Shown: one piece after another, positions 1 through 64,000 of the stretch | Position numbering within the stretch: position 1 is the first letter of the stretch | Layout: each line of letters opens with the position of its first letter | Origin: Candidatus Micrarchaeota archaeon | Lineage (GTDB): Archaea; Micrarchaeota; Micrarchaeia; Anstonellales; Anstonellaceae | Assembly (NCBI GenBank): GCA_026396415.1 | Contig: JAPLWX010000028.1 | Span: 1,922 to 65,921, forward strand | Length of the DNA stretch: 64,000 nucleotides | Direction: 5' to 3' | Notes under the pieces: model-generated | The model's database searches: none | Seen by the model: only the letters and a program-made list of their open reading frames with translations | What the model was told of the DNA's origin: nothing | Translations under genes and position numbers: made by a program

Positions 1-1
1 A

Positions 2-433
2 TTCGACGGGGCGGACCAGGTGGACCCGAAATTCAACCTCATAAAGGGGCTTGGCGGCGCGCTGGTGCGCGAGAAGATAGTGGATTACCGCGCGCGGCGA
101 TTCTACGTTTTGGTTGGCGAGAACAAGCTCGTCAAGGCGCTTTCCGGCATCGTGCCGGTTGAGGTAATACCCATGTCCGAGGAGCACGTGAGGCGCGAGC
201 TTGTGGGCATGGGCGCATCATCCGCGCCCACGCGAGTCGACGGGGGCAGGAAGTTCGTGTCTGACAACGGGAATTTCATACTGCATGCGGACTTCAAAAA
301 AATACCAGACCCATCTGCGCTGGAAAAGGGCATCATGCCGCTTCCCGGCGTGGTGGACAACGGGATTTTCACCTCGAGGAATGTTGCGGTCATTGTGGGA
401 AAGCAGGACGGCACAAGCAAATTGCTGGAGTAA
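2..433 (+). CDS. rpiA: ribose-5-phosphate isomerase A, 5'-truncated by window edge
   Basis: Translation has RpiA-like GGALVREKIV and DNGNFILH blocks. The ORF is in frame from the window start. Confidence 0.7.
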   Translation, partial: FDGADQVDPKFNLIKGLGGALVREKIVDYRARRFYVLVGENKLVKALSGIVPVEVIPMSEEHVRRELVGMGASSAPTRVDGGRKFVSDNGNFILHADFKKIPDPSALEKGIMPLPGVVDNGIFTSRNVAVIVGKQDGTSKLLE

Positions 434-437
434 TCAA

Positions 438-941
438 ATGCTTATTCTGCCCGAGAAGATGCGCGAAGGCGTGAGAAAGCCGTTCGGCACTGTTTTTGGC
501 GGAAGCACCGCCATGGAGGCCGCCAGGTTGGCAGCGCGCCCGCTTATCAGCGTGGGGGACCAGTGCGCAACGGACCTCATTGACGCAGGCATCGCGCCTG
601 ACATACTGATTTTCGACTTCAAGATAAAACGAGAGGAAATATCCGTTGGGATGAAGAAAAAGCTCGCCTTGCACGCCAAAAGCGCGTTTGTTGTGCTCTC
701 GGGCGCGGGCATGATATCCGACGAGCTTGAAATTGCCGTCCTGCGCGTGCTGGAGAACGGGAAAGGCGCGGTGATGGTGGCTGGCGAGGATGACCTGTCC
801 TCGCTTCTTGTGATGGCGCACGCAAAGCAGGGCACGCTTGTCTACGGCCAGCCCAACGAGGGCGCGGTCGTGGTGCCGCTTGGCGGGAAGGAAATAATGG
901 AGAAGGCGCGCGCCTTGCTTGGCAGGATGGAGAAAAAGTGA
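438..941 (+). CDS. DUF359/COG1909 protein, probable archaeal GTP-dependent dephospho-CoA kinase
   Basis: 168 aa with a VGD..ATDLIDAGI..DILIFDFKIKREE block typical of DUF359. Internal ATG taken as start, directly after the rpiA stop. Confidence 0.5.
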   Translation: MLILPEKMREGVRKPFGTVFGGSTAMEAARLAARPLISVGDQCATDLIDAGIAPDILIFDFKIKREEISVGMKKKLALHAKSAFVVLSGAGMISDELEIAVLRVLENGKGAVMVAGEDDLSSLLVMAHAKQGTLVYGQPNEGAVVVPLGGKEIMEKARALLGRMEKK

Positions 942-1022
942 CACAGCCCCGTGCAGGGGGGCTTTGGCGGGCTTGTGATGGCGCAGGCGTAAGCTTGAGG
1001 CGCCCTATCAATTGCCCCGTCC

Positions 1023-1571
1023 TTATTTTTTGACAGGTATTGTATCAAGGGAGAATGGTTTTTCGACGAACTGCGCATTCACATAGGCGATGGTGCGCAT
1101 CCCGTAGCCCAGGGACATTGCGACTATATCCTGCTTAGCCATATGGGCATCATTATCAACTGTAGAAAGAAAGCCAGATTCGCGTTTTTTGCCGTCGATG
1201 TTCGTTTGCAGGTCCTGGAAAGCGGTATTAACCTCGTTTACGCGGTCGAGCCAAAATTGCTTGTTCTTGGGACCCTTTTCCATGGCTAGCCCCCAGAAAG
1301 AATCGAAGACGACTTTCCGAAACTGATTGTACATTCCATACCCCATAGGGTCCCTCTTTTTATCTGCGGCTGTGGGCTCCCAGTGTATATTCGCATCAAG
1401 TTCCTTCATTTCCTTGGCAAATAGCTCAACGATGAGTTTCGCAAAGCCCACATTAGCTTTTTTACCCTCTTGCGCCTGCATCTGCTCTTTCGCTTTGTTT
1501 ATTTCCTTATATGCTGCTTCAATCCCTTTCGTTTTCCAAGCCTGTGTCTGCAAGACAAACATCGATACCAC
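1023..1571 (-). CDS. hypothetical protein (182 aa, Lys/Glu-rich)
   Basis: Clean ORF with an AT-rich TATA-like box (tttattataaaaa) upstream on its strand. No recognisable domain. Confidence 0.45.
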   Translation of the reverse strand: MVSMFVLQTQAWKTKGIEAAYKEINKAKEQMQAQEGKKANVGFAKLIVELFAKEMKELDANIHWEPTAADKKRDPMGYGMYNQFRKVVFDSFWGLAMEKGPKNKQFWLDRVNEVNTAFQDLQTNIDGKKRESGFLSTVDNDAHMAKQDIVAMSLGYGMRTIAYVNAQFVEKPFSLDTIPVKK

Positions 1572-1650
1572 CTTGTGTGAGAATATATGGCATCCAGTTT
1601 TTATAATAAATGGTCAAAACGCGGATTGCAGCGTGCCAGGCGCGCGGCGC

Positions 1651-4314
1651 TCAATACGACGTGGTGTCCGGCAGGAACCTCTTTTTCATTTCCTCGGCAA
1701 CAATCAGCACGGACGATGCGGCTGCGAGAAGCGCAAGGTCTCCCGCCGCGAGGGGCACGGTCTTGAAAACCTCCTCAAGGGGAGAGTAGTAGACGATGGC
1801 GAGCTGCAGCGCAACCGATACCGCGATGGCTGCGAGCAGGTAGGGGTTGCCGAAAAAGCGCGTGAATACGGAATGCTTGCCCGAGCGGCAGTTGAGCGAG
1901 TTTGCAAGCTGGAGGAAGACAAAAAGCGTGAACACCGCGGTGTACGACTTTTCCGGCGCAAACGACTGGTAGTAGGAGAATGCTGTGAATGCTATTGCCG
2001 CCATCAGGGCTCCCAGGAATAGGATGGATGTGATGAGGTTTTTGCCCAGGAACCTCTCCTTGGGGCTGCGGGGGGGGATGTCCATCTCGGTGTGCTTGGG
2101 GGGCTCGGCGCCAAGCGCGAGCGCGGGCGGGCCGTCCACCATGATGTTTATCCAGAGTATCTGGAGGGGAAAAAGGGGGATTGGAAGCCCGAGCGCAGGG
2201 GTGCCGAACATGAGGAGGAGCGCCGCCACGTTCGTGGAAATCTGGTAGCGCACAAATGACTTTATGTTGTTGAAAGTCGTCCTGCCATAGCGCACCGCAT
2301 GCATTATCGAGACAAAATTGTCGTCGGTAAGCACGATGTCGGACACTTCCTTTGTGACATCGGTGCCCGATATCCCCATCGCGATGCCTATGTCCGCCTT
2401 GCGGATGGCGGGCGCATCGTTCACCCCGTCCCCCGTGACCGCCACCACTTCGCCGCATTTCATGAACGCTGCCACTATCCTGTACTTCTGCTCGGGCGTC
2501 ACGCGGGCGAACACGGTGGAGGAATAAATCGCGCGGCGAAGCTCCTCATCCGACATTCCCTCGAGCTCGGCGCTGTCGTATGCCTTTTGCCCGGGAGAGA
2601 AAAGCCCGACCTTGGAGGCGATTGTGCATGCAGTGGGAAGCGAATCCCCGGTGAGCATCACCACCCGTATGCCCGCCGACTTGCAAAGGCCGATTGCGTG
2701 GGGCACCTCAAGGCGCGGCGGGTCCTCCATTGCCACGAGCCCGACAAGCACCAAGCCGCGCTCGGTATTCTGGGGCGTGTACTTTTCCTTCTTCCCCACA
2801 ATCCGGCAGGCAAGCGCAAGCGTGCGCATGCCGTCGTTGCCCATGGACTGCGCCTCGTCGGCCATTTTCCTGCGCCATTTGGGGGAGAAAGCCGCCTCGC
2901 CGCCCCTGAGCATGATCTTTTTGCAGTGCCGGAAGATTTGCTCCGGCGCTCCCTTCACGAACGCCATCCTTTTGTTGCCGTACAGGCGCACCGAGCTCAT
3001 CATCTTGCGGTCCGAGTCGAACGGGATTTCAGCCACCTGCCCGTGGGACGACCTTGCAGGCCGCTCGCCCCCGCAGCATGAAAACACCGCTGCAAGGAGC
3101 GCTGTTTCGGTGGGGTCGCCAGACAGCGCCTCCCCCCCGTTTTCCTCCAGGATGACTGCGTTGTTGCAAAGGGACATGACCTCGACTGCACGGCGGAAAA
3201 CAAGGTCGTTCTCGAACGTGGAGCGGGGAATGGAGCCGCTGCCTATGCCGTATGCCTTTTCGGCAAGCACGATTTCCTGCACTGCCATCCTGTTCTGCGT
3301 TATCGTGCCTGTCTTGTCGGTGCAGATGACGGTTGCAGAGCCCAAGGTCTCGACCGAGGCCATCTTGCGCACTATGGCGTTTTTCCGCGCCATCTTCTGG
3401 ACGCCGATGGCGAGCGTGATTGCAAGCACCGTGGGAAGCCCTTCGGGAATCACAGCCACTGCGAGCGTGACTGCCACCACGAACATGGACATGGCCGTCT
3501 CGCCGCGCCAAACGCCGATGGCAAAGAACAGCGCCGCAAGCGCGATGCCGGCATAGCCCAAATTTTTCGAAAGCCCGGACAGGTTCCTCTGGAGCACGGT
3601 CTCCTTGTCCTCGGCCTGCCCCACAAAACCCACGATTTTGCCGAACTCCGTGCGCATCCCGGTCTCCACCACTATGCCGCGGCAATGCCCGCGCACTATG
3701 ACGGTGCCTGAGAAAAGGAGATTTTTCCTCTCTGAAAGCACGGTGGCCTGCAAAAGGGCGCAAGGCTCCTTGGCGCTTGGCCGCGACTCGCCCGTGAGCA
3801 TGGACTGGTCGCATGCAAGGTTGGCGGACTCGAGGATTCGGATGTCCGCAGGCACGCGGCTGCCTTCCTCAAGCACCACCACGTCGCCGGGCACAAGCAA
3901 AGTCGACTCTATCAGCACGTCCTTTCCGGCGCGCACCGCCACGCACTTCTGCACCACCATGCGCTTGAGCGCCTCCATTGCCTTCTCAGCCTTATATTCC
4001 TGGAAAAAACCGAAGAACACCGCAAGCAGTATGGCGACCGTGATTGCCGTGCCATCGATGAGCTTCTTTGAGTCCACCGTCAGGCCAATCGCGAACGAGA
4101 TTGCCGCAGCGGCAATGAGCATGAGTATGGGAAGGGACTTGAACTGCTTCAGGAGCATGGCGTACCAGGGGTCGCGCTTCATGACGACCAGCTTGTTCTC
4201 CCCGGCTTGCCCAAGGCGTTCCCTTGCCTCGCCCTCATCCAATCCTGCATGCCCCGACCCCAGCTCGCGAAAGACAGCCTCAATCTGAAGGGAATGCCAT
4301 TTCTGCTGCTCCAT
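1651..4314 (-). CDS. P-type cation-transporting ATPase (P2/Ca2+-type)
   Basis: DKTGTIT phosphorylation motif, TGDGVNDAPA hinge motif and ten predicted TM segments. Start set at MEQQKWHSL, which fits the canonical P-type N-terminus. Confidence 0.9.
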   Translation of the reverse strand: MEQQKWHSLQIEAVFRELGSGHAGLDEGEARERLGQAGENKLVVMKRDPWYAMLLKQFKSLPILMLIAAAAISFAIGLTVDSKKLIDGTAITVAILLAVFFGFFQEYKAEKAMEALKRMVVQKCVAVRAGKDVLIESTLLVPGDVVVLEEGSRVPADIRILESANLACDQSMLTGESRPSAKEPCALLQATVLSERKNLLFSGTVIVRGHCRGIVVETGMRTEFGKIVGFVGQAEDKETVLQRNLSGLSKNLGYAGIALAALFFAIGVWRGETAMSMFVVAVTLAVAVIPEGLPTVLAITLAIGVQKMARKNAIVRKMASVETLGSATVICTDKTGTITQNRMAVQEIVLAEKAYGIGSGSIPRSTFENDLVFRRAVEVMSLCNNAVILEENGGEALSGDPTETALLAAVFSCCGGERPARSSHGQVAEIPFDSDRKMMSSVRLYGNKRMAFVKGAPEQIFRHCKKIMLRGGEAAFSPKWRRKMADEAQSMGNDGMRTLALACRIVGKKEKYTPQNTERGLVLVGLVAMEDPPRLEVPHAIGLCKSAGIRVVMLTGDSLPTACTIASKVGLFSPGQKAYDSAELEGMSDEELRRAIYSSTVFARVTPEQKYRIVAAFMKCGEVVAVTGDGVNDAPAIRKADIGIAMGISGTDVTKEVSDIVLTDDNFVSIMHAVRYGRTTFNNIKSFVRYQISTNVAALLLMFGTPALGLPIPLFPLQILWINIMVDGPPALALGAEPPKHTEMDIPPRSPKERFLGKNLITSILFLGALMAAIAFTAFSYYQSFAPEKSYTAVFTLFVFLQLANSLNCRSGKHSVFTRFFGNPYLLAAIAVSVALQLAIVYYSPLEEVFKTVPLAAGDLALLAAASSVLIVAEEMKKRFLPDTTSY

Positions 4315-4329
4315 GGAAGGAGAAAGGCA

Positions 4330-4480
4330 AAATAGGATTAAAAGGAGCAGTGACGAACCTCGGCCTGAAGGTCGAGGCTTCTGGAACAGAAGGGGGAGCC
4401 ACGCGCCTCGGTGCTCCTCCACTGCCTGAAGGCAAGTGGCTCCCGCACCGAGGTTCGTCAGTGGCTGCGCCATCACCGAT
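4330..4480 (-). promoter_or_regulatory. highly structured 5' leader of the P-type ATPase gene (nested inverted repeats)
   Basis: Outer stem of 13 bp (cagtgacgaacctcgg / ccgaggttcgtca), an inner 9-bp stem (gggagccac / gtggctccc) and three further small hairpins. TATA box (tatataaa) near 4515. Confidence 0.35.
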
Positions 4481-4555
4481 ACATGTTTGCCCGTGTGAAA
4501 AAACTATATAAATGGGGGCGGGCATAACACGCCATGGACATGGGAAGGTGAGAGG

Positions 4556-4972
4556 ATGGACGATAAGCCGGACTACAATGCCCTGATGAGGGATGACCTT
4601 TCTCCCGCAGACTGCACGGGAGGAAAAAAGAGGGCCTGGTCGCCAGGATGGACAAATGCGTTTGTAAAAGATTACCTGGGAAACTCGCCAATTGAAGCGC
4701 TGCCGCCGCTTCTTGAGACGATACGAAGGGAAAGGAAAGTGGAGCACAGGGGCTGTGAAATCACGTTTACGCGCAGTGCCAGGAAGGCGGCAGGGCTCAT
4801 CGGCGATTTTGCAGGCAGGGAAAAACGGCTGCCAAGCCTTGATGAGCTGGAAAGCTTTGCAAACGAAGCTGCAGCAAAAAACAGGATGCTGCGGTGCCGG
4901 AGGTTCAGAAGCGCGCTTGGCATTTCCCTGCCAAAACTGAAGCGGCAGGCGGCCGCAATCAAAAATCCGTGA
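4556..4972 (+). CDS. hypothetical protein (138 aa)
   Basis: ORF lies about 35 nt downstream of the tatataaa box. No domain recognised. Confidence 0.3.
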   Translation: MDDKPDYNALMRDDLSPADCTGGKKRAWSPGWTNAFVKDYLGNSPIEALPPLLETIRRERKVEHRGCEITFTRSARKAAGLIGDFAGREKRLPSLDELESFANEAAAKNRMLRCRRFRSALGISLPKLKRQAAAIKNP

Positions 4973-6527
4973 TTTTTTTCTGCTCCTCCTCCGCCTTCCT
5001 TTTTTTCTTTCCCTTATCGGCGCCTGAAGCGGCATTCGGCGACGGCAAGCCGGCATCACGAGCAGGCGCCTGCACTGAGGAATGCGCGAACTGCCTCTTC
5101 ATCCTCCCCACTATTTTTTTCATGTTCTCCTCCTTCTTCCTTGAAGAGTGCAAATGCCCCTCGTCGCGCGTGCCGACTGCCACCAGCACCACCACCTTCC
5201 CTGCGCGCAGCCTTCCTGCCCTGCCGCGCCGCTGTATCGAGCGGATTTCCGAAGGTATCGGCTCGAAGAAGACCACGGTGTCCACCGAAGGGATGTCAAG
5301 CCCTTCCTCGCCGATGGAGGTGGCTGCCATCACCGAGAATTCCCCGCGCGCGAACCTTTCTATCGTCCTTCGCTGCTCCTCCGCGGTGACGCCTTCCTTC
5401 TTGCCCACGAAGCGCTCCGCTGAAAACCCCTTGGCGCGGAGATACTCGACAATCGCCTTCACGGAGTCGCGGTATTGCGCAAACACCAGGGTTTTCTCGT
5501 TTGCAGCGGAGGGGGCGGAAAGGAGCTCGGCCAGTTTCTCCAGCTTGGGGTGCGCCTCGGCAGCCTCGCAAATCCTCACCGCCTCGGCAAAGCGCCTGTC
5601 GGCGAATATCCTGTGCCTTGCCTTGGTGTCCGGTCGCGCCTCCATCTTTTTCACATAGGAAAGGAAAGGCGCTGGGCCCTGCGTCTCGATGAGCTCCAGC
5701 ATGTGGCTTATGTTGAAGACCGAGGCATAGAAGGAAAGGGCGGTGTAGCGGCTTTTCTCGTTCATGCGCAGGATTTTTGCGCGAAGCTCGACGAGTGCCC
5801 GCTTGGAGCGGAAAGGCACATGCATGCCGAACGCGGACAGGCGCTCCGCAAGCTCGTGGAGCATCTCCTCGAGAAGGAGGCGCGCTGCGGTGAAGCTTTT
5901 TCCCAAAGGAACATGGATGTACGTGACATCGAGGGGCATCATGTAGGGCAGGACATCCGCGTCCTCCGCGGTGCGTATTTCTATGTTTTTTATGCCCAGC
6001 ACCCGCACTATCTCCTCAATCCTTGCCTTGTTGCCGCCCGGCGATGCAGTAAGCCCAAGAACCAGCGCGCCGGCTTTTGCGCATTCCGATGAGACGTATG
6101 TGTAGGCGTAACTCCCGACCGCGCGGTGCGCCTCGTCCACCACGCAGAGGGATATGCCGGCATCCGCCCTGCCTTTTTTCAGGTCGTTCTGGAGCGTCTG
6201 GGGGGTGGAGAAGCACGCTTTCCTCCTCCACATCTCCTCGCGCTTTTTCGGGGGGATTTCGCCGGTGATAAGCGCGGTGTCCTCCTCCGGGAAATTTGTC
6301 ATCTCCAAAAATGTCCTGTGGTGCTGGCGCACCAGGGGCTTGGTGGGGGCGAGGAAGACCGCACGCCCTTCCTGCAGCCTGCCTTCCATCACGAGGAATG
6401 CCACGAGGGTCTTTCCAAGCCCTGTGGGAAGCACCACTAAAGTGTTGCCGCGCGCAAGGGCCGAGGAGGCGATGGCGGACTGGTAGGCGCGGGGCACAAT
6501 GCCCTCGCGCAGGAATGATGGCGCCAT
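4959..6527 (-). CDS. Hef/FANCM-like DEAH-box helicase (helicase domain only)
   Basis: Motif I VLPTGLGKT, motif II VVDEAH, and motifs with C-terminal RecA-like domain signatures. 522 aa, so no ERCC4 nuclease domain. Lys-rich C-terminal tail. Confidence 0.75.
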   Translation of the reverse strand: MAPSFLREGIVPRAYQSAIASSALARGNTLVVLPTGLGKTLVAFLVMEGRLQEGRAVFLAPTKPLVRQHHRTFLEMTNFPEEDTALITGEIPPKKREEMWRRKACFSTPQTLQNDLKKGRADAGISLCVVDEAHRAVGSYAYTYVSSECAKAGALVLGLTASPGGNKARIEEIVRVLGIKNIEIRTAEDADVLPYMMPLDVTYIHVPLGKSFTAARLLLEEMLHELAERLSAFGMHVPFRSKRALVELRAKILRMNEKSRYTALSFYASVFNISHMLELIETQGPAPFLSYVKKMEARPDTKARHRIFADRRFAEAVRICEAAEAHPKLEKLAELLSAPSAANEKTLVFAQYRDSVKAIVEYLRAKGFSAERFVGKKEGVTAEEQRRTIERFARGEFSVMAATSIGEEGLDIPSVDTVVFFEPIPSEIRSIQRRGRAGRLRAGKVVVLVAVGTRDEGHLHSSRKKEENMKKIVGRMKRQFAHSSVQAPARDAGLPSPNAASGADKGKKKRKAEEEQKKITDF

Positions 6528-6659
6528 GGCAGGAAAATGGGGCGCAGGGTTTATTTACTTGAGGGGAGCAGTATGCCAGTGGCAGGCGGGCGCAATGCCC
6601 GCAAGGAAAAGCAGTGATGCACCGGCATGCTGTGCCGCCCTGCATCGATTGGTGATTGC

Positions 6660-6857
6660 ATGATACTTCCCAAAGCGCCTGTGGAAAAGCTGATTCGCGA
6701 GGCAGGCGCGCGCAGGGTGAGCGACGGCGCGGCTGTGGAGCTTGCCGAGGCGCTTGAGAAAATCGGCACTGACATTTCGGTGCGCGCGCTTAGGCTTGCA
6801 AAGCACGCTGGAAGGAAGACGGTCACTGCTGCGGACATCAAGCTGGCAAAGCCATAA
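6660..6857 (+). CDS. archaeal histone (HMf family)
   Basis: 66 aa. [48 protein letters not shown] matches the archaeal histone fold almost residue by residue. Confidence 0.85.
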
Positions 6858-6889
6858 CTTTCTTTTGACGCCCAACAAAGCGCGCCCTC

Positions 6890-6990
6890 TCGAAACAAAA
6901 GGCGAACAAAAACCGATGGAGAAAATCGAAGATTTTCGACAGATTTTGTTCGGAGCGCCGAACAAAAACCGAACTATTTATATTGACAAT
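6890..6990 (+). promoter_or_regulatory. operator-like repeats and TATA box upstream of 7007 gene
   Basis: Three copies of CGAACAAAA(ACCGA), one inverted copy TTTTGTTCG and the palindrome GAAAATCgaaGATTTTC. A tttatat box about 25 nt before the ATG. Confidence 0.4.
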
Positions 6991-7006
6991 TTCCGCAGGT
7001 TAAACC

Positions 7007-7819
7007 ATGAAAAAACCATTATCGCTTGTGCTGCTGCTCATGCTCGCGCTTCCGCTTGCCTACGCCACAAGTTCTGCCTCGTTTTCCACAGGCTCGGCAA
7101 GCCTGCCTGAAAATATCGAGATGAGCGGGCATTTTGGCAACTACACCCTTGTTGCATTTTCATCGGATGGCAAGGTGGCTGTTTCTGTTATTGGAGCGGA
7201 TGGGGGCCAAGCAGCGCTTGCCTCGGAAATCAATTGGCTGGTGCAAAACGAGAGGCTGCACACCACCTGCGACATTGGCGCAATGCCAACGCCAGCCAAA
7301 GGGCAGGAAGCATATTGCAATGCTGCCGGGGCTTGGGAAGGGGAGAGCGTAACAGTGCCAGCTCCGGCGCCTTCGCAGGACACCTGGGGAGGGAGGTCTG
7401 AGATGGCGATAGCCGGCGCGCCGACCGGCAAATCCTTGGAAGCCCCTTTGGCGCCAGCCGCTGCGCAGCAGGAGATTGGCACCGAGCAGGTACTGCAGCT
7501 GCTTGGCGCCTTCCTTGCCGTGCTTGTGGCATCATACCTGATATTGCAAAGCAGGCACGAGCCCATGCTTGACGCCGCTGCTGAAAAGCTCCTGGACAAC
7601 CCCACGCGCGCAGGCATAATGGAAGAGTTGTCCTCTGCAGACAAGATACCCACGGATATTTCCGCCAAGCTTGGCAAAAGCAAGGCATCGGTGGTTGAGC
7701 ATCTTGCAGCGCTGTCAGAGGCAGGGCTTGTGGAGCGCATTGCTCAGCCTGGCAAGAAGTTTGTCTTCTACAAGCTCACGCAGAAAGGCAGGCAGATGCT
7801 GCTGAGAAGGGCGGGCTGA
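7007..7819 (+). CDS. membrane-anchored protein with C-terminal winged-helix (ArsR/TrmB-like) DNA-binding domain
   Basis: N-terminal signal or TM segment, Ala-rich extracytoplasmic region, a second TM (LLGAFLAVLVASYLIL), then a wHTH (IMEELSSADKIPTDISAKLGKSKASVVEHLAALSEAGLVERI). Confidence 0.55.
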   Translation: MKKPLSLVLLLMLALPLAYATSSASFSTGSASLPENIEMSGHFGNYTLVAFSSDGKVAVSVIGADGGQAALASEINWLVQNERLHTTCDIGAMPTPAKGQEAYCNAAGAWEGESVTVPAPAPSQDTWGGRSEMAIAGAPTGKSLEAPLAPAAAQQEIGTEQVLQLLGAFLAVLVASYLILQSRHEPMLDAAAEKLLDNPTRAGIMEELSSADKIPTDISAKLGKSKASVVEHLAALSEAGLVERIAQPGKKFVFYKLTQKGRQMLLRRAG

Positions 7820-7829
7820 GGCGAGGCGC

Positions 7830-8066
7830 ATGGAAAACCTATCAATTTCGGTTGTCGTTTTTCCAGAAGGCAGAGGCTTCACTTCATGGTGTCCTAAGCT
7901 GGATGTCGCGTCGCAAGGCAAGACAATTCGCAATGCTCTTGATAACCTGAAAGAGGCGCTTGAGCTGCACCTTGAAAGCATGGGTGAAAAGGAGCTTGTA
8001 AAGCTTAGGGGAAAGCACTCGGAAGGGATATACACCACGACAATAAATATTCCTTTGCCATCCTGA
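7830..8066 (+). CDS. HicB-family (UPF0150) antitoxin-like protein
   Basis: 78 aa. The FPEGRGFTSWCPKLDVASQGKTIRNALDNLKEALELHLE pattern is typical of HicB. Confidence 0.55.
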   Translation: MENLSISVVVFPEGRGFTSWCPKLDVASQGKTIRNALDNLKEALELHLESMGEKELVKLRGKHSEGIYTTTINIPLPS

Positions 8067-8070
8067 TTTT

Positions 8071-8167
8071 TATAGCAAACCACGAAAGTAATTCGACAAA
8101 CCTGCATCTGTTTTCAGACGTGGTTTGCTAGGTAGCAGAGCCGAAAAACTTTGAGGCTCTGCCATAG
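8071..8167. mobile_element. MITE-like element copy 1 (TIR ctatagca...tgctatag)
   Basis: Contains tatagcaaaccacg...cgtggtttgcta and tagcagagccgaa...ctcggctctgccatag hairpins. Second copy at 37825-37975. Confidence 0.5.
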
Positions 8168-8980
8168 TTACCTATTCTTTCTTCTCCTGCGCTTCGCTTC
8201 CCTTATCACTGCGTGCGCTGCGCGGTGGAAATTTTCCCTCACTTTTGCTTCCCTCAATATGCGCAAGCCGTGCATGGTAATCCCTTTTTGGGTGGAAACC
8301 ATGCCCTCAATCTCAAGCGGGCGGATGCCCTTTTCCAGGACAAGCGCGCCTGCGCCTTCAGCCGCCTTTGCAGACAGTGCCAGCGCCTGAGAGTATGCCA
8401 GGCCGTGCCTTTCCCCCGCCTTTGCCATTCCCTCGATTGCCGCGAGGAAAAACGCCACGCCTGAGCTGTGGAGGAATGCGGTGTCCATGTCGCTCTCCTT
8501 TTTTGCCCGCATGAGAAGCCCGGTAGGCGCCAGCAGCGCCTCGATTTCATTGGCATCCATGTGCGACTCGGCAAAATACATCGTGGCGCCCTTGCCTATC
8601 TGCACCGCCAGGTTGGGCATGATAAGCGCCACGCGGCAGCTTCTCGGCACGCGCTTTTTGAAGTATGAAAGGGGAAGCCCGGCAACAACTGAGATTATGA
8701 GGGTTTCGCCAAGCTCTTTTCGTATTTCCTCCAGAAGCGCGGCAGTCGCGTCCGGCTTGACCGCGATTATGATGGCGTCCGCGCCCTCCACGGCCTCTTT
8801 CGCGGTTTTTGCCACGCCCGCGCCTGTCTTTCGCGCAAGCGCGGCCGCCTTTGCGTGCGAATGGTCGCACAGCATGAGGCTTGCCCCTTTCCCGCGCGCA
8901 GTCGCCCCGGAGGGCCCGCGGGCGATGCCCATTGCCAGCGCGCTCCCCATCTTGCCAACGCCCAGTATGCATACTTTCAT
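8168..8980 (-). CDS. proC: pyrroline-5-carboxylate reductase
   Basis: N-terminal ILGVGKMG NADP-binding motif. Length (270 aa) and conserved ProC core blocks. Confidence 0.85.
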   Translation of the reverse strand: MKVCILGVGKMGSALAMGIARGPSGATARGKGASLMLCDHSHAKAAALARKTGAGVAKTAKEAVEGADAIIIAVKPDATAALLEEIRKELGETLIISVVAGLPLSYFKKRVPRSCRVALIMPNLAVQIGKGATMYFAESHMDANEIEALLAPTGLLMRAKKESDMDTAFLHSSGVAFFLAAIEGMAKAGERHGLAYSQALALSAKAAEGAGALVLEKGIRPLEIEGMVSTQKGITMHGLRILREAKVRENFHRAAHAVIREAKRRRRKNR

Positions 8981-9175
8981 GCGCTTATTTTTCCCTTCAG
9001 GTTAATAATGGCTAGGCAGACGGAATTCGTCTTATTTTTTACATATTGCACGGATTTCGCCCTCTTTTTTCCCAAAAATGAGTTATTTAGCATGATTTTA
9101 CGGGGGCAAACCATTAAAAACCACCCGCAGCATAACATACTCCGCTGGCCAGAGAGAGGCAAGGAAGTTATACAC

Positions 9176-10150
9176 ATGAGTACGCTAAGGCATCAAAAGC
9201 AAACCATAAGCAAGCGAACGGGCAGAGAAAGCAATAGCAAATTCCGGCATGCGGCCAGGAAAACCGGCAGGTTCTTCGGCATGCTCTTCACAGGCGGGGC
9301 ATTGCTCACTGCTTTGAGCGGGCATACGCAGGACACCACCAGCGCGCCGGCCAGCAAGCCAACTGACAAGCGGTTTGAGATTACGATGGCAAACGCGGGC
9401 AAAGACCTGCCATTGGGTGCGAATGCCGCCAATACCTATGTCGTTCCCGCAAAAGACAGCCCCGACACGGTAGGAAACAGGATGGTAGCTGCGCGCGCGA
9501 AGCCAGCTGGTGGGAAGAATATGGAGCCGGGGCCTGATCCAAACCAAAAGTGGTGCGATGGGATAGAGATTGAGAACGGACAGATGATATTCAGGGGCAT
9601 TGAGAAGGATGGACGGCATGGGAGCGCAAGCATAGATATTAAGGCGTTTTTGGAAAAGTACGGTCTTTTCGATGCAACGACCAATAGCATAAAGTGGCAA
9701 CAGTTTAGAGTAATTAACGGAGAAAAAAAAGTATATTTTGTTGTTGAAGCGAACGGAATGTCGGTGCTGATAACCTCAAATCCAGATTTCGAAAAAGGGA
9801 ACGATACTTGGGGTAAAGCAGTATTTGCATCGGATGGAACGAAGATTTTTACACAGTTGGGTACGATGTTTGCGACTGATGATGGATCCATTGTTGCTAC
9901 TACTCCAACGACCCTTCTCATCATACAAACCGGAATTAATGGTAAGAAATTTGCACATACATACAAAGAAATGTTCAAGGAAGATGTTATTCTGAAAGCG
10001 CCCACATTTGAAAAAAGCGCAAAGGATGTTGTTGAAATGAGAGACGAAACGTTAGTTACCCCGCAAGGAAAAAAAGTAGTTATAACGATTCCTATCTATA
10101 ATTGGGATGGAATTTCTGCAGGTATAGATGAAAAGTTTACTAAGAATTAG
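9176..10150 (+). CDS. hypothetical membrane-anchored/secreted protein (low-GC island)
   Basis: Basic N-terminus, one TM (FFGMLFTGGALLTAL), then a Thr/Lys-rich soluble domain. Local GC is about 40% against about 60% in the rest of the window. Confidence 0.5.
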   Translation: MSTLRHQKQTISKRTGRESNSKFRHAARKTGRFFGMLFTGGALLTALSGHTQDTTSAPASKPTDKRFEITMANAGKDLPLGANAANTYVVPAKDSPDTVGNRMVAARAKPAGGKNMEPGPDPNQKWCDGIEIENGQMIFRGIEKDGRHGSASIDIKAFLEKYGLFDATTNSIKWQQFRVINGEKKVYFVVEANGMSVLITSNPDFEKGNDTWGKAVFASDGTKIFTQLGTMFATDDGSIVATTPTTLLIIQTGINGKKFAHTYKEMFKEDVILKAPTFEKSAKDVVEMRDETLVTPQGKKVVITIPIYNWDGISAGIDEKFTKN

Positions 10151-10161
10151 GGGTTGACGGC

Positions 10162-11004
10162 ATGGTTTTTGCAGAGTTGAATAACAATACAAAAACAACA
10201 AAAGCCGTGATAAATGAAGCGCCTGTGATAGAATCTCCAGTTCAAAAAGTTTCAACTGCAGTGACAGAAACGAATACAAACAGAAAGCTTGTCAAAGCAC
10301 TCCAGGCGTCTGGATTTGAAAACATAAAAATTAATTATAAGGATAAGGACAGAAAAGACGTTTCGCAGCCACCCCCAAATAGTTTTGTGGATTTGGCGGG
10401 TTTTAACAAACTAAAAGAATTCACTATTACTGCAAATATGAAGGATGAGAATGGAAATGTACACAATTGCAACATAAAAATTGCTAATGGTTTTGCCATG
10501 GTTGATGATGGTGGATCTCAACTTGTAGTAAGCAAAGGAAGTAATGCTTCATCGCGTGAATTGTTTAATTATATAGATAAGCAAGAAAAGATGGGAAATT
10601 TGAGCAAAAGTGATGTAAATAAAATAAAGACAGAATATGTAGAAAAAAATACTTTGTCGTGCTTGGACGAGTATTTACAAACGGACGCAAAGTTTCTATA
10701 TAGCTTTAACCAACAAAATATACCTGATAATAACACTCGAAACAAGGCAGATCAGTTGGTAAGAGACGGTAAGAAAAAAGAATATCTGGAATTGATAGAC
10801 AGCCTTGGCTTGCATGAAAAATTTATCGACTTTTTGAATCGAGAGATTCAGAACAAGGCTGGCGCAGGAGCAGTTTCCCCGTCCGATTTGCAGACTTCCT
10901 TTGTGCAGCAGGGCGTGCTGTCCGCGCAGGTCAACAGCGACTTGAACCTTGTCCAGGACAGGGAAAAGGACGCCGTCAAGAAGGGCGGCGGCGACACGGC
11001 TTGA
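10162..11004 (+). CDS. hypothetical protein (low-GC island, Asn/Lys-rich)
   Basis: 280-aa ORF contiguous with the previous gene. Atypical composition. No domain recognised. Confidence 0.45.
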   Translation: MVFAELNNNTKTTKAVINEAPVIESPVQKVSTAVTETNTNRKLVKALQASGFENIKINYKDKDRKDVSQPPPNSFVDLAGFNKLKEFTITANMKDENGNVHNCNIKIANGFAMVDDGGSQLVVSKGSNASSRELFNYIDKQEKMGNLSKSDVNKIKTEYVEKNTLSCLDEYLQTDAKFLYSFNQQNIPDNNTRNKADQLVRDGKKKEYLELIDSLGLHEKFIDFLNREIQNKAGAGAVSPSDLQTSFVQQGVLSAQVNSDLNLVQDREKDAVKKGGGDTA

Positions 11005-11052
11005 CCGTCCGCTCTTTCCATTTCCTATTTCATTATTCAGAGGAAGCAGGCT

Positions 11053-11649
11053 TTATTCGGCAAAATAGTCGAACCTCTGCCCAAACGTTATTGCCGCCAG
11101 AAGCGCGCCGCAAAAGAGCAGGAAAGATGCGCAGCTTGGGCAGAAGGGGACAAGCGCGAGCGCGGCAAAGAGGATTGTGAGCCTTTCAGCGCGCGGGAGG
11201 ATGCCGGGCTGGCGCGCGATTTTCTTCGCGTCCGCGACTTTGCGGTGGTCTGCATAAGCCGTGGCAAAACTCGTCATGCATGAGCCGAAGAACAGGAAGG
11301 AGATTATCCATGCTCCTGTTGGCAGGATGAACGGGGGAAGCGCGTAGAAGAAGAACGAGCAGGCAAAGAGGAACTCCACCAGCCTGTCAATCATGCCGTC
11401 TATGTAGGCGCCGCGCGCGGAAACCTCGTTCCTTGCGCGCGCAACCGCGCCGTCAATGGCGTCAGTGGCGCCTGACAGGATGAAAAAGAGAAGGGAAACG
11501 AGCGGCTGCTGCAAATAAGCGAAATAGAAGCCAATAAGCGCGAGAAGGAGCGCGCAGACCGTGATTTGGTTGGCCGAGAGCGGAAGGCAGGAGAAAAGAT
11601 TGCCCAACACTTTCTGGAAGCGCACGCCTATGCCTGTTTTCTTGAGCAT
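11053..11649 (-). CDS. CDP-alcohol phosphatidyltransferase (probable archaetidylinositol-phosphate synthase)
   Basis: DAIDGAVAR-x8-GAYIDGMID signature (D-G-x2-A-R...G-x3-D-x3-D). Six TM segments. Next to a myo-inositol-1-phosphate synthase gene. Confidence 0.75.
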   Translation of the reverse strand: MLKKTGIGVRFQKVLGNLFSCLPLSANQITVCALLLALIGFYFAYLQQPLVSLLFFILSGATDAIDGAVARARNEVSARGAYIDGMIDRLVEFLFACSFFFYALPPFILPTGAWIISFLFFGSCMTSFATAYADHRKVADAKKIARQPGILPRAERLTILFAALALVPFCPSCASFLLFCGALLAAITFGQRFDYFAE

Positions 11650-11651
11650 GA

Positions 11652-12983
11652 TTATTCCTTTCCGGTCCCCCAGTAGTCATAATATTCTATGCCAAGGTGC
11701 GTTATCATGCCCTCGCCCATCAGATACCTCAGCGTGTTCTTGAGCTTCATGTGCTGTATGAACAGGTCGTGCTCAGGGTAAAGCAAGGGGGCGTGCATGG
11801 GCGCCTTGAAGTAGAAGGAAAGCCACTCCTGCATGCCTCTCATGCCTGCGCGCTGCGCCAGGTCCATGAAAAGCGCCAGGTCAAGGACGATGGGCGCGGC
11901 AAGTATGCTGTCCTTGCACAGGAAGTTTATCTTCAGCTGCATGGGATAGCCCATCCAGCCGAATATGTCTATGTTGTCCCAACCCTCCTTGTCGTCGTTC
12001 TTTGGCGGGTAGTACTCTATCCTTACCTTGTGGTACATGCCCTTGTACAATTCAGGGTACATGCCGGGCTGGAATATGTACTCGAGGGACGATTTTTTGC
12101 TTATCTCCTTGCTCTTGAAGGAGCCTGCATCGTCAAGCACCAAGCCGTCGCGGTTGCCCAGGATGTTCGTGGAGAACCATCCGCGCACGCCCAGCATCCT
12201 GGCCTTGAACATGGGTGCAATCGCGGTTTTCACAAGCGTTTGCCCTGTCTTGAAGTCCTTTCCGGCTATGGGGACGCCTTTCTGCCTTGCAAGGTCAGCC
12301 AAGGCAGGGATGTCAAGCGTGAGCTGCGGCGAGCCATTTGTGTAGGGGACGCCTTCCATTATTGCAGCATATGCGTAAATCATGGAAGGGGAAATCATCG
12401 GGTGGCTTTCTGCAAGCCCCTTTTCAAATGCCTCGATACTTTCATGGACAGGCTGCTTTTCCATGTAGGATTCCGTGCTTGCGCACCAAACCACCACCAT
12501 TCTTGAGAGATTTTTCTCTTTTTTGAAGTTGCGGATATCCTCGCGCAGCTGGTTTGCAAGCTCAAGCTTATTTTTCCCAGTCTTTACGTTCGGCCCGTTG
12601 ATGTTCTTGATGAAGCTCTTGTCAAATACCGCCGTCATTGGCCTGATTTTCTCAAGCTCGTCCTTCACGATGTCGAGGTGCTCCTTGGAAAGCACGCCTG
12701 CCTTTATCGCAGCCTCATAGGCATTGTCAGGGAAGATGTCCCAGGCGGCAAATTCCAGGTCGGATAAATTGGCAAGCGGCACAAAATCCTTAATCAAAGG
12801 CGCGCGCTTCTCATCACGCTTGCCAAGCCTGATGGTCTGCATCTGCGTGAGGCTGCCTATGGGCAGGAGCTTTTTCTTCCTTGCAAGCATCACGCCTGCA
12901 ATGAATGTGGTGGAAACCGCGCCCAGCCCAGGAAGGAGGATGCCGAGCTTCCCGTTTGCGGGCTCTATCTTGATTTTTGCCAT
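11652..12983 (-). CDS. myo-inositol-1-phosphate synthase
   Basis: About 440 aa with conserved MIPS blocks (NGSPQ, LGNRDG, SYN..GDS-like regions). Forms an operon with the phosphatidyltransferase. Confidence 0.85.
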   Translation of the reverse strand: MAKIKIEPANGKLGILLPGLGAVSTTFIAGVMLARKKKLLPIGSLTQMQTIRLGKRDEKRAPLIKDFVPLANLSDLEFAAWDIFPDNAYEAAIKAGVLSKEHLDIVKDELEKIRPMTAVFDKSFIKNINGPNVKTGKNKLELANQLREDIRNFKKEKNLSRMVVVWCASTESYMEKQPVHESIEAFEKGLAESHPMISPSMIYAYAAIMEGVPYTNGSPQLTLDIPALADLARQKGVPIAGKDFKTGQTLVKTAIAPMFKARMLGVRGWFSTNILGNRDGLVLDDAGSFKSKEISKKSSLEYIFQPGMYPELYKGMYHKVRIEYYPPKNDDKEGWDNIDIFGWMGYPMQLKINFLCKDSILAAPIVLDLALFMDLAQRAGMRGMQEWLSFYFKAPMHAPLLYPEHDLFIQHMKLKNTLRYLMGEGMITHLGIEYYDYWGTGKE

Positions 12984-13058
12984 ATAACACACCCAGGTAA
13001 CTATTATATGAAATGTATAATAGTATAGAATTATAAGAATAGCGCTTGCGCTTGAAAT

Positions 13059-13508
13059 CTAGAGCCGTTTGAACATTCTGTAAGTCTTGCCCACGCCTTT
13101 GAAAAGGACTGGCTTGACCAAACGGTAGCCGTTCTTTTTGTAAAAGCCCACTGCATTGACCGCGGAGTGCGTCCTGATTGCCTTGAATTTTTTTCTTTTT
13201 GCAATGCGCTCCATCTCGCGGAGAAGGCGGGTTCCGACACCGCGGCCAATATAGGCAGGGTCAACGAAAAACGCGCCCAGCCAGCCGTCGTTGGACAGGT
13301 TTGCCGTCCCAATTATGTTGTTTTTTTCCTCGGCAACAATGATTGTGCAGTTTTTCGCCCTTTCCGCAAGCGCGCGGGGAAGGTTTCTTTTTCTGAGATG
13401 CGCTATAACCCGTGAAGAATAGTATTGTGAGCTGACTTGCTTGAGCGATTTGACTATGCATCTGCTTGTTTTCACTGCATCTTTGTCCTTGAATATGCGG
13501 ATTTTCAT
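13059..13508 (-). CDS. GNAT family N-acetyltransferase
   Basis: Acetyl-CoA-binding motif (G)xGxG: IGRGVGTRLL. GNAT-sized, about 150 aa from the MKIRIF start. Confidence 0.7.
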   Translation of the reverse strand: MKIRIFKDKDAVKTSRCIVKSLKQVSSQYYSSRVIAHLRKRNLPRALAERAKNCTIIVAEEKNNIIGTANLSNDGWLGAFFVDPAYIGRGVGTRLLREMERIAKRKKFKAIRTHSAVNAVGFYKKNGYRLVKPVLFKGVGKTYRMFKRL

Positions 13509-13655
13509 AGCATTTGGATTGGGTGACCCATCATTTTTAAACTCGCTTCGGCAGAAATGCTCTCGCAGGGATGGCAGTTGGAGCCGCTCTTGCGGCTGCC
13601 CGGCCATCCCAGGGCGACCTATTGCTTTTAATCCCCATATTGCAAGAACTGTCTC

Positions 13656-13768
13656 GCAGGGATGGCGGAGCCCGGTTTAACGCGCCAGACTCAAGATCTC
13701 CGCGCAAGTGCGCGGCATGCGTTATCTGGTGACTTAGGTCTTCGGGAGTTCGAATCTCCCTCCCTGCA
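13656..13768 (+). tRNA. tRNA-Leu(CAA) with ~28-nt intron after position 37
   Basis: Acceptor stem GCAGGGA/TCCCTGC, anticodon loop CTCAAGA, T arm GGGAG-TTCGAAT-CTCCC, long variable arm. The sequence atctccgcgcaagtgcgcggcatgcgtt splits the anticodon stem CCAGA/TCTGG. No CCA encoded. Confidence 0.65.
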
Positions 13769-13919
13769 CCTTGTATCATTCTATAGTTGTACCGCTGGAC
13801 TTCGACACGCCCCTAACCCAACTTAGTCAATTTACTGAGGTAAAAACGTGCCGAATTGTGCAGCAAGCTATAAATAGTACTTAACTCAGGACAGGGGGCT
13901 CACTCCGAGGTGAGCACCC

Positions 13920-15119
13920 ATGAACGAGTACGTTATGTACAAATCGCAAACCAACTTCGAGCAGGAGCTGGGAAGATTGAAGGCCTCGGCTTTGCCTGCG
14001 AAGGCCAAGACGCAAATCGAGAACTTCGCACGGATACGCCTTGCCAAAGGCTCGGGCAAGCTCCGCGTTGTGAAATGCATGTACTGCGTCCGGCTGCTTG
14101 CTCAGTGGCTCAACAAGGATTTTTCAAAGGCGACAAAGACCGACCTGATCCGGCTGGTCACCGATATTGACTCCAAAAACTATGCCGAATACACACGCTA
14201 CGATTTCAAAATTGTTTTGAAAATGTTCTACAAGTGGCTTCTTGGGAAAGACGAGGAATTTCCCAATGTCATCAAGTGGCTAAAGCCAAGGCTGAAAAAC
14301 GAAAAGCACAAACTACCAGAGGAATTATTGACAGTTGAGGAAGTGCAAAAGCTCGCCAACTCGACCACCAATCCACGCGACAAGGCGCTTATTTTGGCAT
14401 TATACGAGTCCGGCTGCCGCATTGGTGAGATGCTTTACCTCAAACTGAAGAACGTCCAGTTCGACAATTACGGAGTTGTGCTGATGGTGAACGGCAAGAC
14501 CGGAAGCCGAAGAGTCCGCATAATCGCAAGTGTTCAGGTTCTCGCCGCGTGGCTTCAGGAGCACCCGGACAAAGACAATCCGGATGCGCCTTTATGGCCT
14601 GCGAGATTGGCGAGATATCAGCCAGTGCCTTGCGCCTATCCCTCGATTCGCGCAATGCTCCGCAGGGCAAGCAAGGCAAGCGGCATAAGAAAACGTATTT
14701 ATCCGCATCTTTTCCGCCATTCAAGGGCAACCTCTTTGGCAAACAAACTGACAGAGGCGCAAATGAAAGAATATTTTGGCTGGACGCAAGGAAGCGAAAT
14801 GGCTGCCACCTACGTTCATTTGTCCGGTAGGGATGTTGACACTGCGCTTCTGCAATTGTATTCCATGAAGGACAAGCCGGTCGAAAAGGAGCCAAAACTA
14901 GACCTCAGAATCTGCTCCCGCTGCAAGGAAAAGAACTCGCCTACGCAGTCATTCTGCGGAAGGTGCGGCAACCCGTTTGACGAAAAGGTGCTCATCAGCG
15001 ACTACAACAAGCAGGGGAACGGAATAATGAACGTCCTGATGCAGGACCCGGAAGTGAAGGCGCTGCTCGTGAAAAAAGTATTCGCGATGGGGCTGGACAA
15101 GGAGCTGTTGGAGGAATAA
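13920..15119 (+). CDS. tyrosine recombinase/integrase (copy 1) with C-terminal zinc ribbon
   Basis: Catalytic R (CRIGE), HLFRHS (HxxR) and Y (ATYVHL). C-terminal CSRC-x11-CGRC zinc ribbon. Immediately downstream of the tRNA. Confidence 0.85.
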   Translation: MNEYVMYKSQTNFEQELGRLKASALPAKAKTQIENFARIRLAKGSGKLRVVKCMYCVRLLAQWLNKDFSKATKTDLIRLVTDIDSKNYAEYTRYDFKIVLKMFYKWLLGKDEEFPNVIKWLKPRLKNEKHKLPEELLTVEEVQKLANSTTNPRDKALILALYESGCRIGEMLYLKLKNVQFDNYGVVLMVNGKTGSRRVRIIASVQVLAAWLQEHPDKDNPDAPLWPARLARYQPVPCAYPSIRAMLRRASKASGIRKRIYPHLFRHSRATSLANKLTEAQMKEYFGWTQGSEMAATYVHLSGRDVDTALLQLYSMKDKPVEKEPKLDLRICSRCKEKNSPTQSFCGRCGNPFDEKVLISDYNKQGNGIMNVLMQDPEVKALLVKKVFAMGLDKELLEE

Positions 15120-15700
15120 TTTTTTTGCATTGGGCAGCCAGCCGAGCTGCTCAATCGTTTATAAAGAACTTTGAGCAGCTCAAACACCGTTCCTTGCGCT
15201 ATAATCGCTATCCAAACGTTGATATTTGAGCAGCTCGTACCTCCAGTATATCATTGCTGCGCAGCTGCTCAAAGCTGTTCAGTGAATCAGTCATACTGAA
15301 CAAATGACAACACAATATTCTCAGAAGAGCAAACCAATGAAGTAGGCTGTTCTGGCTGCTGGAACATGCATTTACGCTCAGTATTACGCTCAATTTTTGC
15401 TTGCCTTTTTGTTTTCTATGCGCAGCCAGGAATTACGCTCAGGTTTACGCTCAACGGAGTAAAATAAGCGCAGTAGCAGAGAAATACTATCTGGAGGCGA
15501 TTCGCTTAAATCAGGCGCAATTGGCGGCCAGAACTGGTGTTTAAGCGCAGAATAAGCGCAATCGCCACCGACTGCCGAGATTTTCGATGATGCAGAAAAA
15601 AGTAAGCGCAGATTAAGCGCAATGAATTTTCTGCGCACTTTTTGGAAATAAGCGCAGAGGGTGCGCAAAGGAAATTTTACAGAGAAAATGAATAGTTACA
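15120..15700. repeat. iteron-like repeat array 1 (GAGCAGCTC x4, TTACGCTCA x4, TAAGCGCA x6)
   Basis: Three families of 8-9 bp motifs, irregularly spaced, in a 580-bp non-coding region downstream of integrase 1. Confidence 0.6.
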
Positions 15701-15735
15701 CTAATAGTAGTCTAAAAAGGGTGAAAAATAAAAAA

Positions 15736-16221
15736 TTACTTGAACTTTGCGCGCTCCGGCTTTTTCTCCTCAGGTGGCATAAGCTGTCCAACATGATAGA
15801 ATGCGCGCATAATTTTTTCATCTAGAAATTGTCTGAAACTCTCCTGCTTGTTGTCTATTGCCCATCTTAGCTCGTTCTTGGGACCCGGAAATCCACCGGC
15901 ATCCTGAATAGGTATAACAATGCCATAGAGGTTCTCGAGCAACTCCTTGGTTGGCTTGGCATTTTTCAAGGAAGGGAGTATTTTCTCCCTGATCGTGCTT
16001 GCAAACACCCTATATATGCCCACATAGGCAGGATGTACATTTTTATCAGTGCCTAATGCTGTCATATCGACAAGTCGTTGCGTCACATCTGCTATCTCTT
16101 TTTTGAGGTTTGTCTCGGCTTTTTGCTTCTGTTCAAGCGCCTTTTGGCCTGGTTTGTCCTTGGCTGCTCCGATCATCGCCCCGCTTTTAGCCGGATCCGC
16201 CCAGTTTTGGAAAATCCACAT
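15736..16221 (-). CDS. hypothetical protein, integrative-element cargo (161 aa)
   Basis: The only ORF in element 1 apart from the integrase. No domain recognised. Confidence 0.45.
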   Translation of the reverse strand: MWIFQNWADPAKSGAMIGAAKDKPGQKALEQKQKAETNLKKEIADVTQRLVDMTALGTDKNVHPAYVGIYRVFASTIREKILPSLKNAKPTKELLENLYGIVIPIQDAGGFPGPKNELRWAIDNKQESFRQFLDEKIMRAFYHVGQLMPPEEKKPERAKFK

Positions 16222-16291
16222 AGTCTCGCCTCGGTCAAAATAGGGTGCAATCCTAATTTAAACCTTATCCCTATCCCCTAGTGGTTCCGGT

Positions 16292-16345
16292 CAGACTCTA
16301 GCATCATCCTTGAGTTGCTCCCCCTGCATCTTGTATCATGCACTA
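16292..16345. repeat. att-like direct repeat (copy B)
   Basis: cagactctagcatcatccttgagttgctccccctgcatcttgtatcatgcacta. Near-identical to copy C. The 3' part matches the tRNA-Leu 3' end. Confidence 0.65.
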
Positions 16346-16585
16346 GTCTTATCGCTATCTTTCGTCAATGCACGTCTATTCCTGCGTCAATCTGCAACTA
16401 GCATAGTAGGCACAATAATGCCAAATTACGCACGAACTATAATGAGGCCCCTGCCAAAACAATAATGGCATGAAAAAGAAGCATCTTGCTGCCCTCGTCA
16501 ATGCCCTAACTCCTCCTCGTTGCGTGTCTCGCCTAGGTTTATATAGAAGGTCAAGCAGGACAGGGGGCTCACTCCGAGGTTAAGG

Positions 16586-17728
16586 TTGAAGAACTCGCCC
16601 TTGCCTGCGAAAGCCAAAACACAGATTGAGAACTTCGCACGGATGCGCCTTGCCAAGGGCTCCGGCAAGCTCCGTGTTGTCAAGTGCATGTACTGTGTTC
16701 GCCTGCTCGCTCAGTGGCTCAACAAGGATTTTTCAAAGGCGACAAAGACCGACCTCATACGGCTGGTTACAGATATCGACTCCAAAAACTATGCTGAATA
16801 CACACGCTACGACTTCAAAATAGTCCTCAACATGTTCTATAAATGGCTTCTCGGAAAAGATGAGGAATTTCCCAAGGTCATCAAGTGGCTCAAGCCAAGG
16901 CTGAAGAACGAAAAGCACAAACTGCCGGAAGAATTGCTGACCGTTGAGGAAGTGCAAAAGCTCGCCAATTCCACCACCAATCCACGCGACAAGGCGCTTA
17001 TTTTGGCATTATACGAGTCAGGATGCCGCATAGGTGAAATGCTATACCTCAAACTGAAGAACGTCCAGTTCGACAATTACGGAGTTGTATTGATGGTGAA
17101 CGGCAAGACCGGCAGCCGGAGAGTCCGCATAATCGCAAGCGTTCAGGTTCTTGCCGCATGGCTGCAGGAGCATCCGGACAAAGACAACCCGGATGCTCCA
17201 TTATGGCCTGCGAGATTGGCGAGATACCAGCCAGTGCCTTGTGCCTATCCCTCAATACTCGCAATGCTTCGCAGGGCAAGCAAGGCAAGCGGCATAAGGA
17301 AACGCATTTATCCGCATCTTTTCCGCCATTCAAGGGCAACCTCTTTGGCAAACAAGCTGACAGAGGCGCAAATGAAAGAATACTTCGGTTGGACGCAAGG
17401 AAGCGAGATGGCTACAACTTATGTTCACCTCTCAGGGCGAGATGTGGACACCGCTCTTCTGCAATTGTATTCCATGAAGGACAAGCCGATTGAGAAAGAG
17501 CCAAAGCTCGACCTTCGAATCTGCTCACGCTGCAAGGAAAAGAACTCGCCAACGCAATCCTTCTGCGGAAGGTGCGGCAACCCGTTTGACGAAAAGGTGC
17601 TCATCAGCGACTACAACAAACAGGGGAACGGAATAATGAACGTCCTGATGCAGGACCCGGAGGTGAAGGCGCTTCTGGTCAAGAAGGTCTTTGCGATGGG
17701 GTTGGATAAGGAATTGCTGGAGGAATGA
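16586..17728 (+). CDS. tyrosine integrase (copy 2, N-terminally truncated, possible TTG start or pseudogene)
   Basis: More than 95% identical to copy 1 from AKAKTQIENF onward. The first ~22 codons are replaced by unrelated sequence. No in-frame ATG. The ORF track starts at TTG. Confidence 0.7.
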   Translation: MKNSPLPAKAKTQIENFARMRLAKGSGKLRVVKCMYCVRLLAQWLNKDFSKATKTDLIRLVTDIDSKNYAEYTRYDFKIVLNMFYKWLLGKDEEFPKVIKWLKPRLKNEKHKLPEELLTVEEVQKLANSTTNPRDKALILALYESGCRIGEMLYLKLKNVQFDNYGVVLMVNGKTGSRRVRIIASVQVLAAWLQEHPDKDNPDAPLWPARLARYQPVPCAYPSILAMLRRASKASGIRKRIYPHLFRHSRATSLANKLTEAQMKEYFGWTQGSEMATTYVHLSGRDVDTALLQLYSMKDKPIEKEPKLDLRICSRCKEKNSPTQSFCGRCGNPFDEKVLISDYNKQGNGIMNVLMQDPEVKALLVKKVFAMGLDKELLEE

Positions 17729-17734
17729 TTTCTT

Positions 17735-18440
17735 TTCTTTTGGGCATTGAACAGCTAGCCGAGCTGCGCAATCGTATATAAACATCTTTGCGCAGCTCAA
17801 ACGTTGTTTCTCACGCGATAAACGCTATCCAAACGTTGTTCTTTGCGCAGCTTTCTTCTCCAGAGTATACATGCGTGCAAGCTGCGCAATAGCTGCGCAA
17901 GGAATGAGTGCAATAAGAATAAGACAGCACAATATTCTCAGAAGAGCAAAACAATGAAGTAGGCTGTTCTGGCTGCTGGAACTAGCAATTACGCTCTGTA
18001 TTACGCTCAATTTTTGCTTAGCTAATCGCGTTTCTTGTCGCAGCCAGAGATTACGCTCAAGTTTACGCTCAACGGTGTAAAATAAGCGAGGTAGCAGACA
18101 AATACTCTCAGGAGGCGATTCGCTTAATTTCATAGGAATCGGACGCCAGAACGGGCGTTTAAGCGCAGAATAAGCGCAATGCCCACTGACTGTCAAGTTT
18201 CTCTAGCTCGCAGAAAAATTAAGCGCAGATTAAGCGCAACGAAAACAGGCAGACTCACAGATACTAGCAGGCAAATATTATCTGGGAACGAAACACGCGA
18301 TTTAAGCGCAATTGGCAGCCAGAACAAGAGTTTAAGCGCAAAATAAGCGCAATCGCCACCGACTGTCAGGGTTTTCAATGATGCAGAAAAAAGTAAGCGC
18401 AGGAGTAAGCGCAATGAATTTTCTGCGCATTTTTTGGAAA
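17735..18440. repeat. iteron-like repeat array 2 (GCGCAGCT, TTACGCTCA, TAAGCGCA families)
   Basis: Same architecture as array 1 with more TAAGCGCA copies (at least 10). Downstream of integrase 2. Confidence 0.6.
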
Positions 18441-18451
18441 GCTCTTTGGCG

Positions 18452-18820
18452 TCAAAATGACTGCTCTGTTTTTTCTGATTTTGGCTGCGCGAGTATGCCC
18501 TCAATTTCCTTATGCACCTGTTGCCGCAATTTGAAGGTGTTTCCCATCATCACATAGCCCTGCCAGCCCGAGTTGGATAGGAGTATCCTGCTTTGCTCGA
18601 TTTCGCCTGCCGCGTATTTTGACCTGAAAAGCTCAAGCCTGCCAAGAACCCGGCGCACGTTGCTTTTCTTGAGTATGCGGAAATGGTAGAATGCCCTGAA
18701 ACCAAGGAGCGGCACGCCAATCTGTTTTTCACCTCGCTCTGGGTAGGGGATTTTGCCGTCGTTTGTGGTGCGGATGGATTCGAATACCTGAAAGCCGAAC
18801 ATCACCGGCAGCGATTGCAC
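18452..18820 (-). CDS. hypothetical protein, element cargo (122 aa)
   Basis: ORF co-directional with the next gene. No domain recognised. Confidence 0.35.
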   Translation of the reverse strand: MQSLPVMFGFQVFESIRTTNDGKIPYPERGEKQIGVPLLGFRAFYHFRILKKSNVRRVLGRLELFRSKYAAGEIEQSRILLSNSGWQGYVMMGNTFKLRQQVHKEIEGILAQPKSEKTEQSF

Positions 18821-18834
18821 GCCGGGAGGGCAAT

Positions 18835-19962
18835 TTAGTGCTTGTTAGCCTTGAGGTCGCTCGCCTGCTGCGGGCTTATCCTGCGCAGAACCCTTCCATT
18901 GGGTGTGATGATAGTTTTGCCTTCGGAGATTATTTGTTCTGGTTTTATGCCTGCTGATTCGCTTGTGAAAAAGGGGGTGCCAGCCGGCTTTTCCTCAATG
19001 GTAAGCTTCCGTTTGATCTTGGGCAAGAGAAAGATATTTGCAACTGCATCCGCGTGGTCTTTTTCAGCCCATATGGTTTCACGGGTGGAAATGCAATAAC
19101 CATACTCAAAGTTGCTTATTGCATTAATGAGATGGTGGGGGCTTTTGAAATAGAGACTGAAAGCCGGATGATTGGGAGGCAGATTAATTTCCATGCCAGG
19201 AACCTCAATCAGTAGCACGTTTTTTGCAAATTTCTTGATATCACGCAGCCTGCCCTGGATCTCCCCCATGGCCTCGACCAGGTTAAACCTGAGTTGAGTT
19301 GCAATATCACTGGCAAACCGGCGCTCATTTTCGTCGAGTTCTTTGTTGTATTCCCTGATCGACTCGAAGTTCATTGAAGTAAAATACTGGATTAGGATGG
19401 GTGTGTTGGCGAGTCGTTTGAACTCCGAAAGAGGGAAGAAGTCATCTGGGGCTAAGCTGTTCATTGCATGGACTTCCATCACATAGGTCGATGTTTTACC
19501 GTTGTATTTTGCAAAAATGTCGCTTATCTGCCTTACGCGCTGAAGGTAATCCCAGATGCCCAATGCGCAGCCGCAGGCTTTGTTCGAGTCGGCAAGTTCC
19601 CCTGCCGAGATTTTTTTGCGGATTGACCAACCGATTTCCATTCCATCGTCATTTTGCATCTGTTCTGTTTTCACGCCCATCCGTTCCAGCTTTTCTGCAA
19701 GCGCCCGCTGGAATGGCAAGGTGGTTGGATGCTCACTTGTATGCGGCGATAACAGCACTACTCTTGATGGCTTGGATGGCATAGTGAGGCGTCTGACGAG
19801 TGGAATATCCTTGAACACTGGTTCGCGTATTCTAAGAGTCTGGCGCAATTCAAACCCTAAACTCATGTTATAAAAAGTGTATGCAAGGGTATTTAAAGCT
19901 TTCATCAGGTAGCTCAAGCCAGGGGGCGAAGCCACCTCAAACCCCAAACTCCCCGGTCTCAA
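18835..19962 (-). CDS. hypothetical protein, element cargo (~375 aa)
   Basis: Long ORF in the lower-GC element. No confident domain assignment. Confidence 0.45.
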   Translation of the reverse strand: MRPGSLGFEVASPPGLSYLMKALNTLAYTFYNMSLGFELRQTLRIREPVFKDIPLVRRLTMPSKPSRVVLLSPHTSEHPTTLPFQRALAEKLERMGVKTEQMQNDDGMEIGWSIRKKISAGELADSNKACGCALGIWDYLQRVRQISDIFAKYNGKTSTYVMEVHAMNSLAPDDFFPLSEFKRLANTPILIQYFTSMNFESIREYNKELDENERRFASDIATQLRFNLVEAMGEIQGRLRDIKKFAKNVLLIEVPGMEINLPPNHPAFSLYFKSPHHLINAISNFEYGYCISTRETIWAEKDHADAVANIFLLPKIKRKLTIEEKPAGTPFFTSESAGIKPEQIISEGKTIITPNGRVLRRISPQQASDLKANKH

Positions 19963-20040
19963 TCCACTTCGCCTTCACGAGCTCAAAAGAAGGCTGGCTG
20001 AGAGAGAACGCCGGGAACTCTGATGCCGCTCAGCCTCTAG

Positions 20041-20094
20041 CATCATCCTTGAGTTGCTCCCCCTGCATCTTGTATCATGCACTAATCCTGCCGC
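20041..20094. repeat. att-like direct repeat (copy C)
   Basis: Identical to copy B over 48 nt. Followed by a remnant of the integrase-upstream region (ctaactctccctcgttgcgtgtct) and a TAAGCGCA iteron. Confidence 0.65.
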
Positions 20095-20228
20095 TGCATT
20101 TCACAGCCCCTCGCCTGTCCTCCGTCAAGCCCCTAACTCTCCCTCGTTGCGTGTCTGTATTAACGGGCGAAGTTTCCTTAGGCTGCCCATGTCTTCTAAA
20201 ATGCAGAAAAGATTAAGCGCAATTGCTT

Positions 20229-22031
20229 TCAGTTGAAAATCTGCCTGTTTGCCCCTATCGGCGTGCCTTTGCATCTGATATAGCTTGGGACAATCACTTC
20301 GCCATTTTTGTAAATGACGGAGTTTCTCATCCCCTCGATGCTGGCAGGGAAAAAGCCGTTTTTTAAGTTGAAAACCGCGCCGGTTATGTCCCCGGCTGCC
20401 CCGACCACTATCGTCCCGGGCGATTTTTCAGAAGTCATGTCCACAATGTTTGCCTTGCCTTTCTCATTCTTGCCGCCAAAGGAGCAGCCATAGTATATTG
20501 CGAATTTTGCGCCAGCAGTGAGTTTTCCAACGTAATACTGGTCTTTCTTTTCATTGGCATCCACCCTCGTGTCGCTTGGGCTTGCGGGATAAAACTCTGA
20601 GCCGATGATGCTTTTGCTTCCCACCCGGATGCTGCTGTCCTTTTTCCCTTCAATGGGCTTGACAGCCTTGTTGTTGGTCTCCACGTGCGTTTCGCCAAAA
20701 AGTGAGGAATTCAGCGCCATGTCGCCAGGTTCGCCATGGCCTGCATAAATCATGCCAAAGCCCCTTTTGGCAAGGTTGCCCCCTTCGTTGGCCTCCACAG
20801 CGTCCCTTATCACCCCAAATTGGGGCACAGAGCCAGCCTCGAAAACATACAGCTTGTAATGCTTTGAAAGTTCAAACAGCGTATCCTGGAGGTTCCTGAA
20901 TGTATCCGAAGCGCCCATCAAGCCCATAAGGCTTTCCGAGTTGCCGGCTCCACCCCGTGGCAGCACGACAATAAGGACATCCTTTCCGGAATTATAGGAC
21001 GGGTCCTCATAGTTCTTGATAAGCTCGTCAACCAGCCTCATGTCGCCCTGTTTCCATAGCCTGTCCGCATTTGCTATCCCGAAGTACCTATGCAGCTTGA
21101 GGAATTTGTCCAGCGTCTCAGGCTTGGTGTCAGGCAAGCCACGGTAAAGCAGATTTTCCAGGTAGCGCAGCGGCTCCTTCTCACCCTGTTCAATTATCTT
21201 GGCCAGGAAATCCGCTTCGACCTTGAGGGTTTCCAGCTTTTCCCCTATTGGCTTGTCCCGGGATAGTATCCTGAGGCTCCAGAAAGCTTCGTATGATGGA
21301 TTCTGCTCAAGCTGCGATGCCGAAAATCCGAACTTGAATATGTCCTCTATTGTTTTATTTTGCAGGTCATCCCTTCCTTCTTCATGGGCATTTCCAAGAA
21401 AGTAATCGAGCGTTTTGAGCAGGCTTAGCGCATGGCTGGGCTCGACTTTGCTGGTTCCAGCATCATACAATGCGCGCTCCTGCGCAAGGATGGAAACGTA
21501 CTTATCGAGTATTTTGGTCCTGAGGCCGGAATTCTCTGGGCGGAGGAGGAAGTCGGAATTTTCCAATTCCTCTGTGAAGAAGGTAAAATCGCCAATATCT
21601 GGGTTTTTCAGATGGCGAGCTGCGGCTGTTCCTGCAAAAACAAGTTCCTTGAAAAGAGCGATTTTTTCAGGCGCCTTCATTTTTTCAAATGCGCCCTCCT
21701 TGTTCCCCAGCCACCCGTAAAAGTCATCGCCAAGGCTGCTGACCAACAGCCCAAGCCCATCTTGTGTGTTCCGAGGGTTCTTTTGGAAAGTGAGGCCTTC
21801 GGTTGCCACGGTTGCATCGGAAAGGATAAGGAGGAAATTTTCATAGGCGGAATTGCCCATGTCACGCTTTACCCTATCCAGCACGGCGATTGCGCGTTCG
21901 TCCCCTTTTAGCACATCGCGCAGCATCCCGTCGATTTCTTCAGCCTTTTCATGAGGATCCGCCTTATCCGAAATAATCGCAGGGATGCTGTATGGAACGC
22001 CCTCCAGGCCTTGCTTGTCATTATCTGCCAT
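20229..22031 (-). CDS. hypothetical protein with C-terminal clan-CD-peptidase-like (caspase/gingipain/CHAT-like) His-Gly/Cys dyad
   Basis: About 600 aa. C-terminal blocks LIVVLPRGGAGN, MIYAGHGEPGD and AIYYGCSFGG follow the hydrophobic-x4 + HG and hydrophobic-x4 + C arrangement of clan CD proteases. The N-terminal ~400 aa are helical with unknown function. Confidence 0.45.
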   Translation of the reverse strand: MADNDKQGLEGVPYSIPAIISDKADPHEKAEEIDGMLRDVLKGDERAIAVLDRVKRDMGNSAYENFLLILSDATVATEGLTFQKNPRNTQDGLGLLVSSLGDDFYGWLGNKEGAFEKMKAPEKIALFKELVFAGTAAARHLKNPDIGDFTFFTEELENSDFLLRPENSGLRTKILDKYVSILAQERALYDAGTSKVEPSHALSLLKTLDYFLGNAHEEGRDDLQNKTIEDIFKFGFSASQLEQNPSYEAFWSLRILSRDKPIGEKLETLKVEADFLAKIIEQGEKEPLRYLENLLYRGLPDTKPETLDKFLKLHRYFGIANADRLWKQGDMRLVDELIKNYEDPSYNSGKDVLIVVLPRGGAGNSESLMGLMGASDTFRNLQDTLFELSKHYKLYVFEAGSVPQFGVIRDAVEANEGGNLAKRGFGMIYAGHGEPGDMALNSSLFGETHVETNNKAVKPIEGKKDSSIRVGSKSIIGSEFYPASPSDTRVDANEKKDQYYVGKLTAGAKFAIYYGCSFGGKNEKGKANIVDMTSEKSPGTIVVGAAGDITGAVFNLKNGFFPASIEGMRNSVIYKNGEVIVPSYIRCKGTPIGANRQIFN

Positions 22032-22212
22032 ATGCCTCCATTGCTTATTCTTCAAAAACCCTTTAAATGCACATCTTTCCAGCGCCATTTCATCATTGAA
22101 ATGGATAAGCGCACTTCTGCGGATTGAGCCTGGCGAAATCTTGCATGATACTATGGTTGCACCGCCGCCTTTTGCAGGTTTCCGGATTTTGCCAGCCGAT
22201 CGTCAGCCTCTA

Positions 22213-22246
22213 GCATCATCCTTGGGTTGCCCCTGCACTTTTTGTC
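22213..22246. repeat. att-like direct repeat (copy D, degenerate), distal boundary of element array
   Basis: cagcctctagcatcatccttgggttgcccctgcac lies immediately after the ubiA-family gene stop. Confidence 0.55.
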
Positions 22247-22250
22247 CTCT

Positions 22251-23105
22251 TTAAAGCAGGCTCGCCGCATATCCGAGCAGCCCCACGCCAAGCGCGAGGA
22301 GGGAGGATTTGCGCAGTGAGATTAGGGTGGCGCTGTCTTTCTCAGTTGCGCGCGCGGCAACGTAAGCCATTGCTGCAAAGGAGAGCGCGGTGATGATGAT
22401 TAAGCCCAGCGAGAGGATGTTTGTGCGGAGCCCAAGCGCAAAAGGCGAAAGCGACAGGGGCACGAGCGCCGCGTAGAGGAGCGCGGCAAAGAGGAGGGAA
22501 TTTTTCTTCCCGATGACAACAGGCAATGTGCGCGCGTTCCTGTGCAAGACATCGCCTTCCATGTCCTCTGCTGACTTGATGATTTCCCTGCCAAGCCCAG
22601 CCACAAATGCCACGAGCGCGATTGCCCAAATCTGCGGGTAAAGCGCGGGCGCGACCACGAGGTTCCCGAAAAGGAATGGGATTGCCATGGAGGCTGCGAT
22701 GTACATGTTTCCCACGAGCAACAGCTCCTTAAGCTTGAAGTTGTAGGCAATCGAGAGGAAGGCGAATATGATGGTGATGCAAAGCGCGGCAGGGGGAAGG
22801 GGAAGCGCGGCTGCGATGCCTATGATATAGCAAGATGCGGCTGCGATTAGAGCGTGGCTGGGCTTGATTTCACCGCTTGCAATAGGCCTGTCCCCCCTCT
22901 TGTTCGCCTTGTCGGTTTTCACGTCAAAGCAATCGTTGAGCGCAAAGCTGCCCATTTCTATGAAGACAGGCACTGCAAGGGAGCAAAGCAGCAGCGGGAG
23001 GGCAGGGAGCGCGCCTGACAGGAGCTCGCCCAGCAATACCGCCACGGCTAGCAGGAGCGCGTGCTCGATGCGGAAGAGCCGGAGATACGCGGATATTGCC
23101 TTCAT
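22251..23105 (-). CDS. UbiA-family prenyltransferase, probable digeranylgeranylglyceryl phosphate synthase
   Basis: NDCFDVKTDKAN (NDxxDxxxD) motif. Eight or nine TM segments. 284 aa, typical of archaeal DGGGPS. Confidence 0.75.
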   Translation of the reverse strand: MKAISAYLRLFRIEHALLLAVAVLLGELLSGALPALPLLLCSLAVPVFIEMGSFALNDCFDVKTDKANKRGDRPIASGEIKPSHALIAAASCYIIGIAAALPLPPAALCITIIFAFLSIAYNFKLKELLLVGNMYIAASMAIPFLFGNLVVAPALYPQIWAIALVAFVAGLGREIIKSAEDMEGDVLHRNARTLPVVIGKKNSLLFAALLYAALVPLSLSPFALGLRTNILSLGLIIITALSFAAMAYVAARATEKDSATLISLRKSSLLALGVGLLGYAASLL

Positions 23106-23263
23106 GGAAATGGTTGCGAGAGGGAGGTTTAAAAGGTGTATTTTCCATCTCTTCCACGTGAGAGGATATGGACATATTTCACATAGGTTTGCCTAGGACA
23201 TTTTTGGGCGTGAAAAATTCCGGCGGGAATTTTTCAGAAGTGGAGCCCAGAGGCTCCACTAAG

Positions 23264-24085
23264 ATGCCGAATGACGGGAAGACGGCGCGCTACGTGGTGC
23301 TCTCCTCGCCCTACGAGGGAACGGTGTCATACGGCACGGGCACGAAAAACGGGCCGCATGCCATTATCGAGGCTTCGCGCCAGGTGGAGACATATGACAT
23401 CGAGCTTGCGCGCGATTTTGAGGGGTGCGGCATTTACACCGCGGACGAGCTCGAGGTGAGCCATGCCTCGCCCGAGAAGAACTGCGGGTACGTTCAGGAG
23501 GCAGTGGAGGAAGTGCTCAAGGCGGGCAAGGTGCCCATTCTGCTTGGCGGGGAGCACTCAGTCTCGGTGGGCGCCTTCAGCGCAATTGCTGCGAGTGGGA
23601 AGGCAAAGGACGTTTCAGTGCTGCATTTGGATGCGCACGCGGACATGAGGGACGAGTACGAGGGGACGAAATTCAACCATGCCTGCGTGATGAGAAGGTG
23701 CCGCGAGAAGCTGCATGCCGTCTCTGTTGGAGTGAGGAGCTACTCGCTTGAAGAAGCGCAGGAAATTAAAAGGCAGAAGTGCGGCATTTTCGGCGTGGAG
23801 TTTAACGAGGGCGACGTGCTGAAGAAGCTTCGCAAGGATGTTTACATTTCAATTGATTTGGACGCGTTTGACCCGTCCGAATGTCCTGCTGTGGGGACGC
23901 CTGAGCCTGGCGGCTTGAGGTGGAAGCAAGTTACTTCGCTTTTGAGAAAGGTATGCGAACAGAGGCGCATAATAGGCTTTGACGTGGTGGAGCTCGCCCC
24001 GATACCAGGGCAGCATGTGTCAGACTTTTTGGCAGCAAGGCTCGTTTACAAGCTGATTTGCTACATTGAGGCGAATAGGAAGTGA
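23264..24085 (+). CDS. speB: agmatinase/ureohydrolase family protein
   Basis: GGEHS, DAHADM and SIDLDAFDP manganese-binding motifs of the arginase/agmatinase fold. An upstream in-frame ATG at 23168 is also possible. Confidence 0.8.
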   Translation: MPNDGKTARYVVLSSPYEGTVSYGTGTKNGPHAIIEASRQVETYDIELARDFEGCGIYTADELEVSHASPEKNCGYVQEAVEEVLKAGKVPILLGGEHSVSVGAFSAIAASGKAKDVSVLHLDAHADMRDEYEGTKFNHACVMRRCREKLHAVSVGVRSYSLEEAQEIKRQKCGIFGVEFNEGDVLKKLRKDVYISIDLDAFDPSECPAVGTPEPGGLRWKQVTSLLRKVCEQRRIIGFDVVELAPIPGQHVSDFLAARLVYKLICYIEANRK

Positions 24086-24090
24086 CGCGG

Positions 24091-25368
24091 ATGGCAAACG
24101 AAACGAAAACTTCGGCAATTTCAGGCTTTTACAAGCTAACACGCAGCGAAAGGATTGGCAAGGTGGCGCGGTTTTCAGCATTGACAGAGGAGCAGAAAAG
24201 GCAACTGGCATCTGACTCGCCTCTTGGCTTCGAGGTGGCGTCAAGGATGGCGGAAAACGCGCTTGGCCTTCATGCCATGCCGCTTTGCGTTGCAACGAAC
24301 TTTTTGGTGAATGGGAAGGAAGTGCTGGTGCCCATGGCAATCGAGGAGCCCTCGGTCGTCGCGGCAGCAAGCAATGGCGCGAAGCTTTGCAGGGACAGCG
24401 GCGGGTTTTTCGCGGTTGCGGACGCCCCAATCATGGTGGGGCAGGTCCAGATTGTGGGCGCCAATGACGCGCAAAAGGCGGTGCGCGAACTCAACTCGAA
24501 AAAGGCAGGGATAATCAGTGCCGCCGAGCCTTTCGCCGCGGGCATTGCGAAGTACGGGGGCGGCATAATGGGCTTTTCCGCGCGCGCGCTGCCCACGGAA
24601 AGGGGGGAAATGGCGATCGCCGAGTTTGACATCGACGTGCGCGACTCCATGGGCGCAAACACGGTGAATACCATATTGGAGGGCGTGGCGCCTAAAATTG
24701 AGGAAATATCCGGAGGGAAAGTGCGCCTCAGGATACTCTCAAATCTTGCAGTGAAGCGGCTGGTGAAGGCAAGGGCAGTCTGGAAGCGAGGCACCATCGG
24801 AGCGGACTGCGTGGAGGGCGTGCTTGACGGCTGGGCATTTGCAGACGCCGACATTTACCGCGCATGCACGCACAACAAGGGGATAATGAACGGCATTGAT
24901 GCGGTTGCAGTGGCAACCGGCAATGACTGGCGCGCCGTCGAGGCAGGGGCGCACGCATTTGCCGCTGCAGGCGGAAGGTACCGCCCGCTCACCCGCTTCA
25001 AGAAGCTTGCAAACGGGGATTTGGAAGGGGAGATTGAGCTTCCCATGGCAGTGGGCATTGTGGGAGGGGCGACCCGCTCGCTCCCCTCTGCGCAGGCTGC
25101 GCTTGCCATATTGGGGGTGAAAACCTCGCAGGAGCTTGCGTGCGTGATGGCATCAGCCGGCCTCGCGCAGAATTTTGCCGCGCTGCGCGCGCTGTCCACA
25201 GAAGGGATACAGCGCGGCCATATGGAGCTCCATGCGAAAAATCTGGCGATTGCATCAGGCGCGAGCGGAGAGGAGTCCGACAGGGTGGCTGCGCGCATGA
25301 TCGGGGAAAATGATATTTCTGCGAAAAAAGCGGCAGAGCTTTTGGAAAAGGAAAGAAGGAAAAAGTAG
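24091..25368 (+). CDS. hmgA: 3-hydroxy-3-methylglutaryl-CoA reductase (class I)
   Basis: EEPSVVAAASN, DSMGANTVN and GTIGADCV blocks. About 425 aa. Confidence 0.9.
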   Translation: MANETKTSAISGFYKLTRSERIGKVARFSALTEEQKRQLASDSPLGFEVASRMAENALGLHAMPLCVATNFLVNGKEVLVPMAIEEPSVVAAASNGAKLCRDSGGFFAVADAPIMVGQVQIVGANDAQKAVRELNSKKAGIISAAEPFAAGIAKYGGGIMGFSARALPTERGEMAIAEFDIDVRDSMGANTVNTILEGVAPKIEEISGGKVRLRILSNLAVKRLVKARAVWKRGTIGADCVEGVLDGWAFADADIYRACTHNKGIMNGIDAVAVATGNDWRAVEAGAHAFAAAGGRYRPLTRFKKLANGDLEGEIELPMAVGIVGGATRSLPSAQAALAILGVKTSQELACVMASAGLAQNFAALRALSTEGIQRGHMELHAKNLAIASGASGEESDRVAARMIGENDISAKKAAELLEKERRKK

Positions 25369-27162
25369 GTGCTTGCGATGAAATTTGATACCAGGGAAAT
25401 TGTTGCGATTCTCATTGTTTTTCTCCTGCCCCTGGGACTGGGGCAGTATGTGGCAAAGGCAACGCTTCCCGAGTATGGCGCGGCTGTGCAGATAAAGGAG
25501 GCGCTGACGGGGACAATTGGCTCGCAGCTCGAGTGCGCTGGCACGCAGGCGGAATGCATCGCCAAATCGCATGCGCTGCACATCGCAGCGGCGTCTTCGC
25601 TTGAGAAAGCGCATGCGGCGCTCCTAGGAATGCCTGCCGCATCCACGCAGGCAATCATCGGCTTCCTGCTGATTTTTTCCCCCCTGCTTTTTGCCCTCAG
25701 CTCCGTGCTGCTCTACCTTGCGTGCAGGGAGATGGCGTACAAGAAAACGGAGTCGGTGTTCGCGGTCCTTCTCTTCGCCCTTTCTTCCACGGTGGCGCTT
25801 GCCTTCCTGCCAGGAGTCTACGGGAGCGGCCAGCTCGCAGTTTTCCTTTTTGCCGCGTCATTGCTGCCGTTTGCCATGTTCGTGCACAAGCCGGACAGGA
25901 AGGCAATGCTCGCGGTGGCGGCGCTTTTGGGGTTTGGCGCAGGCTATGTGAACGCCTCATTTGCGCTTGCAGGCATTGCGATGGCAGTGGCGTTCGCATT
26001 TGCCCACCACAAGAAGAAGGAGGGGAAAAACTACCTGGCAATGCTTGGCGTGCTGGCGCTGGTTTTTGCAGCCGCGGGCTTGCTGTCCCCTGACAAATCC
26101 CTGCTTGCATTCTCTGCGGACAGCCTGTCGCAGGCTGCGGACGGCATGCCGTTCCTAATCGCTGGCGCCGCGGTCTGCCTCGGGCTTTTCTTTTTCGGCA
26201 GGCGCGATTCTGAATATTTCGCCTTGCTCGCGCTTGCGCTGGCGCTTTCCGGCTTTTCGCCCCTTGCAGCGGCCATCCTCCTGGTTTTCCCTGTTGCAGA
26301 GGGAGCCACCAAGCTCATGGAGGACGTTTCAAAAGGGGCAAAGCTTGCAGCCCTGTTTGCCTGCGCTTTTTTCATGGTATTCGGGCTTGTTTATGGGAAC
26401 CTGTCCATCTACCCCGCGCTTGGCGCGGCTTTGATGCTGGGCGTGCTTGCGCCGCTCTGCCTGCACCTTTACAGCTACAATGCGCGCGCCATTTTTTCGG
26501 TGATGGGGGCGGGGTTGCTGCTGCTCTCCGTTTTCTTTGCGCTATTCATCCAGATGCCCCCGCAAAAGCAGGGCTACCCGGATTACACCGACCCTGCGCT
26601 GGCTGCTGCGCTTTCCTACCTTTCAGGCAGCGGCGCACAGGGACTGGCAACGCTTGAGCGGGCGGATGCGCTCTCATTCTACCTTCCGGGCGTGCCGCGC
26701 GAGCCGGCTGCAAATGTCGAGGGGCTGCTGCTTTCCGGCAATGCGAGCGGGAAGCCCGGCACGTATATCCTGCTGTCCCTGCCCACGCTCGAGGCGCTTT
26801 CGCAAAAAGGCGGGTTTGAAGTCTACTACTATGCGCGGAATTACACCAACGGAGGGGCAACCTATGCGCTTTTCGTCTCGCAGGGGGGAAGGCTGATTTC
26901 CCGCGAGCTTGCAAGCGGGGGGAAATTTGCGCTCAAGGACGGCGTGGTGCTTGACAGCTATGGTAGGTATTATGCGCCGGTCCCGCTTCCGCGCATGGTG
27001 ATGCTCGACAGCTCCAAGCCGATAAGCGACAAGGCAAACAGGATGCTGCTGCTCGATGAAGGGGGCATGCCGCCGCACCTGGTGAGCATCTATTCCGGCA
27101 TGGACAGCCGCGTGGCGCTTGCAAAGGAATTTGCGGGAGTGTCGGTTTACAGGGTGAACTGA
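25369..27162 (+). CDS. polytopic membrane protein with C-terminal soluble domain (possible GT-C-fold glycosyltransferase)
   Basis: About 11 TM helices followed by a ~200-aa extracytoplasmic domain. Sits at the head of the glycosylation locus. No WWDYG motif. Confidence 0.5.
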   Translation: MLAMKFDTREIVAILIVFLLPLGLGQYVAKATLPEYGAAVQIKEALTGTIGSQLECAGTQAECIAKSHALHIAAASSLEKAHAALLGMPAASTQAIIGFLLIFSPLLFALSSVLLYLACREMAYKKTESVFAVLLFALSSTVALAFLPGVYGSGQLAVFLFAASLLPFAMFVHKPDRKAMLAVAALLGFGAGYVNASFALAGIAMAVAFAFAHHKKKEGKNYLAMLGVLALVFAAAGLLSPDKSLLAFSADSLSQAADGMPFLIAGAAVCLGLFFFGRRDSEYFALLALALALSGFSPLAAAILLVFPVAEGATKLMEDVSKGAKLAALFACAFFMVFGLVYGNLSIYPALGAALMLGVLAPLCLHLYSYNARAIFSVMGAGLLLLSVFFALFIQMPPQKQGYPDYTDPALAAALSYLSGSGAQGLATLERADALSFYLPGVPREPAANVEGLLLSGNASGKPGTYILLSLPTLEALSQKGGFEVYYYARNYTNGGATYALFVSQGGRLISRELASGGKFALKDGVVLDSYGRYYAPVPLPRMVMLDSSKPISDKANRMLLLDEGGMPPHLVSIYSGMDSRVALAKEFAGVSVYRVN

Positions 27163-28154
27163 TGGCGGACATTGCATTCCTTGCGGCGATATTGGTGACT
27201 GCGTACTGCCTCACATCGTTTGCCATGCCGGCAGTGATAAGGAAGATGAAGGCGGCCGGGATTGTCGGGCATGACGTCAACAAGCCAGGCAGGCCGGAAG
27301 TTGCGGAAATGGGCGGGCTGGGCATCGTCATGGGCGTGGTAGGCGCGCTCCTGCTTGCCATGGCAATGCACACCTTTTTCGGCTATTCGCTCAACCTCAA
27401 CGAGATAATGGCTGCGATGCTCACCATGGCGATAATAGCGCTCATCGGGATATTCGACGACCTGTTCGACATGAGGAAGGACGTGAAGACGCTCCTGCCC
27501 ATGGTTGCCGCGCTCCCGCTCGTGGCGCTGGCTGCGGCAGGAAGCACCGCTGTAACGCTTCCGTTCATAGGCCCGTTCGACTTTGGCATCTTCTACATCA
27601 TTGTGCTTATCCCCCTCGGGGTCACGGCGGCTGCAAACCTGACAAACATGCTTGCAGGCTTCAATGGCATGGAAGCCGGGATGGGCTGCGTGATGTTCGC
27701 GTGCGTGGCGCTTCTCGCAGCGGCGAACGGCTCGACCGAGATGGGGCTGATTTCCGTCGCAATGCTTGGCGCATTGCTGGCATTCATGCGCTTCAACTGG
27801 TATCCAGCCAAGGTGTTTATCGGCGACATCGGGACCCTTCTTATCGGAGGCGCGCTTGCAGCCGCTGTGATTGTGGGCAACCTGGAGTCTGCCGGCGCGA
27901 TATTGGTGATCCCTTGCCTTTTTGATTTTGCCATAAAGGCTTACCATGGGTTCCCAAGCACGGGCTGGTGGGGCGAGTGCGGCAAGGACGGAAAGCTCCG
28001 CCCGTATGAAGGCAAGGTGCGCGGGCTTTGCCAGCTTGTGATGAAGCTGTCCGGAGGCATAAGCGAGCGGGGCCTCGTGCTGCTGTTCATCGCAGCGGAA
28101 GTGTTATTTGCCTTGCTTGCGATTCTCCTGTATGGGAGGGGCATTTTCCCCTGA
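27162..28154 (+). CDS. aglH: UDP-GlcNAc:dolichyl-phosphate GlcNAc-1-phosphate transferase (GT4 MraY/WecA/GPT family)
   Basis: DDLFD and NLTNMLAGFNGMEAG motifs. Ten TM segments. Start overlaps the upstream stop (TGATG). Confidence 0.85.
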   Translation: MADIAFLAAILVTAYCLTSFAMPAVIRKMKAAGIVGHDVNKPGRPEVAEMGGLGIVMGVVGALLLAMAMHTFFGYSLNLNEIMAAMLTMAIIALIGIFDDLFDMRKDVKTLLPMVAALPLVALAAAGSTAVTLPFIGPFDFGIFYIIVLIPLGVTAAANLTNMLAGFNGMEAGMGCVMFACVALLAAANGSTEMGLISVAMLGALLAFMRFNWYPAKVFIGDIGTLLIGGALAAAVIVGNLESAGAILVIPCLFDFAIKAYHGFPSTGWWGECGKDGKLRPYEGKVRGLCQLVMKLSGGISERGLVLLFIAAEVLFALLAILLYGRGIFP

Positions 28155-28166
28155 GGCGGCGGATGA

Positions 28167-29111
28167 TTGCTCGGAGTTGATGTTGTGATTGTGGTGACTG
28201 GCGGCTCGGGCTTTATCGGGGCGCACCTTTGCGAGAGGCTGCTTGACGACGGGTACGGCGTGAGGGTGGTGGACATTGTGCCGCCGAAAAGCGGAACGAA
28301 GGCGGAATTTGCAAGGGTCAGCGTGCTTGATGCGGCCCGCCTCACGAAAATACTTTCAGGCGCAGAGGGAGTGGTGCACCTTGCGGCGCTTATCGATGTC
28401 TCTGCGTCGGTCTCAGACCCGTTTTCCGACTTTTCGGTGAATGCGGCAGGCACCATGAACGTGCTGGAGGCCGCAAGGCACGCCGGCGTGAAAAAATTGG
28501 CGTTTGCCTCCTCCGCCGCGGTGTATGGCGAGCCTGTGAGGCTGCCAGTGGACGAGGAGCACCCGACCGCCCCGCTTTCGCCCTACGGCGCGGCGAAGCT
28601 TGCCGCCGAGAGGTATGTGCTCCTGTACAACTCGCTTTACGGCATGGAAAACACCGCGCTTCGGCTTTTCAACGTCTACGGCGAGGGGCAGAACGCGTCC
28701 AGCCCGTATTCCGGAGTGATTACGAAATTCGCAAATGCCATATCGGAAGGCAGCCGGCCCATGATTTTCGGCGACGGCGAGCAGACGCGCGACTTCGTGC
28801 ATGTTGATGACGTATGCGATGCGTTCGTGCGCGCCATAGAGGGGCAGGGGTGCAGCTCGCCCCTCAACATCGCATCCGGCGTGGAAACCTCGGTGCGCGA
28901 GCTCCTTGAGACGATGTGCGGGATATGCGGCGCCGACTTCTCCCCCACATACATGCCTGAGCGGAAGGGCGAAATCGCGCGCTCGGTTGCAGACATAAAG
29001 CTTGCAAGGAAGAGAATCGGGTACGCCCCGAGGATGGCGCTTTCGCAGGGGCTGCGCGAGCTATTGGAGGCAAAGGGCGGCGCGCGCTCCATATTCAGGC
29101 CAAAGAAGTAA
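28167..29111 (+). CDS. NAD-dependent nucleotide-sugar epimerase/dehydratase (GalE/WbpP-like)
   Basis: TGGSGFIGAH Rossmann motif and YGAAK catalytic YxxxK. Confidence 0.8.
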   Translation: MLGVDVVIVVTGGSGFIGAHLCERLLDDGYGVRVVDIVPPKSGTKAEFARVSVLDAARLTKILSGAEGVVHLAALIDVSASVSDPFSDFSVNAAGTMNVLEAARHAGVKKLAFASSAAVYGEPVRLPVDEEHPTAPLSPYGAAKLAAERYVLLYNSLYGMENTALRLFNVYGEGQNASSPYSGVITKFANAISEGSRPMIFGDGEQTRDFVHVDDVCDAFVRAIEGQGCSSPLNIASGVETSVRELLETMCGICGADFSPTYMPERKGEIARSVADIKLARKRIGYAPRMALSQGLRELLEAKGGARSIFRPKK

Positions 29112-29125
29112 CTGCGTAGCGCGCC

Positions 29126-30169
29126 CTACTTTTCTGAAAGTGCCTGCCTTGTTGCCTTTTTCACCATTTCGGAGTCATAGAAGAATTGGGCGATTGCGCG
29201 GCGGAACAGCGTTTCGTCTTTTATTGGCTGGTGGTCGACAGTTTCGAATTTGCGCATTTCAAGCACGCCCTCGGGAGGATAGCAGTATGATTCTGCATCC
29301 TGGGGGCTCCGCTCCTGTTCAGCCGCCATTTTCACCGCGGAAATTGCGCCCCTGACAAACTCTTCCAGGTTGCGCCTTACAATGAGCTCTGCCTCGCGGT
29401 CGCCAGTGGGGAAGGTCCGGCGGTAATAGGTGCCATCCACCGTGGCAAAGCCGGCTGCCATCTGCGGTTCGGTGTGGAATGAGGGGGCTGCAGCGGCATT
29501 TTTCATCTCGCTGTACTCGCGCGAGGCCTGCCCCACCACCTCTCCTGCAAAGCTTGCATCGCGGAAGAACTGGCGCACCATCATGCCGAATGCAAAATTG
29601 TCCTGCATGGGCTTCCCTTCCGTGGTTTCGAAAAGAGAGGCATTGAATGCGCCTTTTTCAGTGCAAAGCCCCTGTATCAGTGTAAGCCCGCGGTTGCAGG
29701 CAGTCATCGTGGTGTCTTCCGGCTTGTAGACGCCATCAGAAAGGGCTTCGAATGTAATCCTCCGAACCTCGCGAACCATGTTTTCAAGGTTGTCTCCGTG
29801 GCGGAGCAGCACCTCCTGCGCCCTGCCCTTGCCTTCCTCGTGCGCGCGCGTGTAAGTCGTGCCATCAACAGTAACATTGATGGTGGGAAGCTCGGGGCGC
29901 TCACGAGAGACTACTTTCTGCCCTTTTTTGTTTGCAGGCACAATGCGCTTCTTTTTTGGCTTGTGGCGCCAGCGCTTGCCTTTCTGCTCGGAGTTGAACG
30001 CAAGGTCGAATCTCGCCTTTTCCCCGCGCTTGAGCTTGATGGTGGTGGCAATGCCCTCCGGCTCGGGGGATGCCACATCGGAAACATTTTTCCTTTCATC
30101 CGCTTTTTTGATTTTCCTTGTTTGGAGCATCATTTCAATCACCTGCCGCCCGAGTTGATGCAGGCGCAC
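29126..30169 (-). CDS. hypothetical protein with strongly basic N-terminal region
   Basis: 347-aa ORF. The N-terminal ~100 aa are K/R-rich. No domain recognised. Confidence 0.4.
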   Translation of the reverse strand: MRLHQLGRQVIEMMLQTRKIKKADERKNVSDVASPEPEGIATTIKLKRGEKARFDLAFNSEQKGKRWRHKPKKKRIVPANKKGQKVVSRERPELPTINVTVDGTTYTRAHEEGKGRAQEVLLRHGDNLENMVREVRRITFEALSDGVYKPEDTTMTACNRGLTLIQGLCTEKGAFNASLFETTEGKPMQDNFAFGMMVRQFFRDASFAGEVVGQASREYSEMKNAAAAPSFHTEPQMAAGFATVDGTYYRRTFPTGDREAELIVRRNLEEFVRGAISAVKMAAEQERSPQDAESYCYPPEGVLEMRKFETVDHQPIKDETLFRRAIAQFFYDSEMVKKATRQALSEK

Positions 30170-30178
30170 GGAAAAGCC

Positions 30179-30886
30179 CTACTTCATCCCAAGCGCGAGG
30201 TCTATCACGCTTATGTACTGGTTGATGCTCTCGTAGTCAGTGGTGCGCCCGATGTCGAGCCAGTAGTCAGTGAAGGCAAAGCCTCCTATCTTCTGGCCTG
30301 ATTCGAGCAGGCGCGGGAATACGTCGTTGGCAAAATCCTCGCCGGGCTTTATGTGCTTGAAGATTTCCGGCTCAAAGACGTAAACGCCCGCATTCACGTA
30401 ATTCTCGACGATTGGCTTTTCGCGGAAGCGCTCGATGTTGCCGCTGGCGTCAAGGTCGGCGACGCCGTACTCGAGCGGCACGCCTTTCTTGTTGAGCGCT
30501 ATTGTGGCGATGTTGCCGCTTTTCCTGTGCGCCGCTACAACCGCGGCAATGTCCAGGCTGGAGAGGTGGTCGCCCATCATCACGATGAATGCGCCGTCCA
30601 TCTTTTCCTCGAGGGGCAGTATGGAGCCGGCCGTGCCCATCTCGCTTTTCTCTATCGAGTAGCGGAGCTTCATGCCCAGCTGCTTACCGTCCTTGAAATA
30701 GCCCTCGATCTGCTCATGCAGGTAGCCAACAGCAAGGTATGCCTCGGAAACGCCGGCGCGCTTAAGCGCGGTGAGGACGTATTGCAGCAGCGGCTTTTTG
30801 CCAAGCGGCAGCATGGGCTTGGGTATGGTGTAGGTGTAGGGGCGCAATCTTGTGCCTTTCCCTCCGCAGAGTACTATTGCCTTCAT
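30179..30886 (-). CDS. sugar-1-phosphate nucleotidyltransferase
   Basis: MKAIVLCGGKGTRLRPYT N-terminal NTP-transferase signature. Confidence 0.8.
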   Translation of the reverse strand: MKAIVLCGGKGTRLRPYTYTIPKPMLPLGKKPLLQYVLTALKRAGVSEAYLAVGYLHEQIEGYFKDGKQLGMKLRYSIEKSEMGTAGSILPLEEKMDGAFIVMMGDHLSSLDIAAVVAAHRKSGNIATIALNKKGVPLEYGVADLDASGNIERFREKPIVENYVNAGVYVFEPEIFKHIKPGEDFANDVFPRLLESGQKIGGFAFTDYWLDIGRTTDYESINQYISVIDLALGMK

Positions 30887-30908
30887 AAAATCCCTCCAAA
30901 ATGCCATG

Positions 30909-31406
30909 TCACCGGAATGAGATTGCCTGCACGTCAAGCGAGCGCAGCTCCTCCACTGCCTTGCGGGGCAGCCTGCCCTCCACCACCACCATCATTTTCG
31001 GCTCTGGATACAGGTCAGGGTCGTCGGTGATTATCTGCCTTATGCCAACCTTGTGCCGCGCAAGCACGGACGCCACCTTCGCGGTCAGCCCCACGGTGTT
31101 GGGGTCGGCGTCAATCTCTATTACGTCGTGCCCGAAATGCTTTGCAGCGCGCGAGACGTTTGAGATGGGGAAGAGCGAGGAGAATACCGCAAATAGCTTC
31201 GGGTCGTCGGCAATCTCGCGGGCGGTCTCGATGACCACGCGCCTGTCCACGCCCATCGCCCTGCCCATTTTTGCAGGCGCAAGCTCTATGCTGTCGCAGT
31301 AGAGCCTTCCCTCGCCGTCCACGCGCACGCCGATTCTAAGCATGGCCGAAACCACCCGCAGCTTGGCGCGCTGCCCGGCGAAGCGTTCCTCAAGATATTG
31401 GAGCAT
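30909..31406 (-). CDS. conserved hypothetical protein (possible ACT-domain regulator, COG2150-like)
   Basis: About 165 aa, typical archaeal small conserved protein. Assignment is tentative. Confidence 0.4.
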   Translation of the reverse strand: MLQYLEERFAGQRAKLRVVSAMLRIGVRVDGEGRLYCDSIELAPAKMGRAMGVDRRVVIETAREIADDPKLFAVFSSLFPISNVSRAAKHFGHDVIEIDADPNTVGLTAKVASVLARHKVGIRQIITDDPDLYPEPKMMVVVEGRLPRKAVEELRSLDVQAISFR

Positions 31407-31781
31407 ATGTACAATATTGCACAAAAATGTTTAAAAAGGTTCATCATTACAAAGAAGCCCGCGGCGATACGATGGGTATGGGACAGGGAACGAAAAGCCA
31501 GGGCGGCGAACTTTCGCCCGCGGCCACGCATGGGCGCAGGAGCACGGAAGGGAGGCAGGGCGTGTTTAATGGAAATAAATGCATAGCCGAAGGGATTGGG
31601 CACAAGGAAACAGGGGCGCAGGGAAAGACGCCCCTTGCCCTTTGGCTGCAATGGGGAGCGGCAATCGCCGCCTGAGATTGGGAGCGACCATTACCCGAGG
31701 ATGAACGTGCCGCGGCAGGGCGGGAGGGCCAGGTTCGAGGAATTGCCGCCTTTTTCCCGCGGGTTTTGCTAGGGCTGGCAG

Positions 31782-32690
31782 TCAGGCAAGGAACCCCGAG
31801 ATGGGGCCGAAAAGGAAGAGCAGGGGCAGGCTCGCCAGCGTAGTAGCCACCGTGGCCTCGGCAACAAGGGCGGCATCCAGCGAGAACTCGCGCGCTATCA
31901 CGAAATTTGTCACGGCAACCGGCATCAGGGCTTCCAGGAACGAAAGCTGCAGGACATACCCCCTCATTCCGAACAGGAAGGCAAGGCAGAGCATGACGAG
32001 CGGGAAGAACGCCATTTTTGCAAGGAACAGCGCCGCAACCTGCGCCATCTTTTGCCCCAGCTTTTTCCCGTACAAAAACGCGCCCATTGCAAAGAGTGCA
32101 AGCGGCACCGTGGTTGCGCCGACAAGCGAGAGCGTGTCGGACAGGATGGATGGCAGGGCAATGCCGGAAATGGAAACCAGGGCGCCAATCACGCACGAGT
32201 AAAGCACGGTGTTGCCCAGGAGCTTGCGGAAGGAAAACTCGTGCCTGCCCTTGCCTGACATGATGCCGAGAAGCAGCAGCCCCACGGTGAATATGATGAA
32301 ATTGTAGGCAAAGGCTATCACGGCCGCGTCAGCGATTGCAGGCTCCCCGAAATACGCCTGCGCGGCAGGAAACCCCATGAACACCACGTTCCCGAAAAAC
32401 GAGCAGAGAAGGAGGGCTGATGCAAATTTCCCCTTCACGATGCCTGCGTAGTACAGGGCGCACACCGCGATGATGGAAACCGCGATTGCAGCCCCGTTGA
32501 GGAGGATGAGGGAAAGATGCTGCCCGGAAAGCGAAGTGGTTGCAAGCTTGACGAGTATGAGGCACGGCATGGAAACGTAATAGACAAAGCCGCTCAGCTC
32601 CTTTTCCGCCCCCTCGCCGAGAAGCGAGAAATGGCGGGCAATGAACCCGAGCGCGATCATTGCAACAAGGACTAGGATGGGTTCGAGCAT
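31782..32690 (-). CDS. AEC (auxin efflux carrier) family membrane transporter
   Basis: About 300 aa with ten TM segments and AEC-like N- and C-terminal repeats. Start overlaps the upstream stop (ATGA). Confidence 0.65.
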   Translation of the reverse strand: MLEPILVLVAMIALGFIARHFSLLGEGAEKELSGFVYYVSMPCLILVKLATTSLSGQHLSLILLNGAAIAVSIIAVCALYYAGIVKGKFASALLLCSFFGNVVFMGFPAAQAYFGEPAIADAAVIAFAYNFIIFTVGLLLLGIMSGKGRHEFSFRKLLGNTVLYSCVIGALVSISGIALPSILSDTLSLVGATTVPLALFAMGAFLYGKKLGQKMAQVAALFLAKMAFFPLVMLCLAFLFGMRGYVLQLSFLEALMPVAVTNFVIAREFSLDAALVAEATVATTLASLPLLFLFGPISGFLA

Positions 32691-33826
32691 CAGCTTTTCA
32701 CCTTTTTCTCCCAGCGCTCCATTTTCCCCTCGAATTTTTCCAGGATGTCGAAAATGCGCTGGGATGTTTTCCCGTCGCCGTATGGATTCTTGGCAGCGCG
32801 CATCCTTTCCGCCGCGCCTTTTTCGAACAGCACCCTGCTCACCTCGCGCATTATGCCCTCCTTTTCGCACCCCACGCACAAGTTGGCGCCGGAAGACACG
32901 CTTTCAGGGCGGTCGGTGACATATCGGAGGGTAAGGCACGGGATGTGCAGCGCGCTGCATTCCTCCTGCATCCCCCCTGAGTCGGTGAGGACCAGGTCCG
33001 ATTCCAGCATGAGGCGAAGCGCGTCCGTGTATTTGGGAAGGCAGGGCACCCATTGTATGTGCTTTGCTTTCCTTATCCGCTCGATGTAGCCGCCCTTTTC
33101 AGCCGTCATTTGCGTGGATGGAAGCACGGAGCAGAAGAAATTCACCTCGTCCATGCCAAGGAGGGACTCGAATATGCCTGACATGCGCGCCTTGGAAAGC
33201 ATGTTCTCCTGACGGTGGCATGACCAGAAGACGAACGGCTTTTTCACATTGAACTTTTCGGCTATCCTGCTTTTCTGCCTTGCAAGCGCAGCATGCTGGA
33301 GCGCGGCATCCACCACGGTGTTGCCCACCACGAACAGGCGCTCTGCAGGCACGTGCTCGGACATTAGGTCGGATGCGTTCTTTCCGGTTGCGGCAAAAAA
33401 AAGCGCGGAGCAGGCGTCCGACGTCTTGGTGCATATCTGCTCAGGGTAAGGCTCCCAGGAGTAGGTGCGCAACCCCGCCTCCACATGCCCGACCGGGACA
33501 AGGGAAAGCGCGGCGGCCTGGGAGAAGAACATCGCGGTGAACGTGTCGCCGTGAGTGAGCACGATGTCCGGCTTTTCCTTCCTGCAGATTTTCTCGAATT
33601 CCACAAGTATCCTTGCGCCCATCTCGCATGAGCTGCCCTTTGCCCCGATGTCGTAGTCCGGGCGCGGGATCTCCAGGTCGTCGAAAAGGCCGTGGTAGAG
33701 GTTGTCGTCGTAGTGCTGGCCGCTCCACACCACGATGTTTTTGTGCCCGCGGCGCAGGCCCTCCTTTATGAGGGGCGCCATCTTTATGGCGCAGGCGCGG
33801 CTGCCGAATGCATGGATTATCTTCAT
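32690..33826 (-). CDS. wecB: UDP-N-acetylglucosamine 2-epimerase (non-hydrolysing)
   Basis: Conserved WecB blocks (HVEAGLRT, LVLTDSGG, QEE) over 378 aa. Confidence 0.85.
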   Translation of the reverse strand: MKIIHAFGSRACAIKMAPLIKEGLRRGHKNIVVWSGQHYDDNLYHGLFDDLEIPRPDYDIGAKGSSCEMGARILVEFEKICRKEKPDIVLTHGDTFTAMFFSQAAALSLVPVGHVEAGLRTYSWEPYPEQICTKTSDACSALFFAATGKNASDLMSEHVPAERLFVVGNTVVDAALQHAALARQKSRIAEKFNVKKPFVFWSCHRQENMLSKARMSGIFESLLGMDEVNFFCSVLPSTQMTAEKGGYIERIRKAKHIQWVPCLPKYTDALRLMLESDLVLTDSGGMQEECSALHIPCLTLRYVTDRPESVSSGANLCVGCEKEGIMREVSRVLFEKGAAERMRAAKNPYGDGKTSQRIFDILEKFEGKMERWEKKVKS

Positions 33827-33916
33827 CGAATCTTCCCCATAATTTGTCCTATGATAGGCTTAAATTGGTTGGTCATGCCCAAGGGCGGCGCAGTCCCGCC
33901 AGGCGCCTGGCGCCGC

Positions 33917-35284
33917 TTATGCCTTCCCCGCCGCCTCACGCACGATTTCCGCGTATTCCTCCATCAGGCCCTCGGCGCGCTTTTTCGTTTTCCCCTCTGC
34001 AAACACGCGCATGCAGTCCTCGGTGCCCGATGCGCGCGCAATCACCCATCCGTCGTCAAAGTCGCAGCGCACGCCATCCGCCAGCGTGAGGCGGGCGCCG
34101 CTCCCCCTGGCATGCGCCTTCGCCGCGTTTAGCCCGGCTGCCTTTGCCTGCGCTCCTTTTGCCTCTATTTTTGTCTTGCTGTTGAAGTATTCGGGCAGTT
34201 CCGAGACAAGCTCGGAAAGCGGCGTGCGGCACGCCATTTCGCATATCTTTGCAGATGCGAACAGCCCGTCCTTGGCAAGCGAGAAGCGCGGCCAGATGAT
34301 GCCGCCCACCTCCTCCCCGCCCGAGACTGCGCGCGCGCCAAGGGCTGCCATTTTTTCGGACAGGTACGGCGCGCCGACCGCGGTGTAAACTGTTTTTGCC
34401 CCAAGCGCAGCGCATGCTTCCTCCACGCACCTGCTTGTCGCGACCGTGGTGACAATGAGCTTTTCCTTCTGCTTCTTGGCCTCGCGGCACGCCTGCACGG
34501 CCGAGATTGCAAATCCCTTGTCGCCCACTATCCAGCTGCCTTTTTCATCCACGAAAACCACGCGGTCCGAGTCGCCGTCCCAGGCAACCCCCAGGTCGCA
34601 GCCCTCCGCCTTCACTGTTTTGGCAAGCTGCTGCACATTCGCCTCGGTCGGCTCGGATGGCCTGCCGGGGAAATTGCCGTCGATGCTTTCATTCAGCGCA
34701 AACACTTCGCAGCCAAGGGAAGAGAACACCCCTTGCGAAAGCGCCGATGTCCCATTGCCAAAATCAAGGGCAATTCGCAGATGGCGCTTCCTTATTTTTG
34801 CCGCAGCCACGCCGCCTTGCACTGCGCGCGCATGCACGGCAGCTGCTTCGGGAATCGGGCGCGCTTTCCCGACGGATTGCCAGCCGGCCAGGCAGTAGGT
34901 CCTTGCAAGCGCGGTCTGCCCGATAAGCTCGCCGCGCTCGCGGCTGACCGCCACGCCTTCCCCGTCCACGAACTTCAGCGCGTTCCATTCCGGCGCATTG
35001 TGCGAGGCTGTCACTATCACCAGGCCGCCTGCCTTCTGCTGCGCAAGGGTGAACTCGGCAACAGGCGATGATGCCAGCCCGATATCCAGCACGTCCTTTC
35101 CCGCAGCCATTATTCCCGACGCAGCGGCTGAATGCAGCATTGGGGAGGTGAGGCGCATGTCGCGCGCAAGCACGATTGCCTGCCCTTTGCTCCAGCTGGC
35201 AAATGATGCGCACAGGCCGAATGCAAGCGCGGGCGTGAGGGCATCCAGCCTTCCGCGCACGCCGTTGGTTCCGAAAAGCGCCAT
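33917..35284 (-). CDS. phosphoglucosamine/phosphomanno-mutase (alpha-D-phosphohexomutase family)
   Basis: TASHNAPEWN active-site serine motif, GDGDSDR metal-binding loop and GTNGVRG N-terminus. Confidence 0.85.
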   Translation of the reverse strand: MALFGTNGVRGRLDALTPALAFGLCASFASWSKGQAIVLARDMRLTSPMLHSAAASGIMAAGKDVLDIGLASSPVAEFTLAQQKAGGLVIVTASHNAPEWNALKFVDGEGVAVSRERGELIGQTALARTYCLAGWQSVGKARPIPEAAAVHARAVQGGVAAAKIRKRHLRIALDFGNGTSALSQGVFSSLGCEVFALNESIDGNFPGRPSEPTEANVQQLAKTVKAEGCDLGVAWDGDSDRVVFVDEKGSWIVGDKGFAISAVQACREAKKQKEKLIVTTVATSRCVEEACAALGAKTVYTAVGAPYLSEKMAALGARAVSGGEEVGGIIWPRFSLAKDGLFASAKICEMACRTPLSELVSELPEYFNSKTKIEAKGAQAKAAGLNAAKAHARGSGARLTLADGVRCDFDDGWVIARASGTEDCMRVFAEGKTKKRAEGLMEEYAEIVREAAGKA

Positions 35285-35356
35285 CAAACCACCAAAGGCA
35301 GGCATCCGCCCCTGCCAGCCGTTTTTGTACCGAACAATGCCATAAAAACGCCAGAT

Positions 35357-36997
35357 TCAATCTTCCACGCCATAAGATGCTATCTTTTCCGCAATTGATA
35401 TCGCCCCCTGCGGCAGGTGCGCCTTGCCTGCGGCAGAATACAGCAGGTCAATGTCCTCGCGTTTGAAGGTGCGCAGAAGCAGCGCCACAACGCCGAACAG
35501 GGCAAGCCCCACGCAGCCCATGATGCCGAGAAGCGCGAGATAGGAGAATTTGTAGGCATAAAGCGCGATTTCGCCAGTGCCGATTGCAGGTATGCCAGAG
35601 GCGAGCAGGGCTGCGGATGGCTTGAGGAGCATTATTGCCGCAAAGGCAACTGCGCCGGCAATGAAGAGCTTGTAGATTTCGAGCGGGGTTTTGTAGTCAA
35701 GGTATTGCCTGCCATAGCGCTCAAACATCAGCGCCGAAAGCAGGAATGCCGCTGCGGAGGCGAATGCCGCGCCTTCCATGCCAAAGCCGGGTATCAGGAG
35801 GATGTTCAGTATGACATTTGCGATGCCCACCACAATGGCGACATTGAGCTCGAGGCGCACCAGGCGCATGCCTGCAAGTGCAAGCGTTATCGGATAGATG
35901 ATGGTGGAGAACATGAGGCCCAATATGAAAATCGCCATTGCATTGCCTCCTGAGCGGTACGGGCTTCCGTAGAAAACGGACAGCATCTCACCTGCAAATG
36001 CCATGGTGGCAAGCGCTATCGGGATGGTGATGAACAGTATCCAGCGCTGCGAAGTCTGCACCACCTTCCTCATGGTGGCGTGGTCGTCCTTGCCTGCGAG
36101 GCGGGAAATCACTGGAAGGAAAATGCTGCCGAATGCGCTGGGGAATACCATTATGGTCAGCGCAAGCTGGGTGGCAATCGAGTAAATTGCGACCGTCTCT
36201 ATCGATGTCGCCGGGTTGCCAAAATAGCCCAGAAGCATGCGGTCGGTGGAGGATATGAGCGCCCAGAATGATCCGACGATGGTGAGGGTTATGCCGAAGG
36301 GAAGAATGTCGTGCATCAGTTCCGAGTTGGAAAGCGGCCCGCCCTCTTTGAAATCGTGGCCCTCCATGCTGCGCAGAAGAATCGGCACGCTCAATAAGAG
36401 GGCTGCCAGGAAGGAAAGGGCAAAAGCCGCAGAAAGCGTGAACAGCGTGGCCCCATAAAAGCTGAAAAGCAGGAGGGTGAAAGCGAGCTTTGTTATGTTT
36501 TGCACGTTGCTGAGGAACTGGCACGATTTTATGTCGCCCCTGCCCTGGAGGTAGCTGGCGGGCACCTTGGATAGGTTTTCGAAGACCACGTATGCGGCAA
36601 GCAGGCGCAGCCCCTCTGCGAGGGCTGCGTTTTGATAGAACGCGCCTATGGGGTCGGCATATATGAAAAGCGCGGCTGAAAGCGCCGCGCCCAGCACCAG
36701 CTCCACTGCAAAACTTATCTTCAGGAGGGAGAGCGCCTTGCCGCCCTGCTTTTTTGCCTCGTAAAACGGGATGTAGCGCTGCAGCGCGGCAGGGAGCCCC
36801 AGGTCGCGCCAGAAGCCGACCACGCCTATCACCGAAAGCGCAAGGTAAAACAGCCCGACGTTCTCCTGGGAGAACGCGCGCGCCACGTAGATGGCATAGG
36901 CAAACGAGACCAGCTTGAGCAGGAGCGTGCCCACCAAGCCCCAGAAGCTGCCCCATGCAACCTCGTGGGAATGCTTGGCCGCATTATCATCTTCCAT
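35357..36997 (-). CDS. oligosaccharide flippase (MOP superfamily, Wzx/AglR-like)
   Basis: About 545 aa with 14 predicted TM segments and polysaccharide-biosynthesis-protein architecture. Confidence 0.75.
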   Translation of the reverse strand: MEDDNAAKHSHEVAWGSFWGLVGTLLLKLVSFAYAIYVARAFSQENVGLFYLALSVIGVVGFWRDLGLPAALQRYIPFYEAKKQGGKALSLLKISFAVELVLGAALSAALFIYADPIGAFYQNAALAEGLRLLAAYVVFENLSKVPASYLQGRGDIKSCQFLSNVQNITKLAFTLLLFSFYGATLFTLSAAFALSFLAALLLSVPILLRSMEGHDFKEGGPLSNSELMHDILPFGITLTIVGSFWALISSTDRMLLGYFGNPATSIETVAIYSIATQLALTIMVFPSAFGSIFLPVISRLAGKDDHATMRKVVQTSQRWILFITIPIALATMAFAGEMLSVFYGSPYRSGGNAMAIFILGLMFSTIIYPITLALAGMRLVRLELNVAIVVGIANVILNILLIPGFGMEGAAFASAAAFLLSALMFERYGRQYLDYKTPLEIYKLFIAGAVAFAAIMLLKPSAALLASGIPAIGTGEIALYAYKFSYLALLGIMGCVGLALFGVVALLLRTFKREDIDLLYSAAGKAHLPQGAISIAEKIASYGVED

Positions 36998-37058
36998 GGC
37001 GCTTGAATGTGCAGGATACTTATAAAATGGTATTTGGAGTGAATGACTGCGTGTTTGC

Positions 37059-37784
37059 ATGGAGCAGGACCCATCGGAGCTGACCGCCATAGTGCTTGCC
37101 GGGGGCCTAGGCACGCGGCTGCGCCCCATCACAGAGAAGGTGCCCAAGCCGCTGGTGATGGTGAAAGGCAGGCCTTTCCTGGATTACCTGCTGGAAAAAA
37201 TCGCGCGCATGGGGCTGAGGAGGTGCGTGCTGCTGGTCGGCTACAAGGGAGGGATGATTGAGGATTATTGCGGGGGCGGGAAAAAGTGGGGGCTGAAGAT
37301 ATCATACTCCCATGAGAAGGAGCAGCTGGGCACAGGCGGGGCGCTGGTGAATGCCGTTGCACACCTGCACTCTGCGGCGCTGGTGCTCAACGGAGACAGC
37401 TACCTGGACATTGACGCGCGCGCATTCTATGCATTCCACTGCAAGAGAGGGGCGCTGGCAACGGTCTATGCCATGCAGGGCGCGCTTGAGGCGCGCGGCG
37501 AGGTGGTGGCGGACGAGGCAGGCTGCGTGGAGGCGTTCCGCGAAAAGCAAGGGAGCGGCTTCGGGCTCTTCAACACCGGCGCGTACATCATCGAGAAGCA
37601 GGCTGTGGAATTCCTTGCGCAGCAGGTGGAGGAAGGCGCGCTTCCCGCCGCATTTTCCATGGAGCGCGACGGCTTTCCGCTTTTTGTGAAGAAAGGCTGG
37701 CTGTTTGCCCATGTCGGCACGGGGAAGTTTTTGGACATAGGCACATTCAAGTCGCTTGAGGAGGCGGGGGAAATGCTGCCGTAG
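37059..37784 (+). CDS. sugar-1-phosphate nucleotidyltransferase (heptose-1-P guanylyltransferase-like)
   Basis: IVLAGGLGTRLRPIT signature. 241-aa short form typical of HddC/GMPP-like enzymes. Confidence 0.7.
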   Translation: MEQDPSELTAIVLAGGLGTRLRPITEKVPKPLVMVKGRPFLDYLLEKIARMGLRRCVLLVGYKGGMIEDYCGGGKKWGLKISYSHEKEQLGTGGALVNAVAHLHSAALVLNGDSYLDIDARAFYAFHCKRGALATVYAMQGALEARGEVVADEAGCVEAFREKQGSGFGLFNTGAYIIEKQAVEFLAQQVEEGALPAAFSMERDGFPLFVKKGWLFAHVGTGKFLDIGTFKSLEEAGEMLP

Positions 37785-37824
37785 TGATGCTTGAACCGGA
37801 CTCGTGGAGGAGGTGCCTGCTAAT

Positions 37825-37975
37825 TATAGCAAACCACGAAAGTTCTTCAGCATCGCCCGAAGGGCGATGTCTGATGCAAAATGCAACGGCATTTTGCACA
37901 TCGACAATCCTGCTTCGGATTGCAGACGTGGTTTGGCATGTAGTAGAGCCGAATTGCTTTTCGGCTCTGCTATAG
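37825..37975. mobile_element. MITE-like element copy 2
   Basis: Same termini and hairpin modules as copy 1, with a ~75-nt internal insertion. Confidence 0.5.
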
Positions 37976-38018
37976 TTGAATGATTTATGCCCTGGCTTTC
38001 CCTTGTTGCGCTGCGAGC

Positions 38019-39368
38019 CTAGCCTGGGCCGCCCTCTTTCAAGGCAGCTGATGCAAAGTTCCGAAGCATCTTCTCCGAGTTGCCCGCCTTGGGAGGATAA
38101 TCGCCGGCTGCCAATATCCTCAGCTGGGAAAACGCCACCATGAAAGGGAAGAGCGGGAGGGTGGCAAGCAACAGAGCTGTGCCTGCGAGAAGATGGATTG
38201 GATGCTTGCCCCAGCAATAGTGCTTTCCCTTGTAGCGGACAGGCTTTATGAACATAAGATACGGGATGAAAAAACTGTACTTCTCGATGAAAGCCCCTGT
38301 TGGCGCAAAATAGTCGCCAGGGGCAAAAAGCAGCCCGAGGAACATGCCGATATGAGAAACCCTCCGCCGTATCTTTGCCAAAGTCCCGATATTTCCCTTC
38401 CATTTCTCCAAATAAATCACAGCCGCGCCACTCCCTTGCCCGATGCCAAGCACGGTTCCCTTCGCGCCCGCATCCACACTTGCTTCCGGGATGGCAAAGG
38501 AGAGGCGGTCGTACCTTTTGCCAAGGTCCATCAAGCAGCCATCCAGCATGACGCCAAACAGTGTGGGGCTTGCCATGGAGGAGAAAATGAAAGAATAGCA
38601 GTAGTTGTAAATCATCCTGCCAGCGGAAAGCAGCGCATCCTTGGCCCGCAAGCAGGTGATTGCCCGGTATAAAGCCAAGTTGTGTATGGCGAACCCTGCC
38701 CTGTAATAATAGAGGAATTTCGGCCCGCCGGATGCAACTTCGAACAGCACCATGCTCAGGTAGGGATGGCGCGTTTTTTGGCCTTTTCCCATGAACAGCA
38801 TGCCGTCGGCTTCCAGCCTGGCCTGGTAGTCCATGTCCTCGGCGCCCTTGAAGAACATGGCGTATTCGAATCCTGATTTCTCAAAAACCTTGCGCGGGAC
38901 CGTGCCATACCTGTTTATGCAGTAAACTTCTTTCTTGCCATCCTCGTTCGAAAGCGGCAGGACCGCCTTGCCCTCCCTGCGCGCGGTTTCCACGAGCGCG
39001 CCCAGGAAATCATCCGAGCAGGGGAAGCAGTCAACGTCCGCGTTTGCCACGAATTCATAGCCAAGAAAATAGCCGAGCATCTGGCCGATTGAAAAACTCC
39101 CGGACGAGCCGAGCGGCGCCCTCTCGCGGTAATTGATGATGTTGAGGCCTGGCGGGATGGCTGAGGGGGCATGCCCGAGTATGAGGACGTCAAACCCTTT
39201 TTTCTTCTGCCTTGAGAGGATTGCGAGATGCTCGGACAGCAGCCGTGTGTCGGTGCCGCACGGGATGATTATGACCGCTTCGTTTTCCTTTTCCCCGGAA
39301 ATGTGGCAGACTAGCCGTTCCAACTGTACACGAAGCCCATCCACCAAAACCACCAATGCCAAAGACAA
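38019..39368 (-). CDS. GT-A-like glycosyltransferase with C-terminal membrane region (paralog 1 of 3)
   Basis: N-terminal IIIPCG..DT, ADVDC (DXD-like) and GAEDMDYQ blocks, then hydrophobic C-terminal segments. Paralogous to 47945-48913 and, more distantly, 39388-40758. Confidence 0.55.
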   Translation of the reverse strand: MSLALVVLVDGLRVQLERLVCHISGEKENEAVIIIPCGTDTRLLSEHLAILSRQKKKGFDVLILGHAPSAIPPGLNIINYRERAPLGSSGSFSIGQMLGYFLGYEFVANADVDCFPCSDDFLGALVETARREGKAVLPLSNEDGKKEVYCINRYGTVPRKVFEKSGFEYAMFFKGAEDMDYQARLEADGMLFMGKGQKTRHPYLSMVLFEVASGGPKFLYYYRAGFAIHNLALYRAITCLRAKDALLSAGRMIYNYCYSFIFSSMASPTLFGVMLDGCLMDLGKRYDRLSFAIPEASVDAGAKGTVLGIGQGSGAAVIYLEKWKGNIGTLAKIRRRVSHIGMFLGLLFAPGDYFAPTGAFIEKYSFFIPYLMFIKPVRYKGKHYCWGKHPIHLLAGTALLLATLPLFPFMVAFSQLRILAAGDYPPKAGNSEKMLRNFASAALKEGGPG

Positions 39369-39387
39369 ACGGATGGAAGTGATTTAA

Positions 39388-40758
39388 ATGAATGGCAAGC
39401 AGACCTATTGCCCGTCAGGTGGGAATATGGAACTGGAGTTTGAGGATTTGGGCGGCTTTTACCGCACACCGCCGGCTTTGGAGGACTTGGTTTTCGAGGC
39501 AAAGGACCAGCGGCGCGGGAAGCGCGAGTTGCTCATAATCGTCCCATCCTACCATGACCACTACCGGCTCGGCAAGTTTTTGGCATGCATGAAAAGGCAG
39601 ACCTTCGGCGGCTTTGATGTCGCGGTGATATTGGCGAAGGACGACGAATTCGTCGATGCTTTGGGGCTGACGCTTTGCCAGGTCAAGCGGAATGTGGATG
39701 CCGGGTTTGCAGGCGCGGTTTACCTGGGCCAGCTCCTGGCGCTGGAAGGGGGCTACAAATACTACCTTTTTACCGACGTGGACAGGGTGCCGCATGATGA
39801 AGGCGTTCTCCAGCTGCTTTATGACACCGCGGAAAAGAAACAGGCGGATTTTGTCTATGGCAACAACATCCTGAAGGGGTATTATTTTGACTCTGGCGGC
39901 TTTTTCGAATTCAAGAACCCCCATGTGACAAAGTCGAACTGCGTCTTCGGGCTGATAAGGACCTCCACGCTGGAAAGGACCGGGCTTTACGCCCTGCCGC
40001 TGTATCTTGGCTATGAGGACGTCGAGTTCGAATACCGCCTTAGGAAGGCGATAGGCGCCCAAGCCTACCTTGGCAGGACAATCTATGAACGCTACTGCTC
40101 TTCTGCAAAAAACGCTTTCCTGAAGAACTTCAGGAACGGCAGGATGGACAATCTCTATGGCTACCCTACCATGGTGTGCCTTTTCAACAGCCCGCAGACC
40201 ATATGCCACCTTGGCTTTTTTACAAAGGTGAACATGGTCTTCCTCGTCCTTCTGGTGCAGAAGTTTTCCGCGCTGCGCATACCGGGCCTTTCGAGGCTTG
40301 AGGAAAACGCAAGGAGAGGCACGCTGGTAAAGACGCACGCAACGGGGGTTTCGGATGAGATAACGACGACGAGGGCGGAAACGGGCATTGTCGAGGATTA
40401 TGGGAACCACATAGCCCATGCCACGGTGGAAAACTCTGCCCGCATACTGTCGGCGATCTTTTCCCATTCAGTTGGCTACAAAACGTCCAGCTATTCGCCA
40501 TTGTTCGATTTTTTCATACACGACACATTCTATGTTTTTGATGAAGGGCAGAAAGCCACGCTGCTTTTCGAATGGAAGCGCAAGCCGGGCCTGGCTGCAA
40601 AATTGCTCGCCTTTTCTTCTGCGCTCATTGACGCCGCAGCCGTGCTTCTCAGGTCCCAGTATCTTGATGCCATTGGCGGCAAAAGCATGTTCGACCGGTA
40701 CGGAGAAGGCAGGGTCGGGGAAACCATGGCCAAAGCGAGGGGCAAGGGCGGCCAATGA
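39388..40758 (+). CDS. GT-A-like glycosyltransferase (paralog 2 of 3, divergent)
   Basis: LLIIVPSY, TDVDR and GYEDVEFEYRL blocks in the same order as the paralogs. Confidence 0.5.
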   Translation: MNGKQTYCPSGGNMELEFEDLGGFYRTPPALEDLVFEAKDQRRGKRELLIIVPSYHDHYRLGKFLACMKRQTFGGFDVAVILAKDDEFVDALGLTLCQVKRNVDAGFAGAVYLGQLLALEGGYKYYLFTDVDRVPHDEGVLQLLYDTAEKKQADFVYGNNILKGYYFDSGGFFEFKNPHVTKSNCVFGLIRTSTLERTGLYALPLYLGYEDVEFEYRLRKAIGAQAYLGRTIYERYCSSAKNAFLKNFRNGRMDNLYGYPTMVCLFNSPQTICHLGFFTKVNMVFLVLLVQKFSALRIPGLSRLEENARRGTLVKTHATGVSDEITTTRAETGIVEDYGNHIAHATVENSARILSAIFSHSVGYKTSSYSPLFDFFIHDTFYVFDEGQKATLLFEWKRKPGLAAKLLAFSSALIDAAAVLLRSQYLDAIGGKSMFDRYGEGRVGETMAKARGKGGQ

Positions 40759-40849
40759 GTTTCCAGTTGCAAAGGATGCCCGGCACGGCTGCAGCGCCCG
40801 CCAGGCATATCATATTAAATTCCATTTCCAATAGGGGCATGAGGTCATT

Positions 40850-41758
40850 ATGAACAAGCGCGCTCTGATTTACGGCATTTCCGGCCAGGACGGCTCCTAC
40901 CTGAGCGAGCTGCTGCTTTCCAAAGGCTATGAGGTGGCCGGCACAGTGCGCAACCATGGGAAGGAAACGCTGCCGCCTGTTTCCAGCAAGGCAAAAATCT
41001 ACCGCGCCGACCTAGCAGCAAAGCCTGCGGGTTTTCTCCGCCCCATTGATGATTTTGAGCCCGATGAGGTTTACAACCTGGCAGGGATCCATCTGCAGCA
41101 CATCACCAGTCAAAACGCCCGGCTTGCGGAAAAAGTGAATGCCGCCGCCCCGGAATCGATGCTTGCCCATATCCATAGCCACTGCGCAATGGCGAAATTC
41201 TTCCAGGCATCTTCTGCATATGTATTTGGCGACAAGGCCGGCCGCGTGGATGAAAGCACATGCCCTGCCCCAAATTCCGTCTACGCCAGGACCAAGCTTG
41301 CGGCGCAGCAAAGCGTCCTGCGCTATCGCCTGCTGGGCATGTTTGCGGCAGCAGGCATACTTTTCAACCACGAATCTCCGCTCCGCAGCGAGGATTTCGT
41401 GACCAGGAAAATCTCAGCGTACGTGGCAAGGGAGAAACTTGGGCTCAATGGCGGCAAGGCGCTGATGCTCGGCAACCTGGACGCAAAGCGCGATTGGGGG
41501 TTTGCAGGGGACTATGTGGAAGCGATGTGGCTCATGCTGCAGCAGAAGCAGCCGGATGATTATGTCATTGCAACCGGCGAGCCGCACAGCGTGCGCGAAT
41601 TCTGCCAGGAGAAAAGCATGTCCGCTCCGACCCCGCCCTTGTCCGGCCCGAGTCGGGCTTCATGCTCGCAGATGCAAGCAAAGCGCGGGAAAAGCTTGGC
41701 TGGAAGCCCAGGATGGGATTTTCCGGCCTGGTCCGGCTCCTGGTGGATACTGATATAA
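40850..41758 (+). CDS. divergent GDP-mannose-4,6-dehydratase-like enzyme (C-terminus out of frame)
   Basis: IYGISGQDGSYL, NHESPLRSE and [11 protein letters not shown] blocks. After CQE the conserved GMD C-terminus ([19 protein letters not shown]) continues in the -1 frame. Confidence 0.55.
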   Translation: MNKRALIYGISGQDGSYLSELLLSKGYEVAGTVRNHGKETLPPVSSKAKIYRADLAAKPAGFLRPIDDFEPDEVYNLAGIHLQHITSQNARLAEKVNAAAPESMLAHIHSHCAMAKFFQASSAYVFGDKAGRVDESTCPAPNSVYARTKLAAQQSVLRYRLLGMFAAAGILFNHESPLRSEDFVTRKISAYVAREKLGLNGGKALMLGNLDAKRDWGFAGDYVEAMWLMLQQKQPDDYVIATGEPHSVREFCQEKSMSAPTPPLSGPSRASCSQMQAKRGKSLAGSPGWDFPAWSGSWWILI

Positions 41759-41789
41759 AAAGGCTTGGTAGGAAAAATGACGGTTGTGA

Positions 41790-42683
<894 letters not shown>

Positions 42684-42753
42684 AGCTTGCGCGCATGATG
42701 GTGGATGCCGACATGTCCCATATAAAAAAGCTCCATAATATCTAAAACGTCAG

Positions 42754-44058
42754 ATGATGGTGGATACTGTGCAAAATGAAAAAATTCAACCGGTCAGGAA
42801 GATAACCTCGTGCCGCGTATGCGGCAATGCCAGCCTGGTCCCCATACTTTCGCTTGGCGACCAATACGTCTCGAATTTCGTGGCCTCTGAATCGGAACAG
42901 GGGGAAAAAATCCCGCTGAACATAGTCCTTTGCGAGGAAAAGAGCGGAGGATGCGGCCTTCTGCAGCTTGAGCACACCACGCCCCCCGACATAATGTATG
43001 CGCATTACTGGTATCTTTCCGGGATAAACGAGTCCATGAAAGTTGCGCTCGCAGACATAACCAAATGCGTGGAGGCCATGATTCCTCTCCAGGCAGGGGA
43101 CATGGTGCTGGACATTGGCTGCAACGACGGCACCCTTTTGCGCAGCTACACGAAAAAAGGGATAAAGCTGGTGGGCATTGACCCCGCCAAGAACCTGCCC
43201 AAGTACTCGTCGGTCGGCACCACCAAGATACTCAACGACTATTTTTCCGCGCGCACCGTGCAGAGGCATTTCCCAGGCGAAAAGGCGCGCGTGGTGACTG
43301 CCATTGCCATGTTTTATGACCTGGATGACCCGAATGGATTTGTAGCGGATGTTGCCGGCATATTGAGACAGGACGGCATTTTCGTGGTACAGATGAGCTA
43401 CCTGCCATTGATGCTGGAGACCAATGCGTTCGACAACATCTGCCACGAGCACCTGGAGTATTATTCCTTGGCTTCGCTTGGCAACCTGCTTGCAAGGCAC
43501 GGCTTGGAAATATTCGACATGTCCCAAAACGACGTCAACGGCGGAAGCTTCCGCGTCTATTGTCGCTTTGCGGGAAGCGCGGTGCCGCAGCCGCCTGGCG
43601 CCAAGCAGAGGCTTGCGGAATTCGTGCGCAGGGAAAGGGAAATGGGGCTGTCAGGCAGGAAGCCCTACGAGGATTTTTCATCCCGCGTGCAGGCCATCAG
43701 GGAAAAGACGGTCGCGTTCATCAAAAAGGAGCGGGCAGGCGGCAAGAGGATATTTGTCTACGGCGCCTCCACCAAGGGGAACACGCTGCTCCAGACTTTT
43801 GGGCTGGACCACAAAACGATCGAGGCTGCCGCAGAGCGGAACCCGGACAAGTACGGGAAGAAGACAATCGGCACGCTGATACCCATAATTTCAGAGGACG
43901 AGGCGCGGAAGCTCAAGCCCGATTATTTCCTGGTCCTTCCCTGGCACTTCATCAGCTCGTTCGTAAAGCGCGAAAGGGGCTATCTTTCCTCGGGCGGCAA
44001 ATTCATCGTGCCCCTGCCGGAGTTCAGGATAATCGGCTCGGCAGATGAGATGGGCTGA
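42754..44058 (+). CDS. NDP-hexose C-methyltransferase (TylCIII-like, zinc ribbon + MTase + C-MT C-terminal domain)
   Basis: N-terminal CRVCG..C..C zinc-binding module, DIGCNDGTLL SAM motif, and a C-terminal domain as in the Methyltransf_13/14 family. Confidence 0.7.
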   Translation: MMVDTVQNEKIQPVRKITSCRVCGNASLVPILSLGDQYVSNFVASESEQGEKIPLNIVLCEEKSGGCGLLQLEHTTPPDIMYAHYWYLSGINESMKVALADITKCVEAMIPLQAGDMVLDIGCNDGTLLRSYTKKGIKLVGIDPAKNLPKYSSVGTTKILNDYFSARTVQRHFPGEKARVVTAIAMFYDLDDPNGFVADVAGILRQDGIFVVQMSYLPLMLETNAFDNICHEHLEYYSLASLGNLLARHGLEIFDMSQNDVNGGSFRVYCRFAGSAVPQPPGAKQRLAEFVRREREMGLSGRKPYEDFSSRVQAIREKTVAFIKKERAGGKRIFVYGASTKGNTLLQTFGLDHKTIEAAAERNPDKYGKKTIGTLIPIISEDEARKLKPDYFLVLPWHFISSFVKRERGYLSSGGKFIVPLPEFRIIGSADEMG

Positions 44059-44198
44059 GTTGCTTTCCTATGGGACGGGCATTGCAGGCCAAAAAGAGGA
44101 ACGCGCCCAACGGCGATTCGCGGGCCCGCCTGCCGGATTTGGCGGGTGCCGACCAGCATTCTTAAAAGGATGGAAGAGCACCATTTGGAAAAGATTAT

Positions 44199-45368
44199 AT
44201 GGGCAAGGAGAAGATTCTTTTCATCTGCACGAGCATGCCTACGAGGCTCGGCGGCGTGCGAAGGCTCTACAACAACATGCTGTTTTTCTCGAAAAAATAT
44301 GAAATCCATTTCGCAAAGCTGACGCTTGACAATGCAAAGGCAGTGGCAGAAATCAAAATGCCCTCGTGGATAAACTTCGTGGAAGTGGCGCCTGGGAAAG
44401 TGCCTTTTGACCCCGAGATGGCGTGCCTGGTCCCGCCAGCCTGGAATGAATACAGGAGTGCCGGCGGCTGTGAAAAAAAGCTGCAGGAGTACATCGATAA
44501 GAACGGCATTGCCATTGTGTTCTGCCACTCGATAACGCTCTCGTTTGCGCTGCGGGGGCTGAAAGCAAAGGTAAAGATTGCGGATATTGTTGATTCTGTC
44601 CTGAATTATTACAAGACAAAGGACAATGCATGCCCGACAATCACATCCAAATTGCTCTATTTTTCCCAATCGGCATTGTACAGGCGGCTTGAAAAAATAA
44701 TAGACCGGGATTACGACCTGGTGCTTTTCTGCTCTGAAATAGACAGGCGGGAAAGCCTGATACCAAAAAACAAGACGTGCCTCTTGGATGTCATTTACAT
44801 ATCCGACTTGGAAAATGAGGAAAAGCAGGGGCCCAAAAACACCGGGGCCAGGCCCATCGACGTGGCAATCATGGGAAGATGGGAGCACCCGCCAAACCGG
44901 GATGGGCTTGCCCGCGTGGCAAAACAGCTCGGGAAAATCAATGGCAACATCAGGATTATCGGCCCGAACCTCCCCCAAAGGCTGCAGCTTCCGCCAAATG
45001 TGGAAAGGGTTGGGTTCGTGGATGACATTGAGGATACCCTGTCGAATTCCAAGGTGTGCCTTGTGCCGGTATGGTACGGCCCAGGCCTGCAGAACAAGGT
45101 GTTTGACGCATTGAAATGTGGGTGCATCATCGTATCGACCCCGCACACGAGAATACAGATGGAGGCGAATGGATTCCGCTCTGAATCGATCATATACACT
45201 GATGACATGGCAGGCGCCGTCAACACAGCACTGCAGAATTATGGGAATGAGGGCGCTGGCGGGATGTACAGGATATATTCGGAATGGGAAAAAATCTCGC
45301 GGAAAAACAAGATGGAATATTCGCAAAAGCTCGAGCGGATCCTGCAAAGCAAAGGCACGGACCCCTAG
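44199..45368 (+). CDS. glycosyltransferase (GT-B fold, GT4-like)
   Basis: C-terminal Glycos_transf_1-like region (VWYGPGLQNKVFDALKCGCIIVST). Confidence 0.55.
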   Translation: MGKEKILFICTSMPTRLGGVRRLYNNMLFFSKKYEIHFAKLTLDNAKAVAEIKMPSWINFVEVAPGKVPFDPEMACLVPPAWNEYRSAGGCEKKLQEYIDKNGIAIVFCHSITLSFALRGLKAKVKIADIVDSVLNYYKTKDNACPTITSKLLYFSQSALYRRLEKIIDRDYDLVLFCSEIDRRESLIPKNKTCLLDVIYISDLENEEKQGPKNTGARPIDVAIMGRWEHPPNRDGLARVAKQLGKINGNIRIIGPNLPQRLQLPPNVERVGFVDDIEDTLSNSKVCLVPVWYGPGLQNKVFDALKCGCIIVSTPHTRIQMEANGFRSESIIYTDDMAGAVNTALQNYGNEGAGGMYRIYSEWEKISRKNKMEYSQKLERILQSKGTDP

Positions 45369-45431
45369 GCCATTGCCAGGCGTTTCCCGCTTAGGGATTT
45401 AATCTGCTGGAAAAGCCCGTGGTGAAAAACG

Positions 45432-46109
45432 ATGAAAAACAAACTGGCTGGATGGGCGGCTTCAATAAGGAACCTGTGGATGATGCGCCAGCTGAACGCC
45501 GCCCGTTTTGGCGAGATACTCAACGAGGCGACGATTTACGGGACTCCGGAAGCGGGAAGGGTGCATTTCAATGGCAGGCTGGCGACATTCGCATTCTTGG
45601 GCAGGAAACTGACGCTGAGAGAGGGCGAAGTCGAGCTCGTCGAGGTATTCTTCCATGACATCTATGGCAGGCTCGATGTGAAAGGCAAAACAGTAATCGA
45701 TGCCGGCTGCGGGGTCGGAGACACTCCGATAGTATTTTCCCTGCGGGGGGCAAACCATGTCATAGGATACGACGCGAATGAAAAGAGAATAGAAACGGCA
45801 AAGTGGAACGTTGGCAGGAATTGCATCAAAAACACGGATCTTTCATGCAGGTTCATCAAAAGCCTTGCGGAGCTGCCATTCGGCGAAGCCCTGAAGATTG
45901 ATATCGAAGGGGGAGAACATGAAATATTCAGAGAGGCAGAAGATCGGGACATATTGAAGTTCGATGAGATAATAATGGAATGCCATGGCGGATACAATGA
46001 TATCGAAGGCAGGCTGCGAGGGCTGGGGTATGAAACGGAAATATACAATCCGACCTTCAACGGCAGGAACGTGATGCTATATGCAAAAAAGGCAGGTGGA
46101 AAAAGATGA
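45432..46109 (+). CDS. FkbM-family methyltransferase
   Basis: VIDAGCGVGDT and LKIDIEGGEHEIF motifs characteristic of the FkbM domain. Confidence 0.7.
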   Translation: MKNKLAGWAASIRNLWMMRQLNAARFGEILNEATIYGTPEAGRVHFNGRLATFAFLGRKLTLREGEVELVEVFFHDIYGRLDVKGKTVIDAGCGVGDTPIVFSLRGANHVIGYDANEKRIETAKWNVGRNCIKNTDLSCRFIKSLAELPFGEALKIDIEGGEHEIFREAEDRDILKFDEIIMECHGGYNDIEGRLRGLGYETEIYNPTFNGRNVMLYAKKAGGKR

Positions 46110-46828
46110 AAGCGGACTACAAGGATTACTTCAAGATGACGCTTGGCGGCTTCAACCTCAAGGACTACGTATATTTTGAATCCGAATATGCTTTCCGCCA
46201 CCATTTTGACCGCACCCAGCCGCCAGGGGCATTGCTGGATTTCGGGGGCAGGATAGGCGAGAAGACGCGCCGCATTGGGAACGTGGTGGTGTGTGAGGTC
46301 GATGGCTCCGCGAGGAGGTGGATGTCGGAGCATGGCGTGAAGCACGTCGCATCAATCGACAAGGTGGAGAACGGCTCTGTCGGAACCGTATACGCGTCCC
46401 ACGTCCTGGAGCATCTCGAAAATCCAATGGAGTTCTTGTTCAAGTTCAACGCAAAACTGGGGCGCAAAGGCAGGCTGATAATTGTCGTGCCGGCCGAAGT
46501 GCAGTCCTTGGAGCCGAAAGCCCCCATCGTGGACCCTAACGGGCATATCCAGTGCTGGAACTTCGCCACGCTGATGACCTCGCTCGACCGCGCCGGGTTC
46601 AAGGTTGTGAAATGGCGGTACAACGTATTCATATGGACGCTGAAGCTGTCCAGGATGCAAAACCGCAAGCTCATGCTGCGCCTGATGGACCTGGAGGAGG
46701 CTTTGTCCAGGCGGCGGTCGTATCGTTTCATGCTCTTCTCGCTTTACTATTGGCTAAGGCCGTTCAGCAGGTTATTGCCGTGGATGGACCCGAGGCTCGA
46801 GCTGCTTGCGGTCGCGGAAAAAAAGTGA
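46106..46828 (+). CDS. class I SAM-dependent methyltransferase
   Basis: LLDFGGRIG glycine-rich motif and ASHVLEHLENP (Methyltransf_11-like). Overlaps the upstream stop by 4 nt. Confidence 0.55.
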   Translation: MKADYKDYFKMTLGGFNLKDYVYFESEYAFRHHFDRTQPPGALLDFGGRIGEKTRRIGNVVVCEVDGSARRWMSEHGVKHVASIDKVENGSVGTVYASHVLEHLENPMEFLFKFNAKLGRKGRLIIVVPAEVQSLEPKAPIVDPNGHIQCWNFATLMTSLDRAGFKVVKWRYNVFIWTLKLSRMQNRKLMLRLMDLEEALSRRRSYRFMLFSLYYWLRPFSRLLPWMDPRLELLAVAEKK

Positions 46829-46899
46829 ATGCGCGCGGAAACCAACGACGCTGGAAAATTACCGGCGGTTGGCTGCATTTCGGCTGTTTTAAAAGCAAT

Positions 46900-47934
46900 A
46901 TGGGGGATATGGCTATCATGATGGTCAATATCGTCTACCCTGGGCAGAGGGGCAGCAATCTGGAAGCCGCCCTGGCATTCCATGAAATATCCGGCAGCCT
47001 TGGAATTGAAAACCAGCTTATCCTTTCTTCGGACCTGGCGCGGAAGGGCAAAGCCAGGGAGATTTATCCGGAAGCCAAGTTTTTCAATTTCCTTTCCATT
47101 TCCGGCGTGTCCGACCTGAAAAGGGAATTATCAGGCTCCCCTGCCTTCTTTACCATGGTGTCCCCGAAGCTCATGCCGCTTTATCTCTCCGCCACAGGCA
47201 AAAAAATCCTGTATTTCCACGCCACGTATGATTATTCTTTCTCGCGGCCTTCTTTCAAGGATGCGGCGCTTGAAAAAATGTCGGAATTTCTCATGAAAAG
47301 GTCGGATCTGGTGCTTGCAACCCAGTACCCCCTGGCATGGCAGATACGCATGAGGCTCGGAATCAAGGCGGAGGTGCTGCCCCATCCGTCGTATTCTGCC
47401 ATCAGGAAAGGCTTTTTTGAAGAGTCGCAGCGCGTCGGGCTGCCTTTCAAGGATTATTTCCTGTCCTTTGGCGGGCTTGACAGGGCGTCAAAAGGCAATG
47501 ATGTGCTTCTTGAGGCAGTCAAGGGCACAGAAATCCCCATCGTGCTTGCAGGCAAGGCAAATGCGGACCATTCCGGCTCCAAAAACATCGCCCACTTGAA
47601 CCGCTGGGTGAGCGACGCGGAATTGTTCTGGCTTGTGGAGAATTCAAGGGCGGTTGTGCTTCCTTATCTCACATCCTCCCAGTTTTCAGGATGCCTCGCG
47701 CTCGCATACAGGTTTGGAAAGCCGGTGGTTGCGCCATTTTGCAATTCATTCCAGAAATATGTCGAGGATGGGAAGACAGGCGTGCTGTTCGAGCAGGGGA
47801 ACCACCACGACCTTAGGGAAAAGCTCCGGGAATTTGATTCTTGGATCCACTGTTCCGAAAGTTCATTGGTTAAGCTTGAAAAAAGAATGGATGCATCCTG
47901 CGCCTCGAAGTTCCAGGAAATCCTCGGCGCTTAG
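46900..47934 (+). CDS. glycosyltransferase family 4 (GT-B)
   Basis: C-terminal Glycos_transf_1 motif block (GCLALAYRFGKPVVAP...EDGKTGVL). A longer upstream ORF extension lacks GT features. Confidence 0.65.
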   Translation: MGDMAIMMVNIVYPGQRGSNLEAALAFHEISGSLGIENQLILSSDLARKGKAREIYPEAKFFNFLSISGVSDLKRELSGSPAFFTMVSPKLMPLYLSATGKKILYFHATYDYSFSRPSFKDAALEKMSEFLMKRSDLVLATQYPLAWQIRMRLGIKAEVLPHPSYSAIRKGFFEESQRVGLPFKDYFLSFGGLDRASKGNDVLLEAVKGTEIPIVLAGKANADHSGSKNIAHLNRWVSDAELFWLVENSRAVVLPYLTSSQFSGCLALAYRFGKPVVAPFCNSFQKYVEDGKTGVLFEQGNHHDLREKLREFDSWIHCSESSLVKLEKRMDASCASKFQEILGA

Positions 47935-47944
47935 ATGGCATGTG

Positions 47945-48913
47945 TCAAATCCCTATTTCACCAAGATTTTCAGGAGTAGGCATCCGCCTTTTTTCAATCG
48001 AGCGCATGGTTGAGGCGGCATCGAGCATGGTGAGCGGGATTGACAACACTGCGACCAATGCAGCCGCAATGCCAGGCCTTGCGTTCTTATGGGCCTTTAT
48101 ATCGGTTTCTGAAAACTCCTGCAGCCTCACTGTCTTTGCAAGCGCCCTGTCGCCAAGCATGATTGCGAAGGTGTTGTAGTAGCAGAACCATGCAAAAAAC
48201 CGCGCGTAAGAGAACGCGTCATATTGCCATGAGATTGAGAAGGCAAGCATCAGGCCCCTCAGGTATGGATAGTATTTCTTGGGGTTTTTGAGCTTCTCCG
48301 TTATGCCCATCCCGATTTTTTCATGAACCACGTTCCCGCCCCGGTACACCATGGCTTGCCGGTAATGCCTCAGCCTGTTTGAGAATTCCCAGTCCTCCCC
48401 GCCCCTGCGCGTATAAGGTATTTCAAACCCGATTTTTTCAAAAACCGCCCTTGGGAAAACGCCCCACTGGTTCACCACAAAATAATTGCCGTCGGGCTTT
48501 TTCTCCCGCGGGGCTTTTGAGAGGGGCATGACCGCCATGCCCGTCCGCCTTGCGAGCTTTATCATTTCATCCAGCGTCTTTTTGGAGTCGAGGAATGCGT
48601 CAAGGTCGGCCACCACGATGATCTCGTATCCCAGGCGGTATGACAGTGCCTGGCCCGCAAAAAAGCAGCCCGAGGTGCCAAGCGGGATTTTTTCAAAGCA
48701 GCAAAGCGCGGAAAGCCCGGTTTTCCTGGCCGCAAGCCCCTTGCGGAAAAGGAAGACGAAGTCCGCCTCCTTGTCGATGCCGAGCTTTTTTACATGGGCT
48801 AAGAACGCCTCGAGCTGCCCCAGGTCGCCGACCGGGCTGAAAATCACAACGCTGCGCCTGCCTTGCCTCGCGTCCGCAAAGCCGTCCAGCAGGCCGAACC
48901 CGTCCAAGCTCAT
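47945..48913 (-). CDS. GT-A-like glycosyltransferase (paralog 3 of 3)
   Basis: PLGTSGCFFAGQ, ADLDAF and GGEDWEF blocks align with 38019-39368. Start ATGA overlaps the stop of the upstream gene. Confidence 0.55.
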   Translation of the reverse strand: MSLDGFGLLDGFADARQGRRSVVIFSPVGDLGQLEAFLAHVKKLGIDKEADFVFLFRKGLAARKTGLSALCCFEKIPLGTSGCFFAGQALSYRLGYEIIVVADLDAFLDSKKTLDEMIKLARRTGMAVMPLSKAPREKKPDGNYFVVNQWGVFPRAVFEKIGFEIPYTRRGGEDWEFSNRLRHYRQAMVYRGGNVVHEKIGMGITEKLKNPKKYYPYLRGLMLAFSISWQYDAFSYARFFAWFCYYNTFAIMLGDRALAKTVRLQEFSETDIKAHKNARPGIAAALVAVLSIPLTMLDAASTMRSIEKRRMPTPENLGEIGI

Positions 48914-49689
48914 TGTTTCCCCCGTTTCCATTCTTCCGCAAATGCGCGAACCGTTTCCTCGGACGACATGACATTGGTTTCGCGCTCCAGCTTTTCCGTC
49001 GATATGTCAAACAGCGCCTTTTCCTTGCCGGAGGACGACAGCTTCACGCCGGCAATTTTTGCAAATTCTGAAAGCTCAAGCGCACCCCTGCCAGCCACGT
49101 TGTAAGCCTCGCCCCATTTCCCTTTCCCGCAAAGGTGCATTGCGATCCGCGCCACCTCGCGCGTGCCCATGAAGTGCAATCGCGATTTTTCGGAAAGGAA
49201 GAGCCTGCCGCCGTGCAATATGTCGTACGCCGGCCCCTTTGTCATGTTCCTGCCCACCATGCCCGCCAGCCTGAGTATCATCCAGCTTTTTGCGTGTTTC
49301 CTTGCAGCAAGCTCGCCGCAGTATTTCGAGAACCCGTAGTTGGAAAGGGAGGAGGGGGATATCACCGCGTCTTCGCGGGTTGCCGCCCTGCTTGACTTGT
49401 CATTGTACACTTCAACCGTGGAGAGGTGCACATAATGCCTGCATGGGATGCCTTGCAAAAAGCCCACGGTCGATGCGGCATTCATTTCGAAGTCCGCCTC
49501 GGGGTCCTCATCGGCCAGCCTCTTGCTGGAGTTGCCGTCCGCGTTTATCAGAATGTCGAATTCCGTGCCCTTCAAGCCGGCATGGCCCGCCCTGCCGATC
49601 CCGACTACCTCATGCTGCCCGCCGGCTGAGAAAACTTCGTAAAATGCCGAGCCCACAAATCCCTTGTAGCCTATTATGCCCACTTTCAT
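48910..49689 (-). CDS. NAD(P)-dependent sugar epimerase/reductase (short-chain, RmlD-like)
   Basis: MKVGIIGYKGFVG Rossmann N-terminus and YGFSK (YxxxK). Confidence 0.6.
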   Translation of the reverse strand: MKVGIIGYKGFVGSAFYEVFSAGGQHEVVGIGRAGHAGLKGTEFDILINADGNSSKRLADEDPEADFEMNAASTVGFLQGIPCRHYVHLSTVEVYNDKSSRAATREDAVISPSSLSNYGFSKYCGELAARKHAKSWMILRLAGMVGRNMTKGPAYDILHGGRLFLSEKSRLHFMGTREVARIAMHLCGKGKWGEAYNVAGRGALELSEFAKIAGVKLSSSGKEKALFDISTEKLERETNVMSSEETVRAFAEEWKRGKQ

Positions 49690-49705
49690 GTAAACCCCGC
49701 CTGTT

Positions 49706-50665
49706 CTAGAGCCGCGCCTTGCCCTGGTTGGCCGCAAACCAATCGTAAGTTTTCCGTATCCCTTCCTTCAGCCCGACCCTGGGATTGAACCCCAGTATCC
49801 TGCGCATGCGCTTGGTGTCAAACACCTTGGCCATGTGCCCGTCGGGCTTGGACGAGTCCCACGCGATTTTGCCCTCGAAGCCGACCGCTTCCGCGACGGC
49901 CTCCGCCGTTTCCCGGATGCTAACGCCCACACCCGATGAAACGTTTATCGGAAGCTCCTCGTGGTGCTTATCAAGCGCGAGCACGAATGCGTCCGCAACG
50001 TCATCCACATATACAAAATCGCGCACGGGCTTTCCGCTCCCCCAAACCTCGACTTGCTTGTCGCCCCTCTCTTTTGCGAAATGGAAGCGGCGCATCAGGC
50101 CAGGTATGACGTGCGAGTTTTTCTCTGAAAAATTGTCATGGGGGCCGTATGCATTGCCGGGTATAAGCGACACCCAGTCCAGGCCATGCTGCCTCCGGTA
50201 GGCAACAAGCTGCAGGTGGTTCGCAGCCTTTCCAAGCGAATAGAACATGGCGTTCTCGTCAGGCAGCCCCCCTTCCCTGAACAGGTATTCCTCCTTTATG
50301 GGGTTGGGGGCGTTCTTGCCAAATGAGCAGCCGCAGAAAGAATAGATGAGGCGCTTCACCCCTGCACGCCGCGCCTCCTCCAGGAAAATGGTGTTCATGC
50401 CCATGTTCTGGTAGATGAATTCGCCGGGGTAGGCTTTGTTCGCCATTATGCCGCCCACGCGCGCAGCGAGGTGGATGACCGTGTCCGCCTGCACGTCGCG
50501 GAAAAGCGCGCGCACCCTTGCCTGCTCGAGCAGGTCGTAATCAAGCCTCGAAGGCGCGATTGTTTCGTGCCCCGCCTTCTTTAGCCGGGGCAGAAGCGCC
50601 GTTCCAATAAAGCCGTTTGCACCGGTCACAAGCACTCTCATGTTCCCCGCCTTCCCCGGCATCAT
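49706..50665 (-). CDS. fcl: GDP-L-fucose synthase (GDP-4-keto-6-deoxymannose 3,5-epimerase/4-reductase)
   Basis: VLVTGANGFIG, YSLGKAANH, VWGSGKPVRDFVYVDD and SKPDG blocks. Alternative start at 50641 (MRVLVTG). Confidence 0.8.
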   Translation of the reverse strand: MMPGKAGNMRVLVTGANGFIGTALLPRLKKAGHETIAPSRLDYDLLEQARVRALFRDVQADTVIHLAARVGGIMANKAYPGEFIYQNMGMNTIFLEEARRAGVKRLIYSFCGCSFGKNAPNPIKEEYLFREGGLPDENAMFYSLGKAANHLQLVAYRRQHGLDWVSLIPGNAYGPHDNFSEKNSHVIPGLMRRFHFAKERGDKQVEVWGSGKPVRDFVYVDDVADAFVLALDKHHEELPINVSSGVGVSIRETAEAVAEAVGFEGKIAWDSSKPDGHMAKVFDTKRMRRILGFNPRVGLKEGIRKTYDWFAANQGKARL

Positions 50666-51618
50666 CAGTAATTCTTGAACCTGTAATCCCTGAATGCCTC
50701 GTATCCCCTTGCCAGCTCGTCAATGCCCGCCTCGAGCGTGTACTTGAATGTGAAGCCTGTCGAAAGCACGCGCGCATTCGACACCACGTAGTTCCTCTTG
50801 TCCGGGTCCTGCCCTATCTCTGCGTGGAAAATGTTGAGCCCCGGCACGCGCTTTTTTATGAGCAGGCAGAGGCCCTCCTTGGAGATGTTGTAGTCCGGGT
50901 GCCCAAGGTTGTATGTCCTGTTTTTCATGGCCTCCCAGTTCACCATTGCCCAGAGGAACGCCCTTGATGCGTCGCGCACATGGAGGAAATTGCGCTTGAA
51001 CTTCCGCTCGAAAAGTATGATGGACTTCTCCTTCACCGCCTTGTAGACGAAGTCGTTCACCAAAAGGTCAGTCCTCATGCGCTGGGAAAAGCCGAACAGC
51101 GTGGCAAGCCTGAAGCATATCGAGTCGCCTGCGGCAGACACTGCATTTTCAGCAGCCACCTTGCTCCTGCCATACGTGGAAATGGGGTTCAGGGGGGAAT
51201 CCTCGGTGCACTCGCTTTTCCCGTCAGTGATTCCGTATCCTGAGTTGGTGGTCGGGAAAATGATCTTCTGCCCTTTCTTGCGGTGCTTCAGGAGGGAGCC
51301 TATTGCGCCGTTGTTTATCATCCATGTTATCTCTGGCTTCTGTTCCGAGACCGGAAAGCCCACGACTGCGGCCAGCGGGAATATGAAATCATATTTGCCT
51401 TCTGAAAGGAGCTTTTCCATGAACTTTTCGGATGTCACGTCCCCGAATATGAACGTCAGCTTCCCGCTGTAGAACAGGTTGAAGAGGGTACTTTGCGAGT
51501 AGGAAAGGTTGTCGACAACGGTGACTTCAAAACCCCTGTCGATCAGCATCTCGGTGAGCACCGAGCCGAAATAGCCAGAGCCGCCTGTGATGAGCACCTT
51601 GGTGCCTTTTTCCGCCAT
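50665..51618 (-). CDS. NAD-dependent nucleotide-sugar epimerase/dehydratase
   Basis: VLITGGSGYFG Rossmann motif, TNSGYG and YGRSK catalytic motifs. Confidence 0.7.
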   Translation of the reverse strand: MAEKGTKVLITGGSGYFGSVLTEMLIDRGFEVTVVDNLSYSQSTLFNLFYSGKLTFIFGDVTSEKFMEKLLSEGKYDFIFPLAAVVGFPVSEQKPEITWMINNGAIGSLLKHRKKGQKIIFPTTNSGYGITDGKSECTEDSPLNPISTYGRSKVAAENAVSAAGDSICFRLATLFGFSQRMRTDLLVNDFVYKAVKEKSIILFERKFKRNFLHVRDASRAFLWAMVNWEAMKNRTYNLGHPDYNISKEGLCLLIKKRVPGLNIFHAEIGQDPDKRNYVVSNARVLSTGFTFKYTLEAGIDELARGYEAFRDYRFKNY

Positions 51619-51727
51619 GAAGGAAAGCTTCTTCTCAACCTCGCCTGAAAACTCCGGTATCATGCCACACACCCGTGATGGTTTTCTGCCCTGAACCTAT
51701 AAAAAGGCTCTTTCCCCTATATTCTGC

Positions 51728-52765
51728 ATGGAAAAAGTTGCGATAAAGGCGCGCGCGCCTTCGCGCATAGGCATCGGCGGGGGCGGAAGCGACCTTCCGG
51801 CATTCTTCGAGCTTTACGGCGGGGCCGTGCTCAATGTCGCGATCAATTTATACTCCTACACCAAGATGACGCCCAACGGCCAGGGGCACACGCACGTAGT
51901 TTCGCATGACTGGAACATAGTGCGCGACATCGATGACACCGTCCCGGAGTTTGAGGCAAATGCCGCAAACAATGTCGACATGGTAAAAGCCGCCATGCAG
52001 ACCGCCGGGCTTTCGCCGAAAGCCGGCTATGAGCTCATCATCCATTCCATGAGCCCGAAAAATTCCGGGCTTGCCGGCTCTTCCGCGCTCCTCGTCTCGC
52101 TCCTGGCGGCAATGTCGAACGCGTCGGGCAAGCCGATGATGGACCGCGACAGTTTTGCAAAGGCGGCATACCACACCGAGCGCGTGCTTCTTAAGAGGCC
52201 GGGCGGCTACCAGGACCAGTATGCTGCCGTGTTCGGCGGATTCAACTTTATAGAATTCAAGAAAAGCAAGATAAACATCTACCCGCTGCGCCTTGAGGAG
52301 GACCTGGTGTCCGAATGGCATTCATCCATGATGCTTTTCGAGACGCCCCACAAGCGCCAGGGCGACGCCCACAACATCGAGCGCAGGAAGGAGGATGATG
52401 TCAGGAGCGGCGGGGAGAGCGTGGAATACCTCAGGAAAATACGGGACTATTCATATGGGATGCGCGACGCGCTCATCTGCGGCGACACGCGCTCGCTTGG
52501 CGAGTTATTGCACCTGTCGTGGCTCGAGAAGAAAAAGCTCCCGGGCGTTTCCTTCCCCGAGATCGAGAAGCTCTATGATGTGGCGAAGGAAAACGGCGCG
52601 TATGGCGGCAAGCTCTCGGGCGCAGGCGGCGGGGGCTTCCTGTTCGTGGTTTCAGACATGGCGGACCGCAAGCGCATCATGAATGCGATGGAAAAAAACG
52701 GGGCAAGGCTCGTGAATTTCGACTTTGACTTCGAGGGGATGGTTTCTTGGAGAACGGCCTATTGA
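51728..52765 (+). CDS. hddA: GHMP sugar kinase, D-glycero-D-manno-heptose 7-phosphate kinase-like
   Basis: [15 protein letters not shown]-terminus and [19 protein letters not shown]-binding motif, as in HddA-type kinases. Confidence 0.75.
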
Positions 52766-53325
52766 GGGAAGCGGCAGGGGCGCACATCGAGGCGATGAAA
52801 AAGCTGCAGTCGGATGCGGCGCTTGGCATGGCTGCGGAAAAGCTCGCCTCGAAAACTGCGCACGCCTTCAAGAACGGCGGCAAGCTGCTCGTTTTCGGCA
52901 ATGGCGGCTCCGCTGCCGATGCGCAGCACATGGCCGCCGAGTTTGTCGGCAGGTACTTGAAAGAGCGGCGCGCCCTCCCTGCGATTGCGCTCACCGCAAA
53001 CACGTCCGCCCTCACTGCAATCGGCAACGACTATGGCTTTGAACGGGTGTTCGCGCGCCAGGTTTCGGCGCTTGCGGGAAAGAATGACGTTGTGGTGGGC
53101 ATTTCCACCAGCGGGAATTCGCCAAACGTCATCCTCGCGCTTGAAGCCGCAAAGGCAAATGGGGCATTCACTGCTGCGCTGGTGGGCGGCAAGGCATGCA
53201 GGATGGACAGTGCCGCGGACCTCGTCCTCAAAGCGCCCTCCGAGAGCACGCCGCGCATACAGGAAATGCACATCCTCATCATCCACACGGTCTGCGGAAT
53301 GGTCGAAACCGAACTTTTTGGATGA
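52747..53325 (+). CDS. gmhA: phosphoheptose (sedoheptulose-7-phosphate) isomerase, SIS domain
   Basis: [14 protein letters not shown] and [10 protein letters not shown] blocks. 192 aa. Confidence 0.85.
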
Positions 53326-53344
53326 AGCGCCGGGGGACCCCAAG

Positions 53345-54343
53345 ATGAACATCCTATATTTCGTGCACACCTGCGGGGAGAGGAACGGGATTGCCAATCA
53401 TGTGCTCAGCATCACCAGGGCCCTTCCCGCCGGCATGAAGGCGCGCGTGATTGGCGGCAGGGGCGCCTCGCTCCCGCTTTTCTCCTCCCTGCGTTTCCCG
53501 GCCGGCGAATTTTTGGAGGCGCTCATGTCCGATTTTGACATAATCCACGTGCACGGCTATGGAAATTTCTACTCGTTTTTCGGCGCGCTTGTTTCCCTGC
53601 TGCGGAGGAAGCCCCTTGTATGGACGATACATGGCTATCCGCGCATCACCGGCGCGCGCAGGCTCTTCTACCTTATCTACCGCTTCGCAATGGCCCCGTT
53701 CATCTTTTGGCGGGCAGGCAGGATAATCAGCGTTTCGGGAGACATCCTTCCCATCCTGGAAAAGGAGACAAAAAAGCCAGTCACCGTCCTCCCAAACGGG
53801 GTCGACCTGGATTTTTTCAAGCCAGCTGGCAGCTACGCGCAAGCCAAGTGCGCGTGCTACGTCGGCAGGCTGGACCCCGACAAGGGCGCCATGCGCATGC
53901 TGGAATGCTGCTCGTTGCCCCTTCTTTTCATAGGCCCGGACGAAGGCGGCACGCGCGCAAAGCTGGCGGAGCAGGCAAGGCGGATGGGAAGGCGGGCTGA
54001 ATTCACGGAATGCGAATTCGAGAAAATGCCCGCCCAGTACGAACGATGCCGCTATGTGTTCCTTCCGTCAAAATATGAGGGTTTCCCTCTCACCCTCCTG
54101 GAATCGGTTGCAATGGAGCGCCCATTCGCCTCAAGCGATGTCGGGGAGGTGAAAGCGGTTCTCTCCACCCTGTTTGAAAAGCCTGAACGCTATCTGCTGC
54201 GCGGGGGCATCCAGGAAAAAGTCTCCGAGCTTGAGAAATCCAGCCTGCAAGGCGAGATGCACAAGGCAAGGAAAAAAGCGGCTGTCTACTCGTGGAAAAG
54301 CGTGGCGCAAAAAACAGCGGCAATCTACTCGGAAATCGCATAA
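53345..54343 (+). CDS. glycosyltransferase family 4 (GT-B)
   Basis: SKYEGFPLTLLESVAMERP Glycos_transf_1 signature. An upstream ORF extension encodes low-complexity R/S-rich sequence. Confidence 0.7.
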   Translation: MNILYFVHTCGERNGIANHVLSITRALPAGMKARVIGGRGASLPLFSSLRFPAGEFLEALMSDFDIIHVHGYGNFYSFFGALVSLLRRKPLVWTIHGYPRITGARRLFYLIYRFAMAPFIFWRAGRIISVSGDILPILEKETKKPVTVLPNGVDLDFFKPAGSYAQAKCACYVGRLDPDKGAMRMLECCSLPLLFIGPDEGGTRAKLAEQARRMGRRAEFTECEFEKMPAQYERCRYVFLPSKYEGFPLTLLESVAMERPFASSDVGEVKAVLSTLFEKPERYLLRGGIQEKVSELEKSSLQGEMHKARKKAAVYSWKSVAQKTAAIYSEIA

Positions 54344-54456
54344 AGCCGGCCCCAACGCCTTTATGATGGCAGCCGATGCCCCGGCTCTATCCATCAGGGG
54401 GCGAAGGCGCTTGGGAATTAACGACGGCTGCCAGATGACAACAGGATATTTAAAGA

Positions 54457-55272
54457 ATGGGAATGCAACAAGGCACCATGGAAATCCCATTGCCGGAAGG
54501 CATAAGGCAGGCGGCAAGAAGCCAGTATCGGCAAAGGGGCATTTTTTACACGCTTGCCAGGAGCGTGCTTGAGCCGAAGTACCCGTTCCTGTGGGCGCAC
54601 AACCAGATGTGGCTTGCACGCGCAAAAGTGAACAACGCCAGGCTATACCATTTTGTCGGCGACAGCCATACAACGCCATTCGAATTCCAGAAGAGCATGG
54701 TCGTGCACCATATAGGCAGGGCAACTGCACATAACCTTGTCAAGGACAATAGCAGCTCAGACTCAAAAAAACTCTTTTGGAAGGTCCTTTCCGGCATTGA
54801 CAGGAAAAGGGATATTGTAGTCGTGGTTTTTGGCGAGATAGACTGCAGGATACATATCTACTACCAGTTCAAGAAAAACCTGGAAAAAATACCCATCGAG
54901 GAGCTGATGGAAAGGACAATTGGAAATTATTTATCCGTCCTGAAGCAGGCAAGGGAAAAAGGGTACATGCTGGCCGTCCTTGGGATGCCCCCGGCATCTG
55001 CGCAGGAAAACTCCTACAAATACCCTTTTTATGGCGACGCCAGGACAAGGAGCCATATAAGCAGGAAATTCAACGCGATGCTTGCCAAAGCGTGCAGGGA
55101 AAACGGTTTCCCTTTCATAGACGTCTACTCTGCAAGCGAAGATGGGAACGGCTTCATACGGAAGGAATTTGCAAGGGACGAGGTCCACCTGAATGAGATG
55201 ATTGTGCCGGTGGTCAGGGTGCAGCTTGAAAAAATAGGGCAAACGGGAAAAGGAAGGGGCGGCAGCCCTTGA
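54457..55272 (+). CDS. SGNH/GDSL-like hydrolase family protein
   Basis: FVGDSHT (GDS-H block I) and DEVHLN (DxxH block V) in the expected order. Assignment is tentative. Confidence 0.45.
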   Translation: MGMQQGTMEIPLPEGIRQAARSQYRQRGIFYTLARSVLEPKYPFLWAHNQMWLARAKVNNARLYHFVGDSHTTPFEFQKSMVVHHIGRATAHNLVKDNSSSDSKKLFWKVLSGIDRKRDIVVVVFGEIDCRIHIYYQFKKNLEKIPIEELMERTIGNYLSVLKQAREKGYMLAVLGMPPASAQENSYKYPFYGDARTRSHISRKFNAMLAKACRENGFPFIDVYSASEDGNGFIRKEFARDEVHLNEMIVPVVRVQLEKIGQTGKGRGGSP

Positions 55273-55362
55273 GGATAGCCCCGTCGCTTGGGCCTGCGGC
55301 AATCCCCGGCAGCAGGGGATTTCGCGCATCGGGCGCAGTATTTTAAGCATTGGATTTCGGAT

Positions 55363-56157
55363 ATGCTCATGGAGAATTCCACCAAGGTCGTAATACTTTG
55401 CGGGGGGGAAGGCACGCGCATGCGCGAGGAGACCGAGTACGTTCCAAAGCCCATGGTGAAAATCGGCGGGATGCCCATCCTTTGGCACATAATGAAGATC
55501 TATTCTGCGCAGGGCTATAGCAACTTCGTGATCTGCCTCGGCTATAAGGGGGACATGATAAAGCAGTTCTTCCTCAACCACGAGCTCATGCAGAACGACG
55601 TTACAATCAACCTCGGGGATAGGGGGCTGGATGTTGTCCACAAGGGAAGCGGCTCCGAGGACTGGGCCATAACCTTTGCTGACACCGGGCTCAAGGCGCA
55701 GACAGGCGCCAGAATCAAGAGGATCGAGAAATACATAGATGGTGACCATTTCCTTGCCACATACGGCGACGGGGTTTCAGACATAAACCTGGCAAAAGAG
55801 CTGGAATTCCACAAAATGATGGGGGTCACCGCCACCCTTGCGGGAGTATCGCCCTACTCCAAATTCGGGATAGTCAAGTCCAACTCGCAGGGCCTGGTCG
55901 AAAAGTTTGTTGAAAAGCCCATGCTTTACGACTATGTCAATGGCGGCTACTACATATTCAATCGCAATATCTTCGACTTCCTGCAGGCGGACGAGTCATG
56001 CATCCTTGAGACAAGGCCTTTCAACGCCCTTGTCGAGAAAAGGCAGATGGCAATGTACCGGCATGACGGCTTTTGGCACTGCATGGACACGTACAAGGAC
56101 TATCTTGAGCTGAACGGGATATGGGACAGCGGCGCGCGCCCTTGGAAAATCCAGTAG
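55363..56157 (+). CDS. rfbF: glucose-1-phosphate cytidylyltransferase
   Basis: VILCGGEGTRMREETEYVPKPMV and GFWHCMDTYKD blocks diagnostic of RfbF/DdhA. Confidence 0.8.
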   Translation: MLMENSTKVVILCGGEGTRMREETEYVPKPMVKIGGMPILWHIMKIYSAQGYSNFVICLGYKGDMIKQFFLNHELMQNDVTINLGDRGLDVVHKGSGSEDWAITFADTGLKAQTGARIKRIEKYIDGDHFLATYGDGVSDINLAKELEFHKMMGVTATLAGVSPYSKFGIVKSNSQGLVEKFVEKPMLYDYVNGGYYIFNRNIFDFLQADESCILETRPFNALVEKRQMAMYRHDGFWHCMDTYKDYLELNGIWDSGARPWKIQ

Positions 56158-56179
56158 GGCACGGGCTGCAAAAGAGGGG

Positions 56180-57058
56180 ATGCGAATCAGGATGCTTTTG
56201 CTGGGCGCAAGCGGGGTAGTCGGCTTTCACGCGGCTTCTGAACTGAGGGCGCATGGCCATGAGGTCACCACGGTATCGCGCAATTCGCCATCGGTCGACT
56301 TCAGGGCGGATGTCACTGAGCCGGGCGAGCTTGGGCGCATCGTTGAAAAGGCCAGTCCGGAAGTGGTGATAAACGCGATAAAGCCATCGATGTCGGTTGA
56401 TGACATGGAAGCCGGGCGCAGCCTGGCATACGAAGTAAACACATTGCTCCCCGAGCGCCTGGCAAGGCTGCAGATGGCAATGGGGTTTGTTTTGGTGCAC
56501 ATGAGCAGCGACGGGGTTTATGAGGGAAAGGAGGGGGAGACATACGGTGAGGAATCAATACCGTACCCCCAGAATTTCTACACATTCACAAAGGCGCTTG
56601 CGGAAGAGAGGGTAAGGTGCCTTGCGAAGCGCCATCTCATACTCCGCACCGAGGGCGTGTTCGGCTTTGATGAAAGGCATGCCAATTTCTACATGAGGAT
56701 GAAGGATGCCTGCCTTGACAGGAAAGAGTTCCCTGCGGCCATCGACCAGTTCTCGCAGCCCATATACGGCGGGGAGCTTGCCAGGCTGATGAGGCTCTTG
56801 ATTGAAAAAGGGTGCAATGGCACCTACAACGCAGTCGGGCCGGAGTATGTTTCACGCTTCGGCCTGGCGCACAGGCTGCAAGGCGCCATGGGATGGGACT
56901 GTGCGGTTTCGCAGTCTTTCTCGGCTGGCAGGGGGATGAGGATGGGCAGATTCCTGCGCGTGAGCACAGCCAAGATAGAGGCCGCGGTTGGCAGGATCAA
57001 ATCGCTTGAAAGCCAGATCGCGGACCTTAAGAGGTGGGAAAATAAAAACAGTGATTGA
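56180..57058 (+). CDS. NAD(P)-dependent sugar 4-reductase (RmlD-like)
   Basis: LLLGASGVVG Rossmann N-terminus and YTFTK (YxxxK). RmlD substrate-binding-domain architecture. Confidence 0.65.
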   Translation: MRIRMLLLGASGVVGFHAASELRAHGHEVTTVSRNSPSVDFRADVTEPGELGRIVEKASPEVVINAIKPSMSVDDMEAGRSLAYEVNTLLPERLARLQMAMGFVLVHMSSDGVYEGKEGETYGEESIPYPQNFYTFTKALAEERVRCLAKRHLILRTEGVFGFDERHANFYMRMKDACLDRKEFPAAIDQFSQPIYGGELARLMRLLIEKGCNGTYNAVGPEYVSRFGLAHRLQGAMGWDCAVSQSFSAGRGMRMGRFLRVSTAKIEAAVGRIKSLESQIADLKRWENKNSD

Positions 57059-57569
57059 AATCCTGCCCCTGGAGGGCGCGCTGAAGCTGAGCCAGTTCTT
57101 CGCATCCGACGAGAGGGGGGGCATCCTGAAGGCTGCAGAGGCAGAGCTATTGGAGAGGCTCGGCTTTAGCATAACCGAAGTCCTGTTCTCAACCAACAGG
57201 AAAGGCGCGCTCCGCGGGATGCACTACCAGGACCCGTCCCCGCAGGCAAAAATCGTCTTTTGCATTTCCGGCAGGGTGTTTGACGTCATTGCTGACCTGA
57301 GGCCTGGCTCGAGAACGCACAGGAAATGGCTTGGCATCGAGCTTAGCAAAGAGAACAGGACGGGAATTTACGCCCCAAAAGGCTTTGCGCACGGGTTCCT
57401 GTCCCTTGAGGAAAACAGCACCCTGGCATACCTGATAGACGGGAAGGTGGAGCCGGAAAGCGAGCGCGGCATAAGGTACGACGACCCTGCGCTTGGCATA
57501 GCATGGCCAGTCTTGGGGATAAAGCCGGTCCTCAGCAAAAGAGACAGGGGATTTGCCCTGCTGGAATGA
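57051..57569 (+). CDS. NDP-4-keto-6-deoxy-sugar 3,5-epimerase (RmlC-like cupin)
   Basis: RGMHYQ, GIYAPKGFAHGF and IRYDDPALGIAWP blocks. GTG start overlaps the upstream stop. Confidence 0.7.
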   Translation: MIEILPLEGALKLSQFFASDERGGILKAAEAELLERLGFSITEVLFSTNRKGALRGMHYQDPSPQAKIVFCISGRVFDVIADLRPGSRTHRKWLGIELSKENRTGIYAPKGFAHGFLSLEENSTLAYLIDGKVEPESERGIRYDDPALGIAWPVLGIKPVLSKRDRGFALLE

Positions 57570-57582
57570 GCGCGATTGCCAT

Positions 57583-58869
57583 TCAGGCTATCCTTGGCCT
57601 GGGCACAGGCAGTATGAACTTGCCGCCCGATTGCTTGAAAGATGCCTGCTGCGCCATGATTTCGTCGGCCATGTTCCAGGCGAGTATGAGCAGGTAGTCC
57701 ACCTTGCTTTCGTCCAGCTTTTCCGGACCATAAACCATGATATGCGTCCCGGGGGTATAGTGGTTCTGCTTGTACGGGCTCCTGTCCACTGCATACTCCA
57801 CAAGGTCCGCCCCTATCTTGCAATAGTTCAAAAGCGTGTTCCCCTTGGCAGGCGCCCCGTAAATGGCAATCTTCTTGCCCCCTTTCTTCAGGCCCCGGAG
57901 GAGCGCGAGAAGCTCGGCCCGAAGCGTTCCGACATCGGATGCAAACTTGTCATAGGCTTCGTTCCCATAAAGGCCAAGCCTTTTTTCCTCATCGAGCATG
58001 CCGCCTATCTTCCCGCTGCTGGCTTTCCGCGGCCCGCCTTTCTTCTGGGCATATATGCGCAGTGTACCCCCGTGCACCGCCTGCTTCTTCACGTCAAAGA
58101 GCTCCATGCCCGACTGGCCAAACAGCCTGATTATCGGCTTGAGGGAGAAATAGGAAAGGTGCTCATGGTAAATGGTATCGAACTCAAGATGGCTGTAAAG
58201 GTCTGCCAGGTAGGGGAATTCCGCTATGAAAACCCCGTCGTCCGCAAGAAGCGATGACACGCCCGTCACAAAATCCTTGAGATCCGGGACATGGGCGAGC
58301 ACGTTGTTTGCGATCACCACCTTTGCCGGGCCTTCGGATGCCCTGATTTTCCTTGCGCAGCCCGAGTTGAAAAAGTCATTGAGGGTCCTGACCCCGGACT
58401 CGTTTGCCTTGAGGGCGATGTTTGTAGCCGGCTCGACCCCGAGTATCCGCACATCCTTGCCCAGCATGTTCCGAAGCAGGACGCCGTCGTTGCTCGCTAT
58501 TTCCACCACGAGGCTGCCTTTGCCTGCGAAATCGGCCAGCACCTCGGAAGCCAGCATTGCAAAATGGCCCCTCATTGTTGCAGATGTGGATGAAAAGTAG
58601 ATATAGTCCTTGAACATGACTTCGGGCGGAACGACGTAGTTCAGCTGCACCAGCCCGCATTCATTGCACAGGCAAACGTCCAGCGGGTATGATGGCTCGG
58701 GGTCGCCTATCCTTTCGGGCTTTATGAAGCTGTTCGCAAGCGGGGTCGGCCCGAGGCGCAAAAATACGTGAAGCTTGCCGCTTCCGCAAATCCGGCAGGC
58801 AGTAATGTTAGGCACTCCATCCCCTCCACACCAGGCGGCATTCCCCAAGGGCAGGTAACCTTTGCGCAT
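57583..58869 (-). CDS. NDP-hexose C-methyltransferase (TylCIII-like), second paralog
   Basis: CRICG..CNEC zinc ribbon, VVEIASNDGVLL SAM motif and a C-MT C-terminal domain. Paralog of 42754-44058. Confidence 0.7.
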   Translation of the reverse strand: MRKGYLPLGNAAWCGGDGVPNITACRICGSGKLHVFLRLGPTPLANSFIKPERIGDPEPSYPLDVCLCNECGLVQLNYVVPPEVMFKDYIYFSSTSATMRGHFAMLASEVLADFAGKGSLVVEIASNDGVLLRNMLGKDVRILGVEPATNIALKANESGVRTLNDFFNSGCARKIRASEGPAKVVIANNVLAHVPDLKDFVTGVSSLLADDGVFIAEFPYLADLYSHLEFDTIYHEHLSYFSLKPIIRLFGQSGMELFDVKKQAVHGGTLRIYAQKKGGPRKASSGKIGGMLDEEKRLGLYGNEAYDKFASDVGTLRAELLALLRGLKKGGKKIAIYGAPAKGNTLLNYCKIGADLVEYAVDRSPYKQNHYTPGTHIMVYGPEKLDESKVDYLLILAWNMADEIMAQQASFKQSGGKFILPVPRPRIA

Positions 58870-58882
58870 TCCCGGCGCATTT

Positions 58883-58900
58883 AAACTATTCTGATAGTTT
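58883..58900. promoter_or_regulatory. palindrome AAACTATTCTGATAGTTT in divergent promoter
   Basis: Perfect 7-bp arms flanked by TATA-like boxes (tttaaac / ttttatat), between divergently transcribed genes. Confidence 0.35.
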
Positions 58901-58958
58901 TATATTGGTTCCATCATCTTAAACGGGCTAGCTTTTCTCGGCAGCACGCATCCGGGGG

Positions 58959-60005
58959 ATGAACAACATGCGCATCTTGGTGACTGGGAACCTGGGATAC
59001 AACGGGCCGGCAGTGGTCAGGCGCCTGCGCGAGGGGAACGCGTTTGTTGCCGGCTTCGACTCGAATTATTACCCTGACTTGCTGTTCAGCGAGGACGGAT
59101 TCGCGCCCGATGAGCAGGCGTACGGAGACATACGGCAGATCCCGGAAACCTGCCTGGACGGCATGGATGCCGTAGTGCACCTGGCTGGGCTTTCGAACGA
59201 CGCCCTTGGCGAAATCAGCCCCGCACTGACCCAAAAAATAAATTTTGAGGCGACCGTGCGGCTCGCCAGGATGGCAAAAAGCGCAGGGTGCCGCCGGTTC
59301 GTGTTCGCCTCGTCATGCAGCGTCTATGGCGTGTCCGACCCGTCGTCCTTCGCAACAGAGGAAAGCGGGCTGAACCCGCTTACCGAATACGCCAAGGCAA
59401 AGGTGCTTGCCGAAAAGGAGATAACCGCGCTGGCGGGCGATTCTTTTAGCACCGTGAACATGCGCAATGCCACAATGCACGGCTCGGCGCCCAGGATCAG
59501 GCTGGACCTTGTCCTCAACAACCTGGTGGCTGGCGCATACCTGTTCAACAAGGTCAAGATACTCAGCGACGGCACGCCCTGGAGGCCGCTTTTGAGCGTG
59601 GACGACTTTGCAAGGTTCGCAGGCATGTTCGCGACAAGGGGCTCGAAGGAAGCTGTCTATAACGTAGGTTTTGATGCCGAGAATTTCCGCGTCAGGGAAC
59701 TTGGCGAGATGATTTCCGACGCGACGGGGGCCGCCCTGGATATAAATCCAAGCAAGACACCGGACGAGCGCAGCTACCGTGTCAGCTTTTCAAGGCTTCG
59801 GGCGGAATCCGGAGTCGGCACCCCTGTTTTGGGGGTGAAAGAATCCATAAAGCGGATGTGGGAAGTTTTCGACGAGAACGGGCTGACCGAGGAGGACTTC
59901 AAGTCGAGCAGGTATTTCCGCATACGGAAGCTGCGCGAGCTCATGGCAGCAGGCCTGCTTGACGGGCAGCTTTTATGGGCCGGCAAGGCAGAACGGCAGG
60001 GCTGA
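58959..60005 (+). CDS. NAD-dependent nucleotide-sugar epimerase/dehydratase
   Basis: ILVTGNLGYNG Rossmann motif and YAKAK (YxxxK). 348 aa. Confidence 0.7.
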   Translation: MNNMRILVTGNLGYNGPAVVRRLREGNAFVAGFDSNYYPDLLFSEDGFAPDEQAYGDIRQIPETCLDGMDAVVHLAGLSNDALGEISPALTQKINFEATVRLARMAKSAGCRRFVFASSCSVYGVSDPSSFATEESGLNPLTEYAKAKVLAEKEITALAGDSFSTVNMRNATMHGSAPRIRLDLVLNNLVAGAYLFNKVKILSDGTPWRPLLSVDDFARFAGMFATRGSKEAVYNVGFDAENFRVRELGEMISDATGAALDINPSKTPDERSYRVSFSRLRAESGVGTPVLGVKESIKRMWEVFDENGLTEEDFKSSRYFRIRKLRELMAAGLLDGQLLWAGKAERQG

Positions 60006-60013
60006 CGCAGGCA

Positions 60014-63000
60014 TCACCATTGCTTGTCAACGGTGGCAGGGTCCACCCACCCTGCCTTGTTGCCCGTGAAGTTCTGCATGCGGTATATCTTGACCTCGCC
60101 ATTCTTGCTCTTGTAGACCAGGTCAAAGCCCGGAAGCGCCCCAAGGTAGAATGCCTTGTAGAGGTTGGAGCGGTAGAAATCGGTCTTCGCATCTTCCATG
60201 CCGTCCACCAGGGTGCCGTTGGGGCCCAGCCAGACCTTCTGGTTGTCATAGACTATTTCGGCGTAGGTCATGTCGGACTGCTCGTCGATGGTTCGGAGGA
60301 ACCCCTTGGAGAGCACAAGGTCGCCGTTTGCATCCTTCCTGTCAACATAGTAGGTTGCCGAGATTTTCTCGCCTGTCGAAAGCGTGGCGTCGCCCACGCA
60401 GTAGGCGGGCTTGGACGGGTCGATGGCATCCTTGCCAAGCCTGTAGGCATAAACGCCCGTCCTCTGCTGGCTCTCGGAAATCACGCAGGTATTGGCTGCT
60501 GTCTGGACGCGCGGCACGGCTATCCTTTCAGGGGAGTGCTCGTATTCGCATTCCGAAGCGCCTGGCTGCTCGCTGACCGAGGTGGCTCCCTCATGCACGC
60601 AGCCCAGGTAATTCAGCGCACCGTACTTGCCCCCGAACAGGCTCCCGCTCGCGATGAGCTCCTGGTCGAAAAGCGCGTATCTGCTGTCAAAATAGTTCAT
60701 GCTGTCGATCAGGTCCTGCGTGCTCCCCACGATATAGTCATGCGCCACGCGGCCTATCATGCCGCGCGATGCATGCTCGTTCCTGAGCACGGTTTTCTTG
60801 TCCGCAAAGTAATTGGTCCAGTGGCCATAGTCCCACCACGAGGTGACGCGGTCGGACGAGTCAAGGTTCTTCCCCATCCATTCCATGGAGTCGATCCAGT
60901 AGTCCGCAAGCCTGTTGCATCGGAACCTGGCCGAAGTCACCGCCTCGGACGAGCGCTGCTGCGCCGCGGTGTCGTTTGCAGCAGGGAACATCTCGCCTGC
61001 CTTCATCTGGGACAGCCAGCATACGCTGTCATCGAACTGGTTGTTCATGCTGCCGGAGAAATTCGCATAGGCGCCTGCGTCGCAAAGGGGCTGCATCTGG
61101 CTGTATGGCACGCCTTTCGCGCGCAAATCCTCGCAGAGCTTGGAAACCACGGGCGCCATTGCCACGGGGTTGTCCTGGTAGCGCGGCTCAAGCGACTTTA
61201 TGGCGAAGATGTAGGCATATGGGACAGGGCCTGCCGCCTGCTCGTATACCACGAGGAGGAGCAGGAAGGCAAATGCCGCAGGCGCGTACTTTCCAGCCGA
61301 GGGCAGCTTCATTTTTCCCGACAGCCAGCAAAAAAGCCGCTCAACCTCGGCGAATGCCACGGCTGCGGCAACCGCTATCATCATGCCGGCAAATATGGTG
61401 TACTTCATCTTGTTCACCCCGACGTATAGCACCGGCATGGTGATGATGAGGAGAAGAAGCGGTATGGACGGGATTTCGCGGTCCTCCGCCCTGCGGGAAA
61501 AATGCCTAAGCGCCAAGCCAACCATGGAGATGACCAGGAATACAAAAAGCAATGAATCGTCCTTGGTGGACGTGGCCTGGGACAGCCCTGCAAATGAGCT
61601 GAATATGATGTCGAGAAGGCCGAAAAAGGCGTTGCCAGCAAGGGTGAAAACGGCGGACAACAAGGAAAGCGCGCCATACATCACGTTTGCGAGGATTCCG
61701 AGCCCGGTTGCGTTCGCGTCGATATGGTTCTTCGGGACAAGCGCAAGGAAGCCGGCATCGCCTTCAAACGAGGTGCCGGCCACGCTCTGCTCCGCGATGG
61801 TGCGCTCAAGCGCGGTATTGAAGTCGGCCGCACCAACATAGCTTGAAACCGTATCTTTCACAAGCCCGCCAACCGGAGTCAAAAAAACCAGCAGAAGCGC
61901 GGCAAATATGCCCGCGCCGATGGCTGCATAGCGCTTGCTTTCGCTCCAGCCCAGGCTGGAGAGATACCACATGGCAAATGCAAACGCCACTCCGCCAAGC
62001 GCCATGAGCACGGGACCGTAAACCAGGGAGCCTAAGAGGGCGTTTCCATATGCGCCGTTAAGCAGCGTGCCTAGGAAAAAGCCCCCGGCCGCGAAGGCTA
62101 GCGCCACTACAAAGTCGCCGCTTTCCTTGCCGCGCCAGAAGTAGTCAAGCGACTGCAGGATGGCAAGCCCTGCAAGCGGCAGGGCAAGCACAGGAGTGAA
62201 GTTCGAGCTTAGTATTGCGGTGAAGAAGCCAAATGCGGATATGATGCCAAGCGCCTGGTTTTTCTTGGCAAGCGAGATGGCCAGGAGGCCCATGGACATG
62301 AACAGCATCATATTGCCGACCGGCGCCGCCTCATTGACTCCCGCGGACATCTTGTAGATTGTGATGGGGAGGAATGCGAGAAGGAACGCCACGAAGACGC
62401 CATACCGCCTGCCATAAAGCGAGGAGACCAGCAGGTAGGCACCGAAGGACACGAATGCTGCGGAGATGGGAGGGAGCCAGGAAGAGGTGGTGAACAGCAG
62501 GTAGTTGTTGTACTCGCCCCCGTTGGTGTAAATGGAGTACCATTCGGCCTCAAGGTATTTCTTGAGCGGCTGGCCGCGGTGGGTTGCCTGCACTTCAGGC
62601 CACCAGGCAGTGTCATCAGTGGGCGGCTCGACACCGTCCCGGATTATCTGCCCTGTCCCATAGACGTAGAAATACGGGTCGAGCTCAGAATACATCGGCG
62701 AGTAGGGTTGTATCCTTATCCAAAAAGCAAGGAACATTGCAAGAAGGAGAAGCGCCGGGACAGCAAGGGCGATGGCGCGCTCTTTCGTGATGATTTGGCG
62801 GTCAATCTTGGGGAGATTGGGGGCTGGGAGCTTGAACGCCCCGCTGCGCACGCCAATGAAAAGCCCTGCAGCGGCGATTATGAAAATATCGGCGAAAACG
62901 AGGAAAAGGGAAAATTTTATCCCGGCAAGGGACTCGATGAAAAGCAATATCGGGACTGCAAACAGCCCTATGAAAAAGGACAGCAGCAGCTTTTCCATGG

Positions 63001-63118
63001 CGCCAAAATCTGTTTTTTTCAGAAGAGGCCAGCCGATGGCAACGCCGGGGATGATTGCGGATAGGAATACGATCAGTGAAAAATACAGCGCGTCGAATGT
63101 GAATGCCACCATCGTCAA
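60014..63118 (-). CDS. aglB: archaeal oligosaccharyltransferase AglB (STT3 homolog)
   Basis: WWDYGHW (WWDYG) motif. 13 N-terminal TM segments, a large C-terminal soluble domain and DxD-like loops. 1034 aa. Confidence 0.9.
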   Translation of the reverse strand: MTMVAFTFDALYFSLIVFLSAIIPGVAIGWPLLKKTDFGAMEKLLLSFFIGLFAVPILLFIESLAGIKFSLFLVFADIFIIAAAGLFIGVRSGAFKLPAPNLPKIDRQIITKERAIALAVPALLLLAMFLAFWIRIQPYSPMYSELDPYFYVYGTGQIIRDGVEPPTDDTAWWPEVQATHRGQPLKKYLEAEWYSIYTNGGEYNNYLLFTTSSWLPPISAAFVSFGAYLLVSSLYGRRYGVFVAFLLAFLPITIYKMSAGVNEAAPVGNMMLFMSMGLLAISLAKKNQALGIISAFGFFTAILSSNFTPVLALPLAGLAILQSLDYFWRGKESGDFVVALAFAAGGFFLGTLLNGAYGNALLGSLVYGPVLMALGGVAFAFAMWYLSSLGWSESKRYAAIGAGIFAALLLVFLTPVGGLVKDTVSSYVGAADFNTALERTIAEQSVAGTSFEGDAGFLALVPKNHIDANATGLGILANVMYGALSLLSAVFTLAGNAFFGLLDIIFSSFAGLSQATSTKDDSLLFVFLVISMVGLALRHFSRRAEDREIPSIPLLLLIITMPVLYVGVNKMKYTIFAGMMIAVAAAVAFAEVERLFCWLSGKMKLPSAGKYAPAAFAFLLLLVVYEQAAGPVPYAYIFAIKSLEPRYQDNPVAMAPVVSKLCEDLRAKGVPYSQMQPLCDAGAYANFSGSMNNQFDDSVCWLSQMKAGEMFPAANDTAAQQRSSEAVTSARFRCNRLADYWIDSMEWMGKNLDSSDRVTSWWDYGHWTNYFADKKTVLRNEHASRGMIGRVAHDYIVGSTQDLIDSMNYFDSRYALFDQELIASGSLFGGKYGALNYLGCVHEGATSVSEQPGASECEYEHSPERIAVPRVQTAANTCVISESQQRTGVYAYRLGKDAIDPSKPAYCVGDATLSTGEKISATYYVDRKDANGDLVLSKGFLRTIDEQSDMTYAEIVYDNQKVWLGPNGTLVDGMEDAKTDFYRSNLYKAFYLGALPGFDLVYKSKNGEVKIYRMQNFTGNKAGWVDPATVDKQW

Positions 63119-63253
63119 AACCTCCAGATTGTAATAGGTTTTGGCGATATTTTGTTCGCAAACAAAACCATGAATTTACCCCCTGACTTGCAGCCTCCCA
63201 GCCGCGGACGTCTTTAGACCCCATTCGCTTATAAAAACCTACTCCGCGCGGGA

Positions 63254-64000
63254 ATGTGCATGCCAGATGTGCACATAGTGGGAGGCGGGCCATCAGGCCT
63301 GTTTGCCGGCATTGCAGCGCTGCGCAGCGGCAAAAGCGCGCTTGTAAGCGAGGAGCACTGGAAGGTGGGCGAGCCAGAGGCATGCTCAGGGCTCATTTCC
63401 AAATCCGGCCTGGAGGCGCTTCGCGCGCTTTCGGGCGTTGATTATTCCCGCGCCAGGATAAACGGCATCAATTCCGCCAGGATTGTCTGCGGCACGGAAG
63501 AGTTTGGCATTTCGCCCAGGGAAGAAACCGCAGTGCTCGTTTCCCGCCAGGAGTTCGACTCGCTTGCCGCGGAAAAGTTCGAGCAGGAAGGCGGCGAGCT
63601 GGAGCTGGGAAAGAAAGTCACGCGCGAGTTTGAGGCAGACTGCGTGATTGGCGCCGACGGGCCTGCCTCGCTTGTGGCATCGCGCTTTGGCTTCCCGAAA
63701 ATCCGTTCCTATGTGGCAAGCATGCAAGGCGATTTTGCCTATGAGTGCGAGGATGCGCACTGCGCCACGCTTTTCCTGTCCTCGCGCGATTTTCCCGGAT
63801 TTTTCGGCTGGGTGATACCGAAAAATGAAAGCGAGGCGAAAATAGGCGCGGGAGTGTCGCTGCCGCGCCACCATCCGATTGCATATTACAGGCGGTTCCT
63901 TGCCAGGCTTGGCGTGTCGGGGAAGCCCTCGCATGAGTTTGCCGCAGTCATACCGACAACGGTGCGCGCAAAGACTGCAATGAGGATAGGAAAGCAAAAT
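63254..64000 (+). CDS. geranylgeranyl reductase family flavoprotein, 3'-truncated by window edge
   Basis: VHIVGGGPSGLFAGIAAL FAD-binding GxGxxG and GWVIP motifs. The ORF runs off the window end. Confidence 0.75.
   Translation, partial: MCMPDVHIVGGGPSGLFAGIAALRSGKSALVSEEHWKVGEPEACSGLISKSGLEALRALSGVDYSRARINGINSARIVCGTEEFGISPREETAVLVSRQEFDSLAAEKFEQEGGELELGKKVTREFEADCVIGADGPASLVASRFGFPKIRSYVASMQGDFAYECEDAHCATLFLSSRDFPGFFGWVIPKNESEAKIGAGVSLPRHHPIAYYRRFLARLGVSGKPSHEFAAVIPTTVRAKTAMRIGKQN

What the first reader, a model, noticed from the sequence alone, without database searches (positions are those of the whole stretch)
13656..22246. Three tandem integration events at tRNA-Leu with near-identical integrases
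The tRNA-Leu 3' end is followed by int1. A 54-nt att-like repeat then recurs at about 16292 and about 20041, with a degenerate copy at about 22213. These delimit unit 1 (int1, iterons, orf161), unit 2 (int2, iterons, orf122, orf375) and a third unit with no integrase. The third unit keeps a remnant of the integrase-upstream region, one iteron and a 600-aa cargo gene. Int2 has lost its N-terminal ~22 codons. The integrases carry a C-terminal Cys4 zinc ribbon. The array looks like repeated capture of small integrative plasmids or proviruses of one family, with gradual decay.
Basis: seen in the sequence. Interest (0 to 1): 0.7.

Follow-up and report, generated by a model that had tools for sequence, protein, structure and literature searches.

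The report
Tandem mobile elements at archaeal tRNA-Leu
An 8.5-kb stretch next to a leucine tRNA gene of a tiny DPANN archaeon (Micrarchaeota) is a stack of four small mobile DNA elements inserted one after another by the same kind of integrase and now in different stages of decay; this is a textbook process, seen here in a little-studied lineage and an apparently undescribed element family.

Summary
An intron-containing tRNA-Leu(CAA) (13656-13770) is followed by 8,469 bp (13769-22237) that a related genome lacks. In L096-L098 the same tRNA is 16 nt from the ubiA stop codon.

- **Subdivision.** A 7-nt core, CCCTGCA (the tRNA 3' acceptor strand plus discriminator), divides the insert. It has the expected attL / attP-like / attP-like / attR arm pattern.
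- **Units.** Unit 1 is 2,560 bp, unit 2 is 3,739 bp, unit 3 is about 2,070 bp, and a vestigial fourth unit is about 100 nt.
- **Integrases.** int1 and int2 are 98% identical in protein but 89.8% in DNA (dS 0.62, dN/dS 0.02). They are old copies under purifying selection, not a recent duplication.
- **Decay.** Unit 3 is a deletion derivative. orf122 in unit 2 is a reverse-transcriptase fragment.
- **Integrase type.** It is Xer-like with an invariant C-terminal Cys4 motif. The family is widespread in Micrarchaeota, usually beside tRNA-Leu, and forms arrays elsewhere (L006/L012, L118, L055).

- Only 7-11 nt of the "54-nt repeat" come from the tRNA; the rest is element ends.
- int2 lacks 19 codons, not 22.

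No circular form, Rep gene or capsid gene was found. The iteron module's function is unknown. Verdict: real, a new member of a known kind, of moderate interest.

The parts
13656..13770 (+). tRNA-Leu(CAA) with a 28-nt intron (13696-13723); the integration target
   Evidence: ARAGORN -i. Rfam tRNA 45.6 bits. Identical to the L096 tRNA outside the intron loop.
13762..13768 (+). attL core CCCTGCA (3' acceptor strand plus discriminator)
   Evidence: Homology to the empty site L096 ends right after this heptamer. The same heptamer sits at every unit boundary.
13769..13816 (+). P' arm (left end) of unit 1
   Evidence: P' profile built from non-window loci, E = 2.5e-15.
13920..15119 (+). int1: Xer-like tyrosine recombinase, 399 aa, with a C-terminal Cys4 zinc ribbon
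   Evidence: PF00589 at 69.7 bits. Invariant R167, K193, H263, R266, W288, Y298 and C332, C335, C346, C349. AF2 pLDDT 77 with XerA as top fold match.
15120..15735 (+). Non-coding iteron module of unit 1: an A block (15130-15284) with four palindromic TTGAGCAGCTC sites around TATA-like boxes, then 4 TTACGCTCA and 6 TAAGCGCA copies in pairs 11-12 nt apart
   Evidence: The module is conserved after int in L009, L011, L012, L013 and L084.
15736..16221 (-). orf161, cargo of unit 1, function unknown
   Evidence: No hit in Pfam, PHROGs, NCBIfam or PADLOC. The exact protein occurs on independent Logan contigs L091 and L092.
16291..16376 (+). Junction between units 1 and 2 (attP-like): P arm 16291-16318, core 16322-16328, P' arm 16329-16376
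   Evidence: E = 1e-14; E = 1e-13.
16586..17728 (+). int2: 380 aa, TTG start, lacks the first 19 codons of int1
   Evidence: 98% aa and 89.8% nt identity to int1; dN/dS 0.02, dS 0.62.
17729..18450 (+). Non-coding iteron module of unit 2: the A block uses TTGCGCAGCT sites and the B block is duplicated
18452..18820 (-). orf122: C-terminal (thumb) remnant of a stand-alone reverse transcriptase, a pseudogene fragment
   Evidence: PHROG RT E = 1.5e-5. tblastn hits to full-length RVT_1 and DRT-like RTs in sister elements.
18835..19962 (-). orf375, cargo of unit 2. Uncharacterised family; relatives align from about aa 41, so the true start is probably internal
   Evidence: 73 cluster representatives; invariant H74, D138, H165, E286, Y289; no Pfam or PDB match.
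20030..20115 (+). Junction between units 2 and 3 (attP-like): P arm 20030-20057, core 20061-20067, P' arm 20068-20115
20115..20221 (+). Backbone remnants in unit 3: integrase-upstream region (20115-20156) and last iteron block (20183-20221). int and most iterons are deleted
   Evidence: (families D4 and D17).
20229..22088 (-). orf619 ORF (called as 600 aa, 20229-22031), cargo of unit 3, a near-orphan
   Evidence: One 40%-identical relative among 5.8e9 proteins. AF2 model unusable, pLDDT 37.
22138..22179 (+). Vestigial P' arm, the left end of a fourth, almost fully deleted unit
   Evidence: Fourth and only other hit of the P' profile in the window, E = 2e-5.
22203..22237 (+). attR: P arm 22203-22230 plus core 22231-22237. 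It is followed by the chromosomal sequence CTTTTTGTCCTCT and the ubiA stop codon (22251)
   Evidence: The same junction appears in independent assemblies L086-L089. The L096 empty site has a comparable T-rich spacer.

Best explanation
The region is a tandem array of four small integrative elements of one family. Their sizes are 2,560 bp, 3,739 bp, about 2,070 bp and about 100 bp. They were inserted by site-specific recombination at the extreme 3' end of tRNA-Leu(CAA) in a Candidatus Micrarchaeota (DPANN) chromosome.

**Element structure.** Each complete element encodes an Xer-like tyrosine recombinase with a C-terminal Cys4 zinc ribbon. A complete element reads: left arm P', integrase promoter, int, a roughly 600-nt non-coding iteron module, one or two cargo genes on the opposite strand, right arm P.

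**Mechanism (inferred).** A circular form carrying attP (P-CCCTGCA-P') recombines with attB. attB is the tRNA 3' acceptor strand plus discriminator, CCCTGCA, followed by the T-rich tRNA trailer. The crossover lies in the last 7 nt of the tRNA, so the gene stays intact.

**Array formation and decay (inferred).** Later arrivals recombine with an existing att site, producing attL (B-O-P'), internal P-O-P' junctions and attR (P-O-B'). Decay increases with distance from the tRNA:
- Unit 1 is intact.
- Unit 2 has int shortened by 19 codons, a duplicated iteron block and a truncated RT gene.
- Unit 3 has lost int.
- Unit 4 is reduced to its two arms.

This gradient suggests that new elements enter at the tRNA-proximal site and push older ones outward. 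Integrase-less units keep usable att sites. A neighbouring integrase could in principle excise them, like cis-mobilisable elements.

**Shown versus inferred.** Shown: the insertion relative to an empty site, the att arm pattern, the old divergence of both integrases under selection, the deletion remnants, and recurrence of the family and of arrays. Inferred: the circular intermediate, the order of arrival, current activity, and the role of the iterons.
For: - **Empty site.** In L096-L098 tRNA-Leu(CAA) sits 16 nt from the ubiA stop, with MIPS on the other side. The tRNA is identical and homology stops after CCCTGCA. The left flank (P5CR, CDP-OH transferase, MIPS) and right flank (ubiA, arginase, HMG-CoA reductase) are syntenic.
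- **Att logic.** The P arm is shared by 16291, 20030 and 22203. The P' arm is shared by 13769, 16329 and 20068, plus a vestige at 22138. The core is at all four boundaries.
- **Integrases.** int1 versus int2 gives dS 0.62 and dN/dS 0.02, with 102 of 117 differences at third codon positions. All catalytic and Cys4 residues are invariant across the family.
- **Backbone versus cargo.** The backbones are collinear at 86% while the cargo is unrelated. Unit 3 keeps backbone remnants in order. orf122 is a truncated RT.
- **Family.** 165 relatives were found in GTDB species representatives, nearly all labelled Micrarchaeota. A tRNA ending in ...CCCCTGCA lies 94-260 nt upstream in many of them.
- **Arrays and P arms elsewhere.** P arms lie 2-5 kb downstream of int in many loci. 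Arrays occur in L006/L012, L011, L022, L055 and L118.
- **Same site in other species.** Different DNA occupies it in L093 and in L094/95.
- **Mobility signal.** Integrase dS between the window and the L007/L053 genome is 0.49-0.78, against 0.94-1.0 for flanking chromosomal genes.
- **Composition.** Array GC is 0.45-0.51 against 0.55-0.60 for the right flank.
Against: - No free circular form was found. None of 19 metagenome contigs carrying the P-O junction has a terminal overlap.
- IMG/VR holds no relatives.
- No strain of this population shows a different number of units.
- No replication, transfer or virion gene is present in any unit, so how the elements replicate or move between cells is unknown.
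- Among full-length sequences int1 and int2 are each other's closest relatives (290/300 bootstraps). This also fits an in-situ duplication.
- The order of arrival rests only on the decay gradient.
- The window is from a MAG, and the attL and unit 1/2 junctions were not confirmed in an independent assembly.
Confidence: 0.8

Rival explanations
1. In-situ tandem duplication. A single element integrated once and was then duplicated locally, for example by unequal crossing-over between att sites. The copies diverged in place, with cargo replaced by later recombination.
For: - int1 and int2 are sisters among full-length family members (290/300 bootstraps).
- Their backbones are collinear at 86% from int to the end of the iteron module.
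- Their P arms are almost identical.
Against: - dS of 0.62 is as deep as the distance to copies in another species. Over the same 606 nt, int2 versus L053 gives dS 0.49 and third-position distance 0.228, against 0.257 for int1 versus int2. The bootstrap for this is only 75%.
- The cargo segments share nothing.
- The P'-to-int spacers differ in length (150 against 257 nt). L007's spacer matches unit 2's rather than unit 1's.
- Arrays of unrelated units occur at other tRNA-Leu genes.
- The site was empty in a relative no more distant than L007.
Confidence: 0.12
2. Integron-like capture platform. A resident integrase at the tRNA captures integrase-less gene cassettes one by one, so unit 3 (and the int-less units of L006) never had an integrase.
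For: - Int-less units bounded by P arms and holding one or two genes recur: unit 3 here, and ParE/antitoxin and an S8 peptidase in L006/L012.
- IntI is among the weaker sequence and fold relatives of the integrase.
Against: - Unit 3 retains the integrase-upstream segment and the last iteron block in the same order as complete units, which is the signature of an internal deletion.
- One L006 boundary is a P arm truncated at the core, which again indicates deletion.
- No inverted repeats or hairpins of the attC type occur at the junctions.
- Integron-integrase models score far below cutoff: 51 bits against 265, and 28 against 435.
Confidence: 0.06
3. Not mobile. The integrase-like genes are host Xer recombinases and the repeats are their chromosomal sites, inherited vertically.
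For: - The closest solved and curated relatives are archaeal XerA.
- Purifying selection is very strong: dN is lower than in the flanking housekeeping genes.
- The family is widespread in the phylum.
Against: - The whole segment is absent from the same site in L096-L098.
- The protein scores 91.8 bits against the 220-bit XerA equivalog cutoff.
- Several paralogues occur per genome, next to different tRNAs.
- Synonymous divergence between species is lower than that of the host genes.
Confidence: 0.02

Closest known systems
Tandemly integrated archaeal mobile elements and 'cryptic integrated elements' with non-suicidal (pNOB8-type or Xer-like) tyrosine integrases at tRNA genes. The review PMC8371274 (section 24) cites tandem integration in Krupovic et al. 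2010 and 2019.
   Same: - A tyrosine recombinase is encoded intact next to a tRNA 3' end.
- Direct att repeats bound the element.
- Several related elements are integrated in tandem at one locus.
- Integrase loss and decay follow integration.
- Some elements have no recognisable replication or virion genes.
   Different: - The host is a DPANN archaeon (Micrarchaeota). The review text mentions neither DPANN nor zinc ribbons.
- The elements are very small (2.2-3.7 kb).
- The integrase has an invariant C-terminal Cys4 ribbon plus a helical tail after the catalytic Tyr.
- Identity with the tRNA is only 7-11 nt.
- A conserved iteron-rich non-coding module follows int.
Tandem accretion of ICE/IME elements and cis-mobilisable elements (CIMEs) in Streptococcus (Pavlovic, Bellanger and colleagues; cited from my own knowledge)
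   Same: - Successive integrations into one att site give arrays.
- Deletion derivatives lack recombination genes but keep att sites.
- A neighbour's integrase can excise those derivatives.
   Different: - Those elements are bacterial, much larger, and conjugative or mobilisable.
- Excision has been shown experimentally there, but not here.
Tycheposons of Prochlorococcus (bioRxiv 10.1101/2020.12.28.424599)
   Same: - Tyrosine-recombinase elements sit at tRNA genes.
[quoted passage not shown]
- Fragmented integrases and extra att remnants mark older events.
- Cargo is variable.
- The hosts have small, streamlined genomes.
   Different: - Tycheposons are bacterial and carry replication modules (primase or helicase).
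- Their att sites are longer partial tRNAs.
- Circular forms were shown by PCR.
- No homology of the integrases was tested here.
Archaeal XerA (PDB 4A8E, 5HXY)
   Same: It is the best sequence and fold match, with the same two-domain architecture and catalytic residues.
   Different: - The window protein has about 100 extra C-terminal residues with the Cys4 motif.
- It is multi-copy and tRNA-linked.
- It is absent from the empty site.
- It scores below the XerA equivalog cutoff.
SSV-type 'suicidal' integrases and pTN3-type integrases of Thermococcales (PMC8371274)
   Same: They are archaeal, target tRNA genes, and are implicated in chromosomal inversions. A related genome (L007) has this tRNA and its element in inverted orientation.
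   Different: Here the att site lies upstream of int, not inside it, so int is not split on integration. No similarity to those families was tested directly.

Membership tests
Tyrosine site-specific recombinase (Phage_integrase, PF00589) | Pfam PF00589 match above the gathering score | tested here: met
   69.7 bits against a 27.1-bit cutoff, residues 137-302.
Tyrosine site-specific recombinase (Phage_integrase, PF00589) | Catalytic R-K-H-R-(H/W)-Y residues | tested here: met
   R167, K193, H263, R266, W288 and Y298 are invariant in 22 sequences down to 52% identity.
Tyrosine site-specific recombinase (Phage_integrase, PF00589) | Two-domain core-binding plus catalytic fold | tested here: met
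   AF2 model with pLDDT 77. Foldseek top hits are XerA 5HXY and 4A8E (E = 5e-10), then XerH, IntI, lambda Int and Cre.
Archaeal XerA (chromosome dimer resolvase) | Score above the NCBIfam NF040815 equivalog cutoff | tested here: not met
   91.8 bits against a 220-bit cutoff.
Archaeal XerA (chromosome dimer resolvase) | Stable chromosomal gene, not flanked by att repeats | tested here: not met
   Absent from the orthologous site in L096-L098. Two copies here and several paralogues per MAG.
tRNA-targeting integrative element | Integrase adjacent to the tRNA 3' end, with direct repeats of the tRNA 3' end at both borders | tested here: met
   int1 starts 150 nt after the tRNA. The core CCCTGCA is at 13762, 16322, 20061 and 22231. 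The repeat shared with the tRNA is short, 7-11 nt.
tRNA-targeting integrative element | Uninterrupted (empty) site in a related genome | tested here: met
   In L096-L098 the tRNA sits 16 nt from the ubiA stop and homology ends at the core.
tRNA-targeting integrative element | Excised circular form with an attP junction | tested here: inconclusive
   19 metagenome contigs carry P-O and none has a terminal overlap. P-O-P' junctions seen could be array-internal. Read-level data are not available with these tools.
Provirus | Capsid, packaging or other virion genes | tested here: not met
   PHROGs, Pfam and NCBIfam match only the integrase, plus a weak RT hit for orf122. IMG/VR holds no relatives. 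Orphan cargo proteins could hide novel capsid proteins.
Integrative plasmid | Replication initiator gene together with an origin | tested here: not met
   No Rep, helicase or primase gene is present in any unit. Iteron-like repeats are present, but an origin function is untested.
Integron | IntI-type integrase and attC hairpin sites bounding promoterless cassettes | tested here: not met
   Integron-integrase models score 51 and 28 bits against cutoffs of 265 and 435. No inverted repeats occur at the junctions.
SSV-type suicidal integrase element | att site inside the int gene, so that int is split on integration | tested here: not met
   int1 is intact and lies 150 nt downstream of the core.
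Cis-mobilisable (integrase-less) derivative | Bounded by functional att sites and excisable by a related integrase in trans | not testable with these tools
   Unit 3 has a P' arm (E = 2.6e-12) and a P arm plus core at its ends. Excision would need an experiment or read data.

The most novel reading that the evidence does not exclude
These are members of an undescribed, phylum-wide family of minimal integrative elements in Micrarchaeota. Each consists of an unusually constrained Xer-like integrase with a zinc-ribbon tail, a host-tracking iteron module that lets the element replicate or be maintained with host factors alone, and a single interchangeable cargo gene. Together they would turn tRNA-Leu genes into gene-capture and turnover platforms. 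The cargo seen includes defence-type RTs, toxin-antitoxins, proteases and orphan genes. This would be a functional analogue, in genome-reduced DPANN archaea, of tycheposon islands or integrons.
Probability: 0.3. Interest if true: 0.65.

Novelty: new member of a known kind. Interest (0 to 1): 0.45.

Why it matters
- **A documented route for gene turnover in DPANN.** DPANN archaea have tiny genomes and depend on hosts, and their mobile elements and routes of gene gain are poorly charted. This locus, with its empty site and sister loci, shows that small tRNA-Leu-targeting elements repeatedly deliver and lose accessory genes in Micrarchaeota. The integrase family can serve as a marker for finding such islands.
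- **A tractable recombination system.** It has a 7-nt core, defined arms and an extra zinc-ribbon domain, which suits biochemistry.
- **An annotation caveat.** Standard tRNA and Rfam scans miss the intron-containing target tRNA, so automated island finders will miss these elements.

The process itself, tandem accretion and decay at a tRNA, is well known. The value lies in the lineage and the family, not in a new principle.

Tried and rejected
- **tRNA detection.** Default ARAGORN and Rfam gathering mode found no tRNA. Allowing introns and using permissive Rfam resolved this.
- **Inversion idea.** L007 has ubiA directly upstream of, and co-directional with, the tRNA. I considered that the window's array sits between tRNA and ubiA because of an inversion between inverted cores (GCAGGG / CCCTGC). 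I rejected this for the window. L096-L098 and L093 show that the convergent tRNA/ubiA order and the MIPS flank are ancestral. L007 is the rearranged genome.
- **Circular forms and strain variants.** I searched a metagenome scan of the P-O junction, IMG/VR, and exact-protein look-ups of ubiA, orf619, orf161, int1 and an orf375 relative. None was found.
- **Cargo function.** Pfam, PHROGs, NCBIfam and PADLOC gave nothing except the RT remnant.
- **orf600 caspase-like idea.** The AF2 model was unusable (pLDDT 37), so the His/Cys dyad idea stays an untested resemblance.
- **Iteron module as a known RNA.** Rfam found no hit at E <= 1.
- **Iterons as classical arm-type integrase sites.** I judge this unlikely. 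They lie 0.7-1.9 kb from the core, and no iteron cluster follows the 95-97% identical integrases of L001, L007 and L008, although L001 and L007 hold under 1 kb past int.
- **Phylogenetic test of independent arrival.** It was not decisive. int1 and int2 are sisters among full-length copies, and a partial copy from another species is marginally closer to int2.

Full report
**1. The observation**

The window has a single tRNA gene, tRNA-Leu(CAA) at 13656-13770 on the + strand, interrupted by a 28-nt intron.
- Default ARAGORN and Rfam at gathering thresholds report nothing.
- ARAGORN with introns allowed finds it. Rfam's permissive mode scores it at 45.6 bits.
- The intron, and all later hits, point to an archaeon.

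Downstream lie int1 (13920-15119, 399 aa) and int2 (16586-17728, 380 aa), 98% identical as proteins.

A 28-nt motif, TCAGCCTCTAGCATCATCCTTGAGTTGC, occurs at 16291, 20030 and 22203 with at most one mismatch. It occurs nowhere else in 64 kb, and shuffles expect 0.00 matches.

- 17 of the window's 18 TAAGCGCA copies lie in the array, all on the + strand (2.67 expected).
- All 7 TTACGCTCA copies lie there too (0.27 expected).

**2. Anatomy of the att sites**

Aligning the four boundaries shows the pattern expected of site-specific integration rather than a simple 54-nt repeat.
- **Core.** All four share the heptamer CCCTGCA, at 13762, 16322, 20061 and 22231. It is the 3' strand of the tRNA acceptor stem plus the discriminator base.
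- **P arm.** The sequence to the left of the core is common to the three downstream sites.
- **P' arm.** The sequence to the right (CTTGTATCAT.C..TAGT..ACCGCT...) is common to the three upstream sites.
- **Resulting series.** The boundaries read B-O-P' (attL), P-O-P', P-O-P' and P-O-B' (attR).
- **attR flank.** After attR come CTTTTTGTCCTCT and then the ubiA stop codon.
- **Independent P' profile.** A profile built only from other loci hits the window four times. Three are the expected sites (E <= 1e-12). The fourth is 22138-22179 (E = 2e-5), so a fourth unit reduced to its two arms sits between orf619 and attR.
- **Extent shared with tRNAs.** Only 7 nt are shared with this tRNA. The attP core region CTCCCCCTGCA matches other tRNA-Leu 3' ends over 11 nt. 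No repeat of the tRNA end of 13 nt or longer recurs downstream in any family member examined.

**3. The empty site**

UbiA homologues on long contigs were fetched.
- **L096, L097 and L098** (UbiA 83% identical). The order is arginase(-), ubiA(+), then after 16 nt tRNA-Leu(CAA) on the opposite strand with the same 28-nt-long intron, its promoter, and the myo-inositol-1-phosphate synthase gene (MIPS).
- **The window** has MIPS(-), a GNAT gene, the tRNA(+), 8,469 bp, ubiA(-) and arginase(+).
- **Junction.** The tRNAs are identical outside four intron bases, and similarity stops immediately after CCCTGCA.
- **Synteny.** Further genes on both sides are collinear.
- **Other occupants of the same site.** L093 has about 1 kb with a 286-aa ORF. 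The genome of L094/L095 has about 1.2 kb with a 245-aa ORF, ending in a variant P arm against ubiA.
- **L007** is rearranged: its tRNA is co-directional with ubiA and is followed by a 97%-identical integrase.

The site is a hot spot.

**4. The units**

Units 1 and 2 are collinear at 86% from int through the end of a roughly 600-nt non-coding module. Their cargo segments are unrelated.
- **Divergence of the integrases.** int1 and int2 differ at 117 of 1,143 nt, 102 of them at third codon positions. This gives dS 0.62 and dN/dS 0.02.
- **int2's N-terminus.** It lacks the first 19 codons. A conserved upstream element ending in GAGGT is retained 5 nt before a TTG start. Many family members have short N-termini.
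- **Unit 3.** It keeps a P' arm, 42 nt of the integrase-upstream region and the last iteron block, in the same order as complete units. This is the signature of a roughly 1.8-kb internal deletion.
- **orf122 in unit 2.** It is the thumb-domain remnant of a stand-alone reverse transcriptase. The RT is full-length (RVT_1, DRT-like) in sister elements.
- **Decay gradient.** Decay increases with distance from the tRNA.

**5. The integrase and its family**

- **Type.** It is a tyrosine recombinase (PF00589). Its closest relatives are archaeal XerA by sequence and fold. It scores far below the XerA equivalog cutoff.
- **Conserved residues.** The six catalytic residues and C332, C335, C346 and C349 are invariant in 22 members down to 52% identity.
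- **C-terminal extension.** The zinc ribbon and a helical tail follow the catalytic tyrosine.
- **Distribution.** The family has 165 relatives in GTDB species representatives. Nearly all are labelled Micrarchaeota, often with several per genome.
- **tRNA linkage.** In about a third of loci a tRNA lies 94-260 nt upstream. It is mostly tRNA-Leu of any anticodon, ending in ...CCCCTGCA.
- **Element size.** P arms recur 2-5 kb downstream of int.
- **Other arrays.**
  - L006/L012: radical SAM, int and Ank; then ParE/antitoxin; then an S8 peptidase.
  - L118: tRNA-Leu, int, a P-O-P' junction, then a second int.
  - L055.
- **Divergence between species.** Between the window and the L007/L053 genome, integrase dS is 0.49-0.78, against 0.94-1.0 for three flanking chromosomal genes. 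Integrase dN is 3-10 times lower. This suggests movement after the hosts split, and unusually strong constraint.

**6. What is not shown**

- No unit has a replication, transfer or virion gene.
- orf600 has one relative among 5.8 billion proteins, and its model is unusable.
- orf375 belongs to a small uncharacterised family.
- IMG/VR has no relatives of the integrase.
- None of 19 metagenome contigs with the P-O junction is circular.
- Other assemblies of this population show the same ubiA/orf600/attR junction and break at the repeats.
- 'Plasmid or provirus' therefore remains open. 'Cryptic integrated element' is the accurate label.

**7. The iteron module**

- **Position.** It lies between the convergent int and cargo genes.
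- **A block.** Four palindromic sites surround two TATA-like boxes. The sites read TTGAGCAGCTC in unit 1 and TTGCGCAGCTC in unit 2, and all sites of a block change together.
- **Iterons.** Ten to twelve same-strand copies of TA[AC]GC[GT]CA follow, in pairs 11-12 nt apart, with pairs 61 nt apart.
- **Distribution.** The module follows int in L009, L011, L012, L013 and L084. No iteron cluster follows the 95-97% identical integrases of L001, L007 and L008, although L001 and L007 hold under 1 kb past int. In L084 it is 80-89% identical beside an integrase only 47% identical, at tRNA-Thr.
- **Reading.** It therefore appears dispensable for Int and tracks the host lineage. I favour an origin or maintenance region that uses host factors (about 40%) over regulatory operators or an RNA promoter. 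This is inference only. Rfam finds nothing.

**8. Rivals**

- **In-situ duplication.** int1 and int2 are sisters among full-length copies. Against this, their divergence equals inter-species distances, and a partial copy from another species is marginally closer to int2 (75% bootstrap). Their cargo and P'-to-int spacers also differ.
- **Integron-like capture of int-less cassettes.** The backbone remnants in unit 3 and the lack of attC-type hairpins contradict it.
- **A host Xer role.** The empty site excludes it.

**9. Comparison and verdict**

The process matches three known cases:
- Tandem integration described for archaeal elements (PMC8371274).
- Accretion and CIMEs in streptococci (from my own knowledge).
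- Tycheposon islands.

What is particular here is the DPANN host, the very small elements, the zinc-ribbon-tailed Xer-like integrase, the 7-11-nt core and the iteron module. My literature searches found no description of this family, but the library is incomplete.

I rate it a new member of a known kind, interest 0.45.

Noticed in passing
window 13525-13655: A second copy of the native tRNA-Leu promoter plus the first 11-14 nt of the tRNA lies about 90 nt upstream of the real gene. It matches the L096 promoter better (33/41) than the copy directly in front of the tRNA does (27/41). A 14-nt direct repeat, CTCGCAGGGATGGC (13564 and 13653), flanks about 75 nt that include the hairpin GGGATGGC...GCCATCCC. 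This looks like a scar of an event at the tRNA 5' end, or of replacement of the tRNA gene.
   Followed up: partly
window 13059-13607 (-): A GNAT acetyltransferase ORF lies between MIPS and the tRNA. It is absent from that position in L096. Its annotated N-terminus overlaps the relic promoter, so the true start is probably the Met at about 13508. A 35%-identical GNAT sits between the P' arm and int in element L010.
   Followed up: partly
L007 9540-10010; L101 and L111 P-O junctions: In the related MAG bin-1051 the tRNA-Leu(CAA) is co-directional with ubiA, separated by a 30-nt spacer with a TATA-like box, and the integrase follows. In L101/L111 a P-O junction abuts a sequence resembling the MIPS promoter region. 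Together these suggest that the tRNA and its array are inverted between ubiA and MIPS in that lineage.
   Followed up: partly
window 18452-18820; L082 11640-12974; L021 5647-6588; also L024, L027, L030, L044, L079: Stand-alone reverse transcriptases (RVT_1; best PADLOC matches are RT/DRT and CRISPR-associated RT models) are recurrent cargo near integrases of this family. The window keeps only the thumb-domain fragment.
   Followed up: yes
L084 11105-11560 versus window 15130-15612: The non-coding module is 80-89% identical beside an integrase that is only 47% identical and sits at tRNA-Thr. L084 carries both A-block variants (TTGCGCAGCT and TTGAGCAGCT sites) and TAGGCGCA iterons. The module behaves as an exchangeable unit that tracks the host.
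   Followed up: partly
int genes versus ubiA, arginase and orf428 (window versus L007/L053): The integrase is far more conserved at the protein level (dN 0.012-0.03) than the neighbouring housekeeping genes (dN 0.09-0.13) between the same genomes. That is unusual for a mobile-element integrase.
   Followed up: partly
L006/L012 2937-12973: This is another array bounded by four P arms, one of them truncated at the core. Its cargo is a radical SAM protein, int, iterons, an ankyrin-repeat protein, a ParE toxin with its antitoxin, and a 1,354-aa S8/NosD-type peptidase.
   Followed up: partly
window 13656-13770 and loci: Micrarchaeota tRNA-Leu genes carry introns of very different lengths (28-127 nt) at the canonical position. 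Default tRNA and Rfam scans miss them, and ARAGORN sometimes assigns odd identities (Val, Cys, Pro) to tRNAs that end in ...CCTGCA.
   Followed up: no
window 20229-22031 (-): orf600 has motifs YAGHGEPG and YYGCSFGG in its C-terminal half that resemble a caspase-like His/Cys dyad. Permissive Pfam gave no support and the AF2 model failed.
   Followed up: partly
window 8855-11004: A low-GC stretch (0.39) holds two ORFs (431 and 280 aa) with no Pfam match. It sits at a syntenic position between P5CR and the CDP-alcohol phosphatidyltransferase gene. Related genomes have different unknown ORFs there.
   Followed up: no

What the first reader, a model, noticed from the sequence alone, without database searches (positions are those of the whole stretch)
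15120..15700. Iteron-like arrays of three 8-9 bp motifs downstream of each integrase
Each non-coding region of 580-700 bp holds several copies of a palindromic GAGCAGCTC/GCGCAGCT motif, then TTACGCTCA (x4, paired), then TAAGCGCA (6 to over 10 copies, often tandem pairs 3 nt apart). The second array is at 17735-18440. Conserved order with diverged sequence between the two elements fits a replication origin or a partition/regulator binding array of a small replicon, not CRISPR or coding sequence.
Basis: seen in the sequence. Interest (0 to 1): 0.6.

Follow-up and report, generated by a model that had tools for sequence, protein, structure and literature searches.

The report
Binding-site arrays in Micrarchaeota mini-elements
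Two small mobile elements sitting side by side at a tRNA gene of a tiny symbiotic archaeon each carry, right after their integrase gene, a 600-700 bp gene-free stretch packed with short, precisely spaced recognition sites that look like docking arrays for a DNA-binding protein made elsewhere; such control regions have not been described for mobile elements of this archaeal group.

Summary
All three motifs are strongly enriched and lie at the stated coordinates, in the same order in both regions. The window is a Candidatus Micrarchaeota (DPANN) chromosome. At tRNA-Leu(CAA) it holds three tandem integrated elements bounded by att repeats. E1 and E2 have the layout integrase, array, then converging cargo. 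E3 is an integrase-less remnant.

The arrays are non-coding and show no conserved RNA fold. Only the sites are constrained: sites are 95% identical between E1 and E2, spacers 75%, and integrase four-fold sites 69%. The three motifs share a core, GC(G/T)CAA. Module A sites are inverted pairs around a consensus TATA box. Module B and C sites are head-to-tail pairs 11-12 bp apart, with pairs about 61 bp apart.

Homologous or analogous arrays follow integrase homologues in many Micrarchaeota genomes and metagenomes. They are modular, and distant lineages use different site sequences. Array-bearing elements share no gene except the integrase, and integrase sequence does not track site type.

My best reading is an operator/iteron-like platform for a protein supplied in trans, acting as the element's control or maintenance region. 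A true origin or centromere is not shown: there is no rep or par gene, no unwinding element and no circular form.

The parts
13656..13768 (+). tRNA-Leu(CAA) gene with an archaeal-type intron. It is the integration target, and its 3' end carries the first att core.
   Evidence: Rfam tRNA model, 45.6 bits, E = 2.3e-7. ARAGORN misses it.
13762..13779 (+). attL core of element E1, CCCTGCACCTTGTATCAT.
   Evidence: Three exact or near-exact copies in the window against 0.06 expected.
13920..15119 (+). E1 tyrosine integrase, 399 aa, with a C-terminal zinc ribbon.
   Evidence: Pfam Phage_integrase, E = 3.5e-19, plus sub-threshold zinc-ribbon hits. More than 4,700 homologues, almost all from Micrarchaeota.
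15120..15735 (+). Array 1: the whole gene-free stretch between integrase 1 and the 3' end of orf161.
15143..15273 (+). Array 1, module A (T flavour). An inverted pair of AGCTGCTCAA / TTGAGCAGCT brackets the TATA box TTTATAAA (15160-15167). A second inverted pair lies at 15226-15272.
   Evidence: The TATA box matches the host promoter consensus. The module is conserved after integrases down to 43% identity.
15372..15453 (+). Array 1, module B. Two head-to-tail pairs of TTACGCTCA, 12 nt apart within a pair and 61 nt between pairs. A box, CAATATTCTCAG, precedes it near 15314.
15465..15621 (+). Array 1, module C unit. It holds a box (AAATACTATCTGG), an inverted copy CGCTTAA, single sites, and two TAAGCGCA pairs (15542/15553 and 15603/15614). 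The TTTTC..GAAAAAA element lies between the pairs.
15629..15669 (+). Terminal dyad TTCTGCGCA-N-TAAGCGCAGA-GGGTGCGCAA. It is also conserved at the end of the single unit in orf286-type elements.
   Evidence: BLAST matches to L002, L004 and L047.
15736..16221 (-). orf161, the cargo gene of E1. It converges on the array.
   Evidence: ORF list. No Pfam or PHROG match. No homologue in any related locus.
16296..16339 (+). att copy 2 (attR of E1 and attL of E2): a conserved arm plus the core.
16586..17728 (+). E2 integrase. Its N-terminus is truncated by a 57-nt deletion. It is 369/375 aa identical to the E1 integrase.
17729..18451 (+). Array 2: the whole gene-free stretch between integrase 2 and the 3' end of orf122.
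17761..17901 (+). Array 2, module A (G flavour). Five TTGCGCAGCT sites in total; the first inverted pair brackets the TATA box TATATAAA.
17989..18071 (+). Array 2, module B: two pairs of TTACGCTC(A/T).
18083..18414 (+). Array 2, two tandem module C units of about 173 nt, with TAAGCGCA pairs at 18160/18171, 18220/18231, 18333/18344 and 18394/18406.
   Evidence: A 127-nt direct repeat at 72% identity. Also.
18452..19962 (-). E2 cargo: orf122 (18452..18820) and orf375 (18835..19962), both converging on the array.
20035..20078 (+). att copy 3 (attR of E2 and attL of E3).
20203..20223 (+). Remnant half C unit, GCAGAAAAGATTAAGCGCAA, in the integrase-less element E3 (20079-22240; cargo orf619 at 20229..22088, minus strand).
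22205..22240 (+). Degenerate att copy 4, the right end of the island. G+C rises from about 48-50% to about 57% beyond it.

Best explanation
What it is: the two regions are homologous, gene-free arrays of short cassettes. Together with the integrase gene they form the conserved backbone of a family of 2.5-6.5-kb elements that integrate at tRNA genes of Micrarchaeota.

Anatomy: every cassette is a set of 8-13-bp recognition sites. In this lineage the sites share the core GC(G/T)CAA.
- Module A: inverted pairs that bracket a consensus archaeal TATA box.
- Modules B and C: head-to-tail pairs one helical turn apart, with pairs about six turns apart. All sites therefore face one side of the helix.

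Proposed mechanism: the arrays are a docking platform for a small, probably dimeric, sequence-specific DNA-binding protein that the element does not encode. The host or a sibling element supplies it in trans. The arrays would then work like the iteron-plus-operator regions, or the ribbon-helix-helix centromere/operator regions, of plasmids. Cooperative occupation of phased sites would close the embedded TATA promoters. It would also give the element a cis-acting handle for control or maintenance, such as copy or excision control, or handling of the excised circle.

Shown: the sites, their phasing, site-restricted conservation, non-coding nature, modularity, linkage to the integrase, and the absence of a binder encoded in cis.

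Inferred: that a protein binds, that it comes in trans, and what the binding achieves.
For: - Enrichment and order of the motifs.
- Shared core GC[GT]CAA: 22 of the window's 102 + strand copies lie in 2% of the sequence.
- Helical phasing: 11-12 bp within pairs and 60-62 bp between pairs.
- Constraint limited to the sites. E1 against E2 gives sites 95.4% identical, spacers 75.0%, and integrase four-fold sites 68.8%. Across five elements, 69% of site columns are invariant against 43% of spacer columns, P = 2e-6.
- No reading frame, no Rfam match and no conserved RNA fold.
- The same A-B-C arrays follow integrase homologues in L003, L005, L007, L120 and L131. L006 carries a B variant.
- Module A follows integrases that are only 43-51% identical, and is 89% identical to E1's in L078, whose integrase is 47% identical.
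- Distant elements use the same syntax with different site sequences. Often a direct pair, a TATA box and an inverted copy occur together.
- The TATA boxes match host promoters.
- Clusters of phased pairs occur only next to integrases in 1.16 Mb of related DNA. The background is 0.4 pairs per 600 nt against 3-8 in the arrays.
- Array-bearing elements share no gene other than the integrase.
Against: - No binding protein has been identified, and binding itself is only inferred.
- There is no replication or partition gene and no positionally conserved AT-rich unwinding element.
- No circular contig was found. IMG/VR holds neither the arrays nor close relatives of the integrase or orf286.
- The host part of the window shows no use of the same site pairs, so a host regulon is not evident.
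- Cassettes with a good TATA box could simply be promoters for short non-coding or antisense transcripts.
- The trend for arrays and the orf286 nuclease gene to exclude each other is not significant (1 of 11 against 21 of 57, P = 0.09).
Confidence: 0.45

Rival explanations
1. A true vegetative replication origin. The direct repeats would be iterons at which an initiator melts DNA and starts replication of the excised circle.
For: - Direct repeats plus inverted copies that share a half-site, which is the logic of iteron plasmids.
- Copy number of the units varies: one C unit in E1 and two in E2.
- Every family member keeps at least one unit.
- Cryptic integrated elements of archaea often lack a recognisable replication protein (PMC6563490).
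Against: - No initiator gene in E1, E2 or relatives.
- No conserved AT-rich unwinding element: the maximum is 68-82% AT over 40 nt, at inconsistent positions.
- Sites are 8-13 bp at one-turn spacing, not 17-22 bp at two turns.
- No circular or extrachromosomal copy was found.
Confidence: 0.15
2. Purely transcriptional cassettes. They would be orphan operator-controlled promoters making short non-coding or antisense RNAs that tune the integrase and the converging cargo gene, a retroregulation-like control placed at the 3' ends of the genes.
For: - Consensus TATA boxes sit exactly between inverted sites in module A and in distant units.
- The layout resembles a real autoregulated promoter seen in L061.
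- The arrays always lie between converging genes, and module A starts within a few bases of the integrase stop.
Against: - No conserved transcript end, RNA fold or small ORF.
- The B and C units of E1 and E2 lack a good TATA box.
- More than 20 sites seems excessive for controlling one or two promoters.
- The orientation of module A relative to the integrase is not fixed (L127).
Confidence: 0.22
3. A hijacking signal. The arrays would copy the recognition sites of a protein from a helper element, such as a packaging, transfer or nicking protein or the orf286 nuclease of sibling elements, so that the mini-element is mobilised or replicated by the helper, as satellites do.
For: - orf286-type siblings with 94-98% identical integrases carry one unit built from the same site vocabulary, whereas E1 and E2 carry several units and no orf286.
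- orf286 has a restriction-endonuclease-like PD-(D/E)xK domain. The closest folds include the site-specific nickase N.BspD6I and OkrAI.
- One related assembly (CAITKI01) holds both kinds of element.
Against: - Exclusivity of arrays and orf286 is not significant.
- There is no evidence that orf286 binds these sites.
- No helper virus or plasmid with these sites was found.
Confidence: 0.1
4. Accessory (arm-type) binding sites for the element's own integrase, used to build the recombination complex.
For: - The integrase is the only protein common to all array-bearing elements.
- Head-to-tail pairs one turn apart resemble the arm-type sites of lambda-like attP (own knowledge).
- The arrays abut the integrase gene.
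Against: - The arrays lie 650-1,600 bp from the nearest att core.
- Site type does not follow integrase sequence in any region of the protein. L026 shares the B and C sites at 23-64% regional identity, while L018, with a 73% identical integrase, uses TTAGGGGT.
- Module A flavours differ between integrases that are 98% identical.
- The integrase has no separate N-terminal arm-binding domain, and E2's lacks the first 19 residues.
Confidence: 0.05
5. A coding region, a CRISPR-like array, a structured RNA gene, or a chance or low-complexity repeat.
For: Open frames of up to 125 codons exist on the minus strand.
Against: - Substitutions are even across codon phases, indels shift the frame, and each frame has many stops.
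- Repeats are 8-13 bp with no unique spacers.
- No Rfam family matches.
- The consensus fold is weak and has an unfavourable covariation term.
- Shuffles never reach the observed motif counts.
Confidence: 0.03

Closest known systems
Iteron plus inverted-repeat operator regions of theta plasmids (F, P1 incC/incA, pPS10, R6K, pSC101). This comparison rests on my own knowledge.
   Same: Several head-to-tail copies of one site lie near inverted copies that share the half-site and overlap a promoter element. Copy number varies. Site specificity differs between related replicons.
   Different: Here the sites are 8-13 bp at one-turn spacing, not 17-22 bp at two turns. No rep gene sits next to them and no AT-rich unwinding region is present. 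The promoter elements have no gene downstream. The elements are integrated.
Centromere/operator arrays bound by ribbon-helix-helix proteins (R1 parC/ParR, pSM19035 omega heptads, TP228 parH/ParG), and the tandem-repeat operators of the SSV1 repressor F55. This comparison rests on my own knowledge.
   Same: Short direct and inverted repeats phased by the helical turn. They are clustered on both sides of core promoter elements and can serve as operator and handle at once.
   Different: No partition NTPase gene, no gene for the binding protein and no regulated gene lies beside the arrays. Three or more site subtypes are arranged as separate cassettes.
Arm-type sites of lambda-family attP. This comparison rests on my own knowledge.
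   Same: Pairs of about 10-bp direct repeats one turn apart, linked to a tyrosine integrase.
   Different: The arrays are 0.65-1.6 kb from the core. There is no arm-binding domain, and site type does not co-vary with the integrase.
Cryptic integrated elements of archaea (Thaumarchaeota; PMC6563490).
   Same: Small elements from 2.6 kb upward, with a tyrosine integrase, flanked by att direct repeats, and in many cases without a recognisable replication protein.
   Different: In the passages I read, that survey describes gene content only and no conserved non-coding arrays. The host phylum here is Micrarchaeota, and the integrase carries a C-terminal zinc ribbon.
Satellite elements that copy a helper's cis sites (P4 ori/crr iterons, PLE of Vibrio cholerae; see 10.1101/2021.02.21.432181, listed).
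   Same: An integrase-bearing mini-element whose repeated sites are read by a protein it may not encode.
   Different: No helper has been identified here. PLE and P4 encode their own initiators.

Membership tests
Iteron-type plasmid replication origin | Tandem direct repeats of about 17-22 bp, spaced about two helical turns apart | tested here: not met
   Sites are 8-13 bp, in pairs 11-12 bp apart, with pairs about 61 bp apart.
Iteron-type plasmid replication origin | An adjacent gene for the initiator that binds the repeats | tested here: not met
   There is no rep-like gene, and array-bearing elements share no gene except the integrase.
Iteron-type plasmid replication origin | An AT-rich DNA-unwinding element next to the repeats | tested here: not met
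   The richest 40-nt stretch is 68-82% AT, and its position differs among 14 arrays.
Iteron-type plasmid replication origin | Inverted copies that share the half-site and overlap a promoter | tested here: met
   Module A has inverted sites with the shared core GC(G/T)CAA bracketing a TATA box. No gene follows the promoter.
Iteron-type plasmid replication origin | Supports autonomous replication | not testable with these tools
   This needs read-depth or junction analysis, or a replication assay. No circular contig is among the loci held.
Plasmid partition centromere (ribbon-helix-helix type) | Arrays of short direct and inverted repeats phased by the helical turn | tested here: met
Plasmid partition centromere (ribbon-helix-helix type) | Adjacent genes for a centromere-binding protein and a partition NTPase | tested here: not met
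   None in E1, E2 or related elements.
Lambda-type attP arm sites | Sites lie within about 250 bp of the crossover core | tested here: not met
   The nearest att core is 650 bp away in E1 and 1,600 bp away in E2.
Lambda-type attP arm sites | Site sequence follows the integrase that reads it | tested here: not met
   No region of the integrase tracks site type. The two module A flavours occur with integrases that are 98% identical.
CRISPR array | Repeats of 23-50 nt separated by unique spacers of similar length | tested here: not met
   Repeats are 8-13 nt, and the spacers are homologous between the two elements.
Known or structured non-coding RNA | A match to a curated RNA family, or a conserved fold with compensatory changes | tested here: not met
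   No Rfam hit other than the tRNA. RNAalifold gives -16.8 kcal/mol over 178 columns, with covariation term +0.49 and 1 of 21 pairs compensatory.
Archaeal operator-controlled promoter | A TATA box of host consensus flanked or overlapped by repeated operator sites | tested here: met
   Module A, and the units of L016, L024, L026 and L037. Host TATA consensus.
Archaeal operator-controlled promoter | A gene or defined transcript downstream | tested here: not met
   No conserved ORF follows any cassette. Transcripts cannot be tested with these tools.
Cryptic integrated element with a tyrosine integrase (applies to the elements, not the arrays) | Integrase next to a tRNA gene, with the element bounded by direct repeats of the tRNA 3' end | tested here: met
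   Window. Relatives.
Dispersed extragenic repeats (REP/BIME- or MITE-like) | Many copies scattered over the host chromosome | tested here: not met
   There are none elsewhere in the 64-kb window. In 1.16 Mb of related DNA they occur only beside integrases or island genes. A complete genome was not scanned.

The most novel reading that the evidence does not exclude
The cassettes are decoy or hijack modules. On this reading, integrase-only mini-elements of Micrarchaeota collect and shuffle gene-free copies of the operator or recognition regions of other elements in the same cell, for example the orf286-nuclease elements. That would let them capture those elements' trans-acting proteins for their own control, replication or transfer. 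It would amount to a layer of hyperparasitic, protein-free 'satellite' mobile elements inside an already parasitic DPANN archaeon.
Probability: 0.15. Interest if true: 0.8.

Novelty: new variant of a known kind. Interest (0 to 1): 0.55.

Why it matters
Mobile elements of DPANN archaea are almost unknown, and no cis-acting control, origin or centromere sequence has been defined for them. This work defines a widespread family of very small tRNA-integrating elements. Their only constant parts are an integrase and a modular, gene-free array of phased recognition sites.

If the arrays are maintenance or control regions read by a trans-acting protein, three things follow:
- They give a concrete handle for finding that protein, by pull-down with a 10-bp site.
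- They would help explain how elements without replication genes persist.
- They could supply parts for genetic tools in uncultured or co-cultured Micrarchaeota.

If they are decoys for proteins of sibling elements, they would reveal competition between mobile elements inside ultra-small symbionts.

Tried and rejected
- Coding region: rejected.
- Known RNA family or structured RNA: rejected for the C units.
- CRISPR: rejected on repeat size and on homologous spacers.
- orf161 or orf122 as the binder: orf161 has no homologue in any related locus. orf122 homologues occur in other loci but not in the homologous A-B-C arrays.
- Integrase as the specificity determinant: region-by-region identity shows no link with site type.
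- A conserved gene downstream of module A: none found.
- Small conserved peptide after the TATA-like box of orf286-type units: the ATG is not conserved.
- Rolling-circle nick site in the box AAATATTATC: the flanking stems are not conserved, judged by reading.
- Host regulon: no phased GC(G/T)CA pairs beyond chance in the host part of the window.
- Viral or plasmid relatives. Four IMG/VR scans for motif pairs, module A and the integrase gave only chance hits or nothing. A fifth scan, for orf286, also found nothing.
- Circular contigs: none.
- Mutual exclusion of arrays and orf286: only a trend, P = 0.09.
- Metagenome hits L125 and L129 are unrelated bacterial DNA with SusD-like genes, so they are chance matches.
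- Literature searches found no description of these arrays.
Full report
**Observation.**
- TAAGCGCA occurs 18 times in the window against 2.7 expected from shuffles. Fifteen copies lie in the two regions, all on the + strand.
- TTACGCTCA occurs 7 times against 0.27 expected, all in the regions.
- TTGMGCAGCT occurs 10 times against 0.81 expected, 9 in the regions.
- The two regions align at 80% identity with the same order of motifs.
- Both begin at the stop codon of an integrase gene. Their real extents are 15120-15735 and 17729-18451.

**Context.** The window is a chromosome piece of a Candidatus Micrarchaeota archaeon.
- Host genes include inositol-1-phosphate synthase, a UbiA prenyltransferase and HMG-CoA reductase.
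- Integrase homologues come almost only from Micrarchaeota assemblies.
- A segment with 48-50% G+C (13.8-22.2 kb) lies in a host background of about 57%.
- It starts at a tRNA-Leu(CAA) gene with an intron (13656-13768).
- It is divided by copies of an 18-bp att core at 13762, 16322 and 20061, plus a degenerate copy at 22205-22240.

The island therefore holds three tandem integrated elements:
- E1 (13780-16339): integrase, array 1, orf161.
- E2 (16340-20078): integrase, array 2, orf122, orf375.
- E3 (20079-22240): a remnant that has lost the integrase and all but half a C unit, and keeps orf619.

The cargo genes have no Pfam match, and in PHROGs only orf122 gives one weak hit. In E1 and E2 the array lies between the 3' end of the integrase gene and the 3' end of a converging cargo gene.

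**Anatomy.** The arrays are built of cassettes.
- Module A, about 130 bp. An inverted pair AGCTGC(T/G)CAA / TTG(A/C)GCAGCT brackets TTTATAAA or TATATAAA. After about 45 bp comes a second inverted pair.
- The TATA element matches the TATA boxes seen 30-50 nt upstream of host genes in this window.
- In full form an A site is the 13-bp dyad TTGAGC-N-GCTCAA.
- Modules B and C are units of about 166-173 bp. Each starts with a TATA-like box (CAATATTCTCAG or AAATAYTMTCWGG). Each holds two head-to-tail pairs of TTACGCTCA (B) or TAAGCGCA (C).
- Pairs are spaced 11-12 bp internally and 60-62 bp from each other. C units also carry single and inverted copies and a conserved TTTTC..GAAAAAA element.
- E2 has two C units and E1 has one.
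- All three site types share the core GC(G/T)CAA. Of the window's 102 + strand copies, 22 lie in the arrays, against 5 of 72 on the other strand.

**Not coding, not a folded RNA, and constrained only at the sites.**
- Between E1 and E2, substitutions fall evenly on the three codon phases (32/33/35).
- Four 1-nt indels break any frame, and every frame has 6-16 stops.
- Rfam finds only the tRNA.
- Seven C units give a weak consensus fold with an unfavourable covariation term.
- The integrases of E1 and E2 are 369/375 identical in protein, but only 69% identical at four-fold degenerate sites. The two elements are therefore old enough for neutral DNA to have diverged.
- Over the same time the array spacers reached 75% identity, while the site positions stayed at 95%. 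The five site differences are the concerted A-to-C change of module A.
- Across five elements, 69% of site columns are invariant against 43% of spacer columns (P = 2e-6).

This pattern is expected of protein recognition sites. Direct repeats that change together cannot be explained by RNA pairing.

**Comparative evidence.**
- The same A-B-C array follows integrase homologues in L003, L005, L007, L120 and L131. L006 has a variant with TTACGCGCA.
- A metagenome scan for the first half of module A returned 24 stretches. About 20 are genuine.
- Module A often occurs in two to four tandem copies of both flavours, and often without B or C.
- It follows integrases only 43-51% identical to that of E1.
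- In L078 the integrase is 47% identical, yet module A is 89% identical to E1's.
- The flavour difference between E1 and E2 is therefore a module swap, not drift in place.
- Module A always lies between converging genes. Its orientation relative to the integrase is not fixed (L127).

More distant elements (integrase 53-73% identical) carry arrays with the same grammar but other site sequences:
- CAAGCGCA and TT(C/A)CGTGCA in L026.
- TTGCGCGAG and TCCTGCGCA in L030.
- CATTGTGTT in L024.
- ACACATTGA in L037.
- AGGTCAAAA in L033, L037 and L041.
- AGGTCGTAAT in L041.

These often follow the pattern of a direct pair, a TATA box, an inverted copy and a further direct copy. In 1.16 Mb of related DNA, clusters of phased pairs occur only beside integrases. 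The other flagged places are coding repeats. The related elements are 3-6.5 kb, bounded by repeats of the 3' end of tRNA-Leu or of tRNAs that ARAGORN did not call. Their cargo is unrelated: type IIG restriction-modification enzymes, transporters, surface proteins, an Lrp-like regulator and an HNH-like protein.

**A sister architecture.**
- In about 30 of 79 genome loci the integrase is followed by a 270-290-aa protein, called orf286 here and not present in the window.
- Its model (pLDDT 85.8) has two long helices and a C-terminal domain with conserved E, PD and D-x-E-x-x-K residues.
- The closest folds are restriction-endonuclease-like: OkrAI, the nickase N.BspD6I, Hef/XPF and Hjc. All have E above 1e-3, so only the fold class is assigned.
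- After orf286 comes a single unit: a strong TATA-like box (ACATATATAATATAGGGAG), a site, a TTTTC-TCGAATG-AAAA element, and further sites including an inverted pair.
- The site sequence varies by element (TTAGGGGT, TTAAGGGC, TTAAGCGC, TTAGGCGC), but is consistent within each element.
- The orf286-type elements L002 and L047, whose integrases are 95-98% identical to that of E1, use the same TTAAGCGC sites and the same terminal dyad as the C units of E1 and E2.

**Who binds.**
- No gene other than the integrase is common to array-bearing elements.
- Integrase sequence does not follow site type in any of five regions. The two module A flavours also occur with integrases that are 98% identical.
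- The integrase is therefore an unlikely specificity determinant.
- The host part of the window shows no excess of phased core pairs.
- The binder is most simply a protein supplied in trans, from the host or from a sibling element such as the orf286 type.
- Arrays and orf286 tend to exclude each other (1 of 11 against 21 of 57), but not significantly (P = 0.09).

**What it does.** The directly supported statement is that these are cis-acting arrays of phased recognition sites, partly built around promoter-like TATA elements, and that they form the conserved non-coding backbone of this element family.

I commit to an operator/iteron-like control or maintenance platform read by a trans-acting protein (confidence 0.45). 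In grammar it is closest to the iteron-plus-operator regions of theta plasmids. It is also close to the ribbon-helix-helix centromere/operator arrays: R1 parC, omega sites, and the F55 operators of SSV1.

Several defining features of a replication origin or a centromere were tested and not met:
- No initiator or partition genes.
- No conserved unwinding element.
- Repeat size and spacing unlike iterons.
- No circular or viral copies.

For that reason I do not file the arrays as either. The main rivals are purely transcriptional cassettes making antisense or non-coding RNA (0.22), a true origin (0.15), a hijacking signal for a helper protein (0.10), integrase accessory sites (0.05), and coding, RNA or chance explanations (0.03).

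**Novelty.**
- Literature searches found no description of such arrays or of this element family in Micrarchaeota.
- The nearest published class is the cryptic integrated elements of Thaumarchaeota. These are as small as 2.6 kb and, in many cases, lack a recognisable replication protein (PMC6563490).
- I rate the finding a new variant of a known kind: phased binding-site arrays of mobile elements.
- The unusual features are the gene-free, shufflable cassettes, three site subtypes on one core, and the absence of any cis-encoded binder.

**Limits.**
- All evidence comes from sequence comparison of metagenome-derived DNA.
- Binding, transcription and replication were not and could not be tested here.
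- No complete genome was scanned for the sites.

Noticed in passing
window 20079-22240: A third tandem element, E3, is a decayed copy. It keeps the segment that lies upstream of the integrase promoter in E2. It then jumps to a half C unit (GCAGAAAAGATTAAGCGCAA, 20203-20223), the 619-aa orf619 with no known domain, and a degenerate att copy at 22205-22240.
   Followed up: partly
window 16556-16650: The E2 integrase gene has a 57-nt deletion that removes the start codon and the first 19 codons, so it could start at TTG 16586 or ATG 16643. The rest is 369/375 aa identical to E1, while four-fold sites are only 69% identical. It has therefore stayed under purifying selection.
   Followed up: partly
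window 13553-13768: tRNA-Leu(CAA) carries an intron of about 31 nt. ARAGORN misses it, but Rfam finds it in E-value mode. A 14-nt copy of its 5' end (CTCGCAGGGATGGC) lies 90 nt upstream, inside a dyad GGGATGGC..GCCATCCC that overlaps the start of the GNAT acetyltransferase ORF.
   Followed up: no
window 16296-16339, 20035-20078, 22205-22240: The att core contains the dyad TGCAT-N8-ATGCA, a plausible pair of integrase core sites. In the three internal att copies it is preceded by a conserved 26-nt arm, CTCTAGCATCATCCTTGAGTTGCTCC, which differs from the tRNA sequence.
   Followed up: partly
L002 9203-10063 and about 30 other loci (not in the window): A family of hypothetical proteins of 270-290 aa commonly follows this integrase. 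They have two long N-terminal helices and a conserved PD-(D/E)xK nuclease domain. The family has no Pfam, PHROG or PDB sequence match.
   Followed up: partly
L003 2212-5151, L007 10006-12966, L078 9780-12668, L123 2083-4971 (oriented copy): L003 and L007 carry a single-chain type IIG restriction-modification enzyme (Eco57I/MmeI-like, 979-986 aa) as their main cargo. L078 and L123 carry 962-aa ORFs in the same position; these were not scanned against Pfam, and the L123 protein looks unrelated on reading. At least part of this mini-element family therefore ferries defence genes.
   Followed up: partly
window 9000-11000: A low-G+C stretch (39-47%) in the host region upstream of the island contains orf280 (10162..11004), which has no domain match. 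It may be another foreign insert.
   Followed up: no
L001 18-7593 against window 22255-30886: A related species (about 80-85% nucleotide identity) has the same host genes next to its integrase, but inverted relative to the integrase. This suggests a rearrangement at the att/tRNA site, or use of a different tRNA-Leu copy.
   Followed up: no
L061 9980-10110: L061 has a textbook-looking autoregulated promoter: GTTCACT/AGTGAAC dyads around a TATA box, directly upstream of a winged-helix-like gene. It was useful as a local example of a real operator-promoter in these elements.
   Followed up: no

Follow-up and report, generated by a model that had tools for sequence, protein, structure and literature searches.

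A predicted caspase-fold cysteine peptidase, related to DUF4347, in a tandem array of small integrative elements of Micrarchaeota

Within a 64,000-nucleotide stretch of a Candidatus Micrarchaeota contig (the window), one open reading frame raises two questions: whether the C-terminal domain of its product is a cysteine peptidase of clan CD, as an original prediction proposed from motifs in the sequence, and whether the gene is cargo of an integrative element. The ORF occupies 20229..22031 on the minus strand (stop codon 20229-20231 included) and encodes 600 amino acids with the three motifs in the order given by the prediction; the motif residues are conserved among homologues, so their occurrence is not due to chance. 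The earliest in-frame ATG (22088) gives a longer ORF, 20229..22088, of 619 amino acids. The 600-residue form starts at Met20 and corresponds to the NCBI gene model P0001 ('hypothetical protein NTX79_03870, Candidatus Micrarchaeota archaeon'). The N-terminus of the homologue P0003 (MGNDD) pairs with MADND of the target at Met20, while GGAGG and TTTAAA are found 4 nt and 30 nt upstream of this ATG, respectively. Met20 is therefore the better start. Residue numbers refer throughout to the 619-residue frame (subtraction of 19 gives those of the 600-residue form), in which the motifs are LIVVLPRGGAGN from residue 372, MIYAGHGEPGD from residue 446 and AIYYGCSFGG from residue 530.

The target sequence has few detectable relatives. 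It matched no Pfam family, even at E up to 1, and gave no match in NCBIfam, PHROGs, PADLOC or the PDB sequences. No relatives of the single target protein were found among the GTDB species representatives. A word-indexed homologue search recovered the target alone, and three proteins when profile A3 was used; an exhaustive search was thus needed to find the family. This search (phmmer, 1.84 billion representatives) yielded 12 distant homologues in total. The alignments divide the protein into three segments. Residues 20-272 (21273..22031, minus strand) are variable and could be aligned, in parts, to P0002, P0003 and P0004 only (phmmer coverage). Residues 273-364 (20997..21272, minus strand) constitute a helical module that is conserved in alignments A2 and A3, with the motifs RGE (G302, E303), LHxYxGI (G337) and GDxxLxDxLI, the last containing the invariant D349. 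Residues 365-608 (20265..20996, minus strand) comprise the predicted caspase-fold domain. As read by eye, the N-termini of two homologues, P0009 and P0011, resemble a signal peptide or a membrane anchor.

We examined the fold by structure prediction. An AF2 model (m11615c75926a; pLDDT 77 and pTM 0.82, from an MSA of 11 sequences only) places an alpha/beta domain after the helical module, whose helices have pLDDT values of 72-96. The domain is predicted to run in the order strand 1 (370-377), R378, helix, strand 2 (411-418), helix, strand 3 (444-449) and H451, followed by a variable, low-confidence insert (462-496), a helix, strand 4 (527-533), C535, a helix, and strands 5 and 6. The best 50 PDB matches in Foldseek were all caspases (caspases-1, -3, -7, -8, -9 and -11), with probabilities of up to 0.98; these matches are weak (E ~3e-3, TM 0.35-0.41, rmsd 7-9 A). 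The full-length model retrieved caspases again, in addition to a Bacteroides C11 protease. In the viral library BFVD a Pithovirus 'Caspase' ranked second and clostripain-like proteins were present, with some alpha/beta hydrolases and helicases among the low-ranking matches. These predictions support an alpha/beta domain with a caspase-like fold of the clan-CD type. The N-terminus had been predicted to be helical over ~400 residues. Its helical character is borne out, as the full-length model shows nothing but helices up to residue 361, although the peptidase domain begins near residue 365 and not 400. The helices of residues 20-272 have pLDDT values mostly of 55-73 in this model. No recognizable relative of the N-terminal ~345-360 all-helical residues was found in Pfam or by Foldseek; the N-terminal region matched only designed helical repeats in the PDB, and the family profile found the same class alone among the PDB sequences, by way of a low-complexity helix.

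The positions of the putative catalytic residues in this fold are of note. In caspases, legumain, gingipain, separase and the CHAT proteases, the catalytic His and Cys each sit at the C-terminal end of one of two neighboring parallel strands. His451 (GHG; codon at 20736..20738, minus strand) follows strand 3 of the model and Cys535 (YGCSFGG; codon at 20484..20486, minus strand) follows strand 4, and the two would occupy the same positions at the ends of adjacent parallel strands; both codons were checked. The C-terminal region is covered by 11 homologues, and their alignment shows G337, D349, R378, G380, H451 and C535 to be invariant although identity is 20-30% otherwise. H451 and C535 are also invariant in 13 DUF4347-type proteins, and the His, the Cys and D395 remained so after a bona fide DUF4347 protein was added to the alignment. 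The spacing between His and Cys is 84 residues in the target. It is roughly 30-55 residues in known clan-CD enzymes and ~47 in the homologue P0008, and by the latter the excess in the target is an insert. A class I glutamine amidotransferase or alpha/beta-hydrolase triad was considered for the domain and rejected, as the nucleophile precedes the His in those enzymes and no nucleophile-elbow motif is present here.

Profile comparisons relate the domain to a known family. For these searches a family consensus was used, edited by removal of the variable insert. It matched DUF4347 (PF14252) with 35.9 bits (E 8e-9), more than the 24.6 bits that Pfam sets as its gathering threshold, whereas Peptidase_C14 (PF00656; 19.2 bits, E 1.1e-3, cut-off 21.4) and CHAT (15.8 bits, E 0.01, cut-off 24) fell just below theirs. 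Single members matched DUF4347 below the threshold in 4 of 12 cases, the homologues scoring 14-17.5 bits. The alignment of the family to a group of DUF4347-bearing proteins by hhalign gave 97.7% (E 2.4e-12) over 175 columns, inclusive of the His and the Cys. Judged by these profiles, the family and DUF4347 are homologous at the superfamily level. The aligned columns share strand 1, a conserved Asp, the GHG and the Cys motif. In contrast to DUF4347, the target family adds the 90-residue helical module, a PRxG motif after strand 1 and the long insert between His and Cys. Proteins of the DUF4347 type, as retrieved here, are short (250-420 amino acids) and carry Cys-rich repeats or a kinase domain, with no long helical N-terminus. 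The literature on DUF4347 consists of incidental mentions and no functional study, and a search for PF14252 returned nothing. The clan-CD assignment of the original prediction thus passes the two checks named with it, conservation of the dyad and the predicted structure, and the profiles, sub-threshold for C14 and CHAT, point the same way. We regard the proteins as a rare, new family of predicted caspase-fold peptidases, probably active.

Comparison with characterized members of the superfamily sets the target apart from each. Caspases and metacaspases (C14) are the best structural matches and share the His after strand 3 and the Cys after strand 4. Both also have an arginine after strand 1; it is Arg179 in caspases and, by its inferred position, Arg378 of the PRxG motif in the target (codon at 20955..20957, minus strand; from the alignments), a candidate S1-pocket residue. 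Arg378 is invariant in the family and absent from the DUF4347-type relatives. There is no sign in the target of a p20/p10 linker after the Cys, its long insert being before this residue, and its helical module is unrelated to the CARD or DED prodomains. The QACxG pentapeptide and the SHG histidine motif of C14 caspases are replaced by YGCSFGG and AGHGE. Separase (C50) and TPR-CHAT (Csx29) resemble the target in that an extended N-terminal region, helical or made of repeats, precedes a C-terminal caspase-fold protease, yet their sequences are not significantly similar to it. The target showed neither TPR nor ARM repeats, lacks a CRISPR or cohesin context and is far smaller than separase. The C80 domains of the MARTX and TcdA/TcdB toxins and C11 clostripain likewise carry a dyad in the order His, Cys on a fold like that of caspases, whereas the target has no toxin context and matched neither the Peptidase_C80 nor the C11 Pfam model.

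The surroundings of the gene bear on the second question. The gene is within an array of three tandem units at a tRNA that has an intron and a long variable arm (13656..13768, plus strand; Rfam 45.6 bits, E 2.8e-7), which is the integration site. This tRNA was missed by ARAGORN and reads as Leu-CAA by eye; the att core at 13762 lies in its 3' end (junction J1). The core, CCCTGCA, occurs four times (13762, 16322, 20061 and 22231) with matching P and P' arms, in the layout B-O-P' ... P-O-P' ... P-O-P' ... P-O-flank expected for tandem integration. Unit A (13769-16328) encodes a tyrosine integrase with a C-terminal zinc ribbon (13920..15119, plus strand; Pfam Phage_integrase, E 3.5e-19). Unit B (16329-20067) encodes a second tyrosine integrase (16586..17728, plus strand), identified by Pfam and by repeat comparison, of about 87% nucleotide identity to the first. 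The target gene is the single ORF of unit C (20068-22230). The left boundary of this unit is junction J3 (P arm, core at 20061-20067 and P' arm; 20029..20160, plus strand) and its right boundary, which is also that of the array, is junction J4 (P arm and core at 22231-22237; 22202..22237, plus strand), both delineated from the repeats. Beyond J4 is host DNA, the 3' flank of a UbiA gene. The prediction of element cargo is accordingly upheld in that the gene is flanked by the att copies at 20061 and 22231, with the qualification that its own unit keeps both att arms and has no integrase.

Several further features of the array were recorded. The element-specific motif TAAGCGCA was found in 17 plus-strand copies, all inside 15465-22113; in the motif scan, single copies were at 20214..20221, 7 nt past the stop codon of the target gene, and at 22106..22113, upstream of it. 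The GC content is 0.49 in the array and 0.51 in the target gene, compared to 0.58 in the flanking host DNA. Contigs from Logan contain the linkage of UbiA, J4 and the target gene in five samples, and the five independent contigs all stop 174 nt beyond the stop codon (~20055), within the J3 repeat. The units are 2.2-3.7 kb in length with one cargo gene each, and there are no conjugation, virion or structural genes in the array. The other two cargo ORFs (161 and 375 amino acids) are unrelated to the target (hhalign 0.1% and 5.6%). The array is a tandem accretion of small single-cargo integrative elements in Micrarchaeota. In streptococcal ICEs, CIME-like, integrase-less units that can be mobilized in cis take part in tandem accretion at tRNA sites. 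The terminal unit here likewise retains its att arms without an integrase; it differs in its archaeal host and in the small size of the units, and its mobility is putative.

The protein family is independent of these elements. Co-occurrence with the integrase family had been put forward as a check of the prediction, and none was seen: 0 of 80 loci of the same integrase family (hmmsearch, flanks of up to 6 kb per side) held a homologue of the target. In the opposite direction, five homologue loci had no integrase, no shared att arms and no copy of the element-specific motif. No gene neighbor was conserved among the homologues, which sit amid ordinary, unrelated archaeal genes. As the family is rare and is found elsewhere in such surroundings, the copy in unit C would be captured accessory cargo. 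With both att arms present and the integrase absent, the unit may be a decayed element or may be moved in trans by the neighboring integrases.

With moderate confidence, we propose a two-part protein, a helical N-terminus joined to a putative clan-CD cysteine peptidase, encoded by captured element cargo. The C-terminal ~245 residues would be a cysteine peptidase domain of the caspase-hemoglobinase fold, a divergent relative of DUF4347, preceded by a variable helical stretch and then by the conserved module of ~90 residues. From the invariant dyad we infer catalysis, most likely with Cys535 as the nucleophile and His451 as its general base. The helical N-terminus may bind a substrate or partner, or may gate the active site, in analogy to separase and TPR-CHAT. 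Because the family-invariant Arg378 matches the sequence position of the S1 arginine of caspases, a preference for an acidic residue at P1 is conceivable.

Three other accounts of the protein were weighed against this proposal. The domain could be a non-peptidase, either an inert caspase-like scaffold, as are the Raptor N-terminal domain and the pseudo-protease domain of separase, or an unrelated Rossmann-like domain whose His and Cys serve in metal binding or other thiol chemistry. The weak fold matches would be in keeping with this, as would the hydrolases and helicases in the viral library and the lack of a significant sequence match to any characterized enzyme; hhalign of the family with the single caspase-3 sequence gave a non-significant probability of 0.3%, even though its best local alignment (also not significant) pairs H451 with His121 of caspase-3. 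Inert homologues normally lose the catalytic dyad, whereas the His and the Cys are invariant here across proteins as divergent as the family and its DUF4347 relatives. Their order, His before Cys with each after a hydrophobic strand, and the small residues around them (GHG; S, G or A before the Cys) are specific to clan CD, and 50 of the top 50 PDB matches are caspases. We consider a non-peptidase highly improbable. A self-cleaving module, in the manner of C80, is also unlikely, if less so. The sole substrate of the peptidase would then be its own polypeptide, with release of the variable helical N-terminus as an effector. The joining of a conserved C-terminal peptidase to highly variable N-termini across the homologues fits such a scheme, and so do the signal- or anchor-like N-termini of P0009 and P0011. 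As D349, just before the domain, and R378 are both invariant, D349 could, speculatively, be the cleavage site in cis. The target itself lacks a signal peptide, a detectable toxin-like or enzymatic domain in its N-terminus, and a C80 match. The helical module and the peptidase domain are predicted to pack into a single unit (pTM 0.82), and a structural or regulatory role therefore fits the module better than that of a cleavable linker. A candidate type VI secretion effector is reported to contain the related DUF4347 domain (PMC8262886), in favor of self-cleavage with release of an effector.

The original prediction had itself suggested a defense or abortive-infection module, or a maturation protease. 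A viral maturation protease is unlikely, since the array holds no structural genes. As for the former, caspase-fold proteases are effectors in several known defense systems, the gene is within element-derived DNA, and restriction-modification genes occur as cargo in related mini-elements that share this integrase family (L010 with an Eco57I-type enzyme; L055 with a D12 methylase beside a weak PD-(D/E)XK match). Still, there was no match to PADLOC (PADLOC-DB v2) or PHROGs, and unit C has no sensor or partner gene, as the target ORF is its only one. The homologues lack a conserved neighbor or a nearby integrase, the 80 integrase loci lack a homologue, and the same family of elements also carries cargo unrelated to defense (an Lrp/AsnC regulator and ankyrin repeats). 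We hold a protease effector of anti-virus defense on the integrative element to be very doubtful. Our preferred reading thus remains the captured, two-part putative peptidase. A far-reaching extension of it, which we deem quite improbable, is that the protein is the founding member of an unrecognized group of separase-like or TPR-CHAT-like proteases of DPANN archaea, with a helical sensor or scaffold joined to a caspase-fold peptidase that possibly cuts after acidic residues. Its gene would be a single-gene cassette shuttled by very small, tRNA-targeting elements of Micrarchaeota, with a role in symbiont-host interaction or programmed growth arrest.

Caspase-fold proteases are switches for cell death, defense and protein maturation across life, and, to our knowledge, descriptions of them from DPANN archaea are few. 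Our findings on the gene and the array do not overturn the current understanding. If the protein is active, it would represent a rare new branch of the superfamily, and peptidase chemistry based on His and Cys would be likely for DUF4347. The target is a compact, expressible protein in which substrate specificity can be tested. The array is a clean case of accretion of single-cargo elements and bears on how accessory genes are gained in reduced genomes.

The region holds a single long minus-strand open reading frame (20229..22088, 619 aa counted from the first ATG). Its 600-aa form, to which the coordinates of the original prediction (20229..22031) correspond, starts at Met20 and is identical to the sole database entry, 'hypothetical protein NTX79_03870, Candidatus Micrarchaeota archaeon'. 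Met20 is a better start than the upstream ATG, because the N-terminus of homologue P0003 (MGNDD) aligns with MADND, and because GGAGG and TTTAAA lie 4 nt and 30 nt upstream of the Met20 ATG, respectively. Residue numbers refer to the 619-aa form (minus 19 for the 600-aa form). The original prediction assigned a clan-CD-peptidase-like domain to the C-terminus, and its three motifs were found in the claimed order, at residues 372, 446 and 530.

The natural sequence has no match in Pfam, PADLOC, PHROGs, NCBIfam or the PDB sequences. An exhaustive phmmer search of 1.84 billion representative proteins returned 12 homologues, headed by P0002 (34% identity, E 1.5e-39), the others having E values of 1e-16 to 3e-4. 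Identities to the target are about 18-34%, most of them 18-28%, and similarity is concentrated in target residues ~273-610. G337, D349, R378, G380, H451 and C535 are invariant across the 11 homologues that cover this region. The His and Cys singled out originally are among them, and are therefore among the most conserved positions of a genuine family. This family has no Pfam model and about a dozen known members.

AlphaFold2 was run on residues 273-619 with the 11-sequence alignment and gave a usable model (mean pLDDT 77, pTM 0.82), in which four helices, the conserved pre-domain module, precede an alpha/beta domain. Strand 1 (residues 370-377) is directly followed by R378, and a helix leads to strand 2 (411-418), which is itself followed by a helix. 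H451 comes after strand 3 (444-449), ahead of a variable insert of low confidence (462-496) and a further helix; C535 comes after strand 4 (527-533), and then a helix and strands 5 and 6 complete the domain. In clan CD the His follows strand 3 and the Cys strand 4. The same order in the model supports the expected alpha/beta fold with clan-CD-type placement of both residues.

Sub-threshold matches to Pfam DUF4347, with the His and Cys motifs at their centre, occur in 4 of the 12 family members, and a profile search recovered a genuine DUF4347 protein, P0014. We scored against Pfam a family consensus edited to remove the variable insert, which corresponds to no natural protein. It reached 35.9 bits for DUF4347 (cut-off 24.6), 19.2 bits for Peptidase_C14 (E 1.1e-3, below the cut-off of 21.4) and 15.8 bits for CHAT; because the query was edited, the latter two matches count only as support. 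By hhalign, the family profile matched 13 DUF4347-type proteins (97.7%, E 2.4e-12) over 175 columns that take in strand 1, the conserved Asp (D395), GHG and the Cys. Against caspase-3 alone there was no significant hhalign match, the top local alignment pairing H451 with caspase His121. We therefore place the domain in the DUF4347 superfamily as a divergent member whose predicted fold and dyad are those of clan-CD peptidases.

The DUF4347-type proteins P0014-P0028 are short (250-420 aa) and lysine/asparagine-rich, with Cys-rich repeats N-terminally and, in one, a C-terminal protein-kinase domain. They have the invariant motifs AFDxxGD, HLIIMAHG, LLHSCxVG and SIxRGDL in common. Their composition points to giant viruses or eukaryotes with AT-rich genomes as possible sources.

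Up to residue 361 the full-length model (pLDDT 67) is helical throughout, as had been anticipated for the N-terminus, and structural searches matched this region to designed helical repeats only. Among the homologues, P0002, P0003 and P0004 alone could be aligned by phmmer to parts of the first 270 residues. Residues 273-364 form a conserved module (RGE, LHxYxGI, GDxxLxDxLI) that is confidently modelled jointly with the peptidase domain. By analogy, the layout resembles that of separase and TPR-CHAT, in which a helical region precedes a caspase-fold protease. Cysteine peptidases that combine a caspase fold with a helical N-terminus are already a well-known kind of protein; the architecture of the present family is not known to have been described, whether for DUF4347 or for another clan-CD family.

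The gene lies in an array beside a tRNA (13656-13768, Rfam) that has an intron of ~31 nt and a long variable arm and reads by eye as Leu-CAA. ARAGORN reported no tRNA across the entire 64-kb window, this one included, and further intron-bearing tRNAs may therefore go unseen. The att core CCCTGCA, the tRNA 3' end, has exactly four copies within 13-23 kb (13762, 16322, 20061 and 22231), flanked in order by tRNA/P', P/P', P/P' and P/host, where P and P' are the att arms. This is the characteristic pattern of tandem integration by three elements. The units are very small (2.2-3.7 kb; array 13656-22237), each with one minus-strand cargo ORF adjoining the P arm. Unit A (13769-16328) and unit B (16329-20067) each carry an integrase, a motif cluster and an ORF, of 161 aa (15736-16221) and 375 aa (18835-19962), respectively; neither ORF has a Pfam, PHROGs, PADLOC or NCBIfam match or any relation to the target. 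Their tyrosine integrases are near-identical (87% nt identity) and bear a C-terminal zinc ribbon. Unit C (20068-22230) contains the target gene alone. The description as element cargo thus holds in that the gene sits between att copies of the array, but no integrase is present in the unit that holds it. The array has a GC content of 0.49, against 0.58 in the neighbouring host genes, which include UbiA, agmatinase and HMG-CoA reductase. The order UbiA, right att junction (22231), target gene recurs in other samples, on five independent Logan contigs that all end 174 nt beyond the stop codon, within the repeat of the left junction (20061). The linkage is thus genuine, and assemblies break at the repeat.

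The octamer TAAGCGCA has 17 plus-strand copies, all within the array (15465-22113): clusters at 15465-15656 and 18160-18413, each between integrase and cargo gene, plus one copy at 20214 and another at 22106, either side of the target gene. Outside the array the 64 kb hold one copy (8980, opposite strand). It is conserved in the related elements L009, L013 and L055, and may be an integrase arm-site or iteron. TCTCGCAGGGATGGC, the first bases of the tRNA with its immediate 5' flank (13653-13667), is duplicated ~90 nt upstream (13561-13575), perhaps left behind by a past recombination. We also compared positions 22231-27895 of the window with positions 1-5775 of L008 (CAITKI010000153.1, related Micrarchaeota). 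There the UbiA-to-glycosyltransferase block lies 30 nt upstream of the same tRNA's 5' end; in the window it is oppositely oriented and adjoins the last att copy. The breakpoint lies within GCAGGG, a sequence that is at once the 5' acceptor stem of the tRNA and the att core in inverted form, which suggests an integrase-mediated inversion of the entire tRNA-plus-array segment in one lineage.

The analysis shows motif conservation, the predicted fold and DUF4347 homology; the mechanism proposed here is inferred. The target would probably act as an endopeptidase of caspase fold through His451 and Cys535, with the helical N-terminus binding a substrate or partner, or gating. A preference for acidic P1 residues is possible, because in sequence the invariant Arg378 after strand 1 stands where caspases carry their S1 arginine. 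It is less probable that the domain serves as a cis-autoprocessing module like C80, and a non-proteolytic role seems distinctly unlikely. The suggestion of a defence module fared no better: PADLOC was negative, the homologues lack a common partner gene, and a profile search of 80 integrase loci (up to 6 kb of flank per side) found no target homologue, so we regard a defence effector as improbable. The homologue loci show no integrase and no att arms, and their neighbours are unrelated genes (DnaG-type primase, CBS, DUF116, glycosyltransferase, AMP-phosphorylase-like, deoxyhypusine synthase, TrmB and tRNAs). Homologue P0011 lies ~200 nt from two tRNA genes (10683-10857 of L089, 26.5% GC), with no integrase visible on that 11-kb contig. 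The target family is tied neither to the element nor to defence.

The integrase family is common, with 165 matches in GTDB representatives, nearly all from Micrarchaeota, and the cargo of related mini-elements is heterogeneous, ORFans included. It comprises an Eco57I/MmeI-type restriction-modification enzyme (L010, 2215-5151), a D12 adenine methylase adjoining a small ORF whose PD-(D/E)XK match is weak and sub-threshold (L055, 2596-3999), a double Lrp/AsnC regulator with a 566-aa helical ORFan (L012, 2015-4354) and an ankyrin-repeat protein (L013, 6821-7792). In Micrarchaeota the family behaves as a shuttle with a single cargo slot would.
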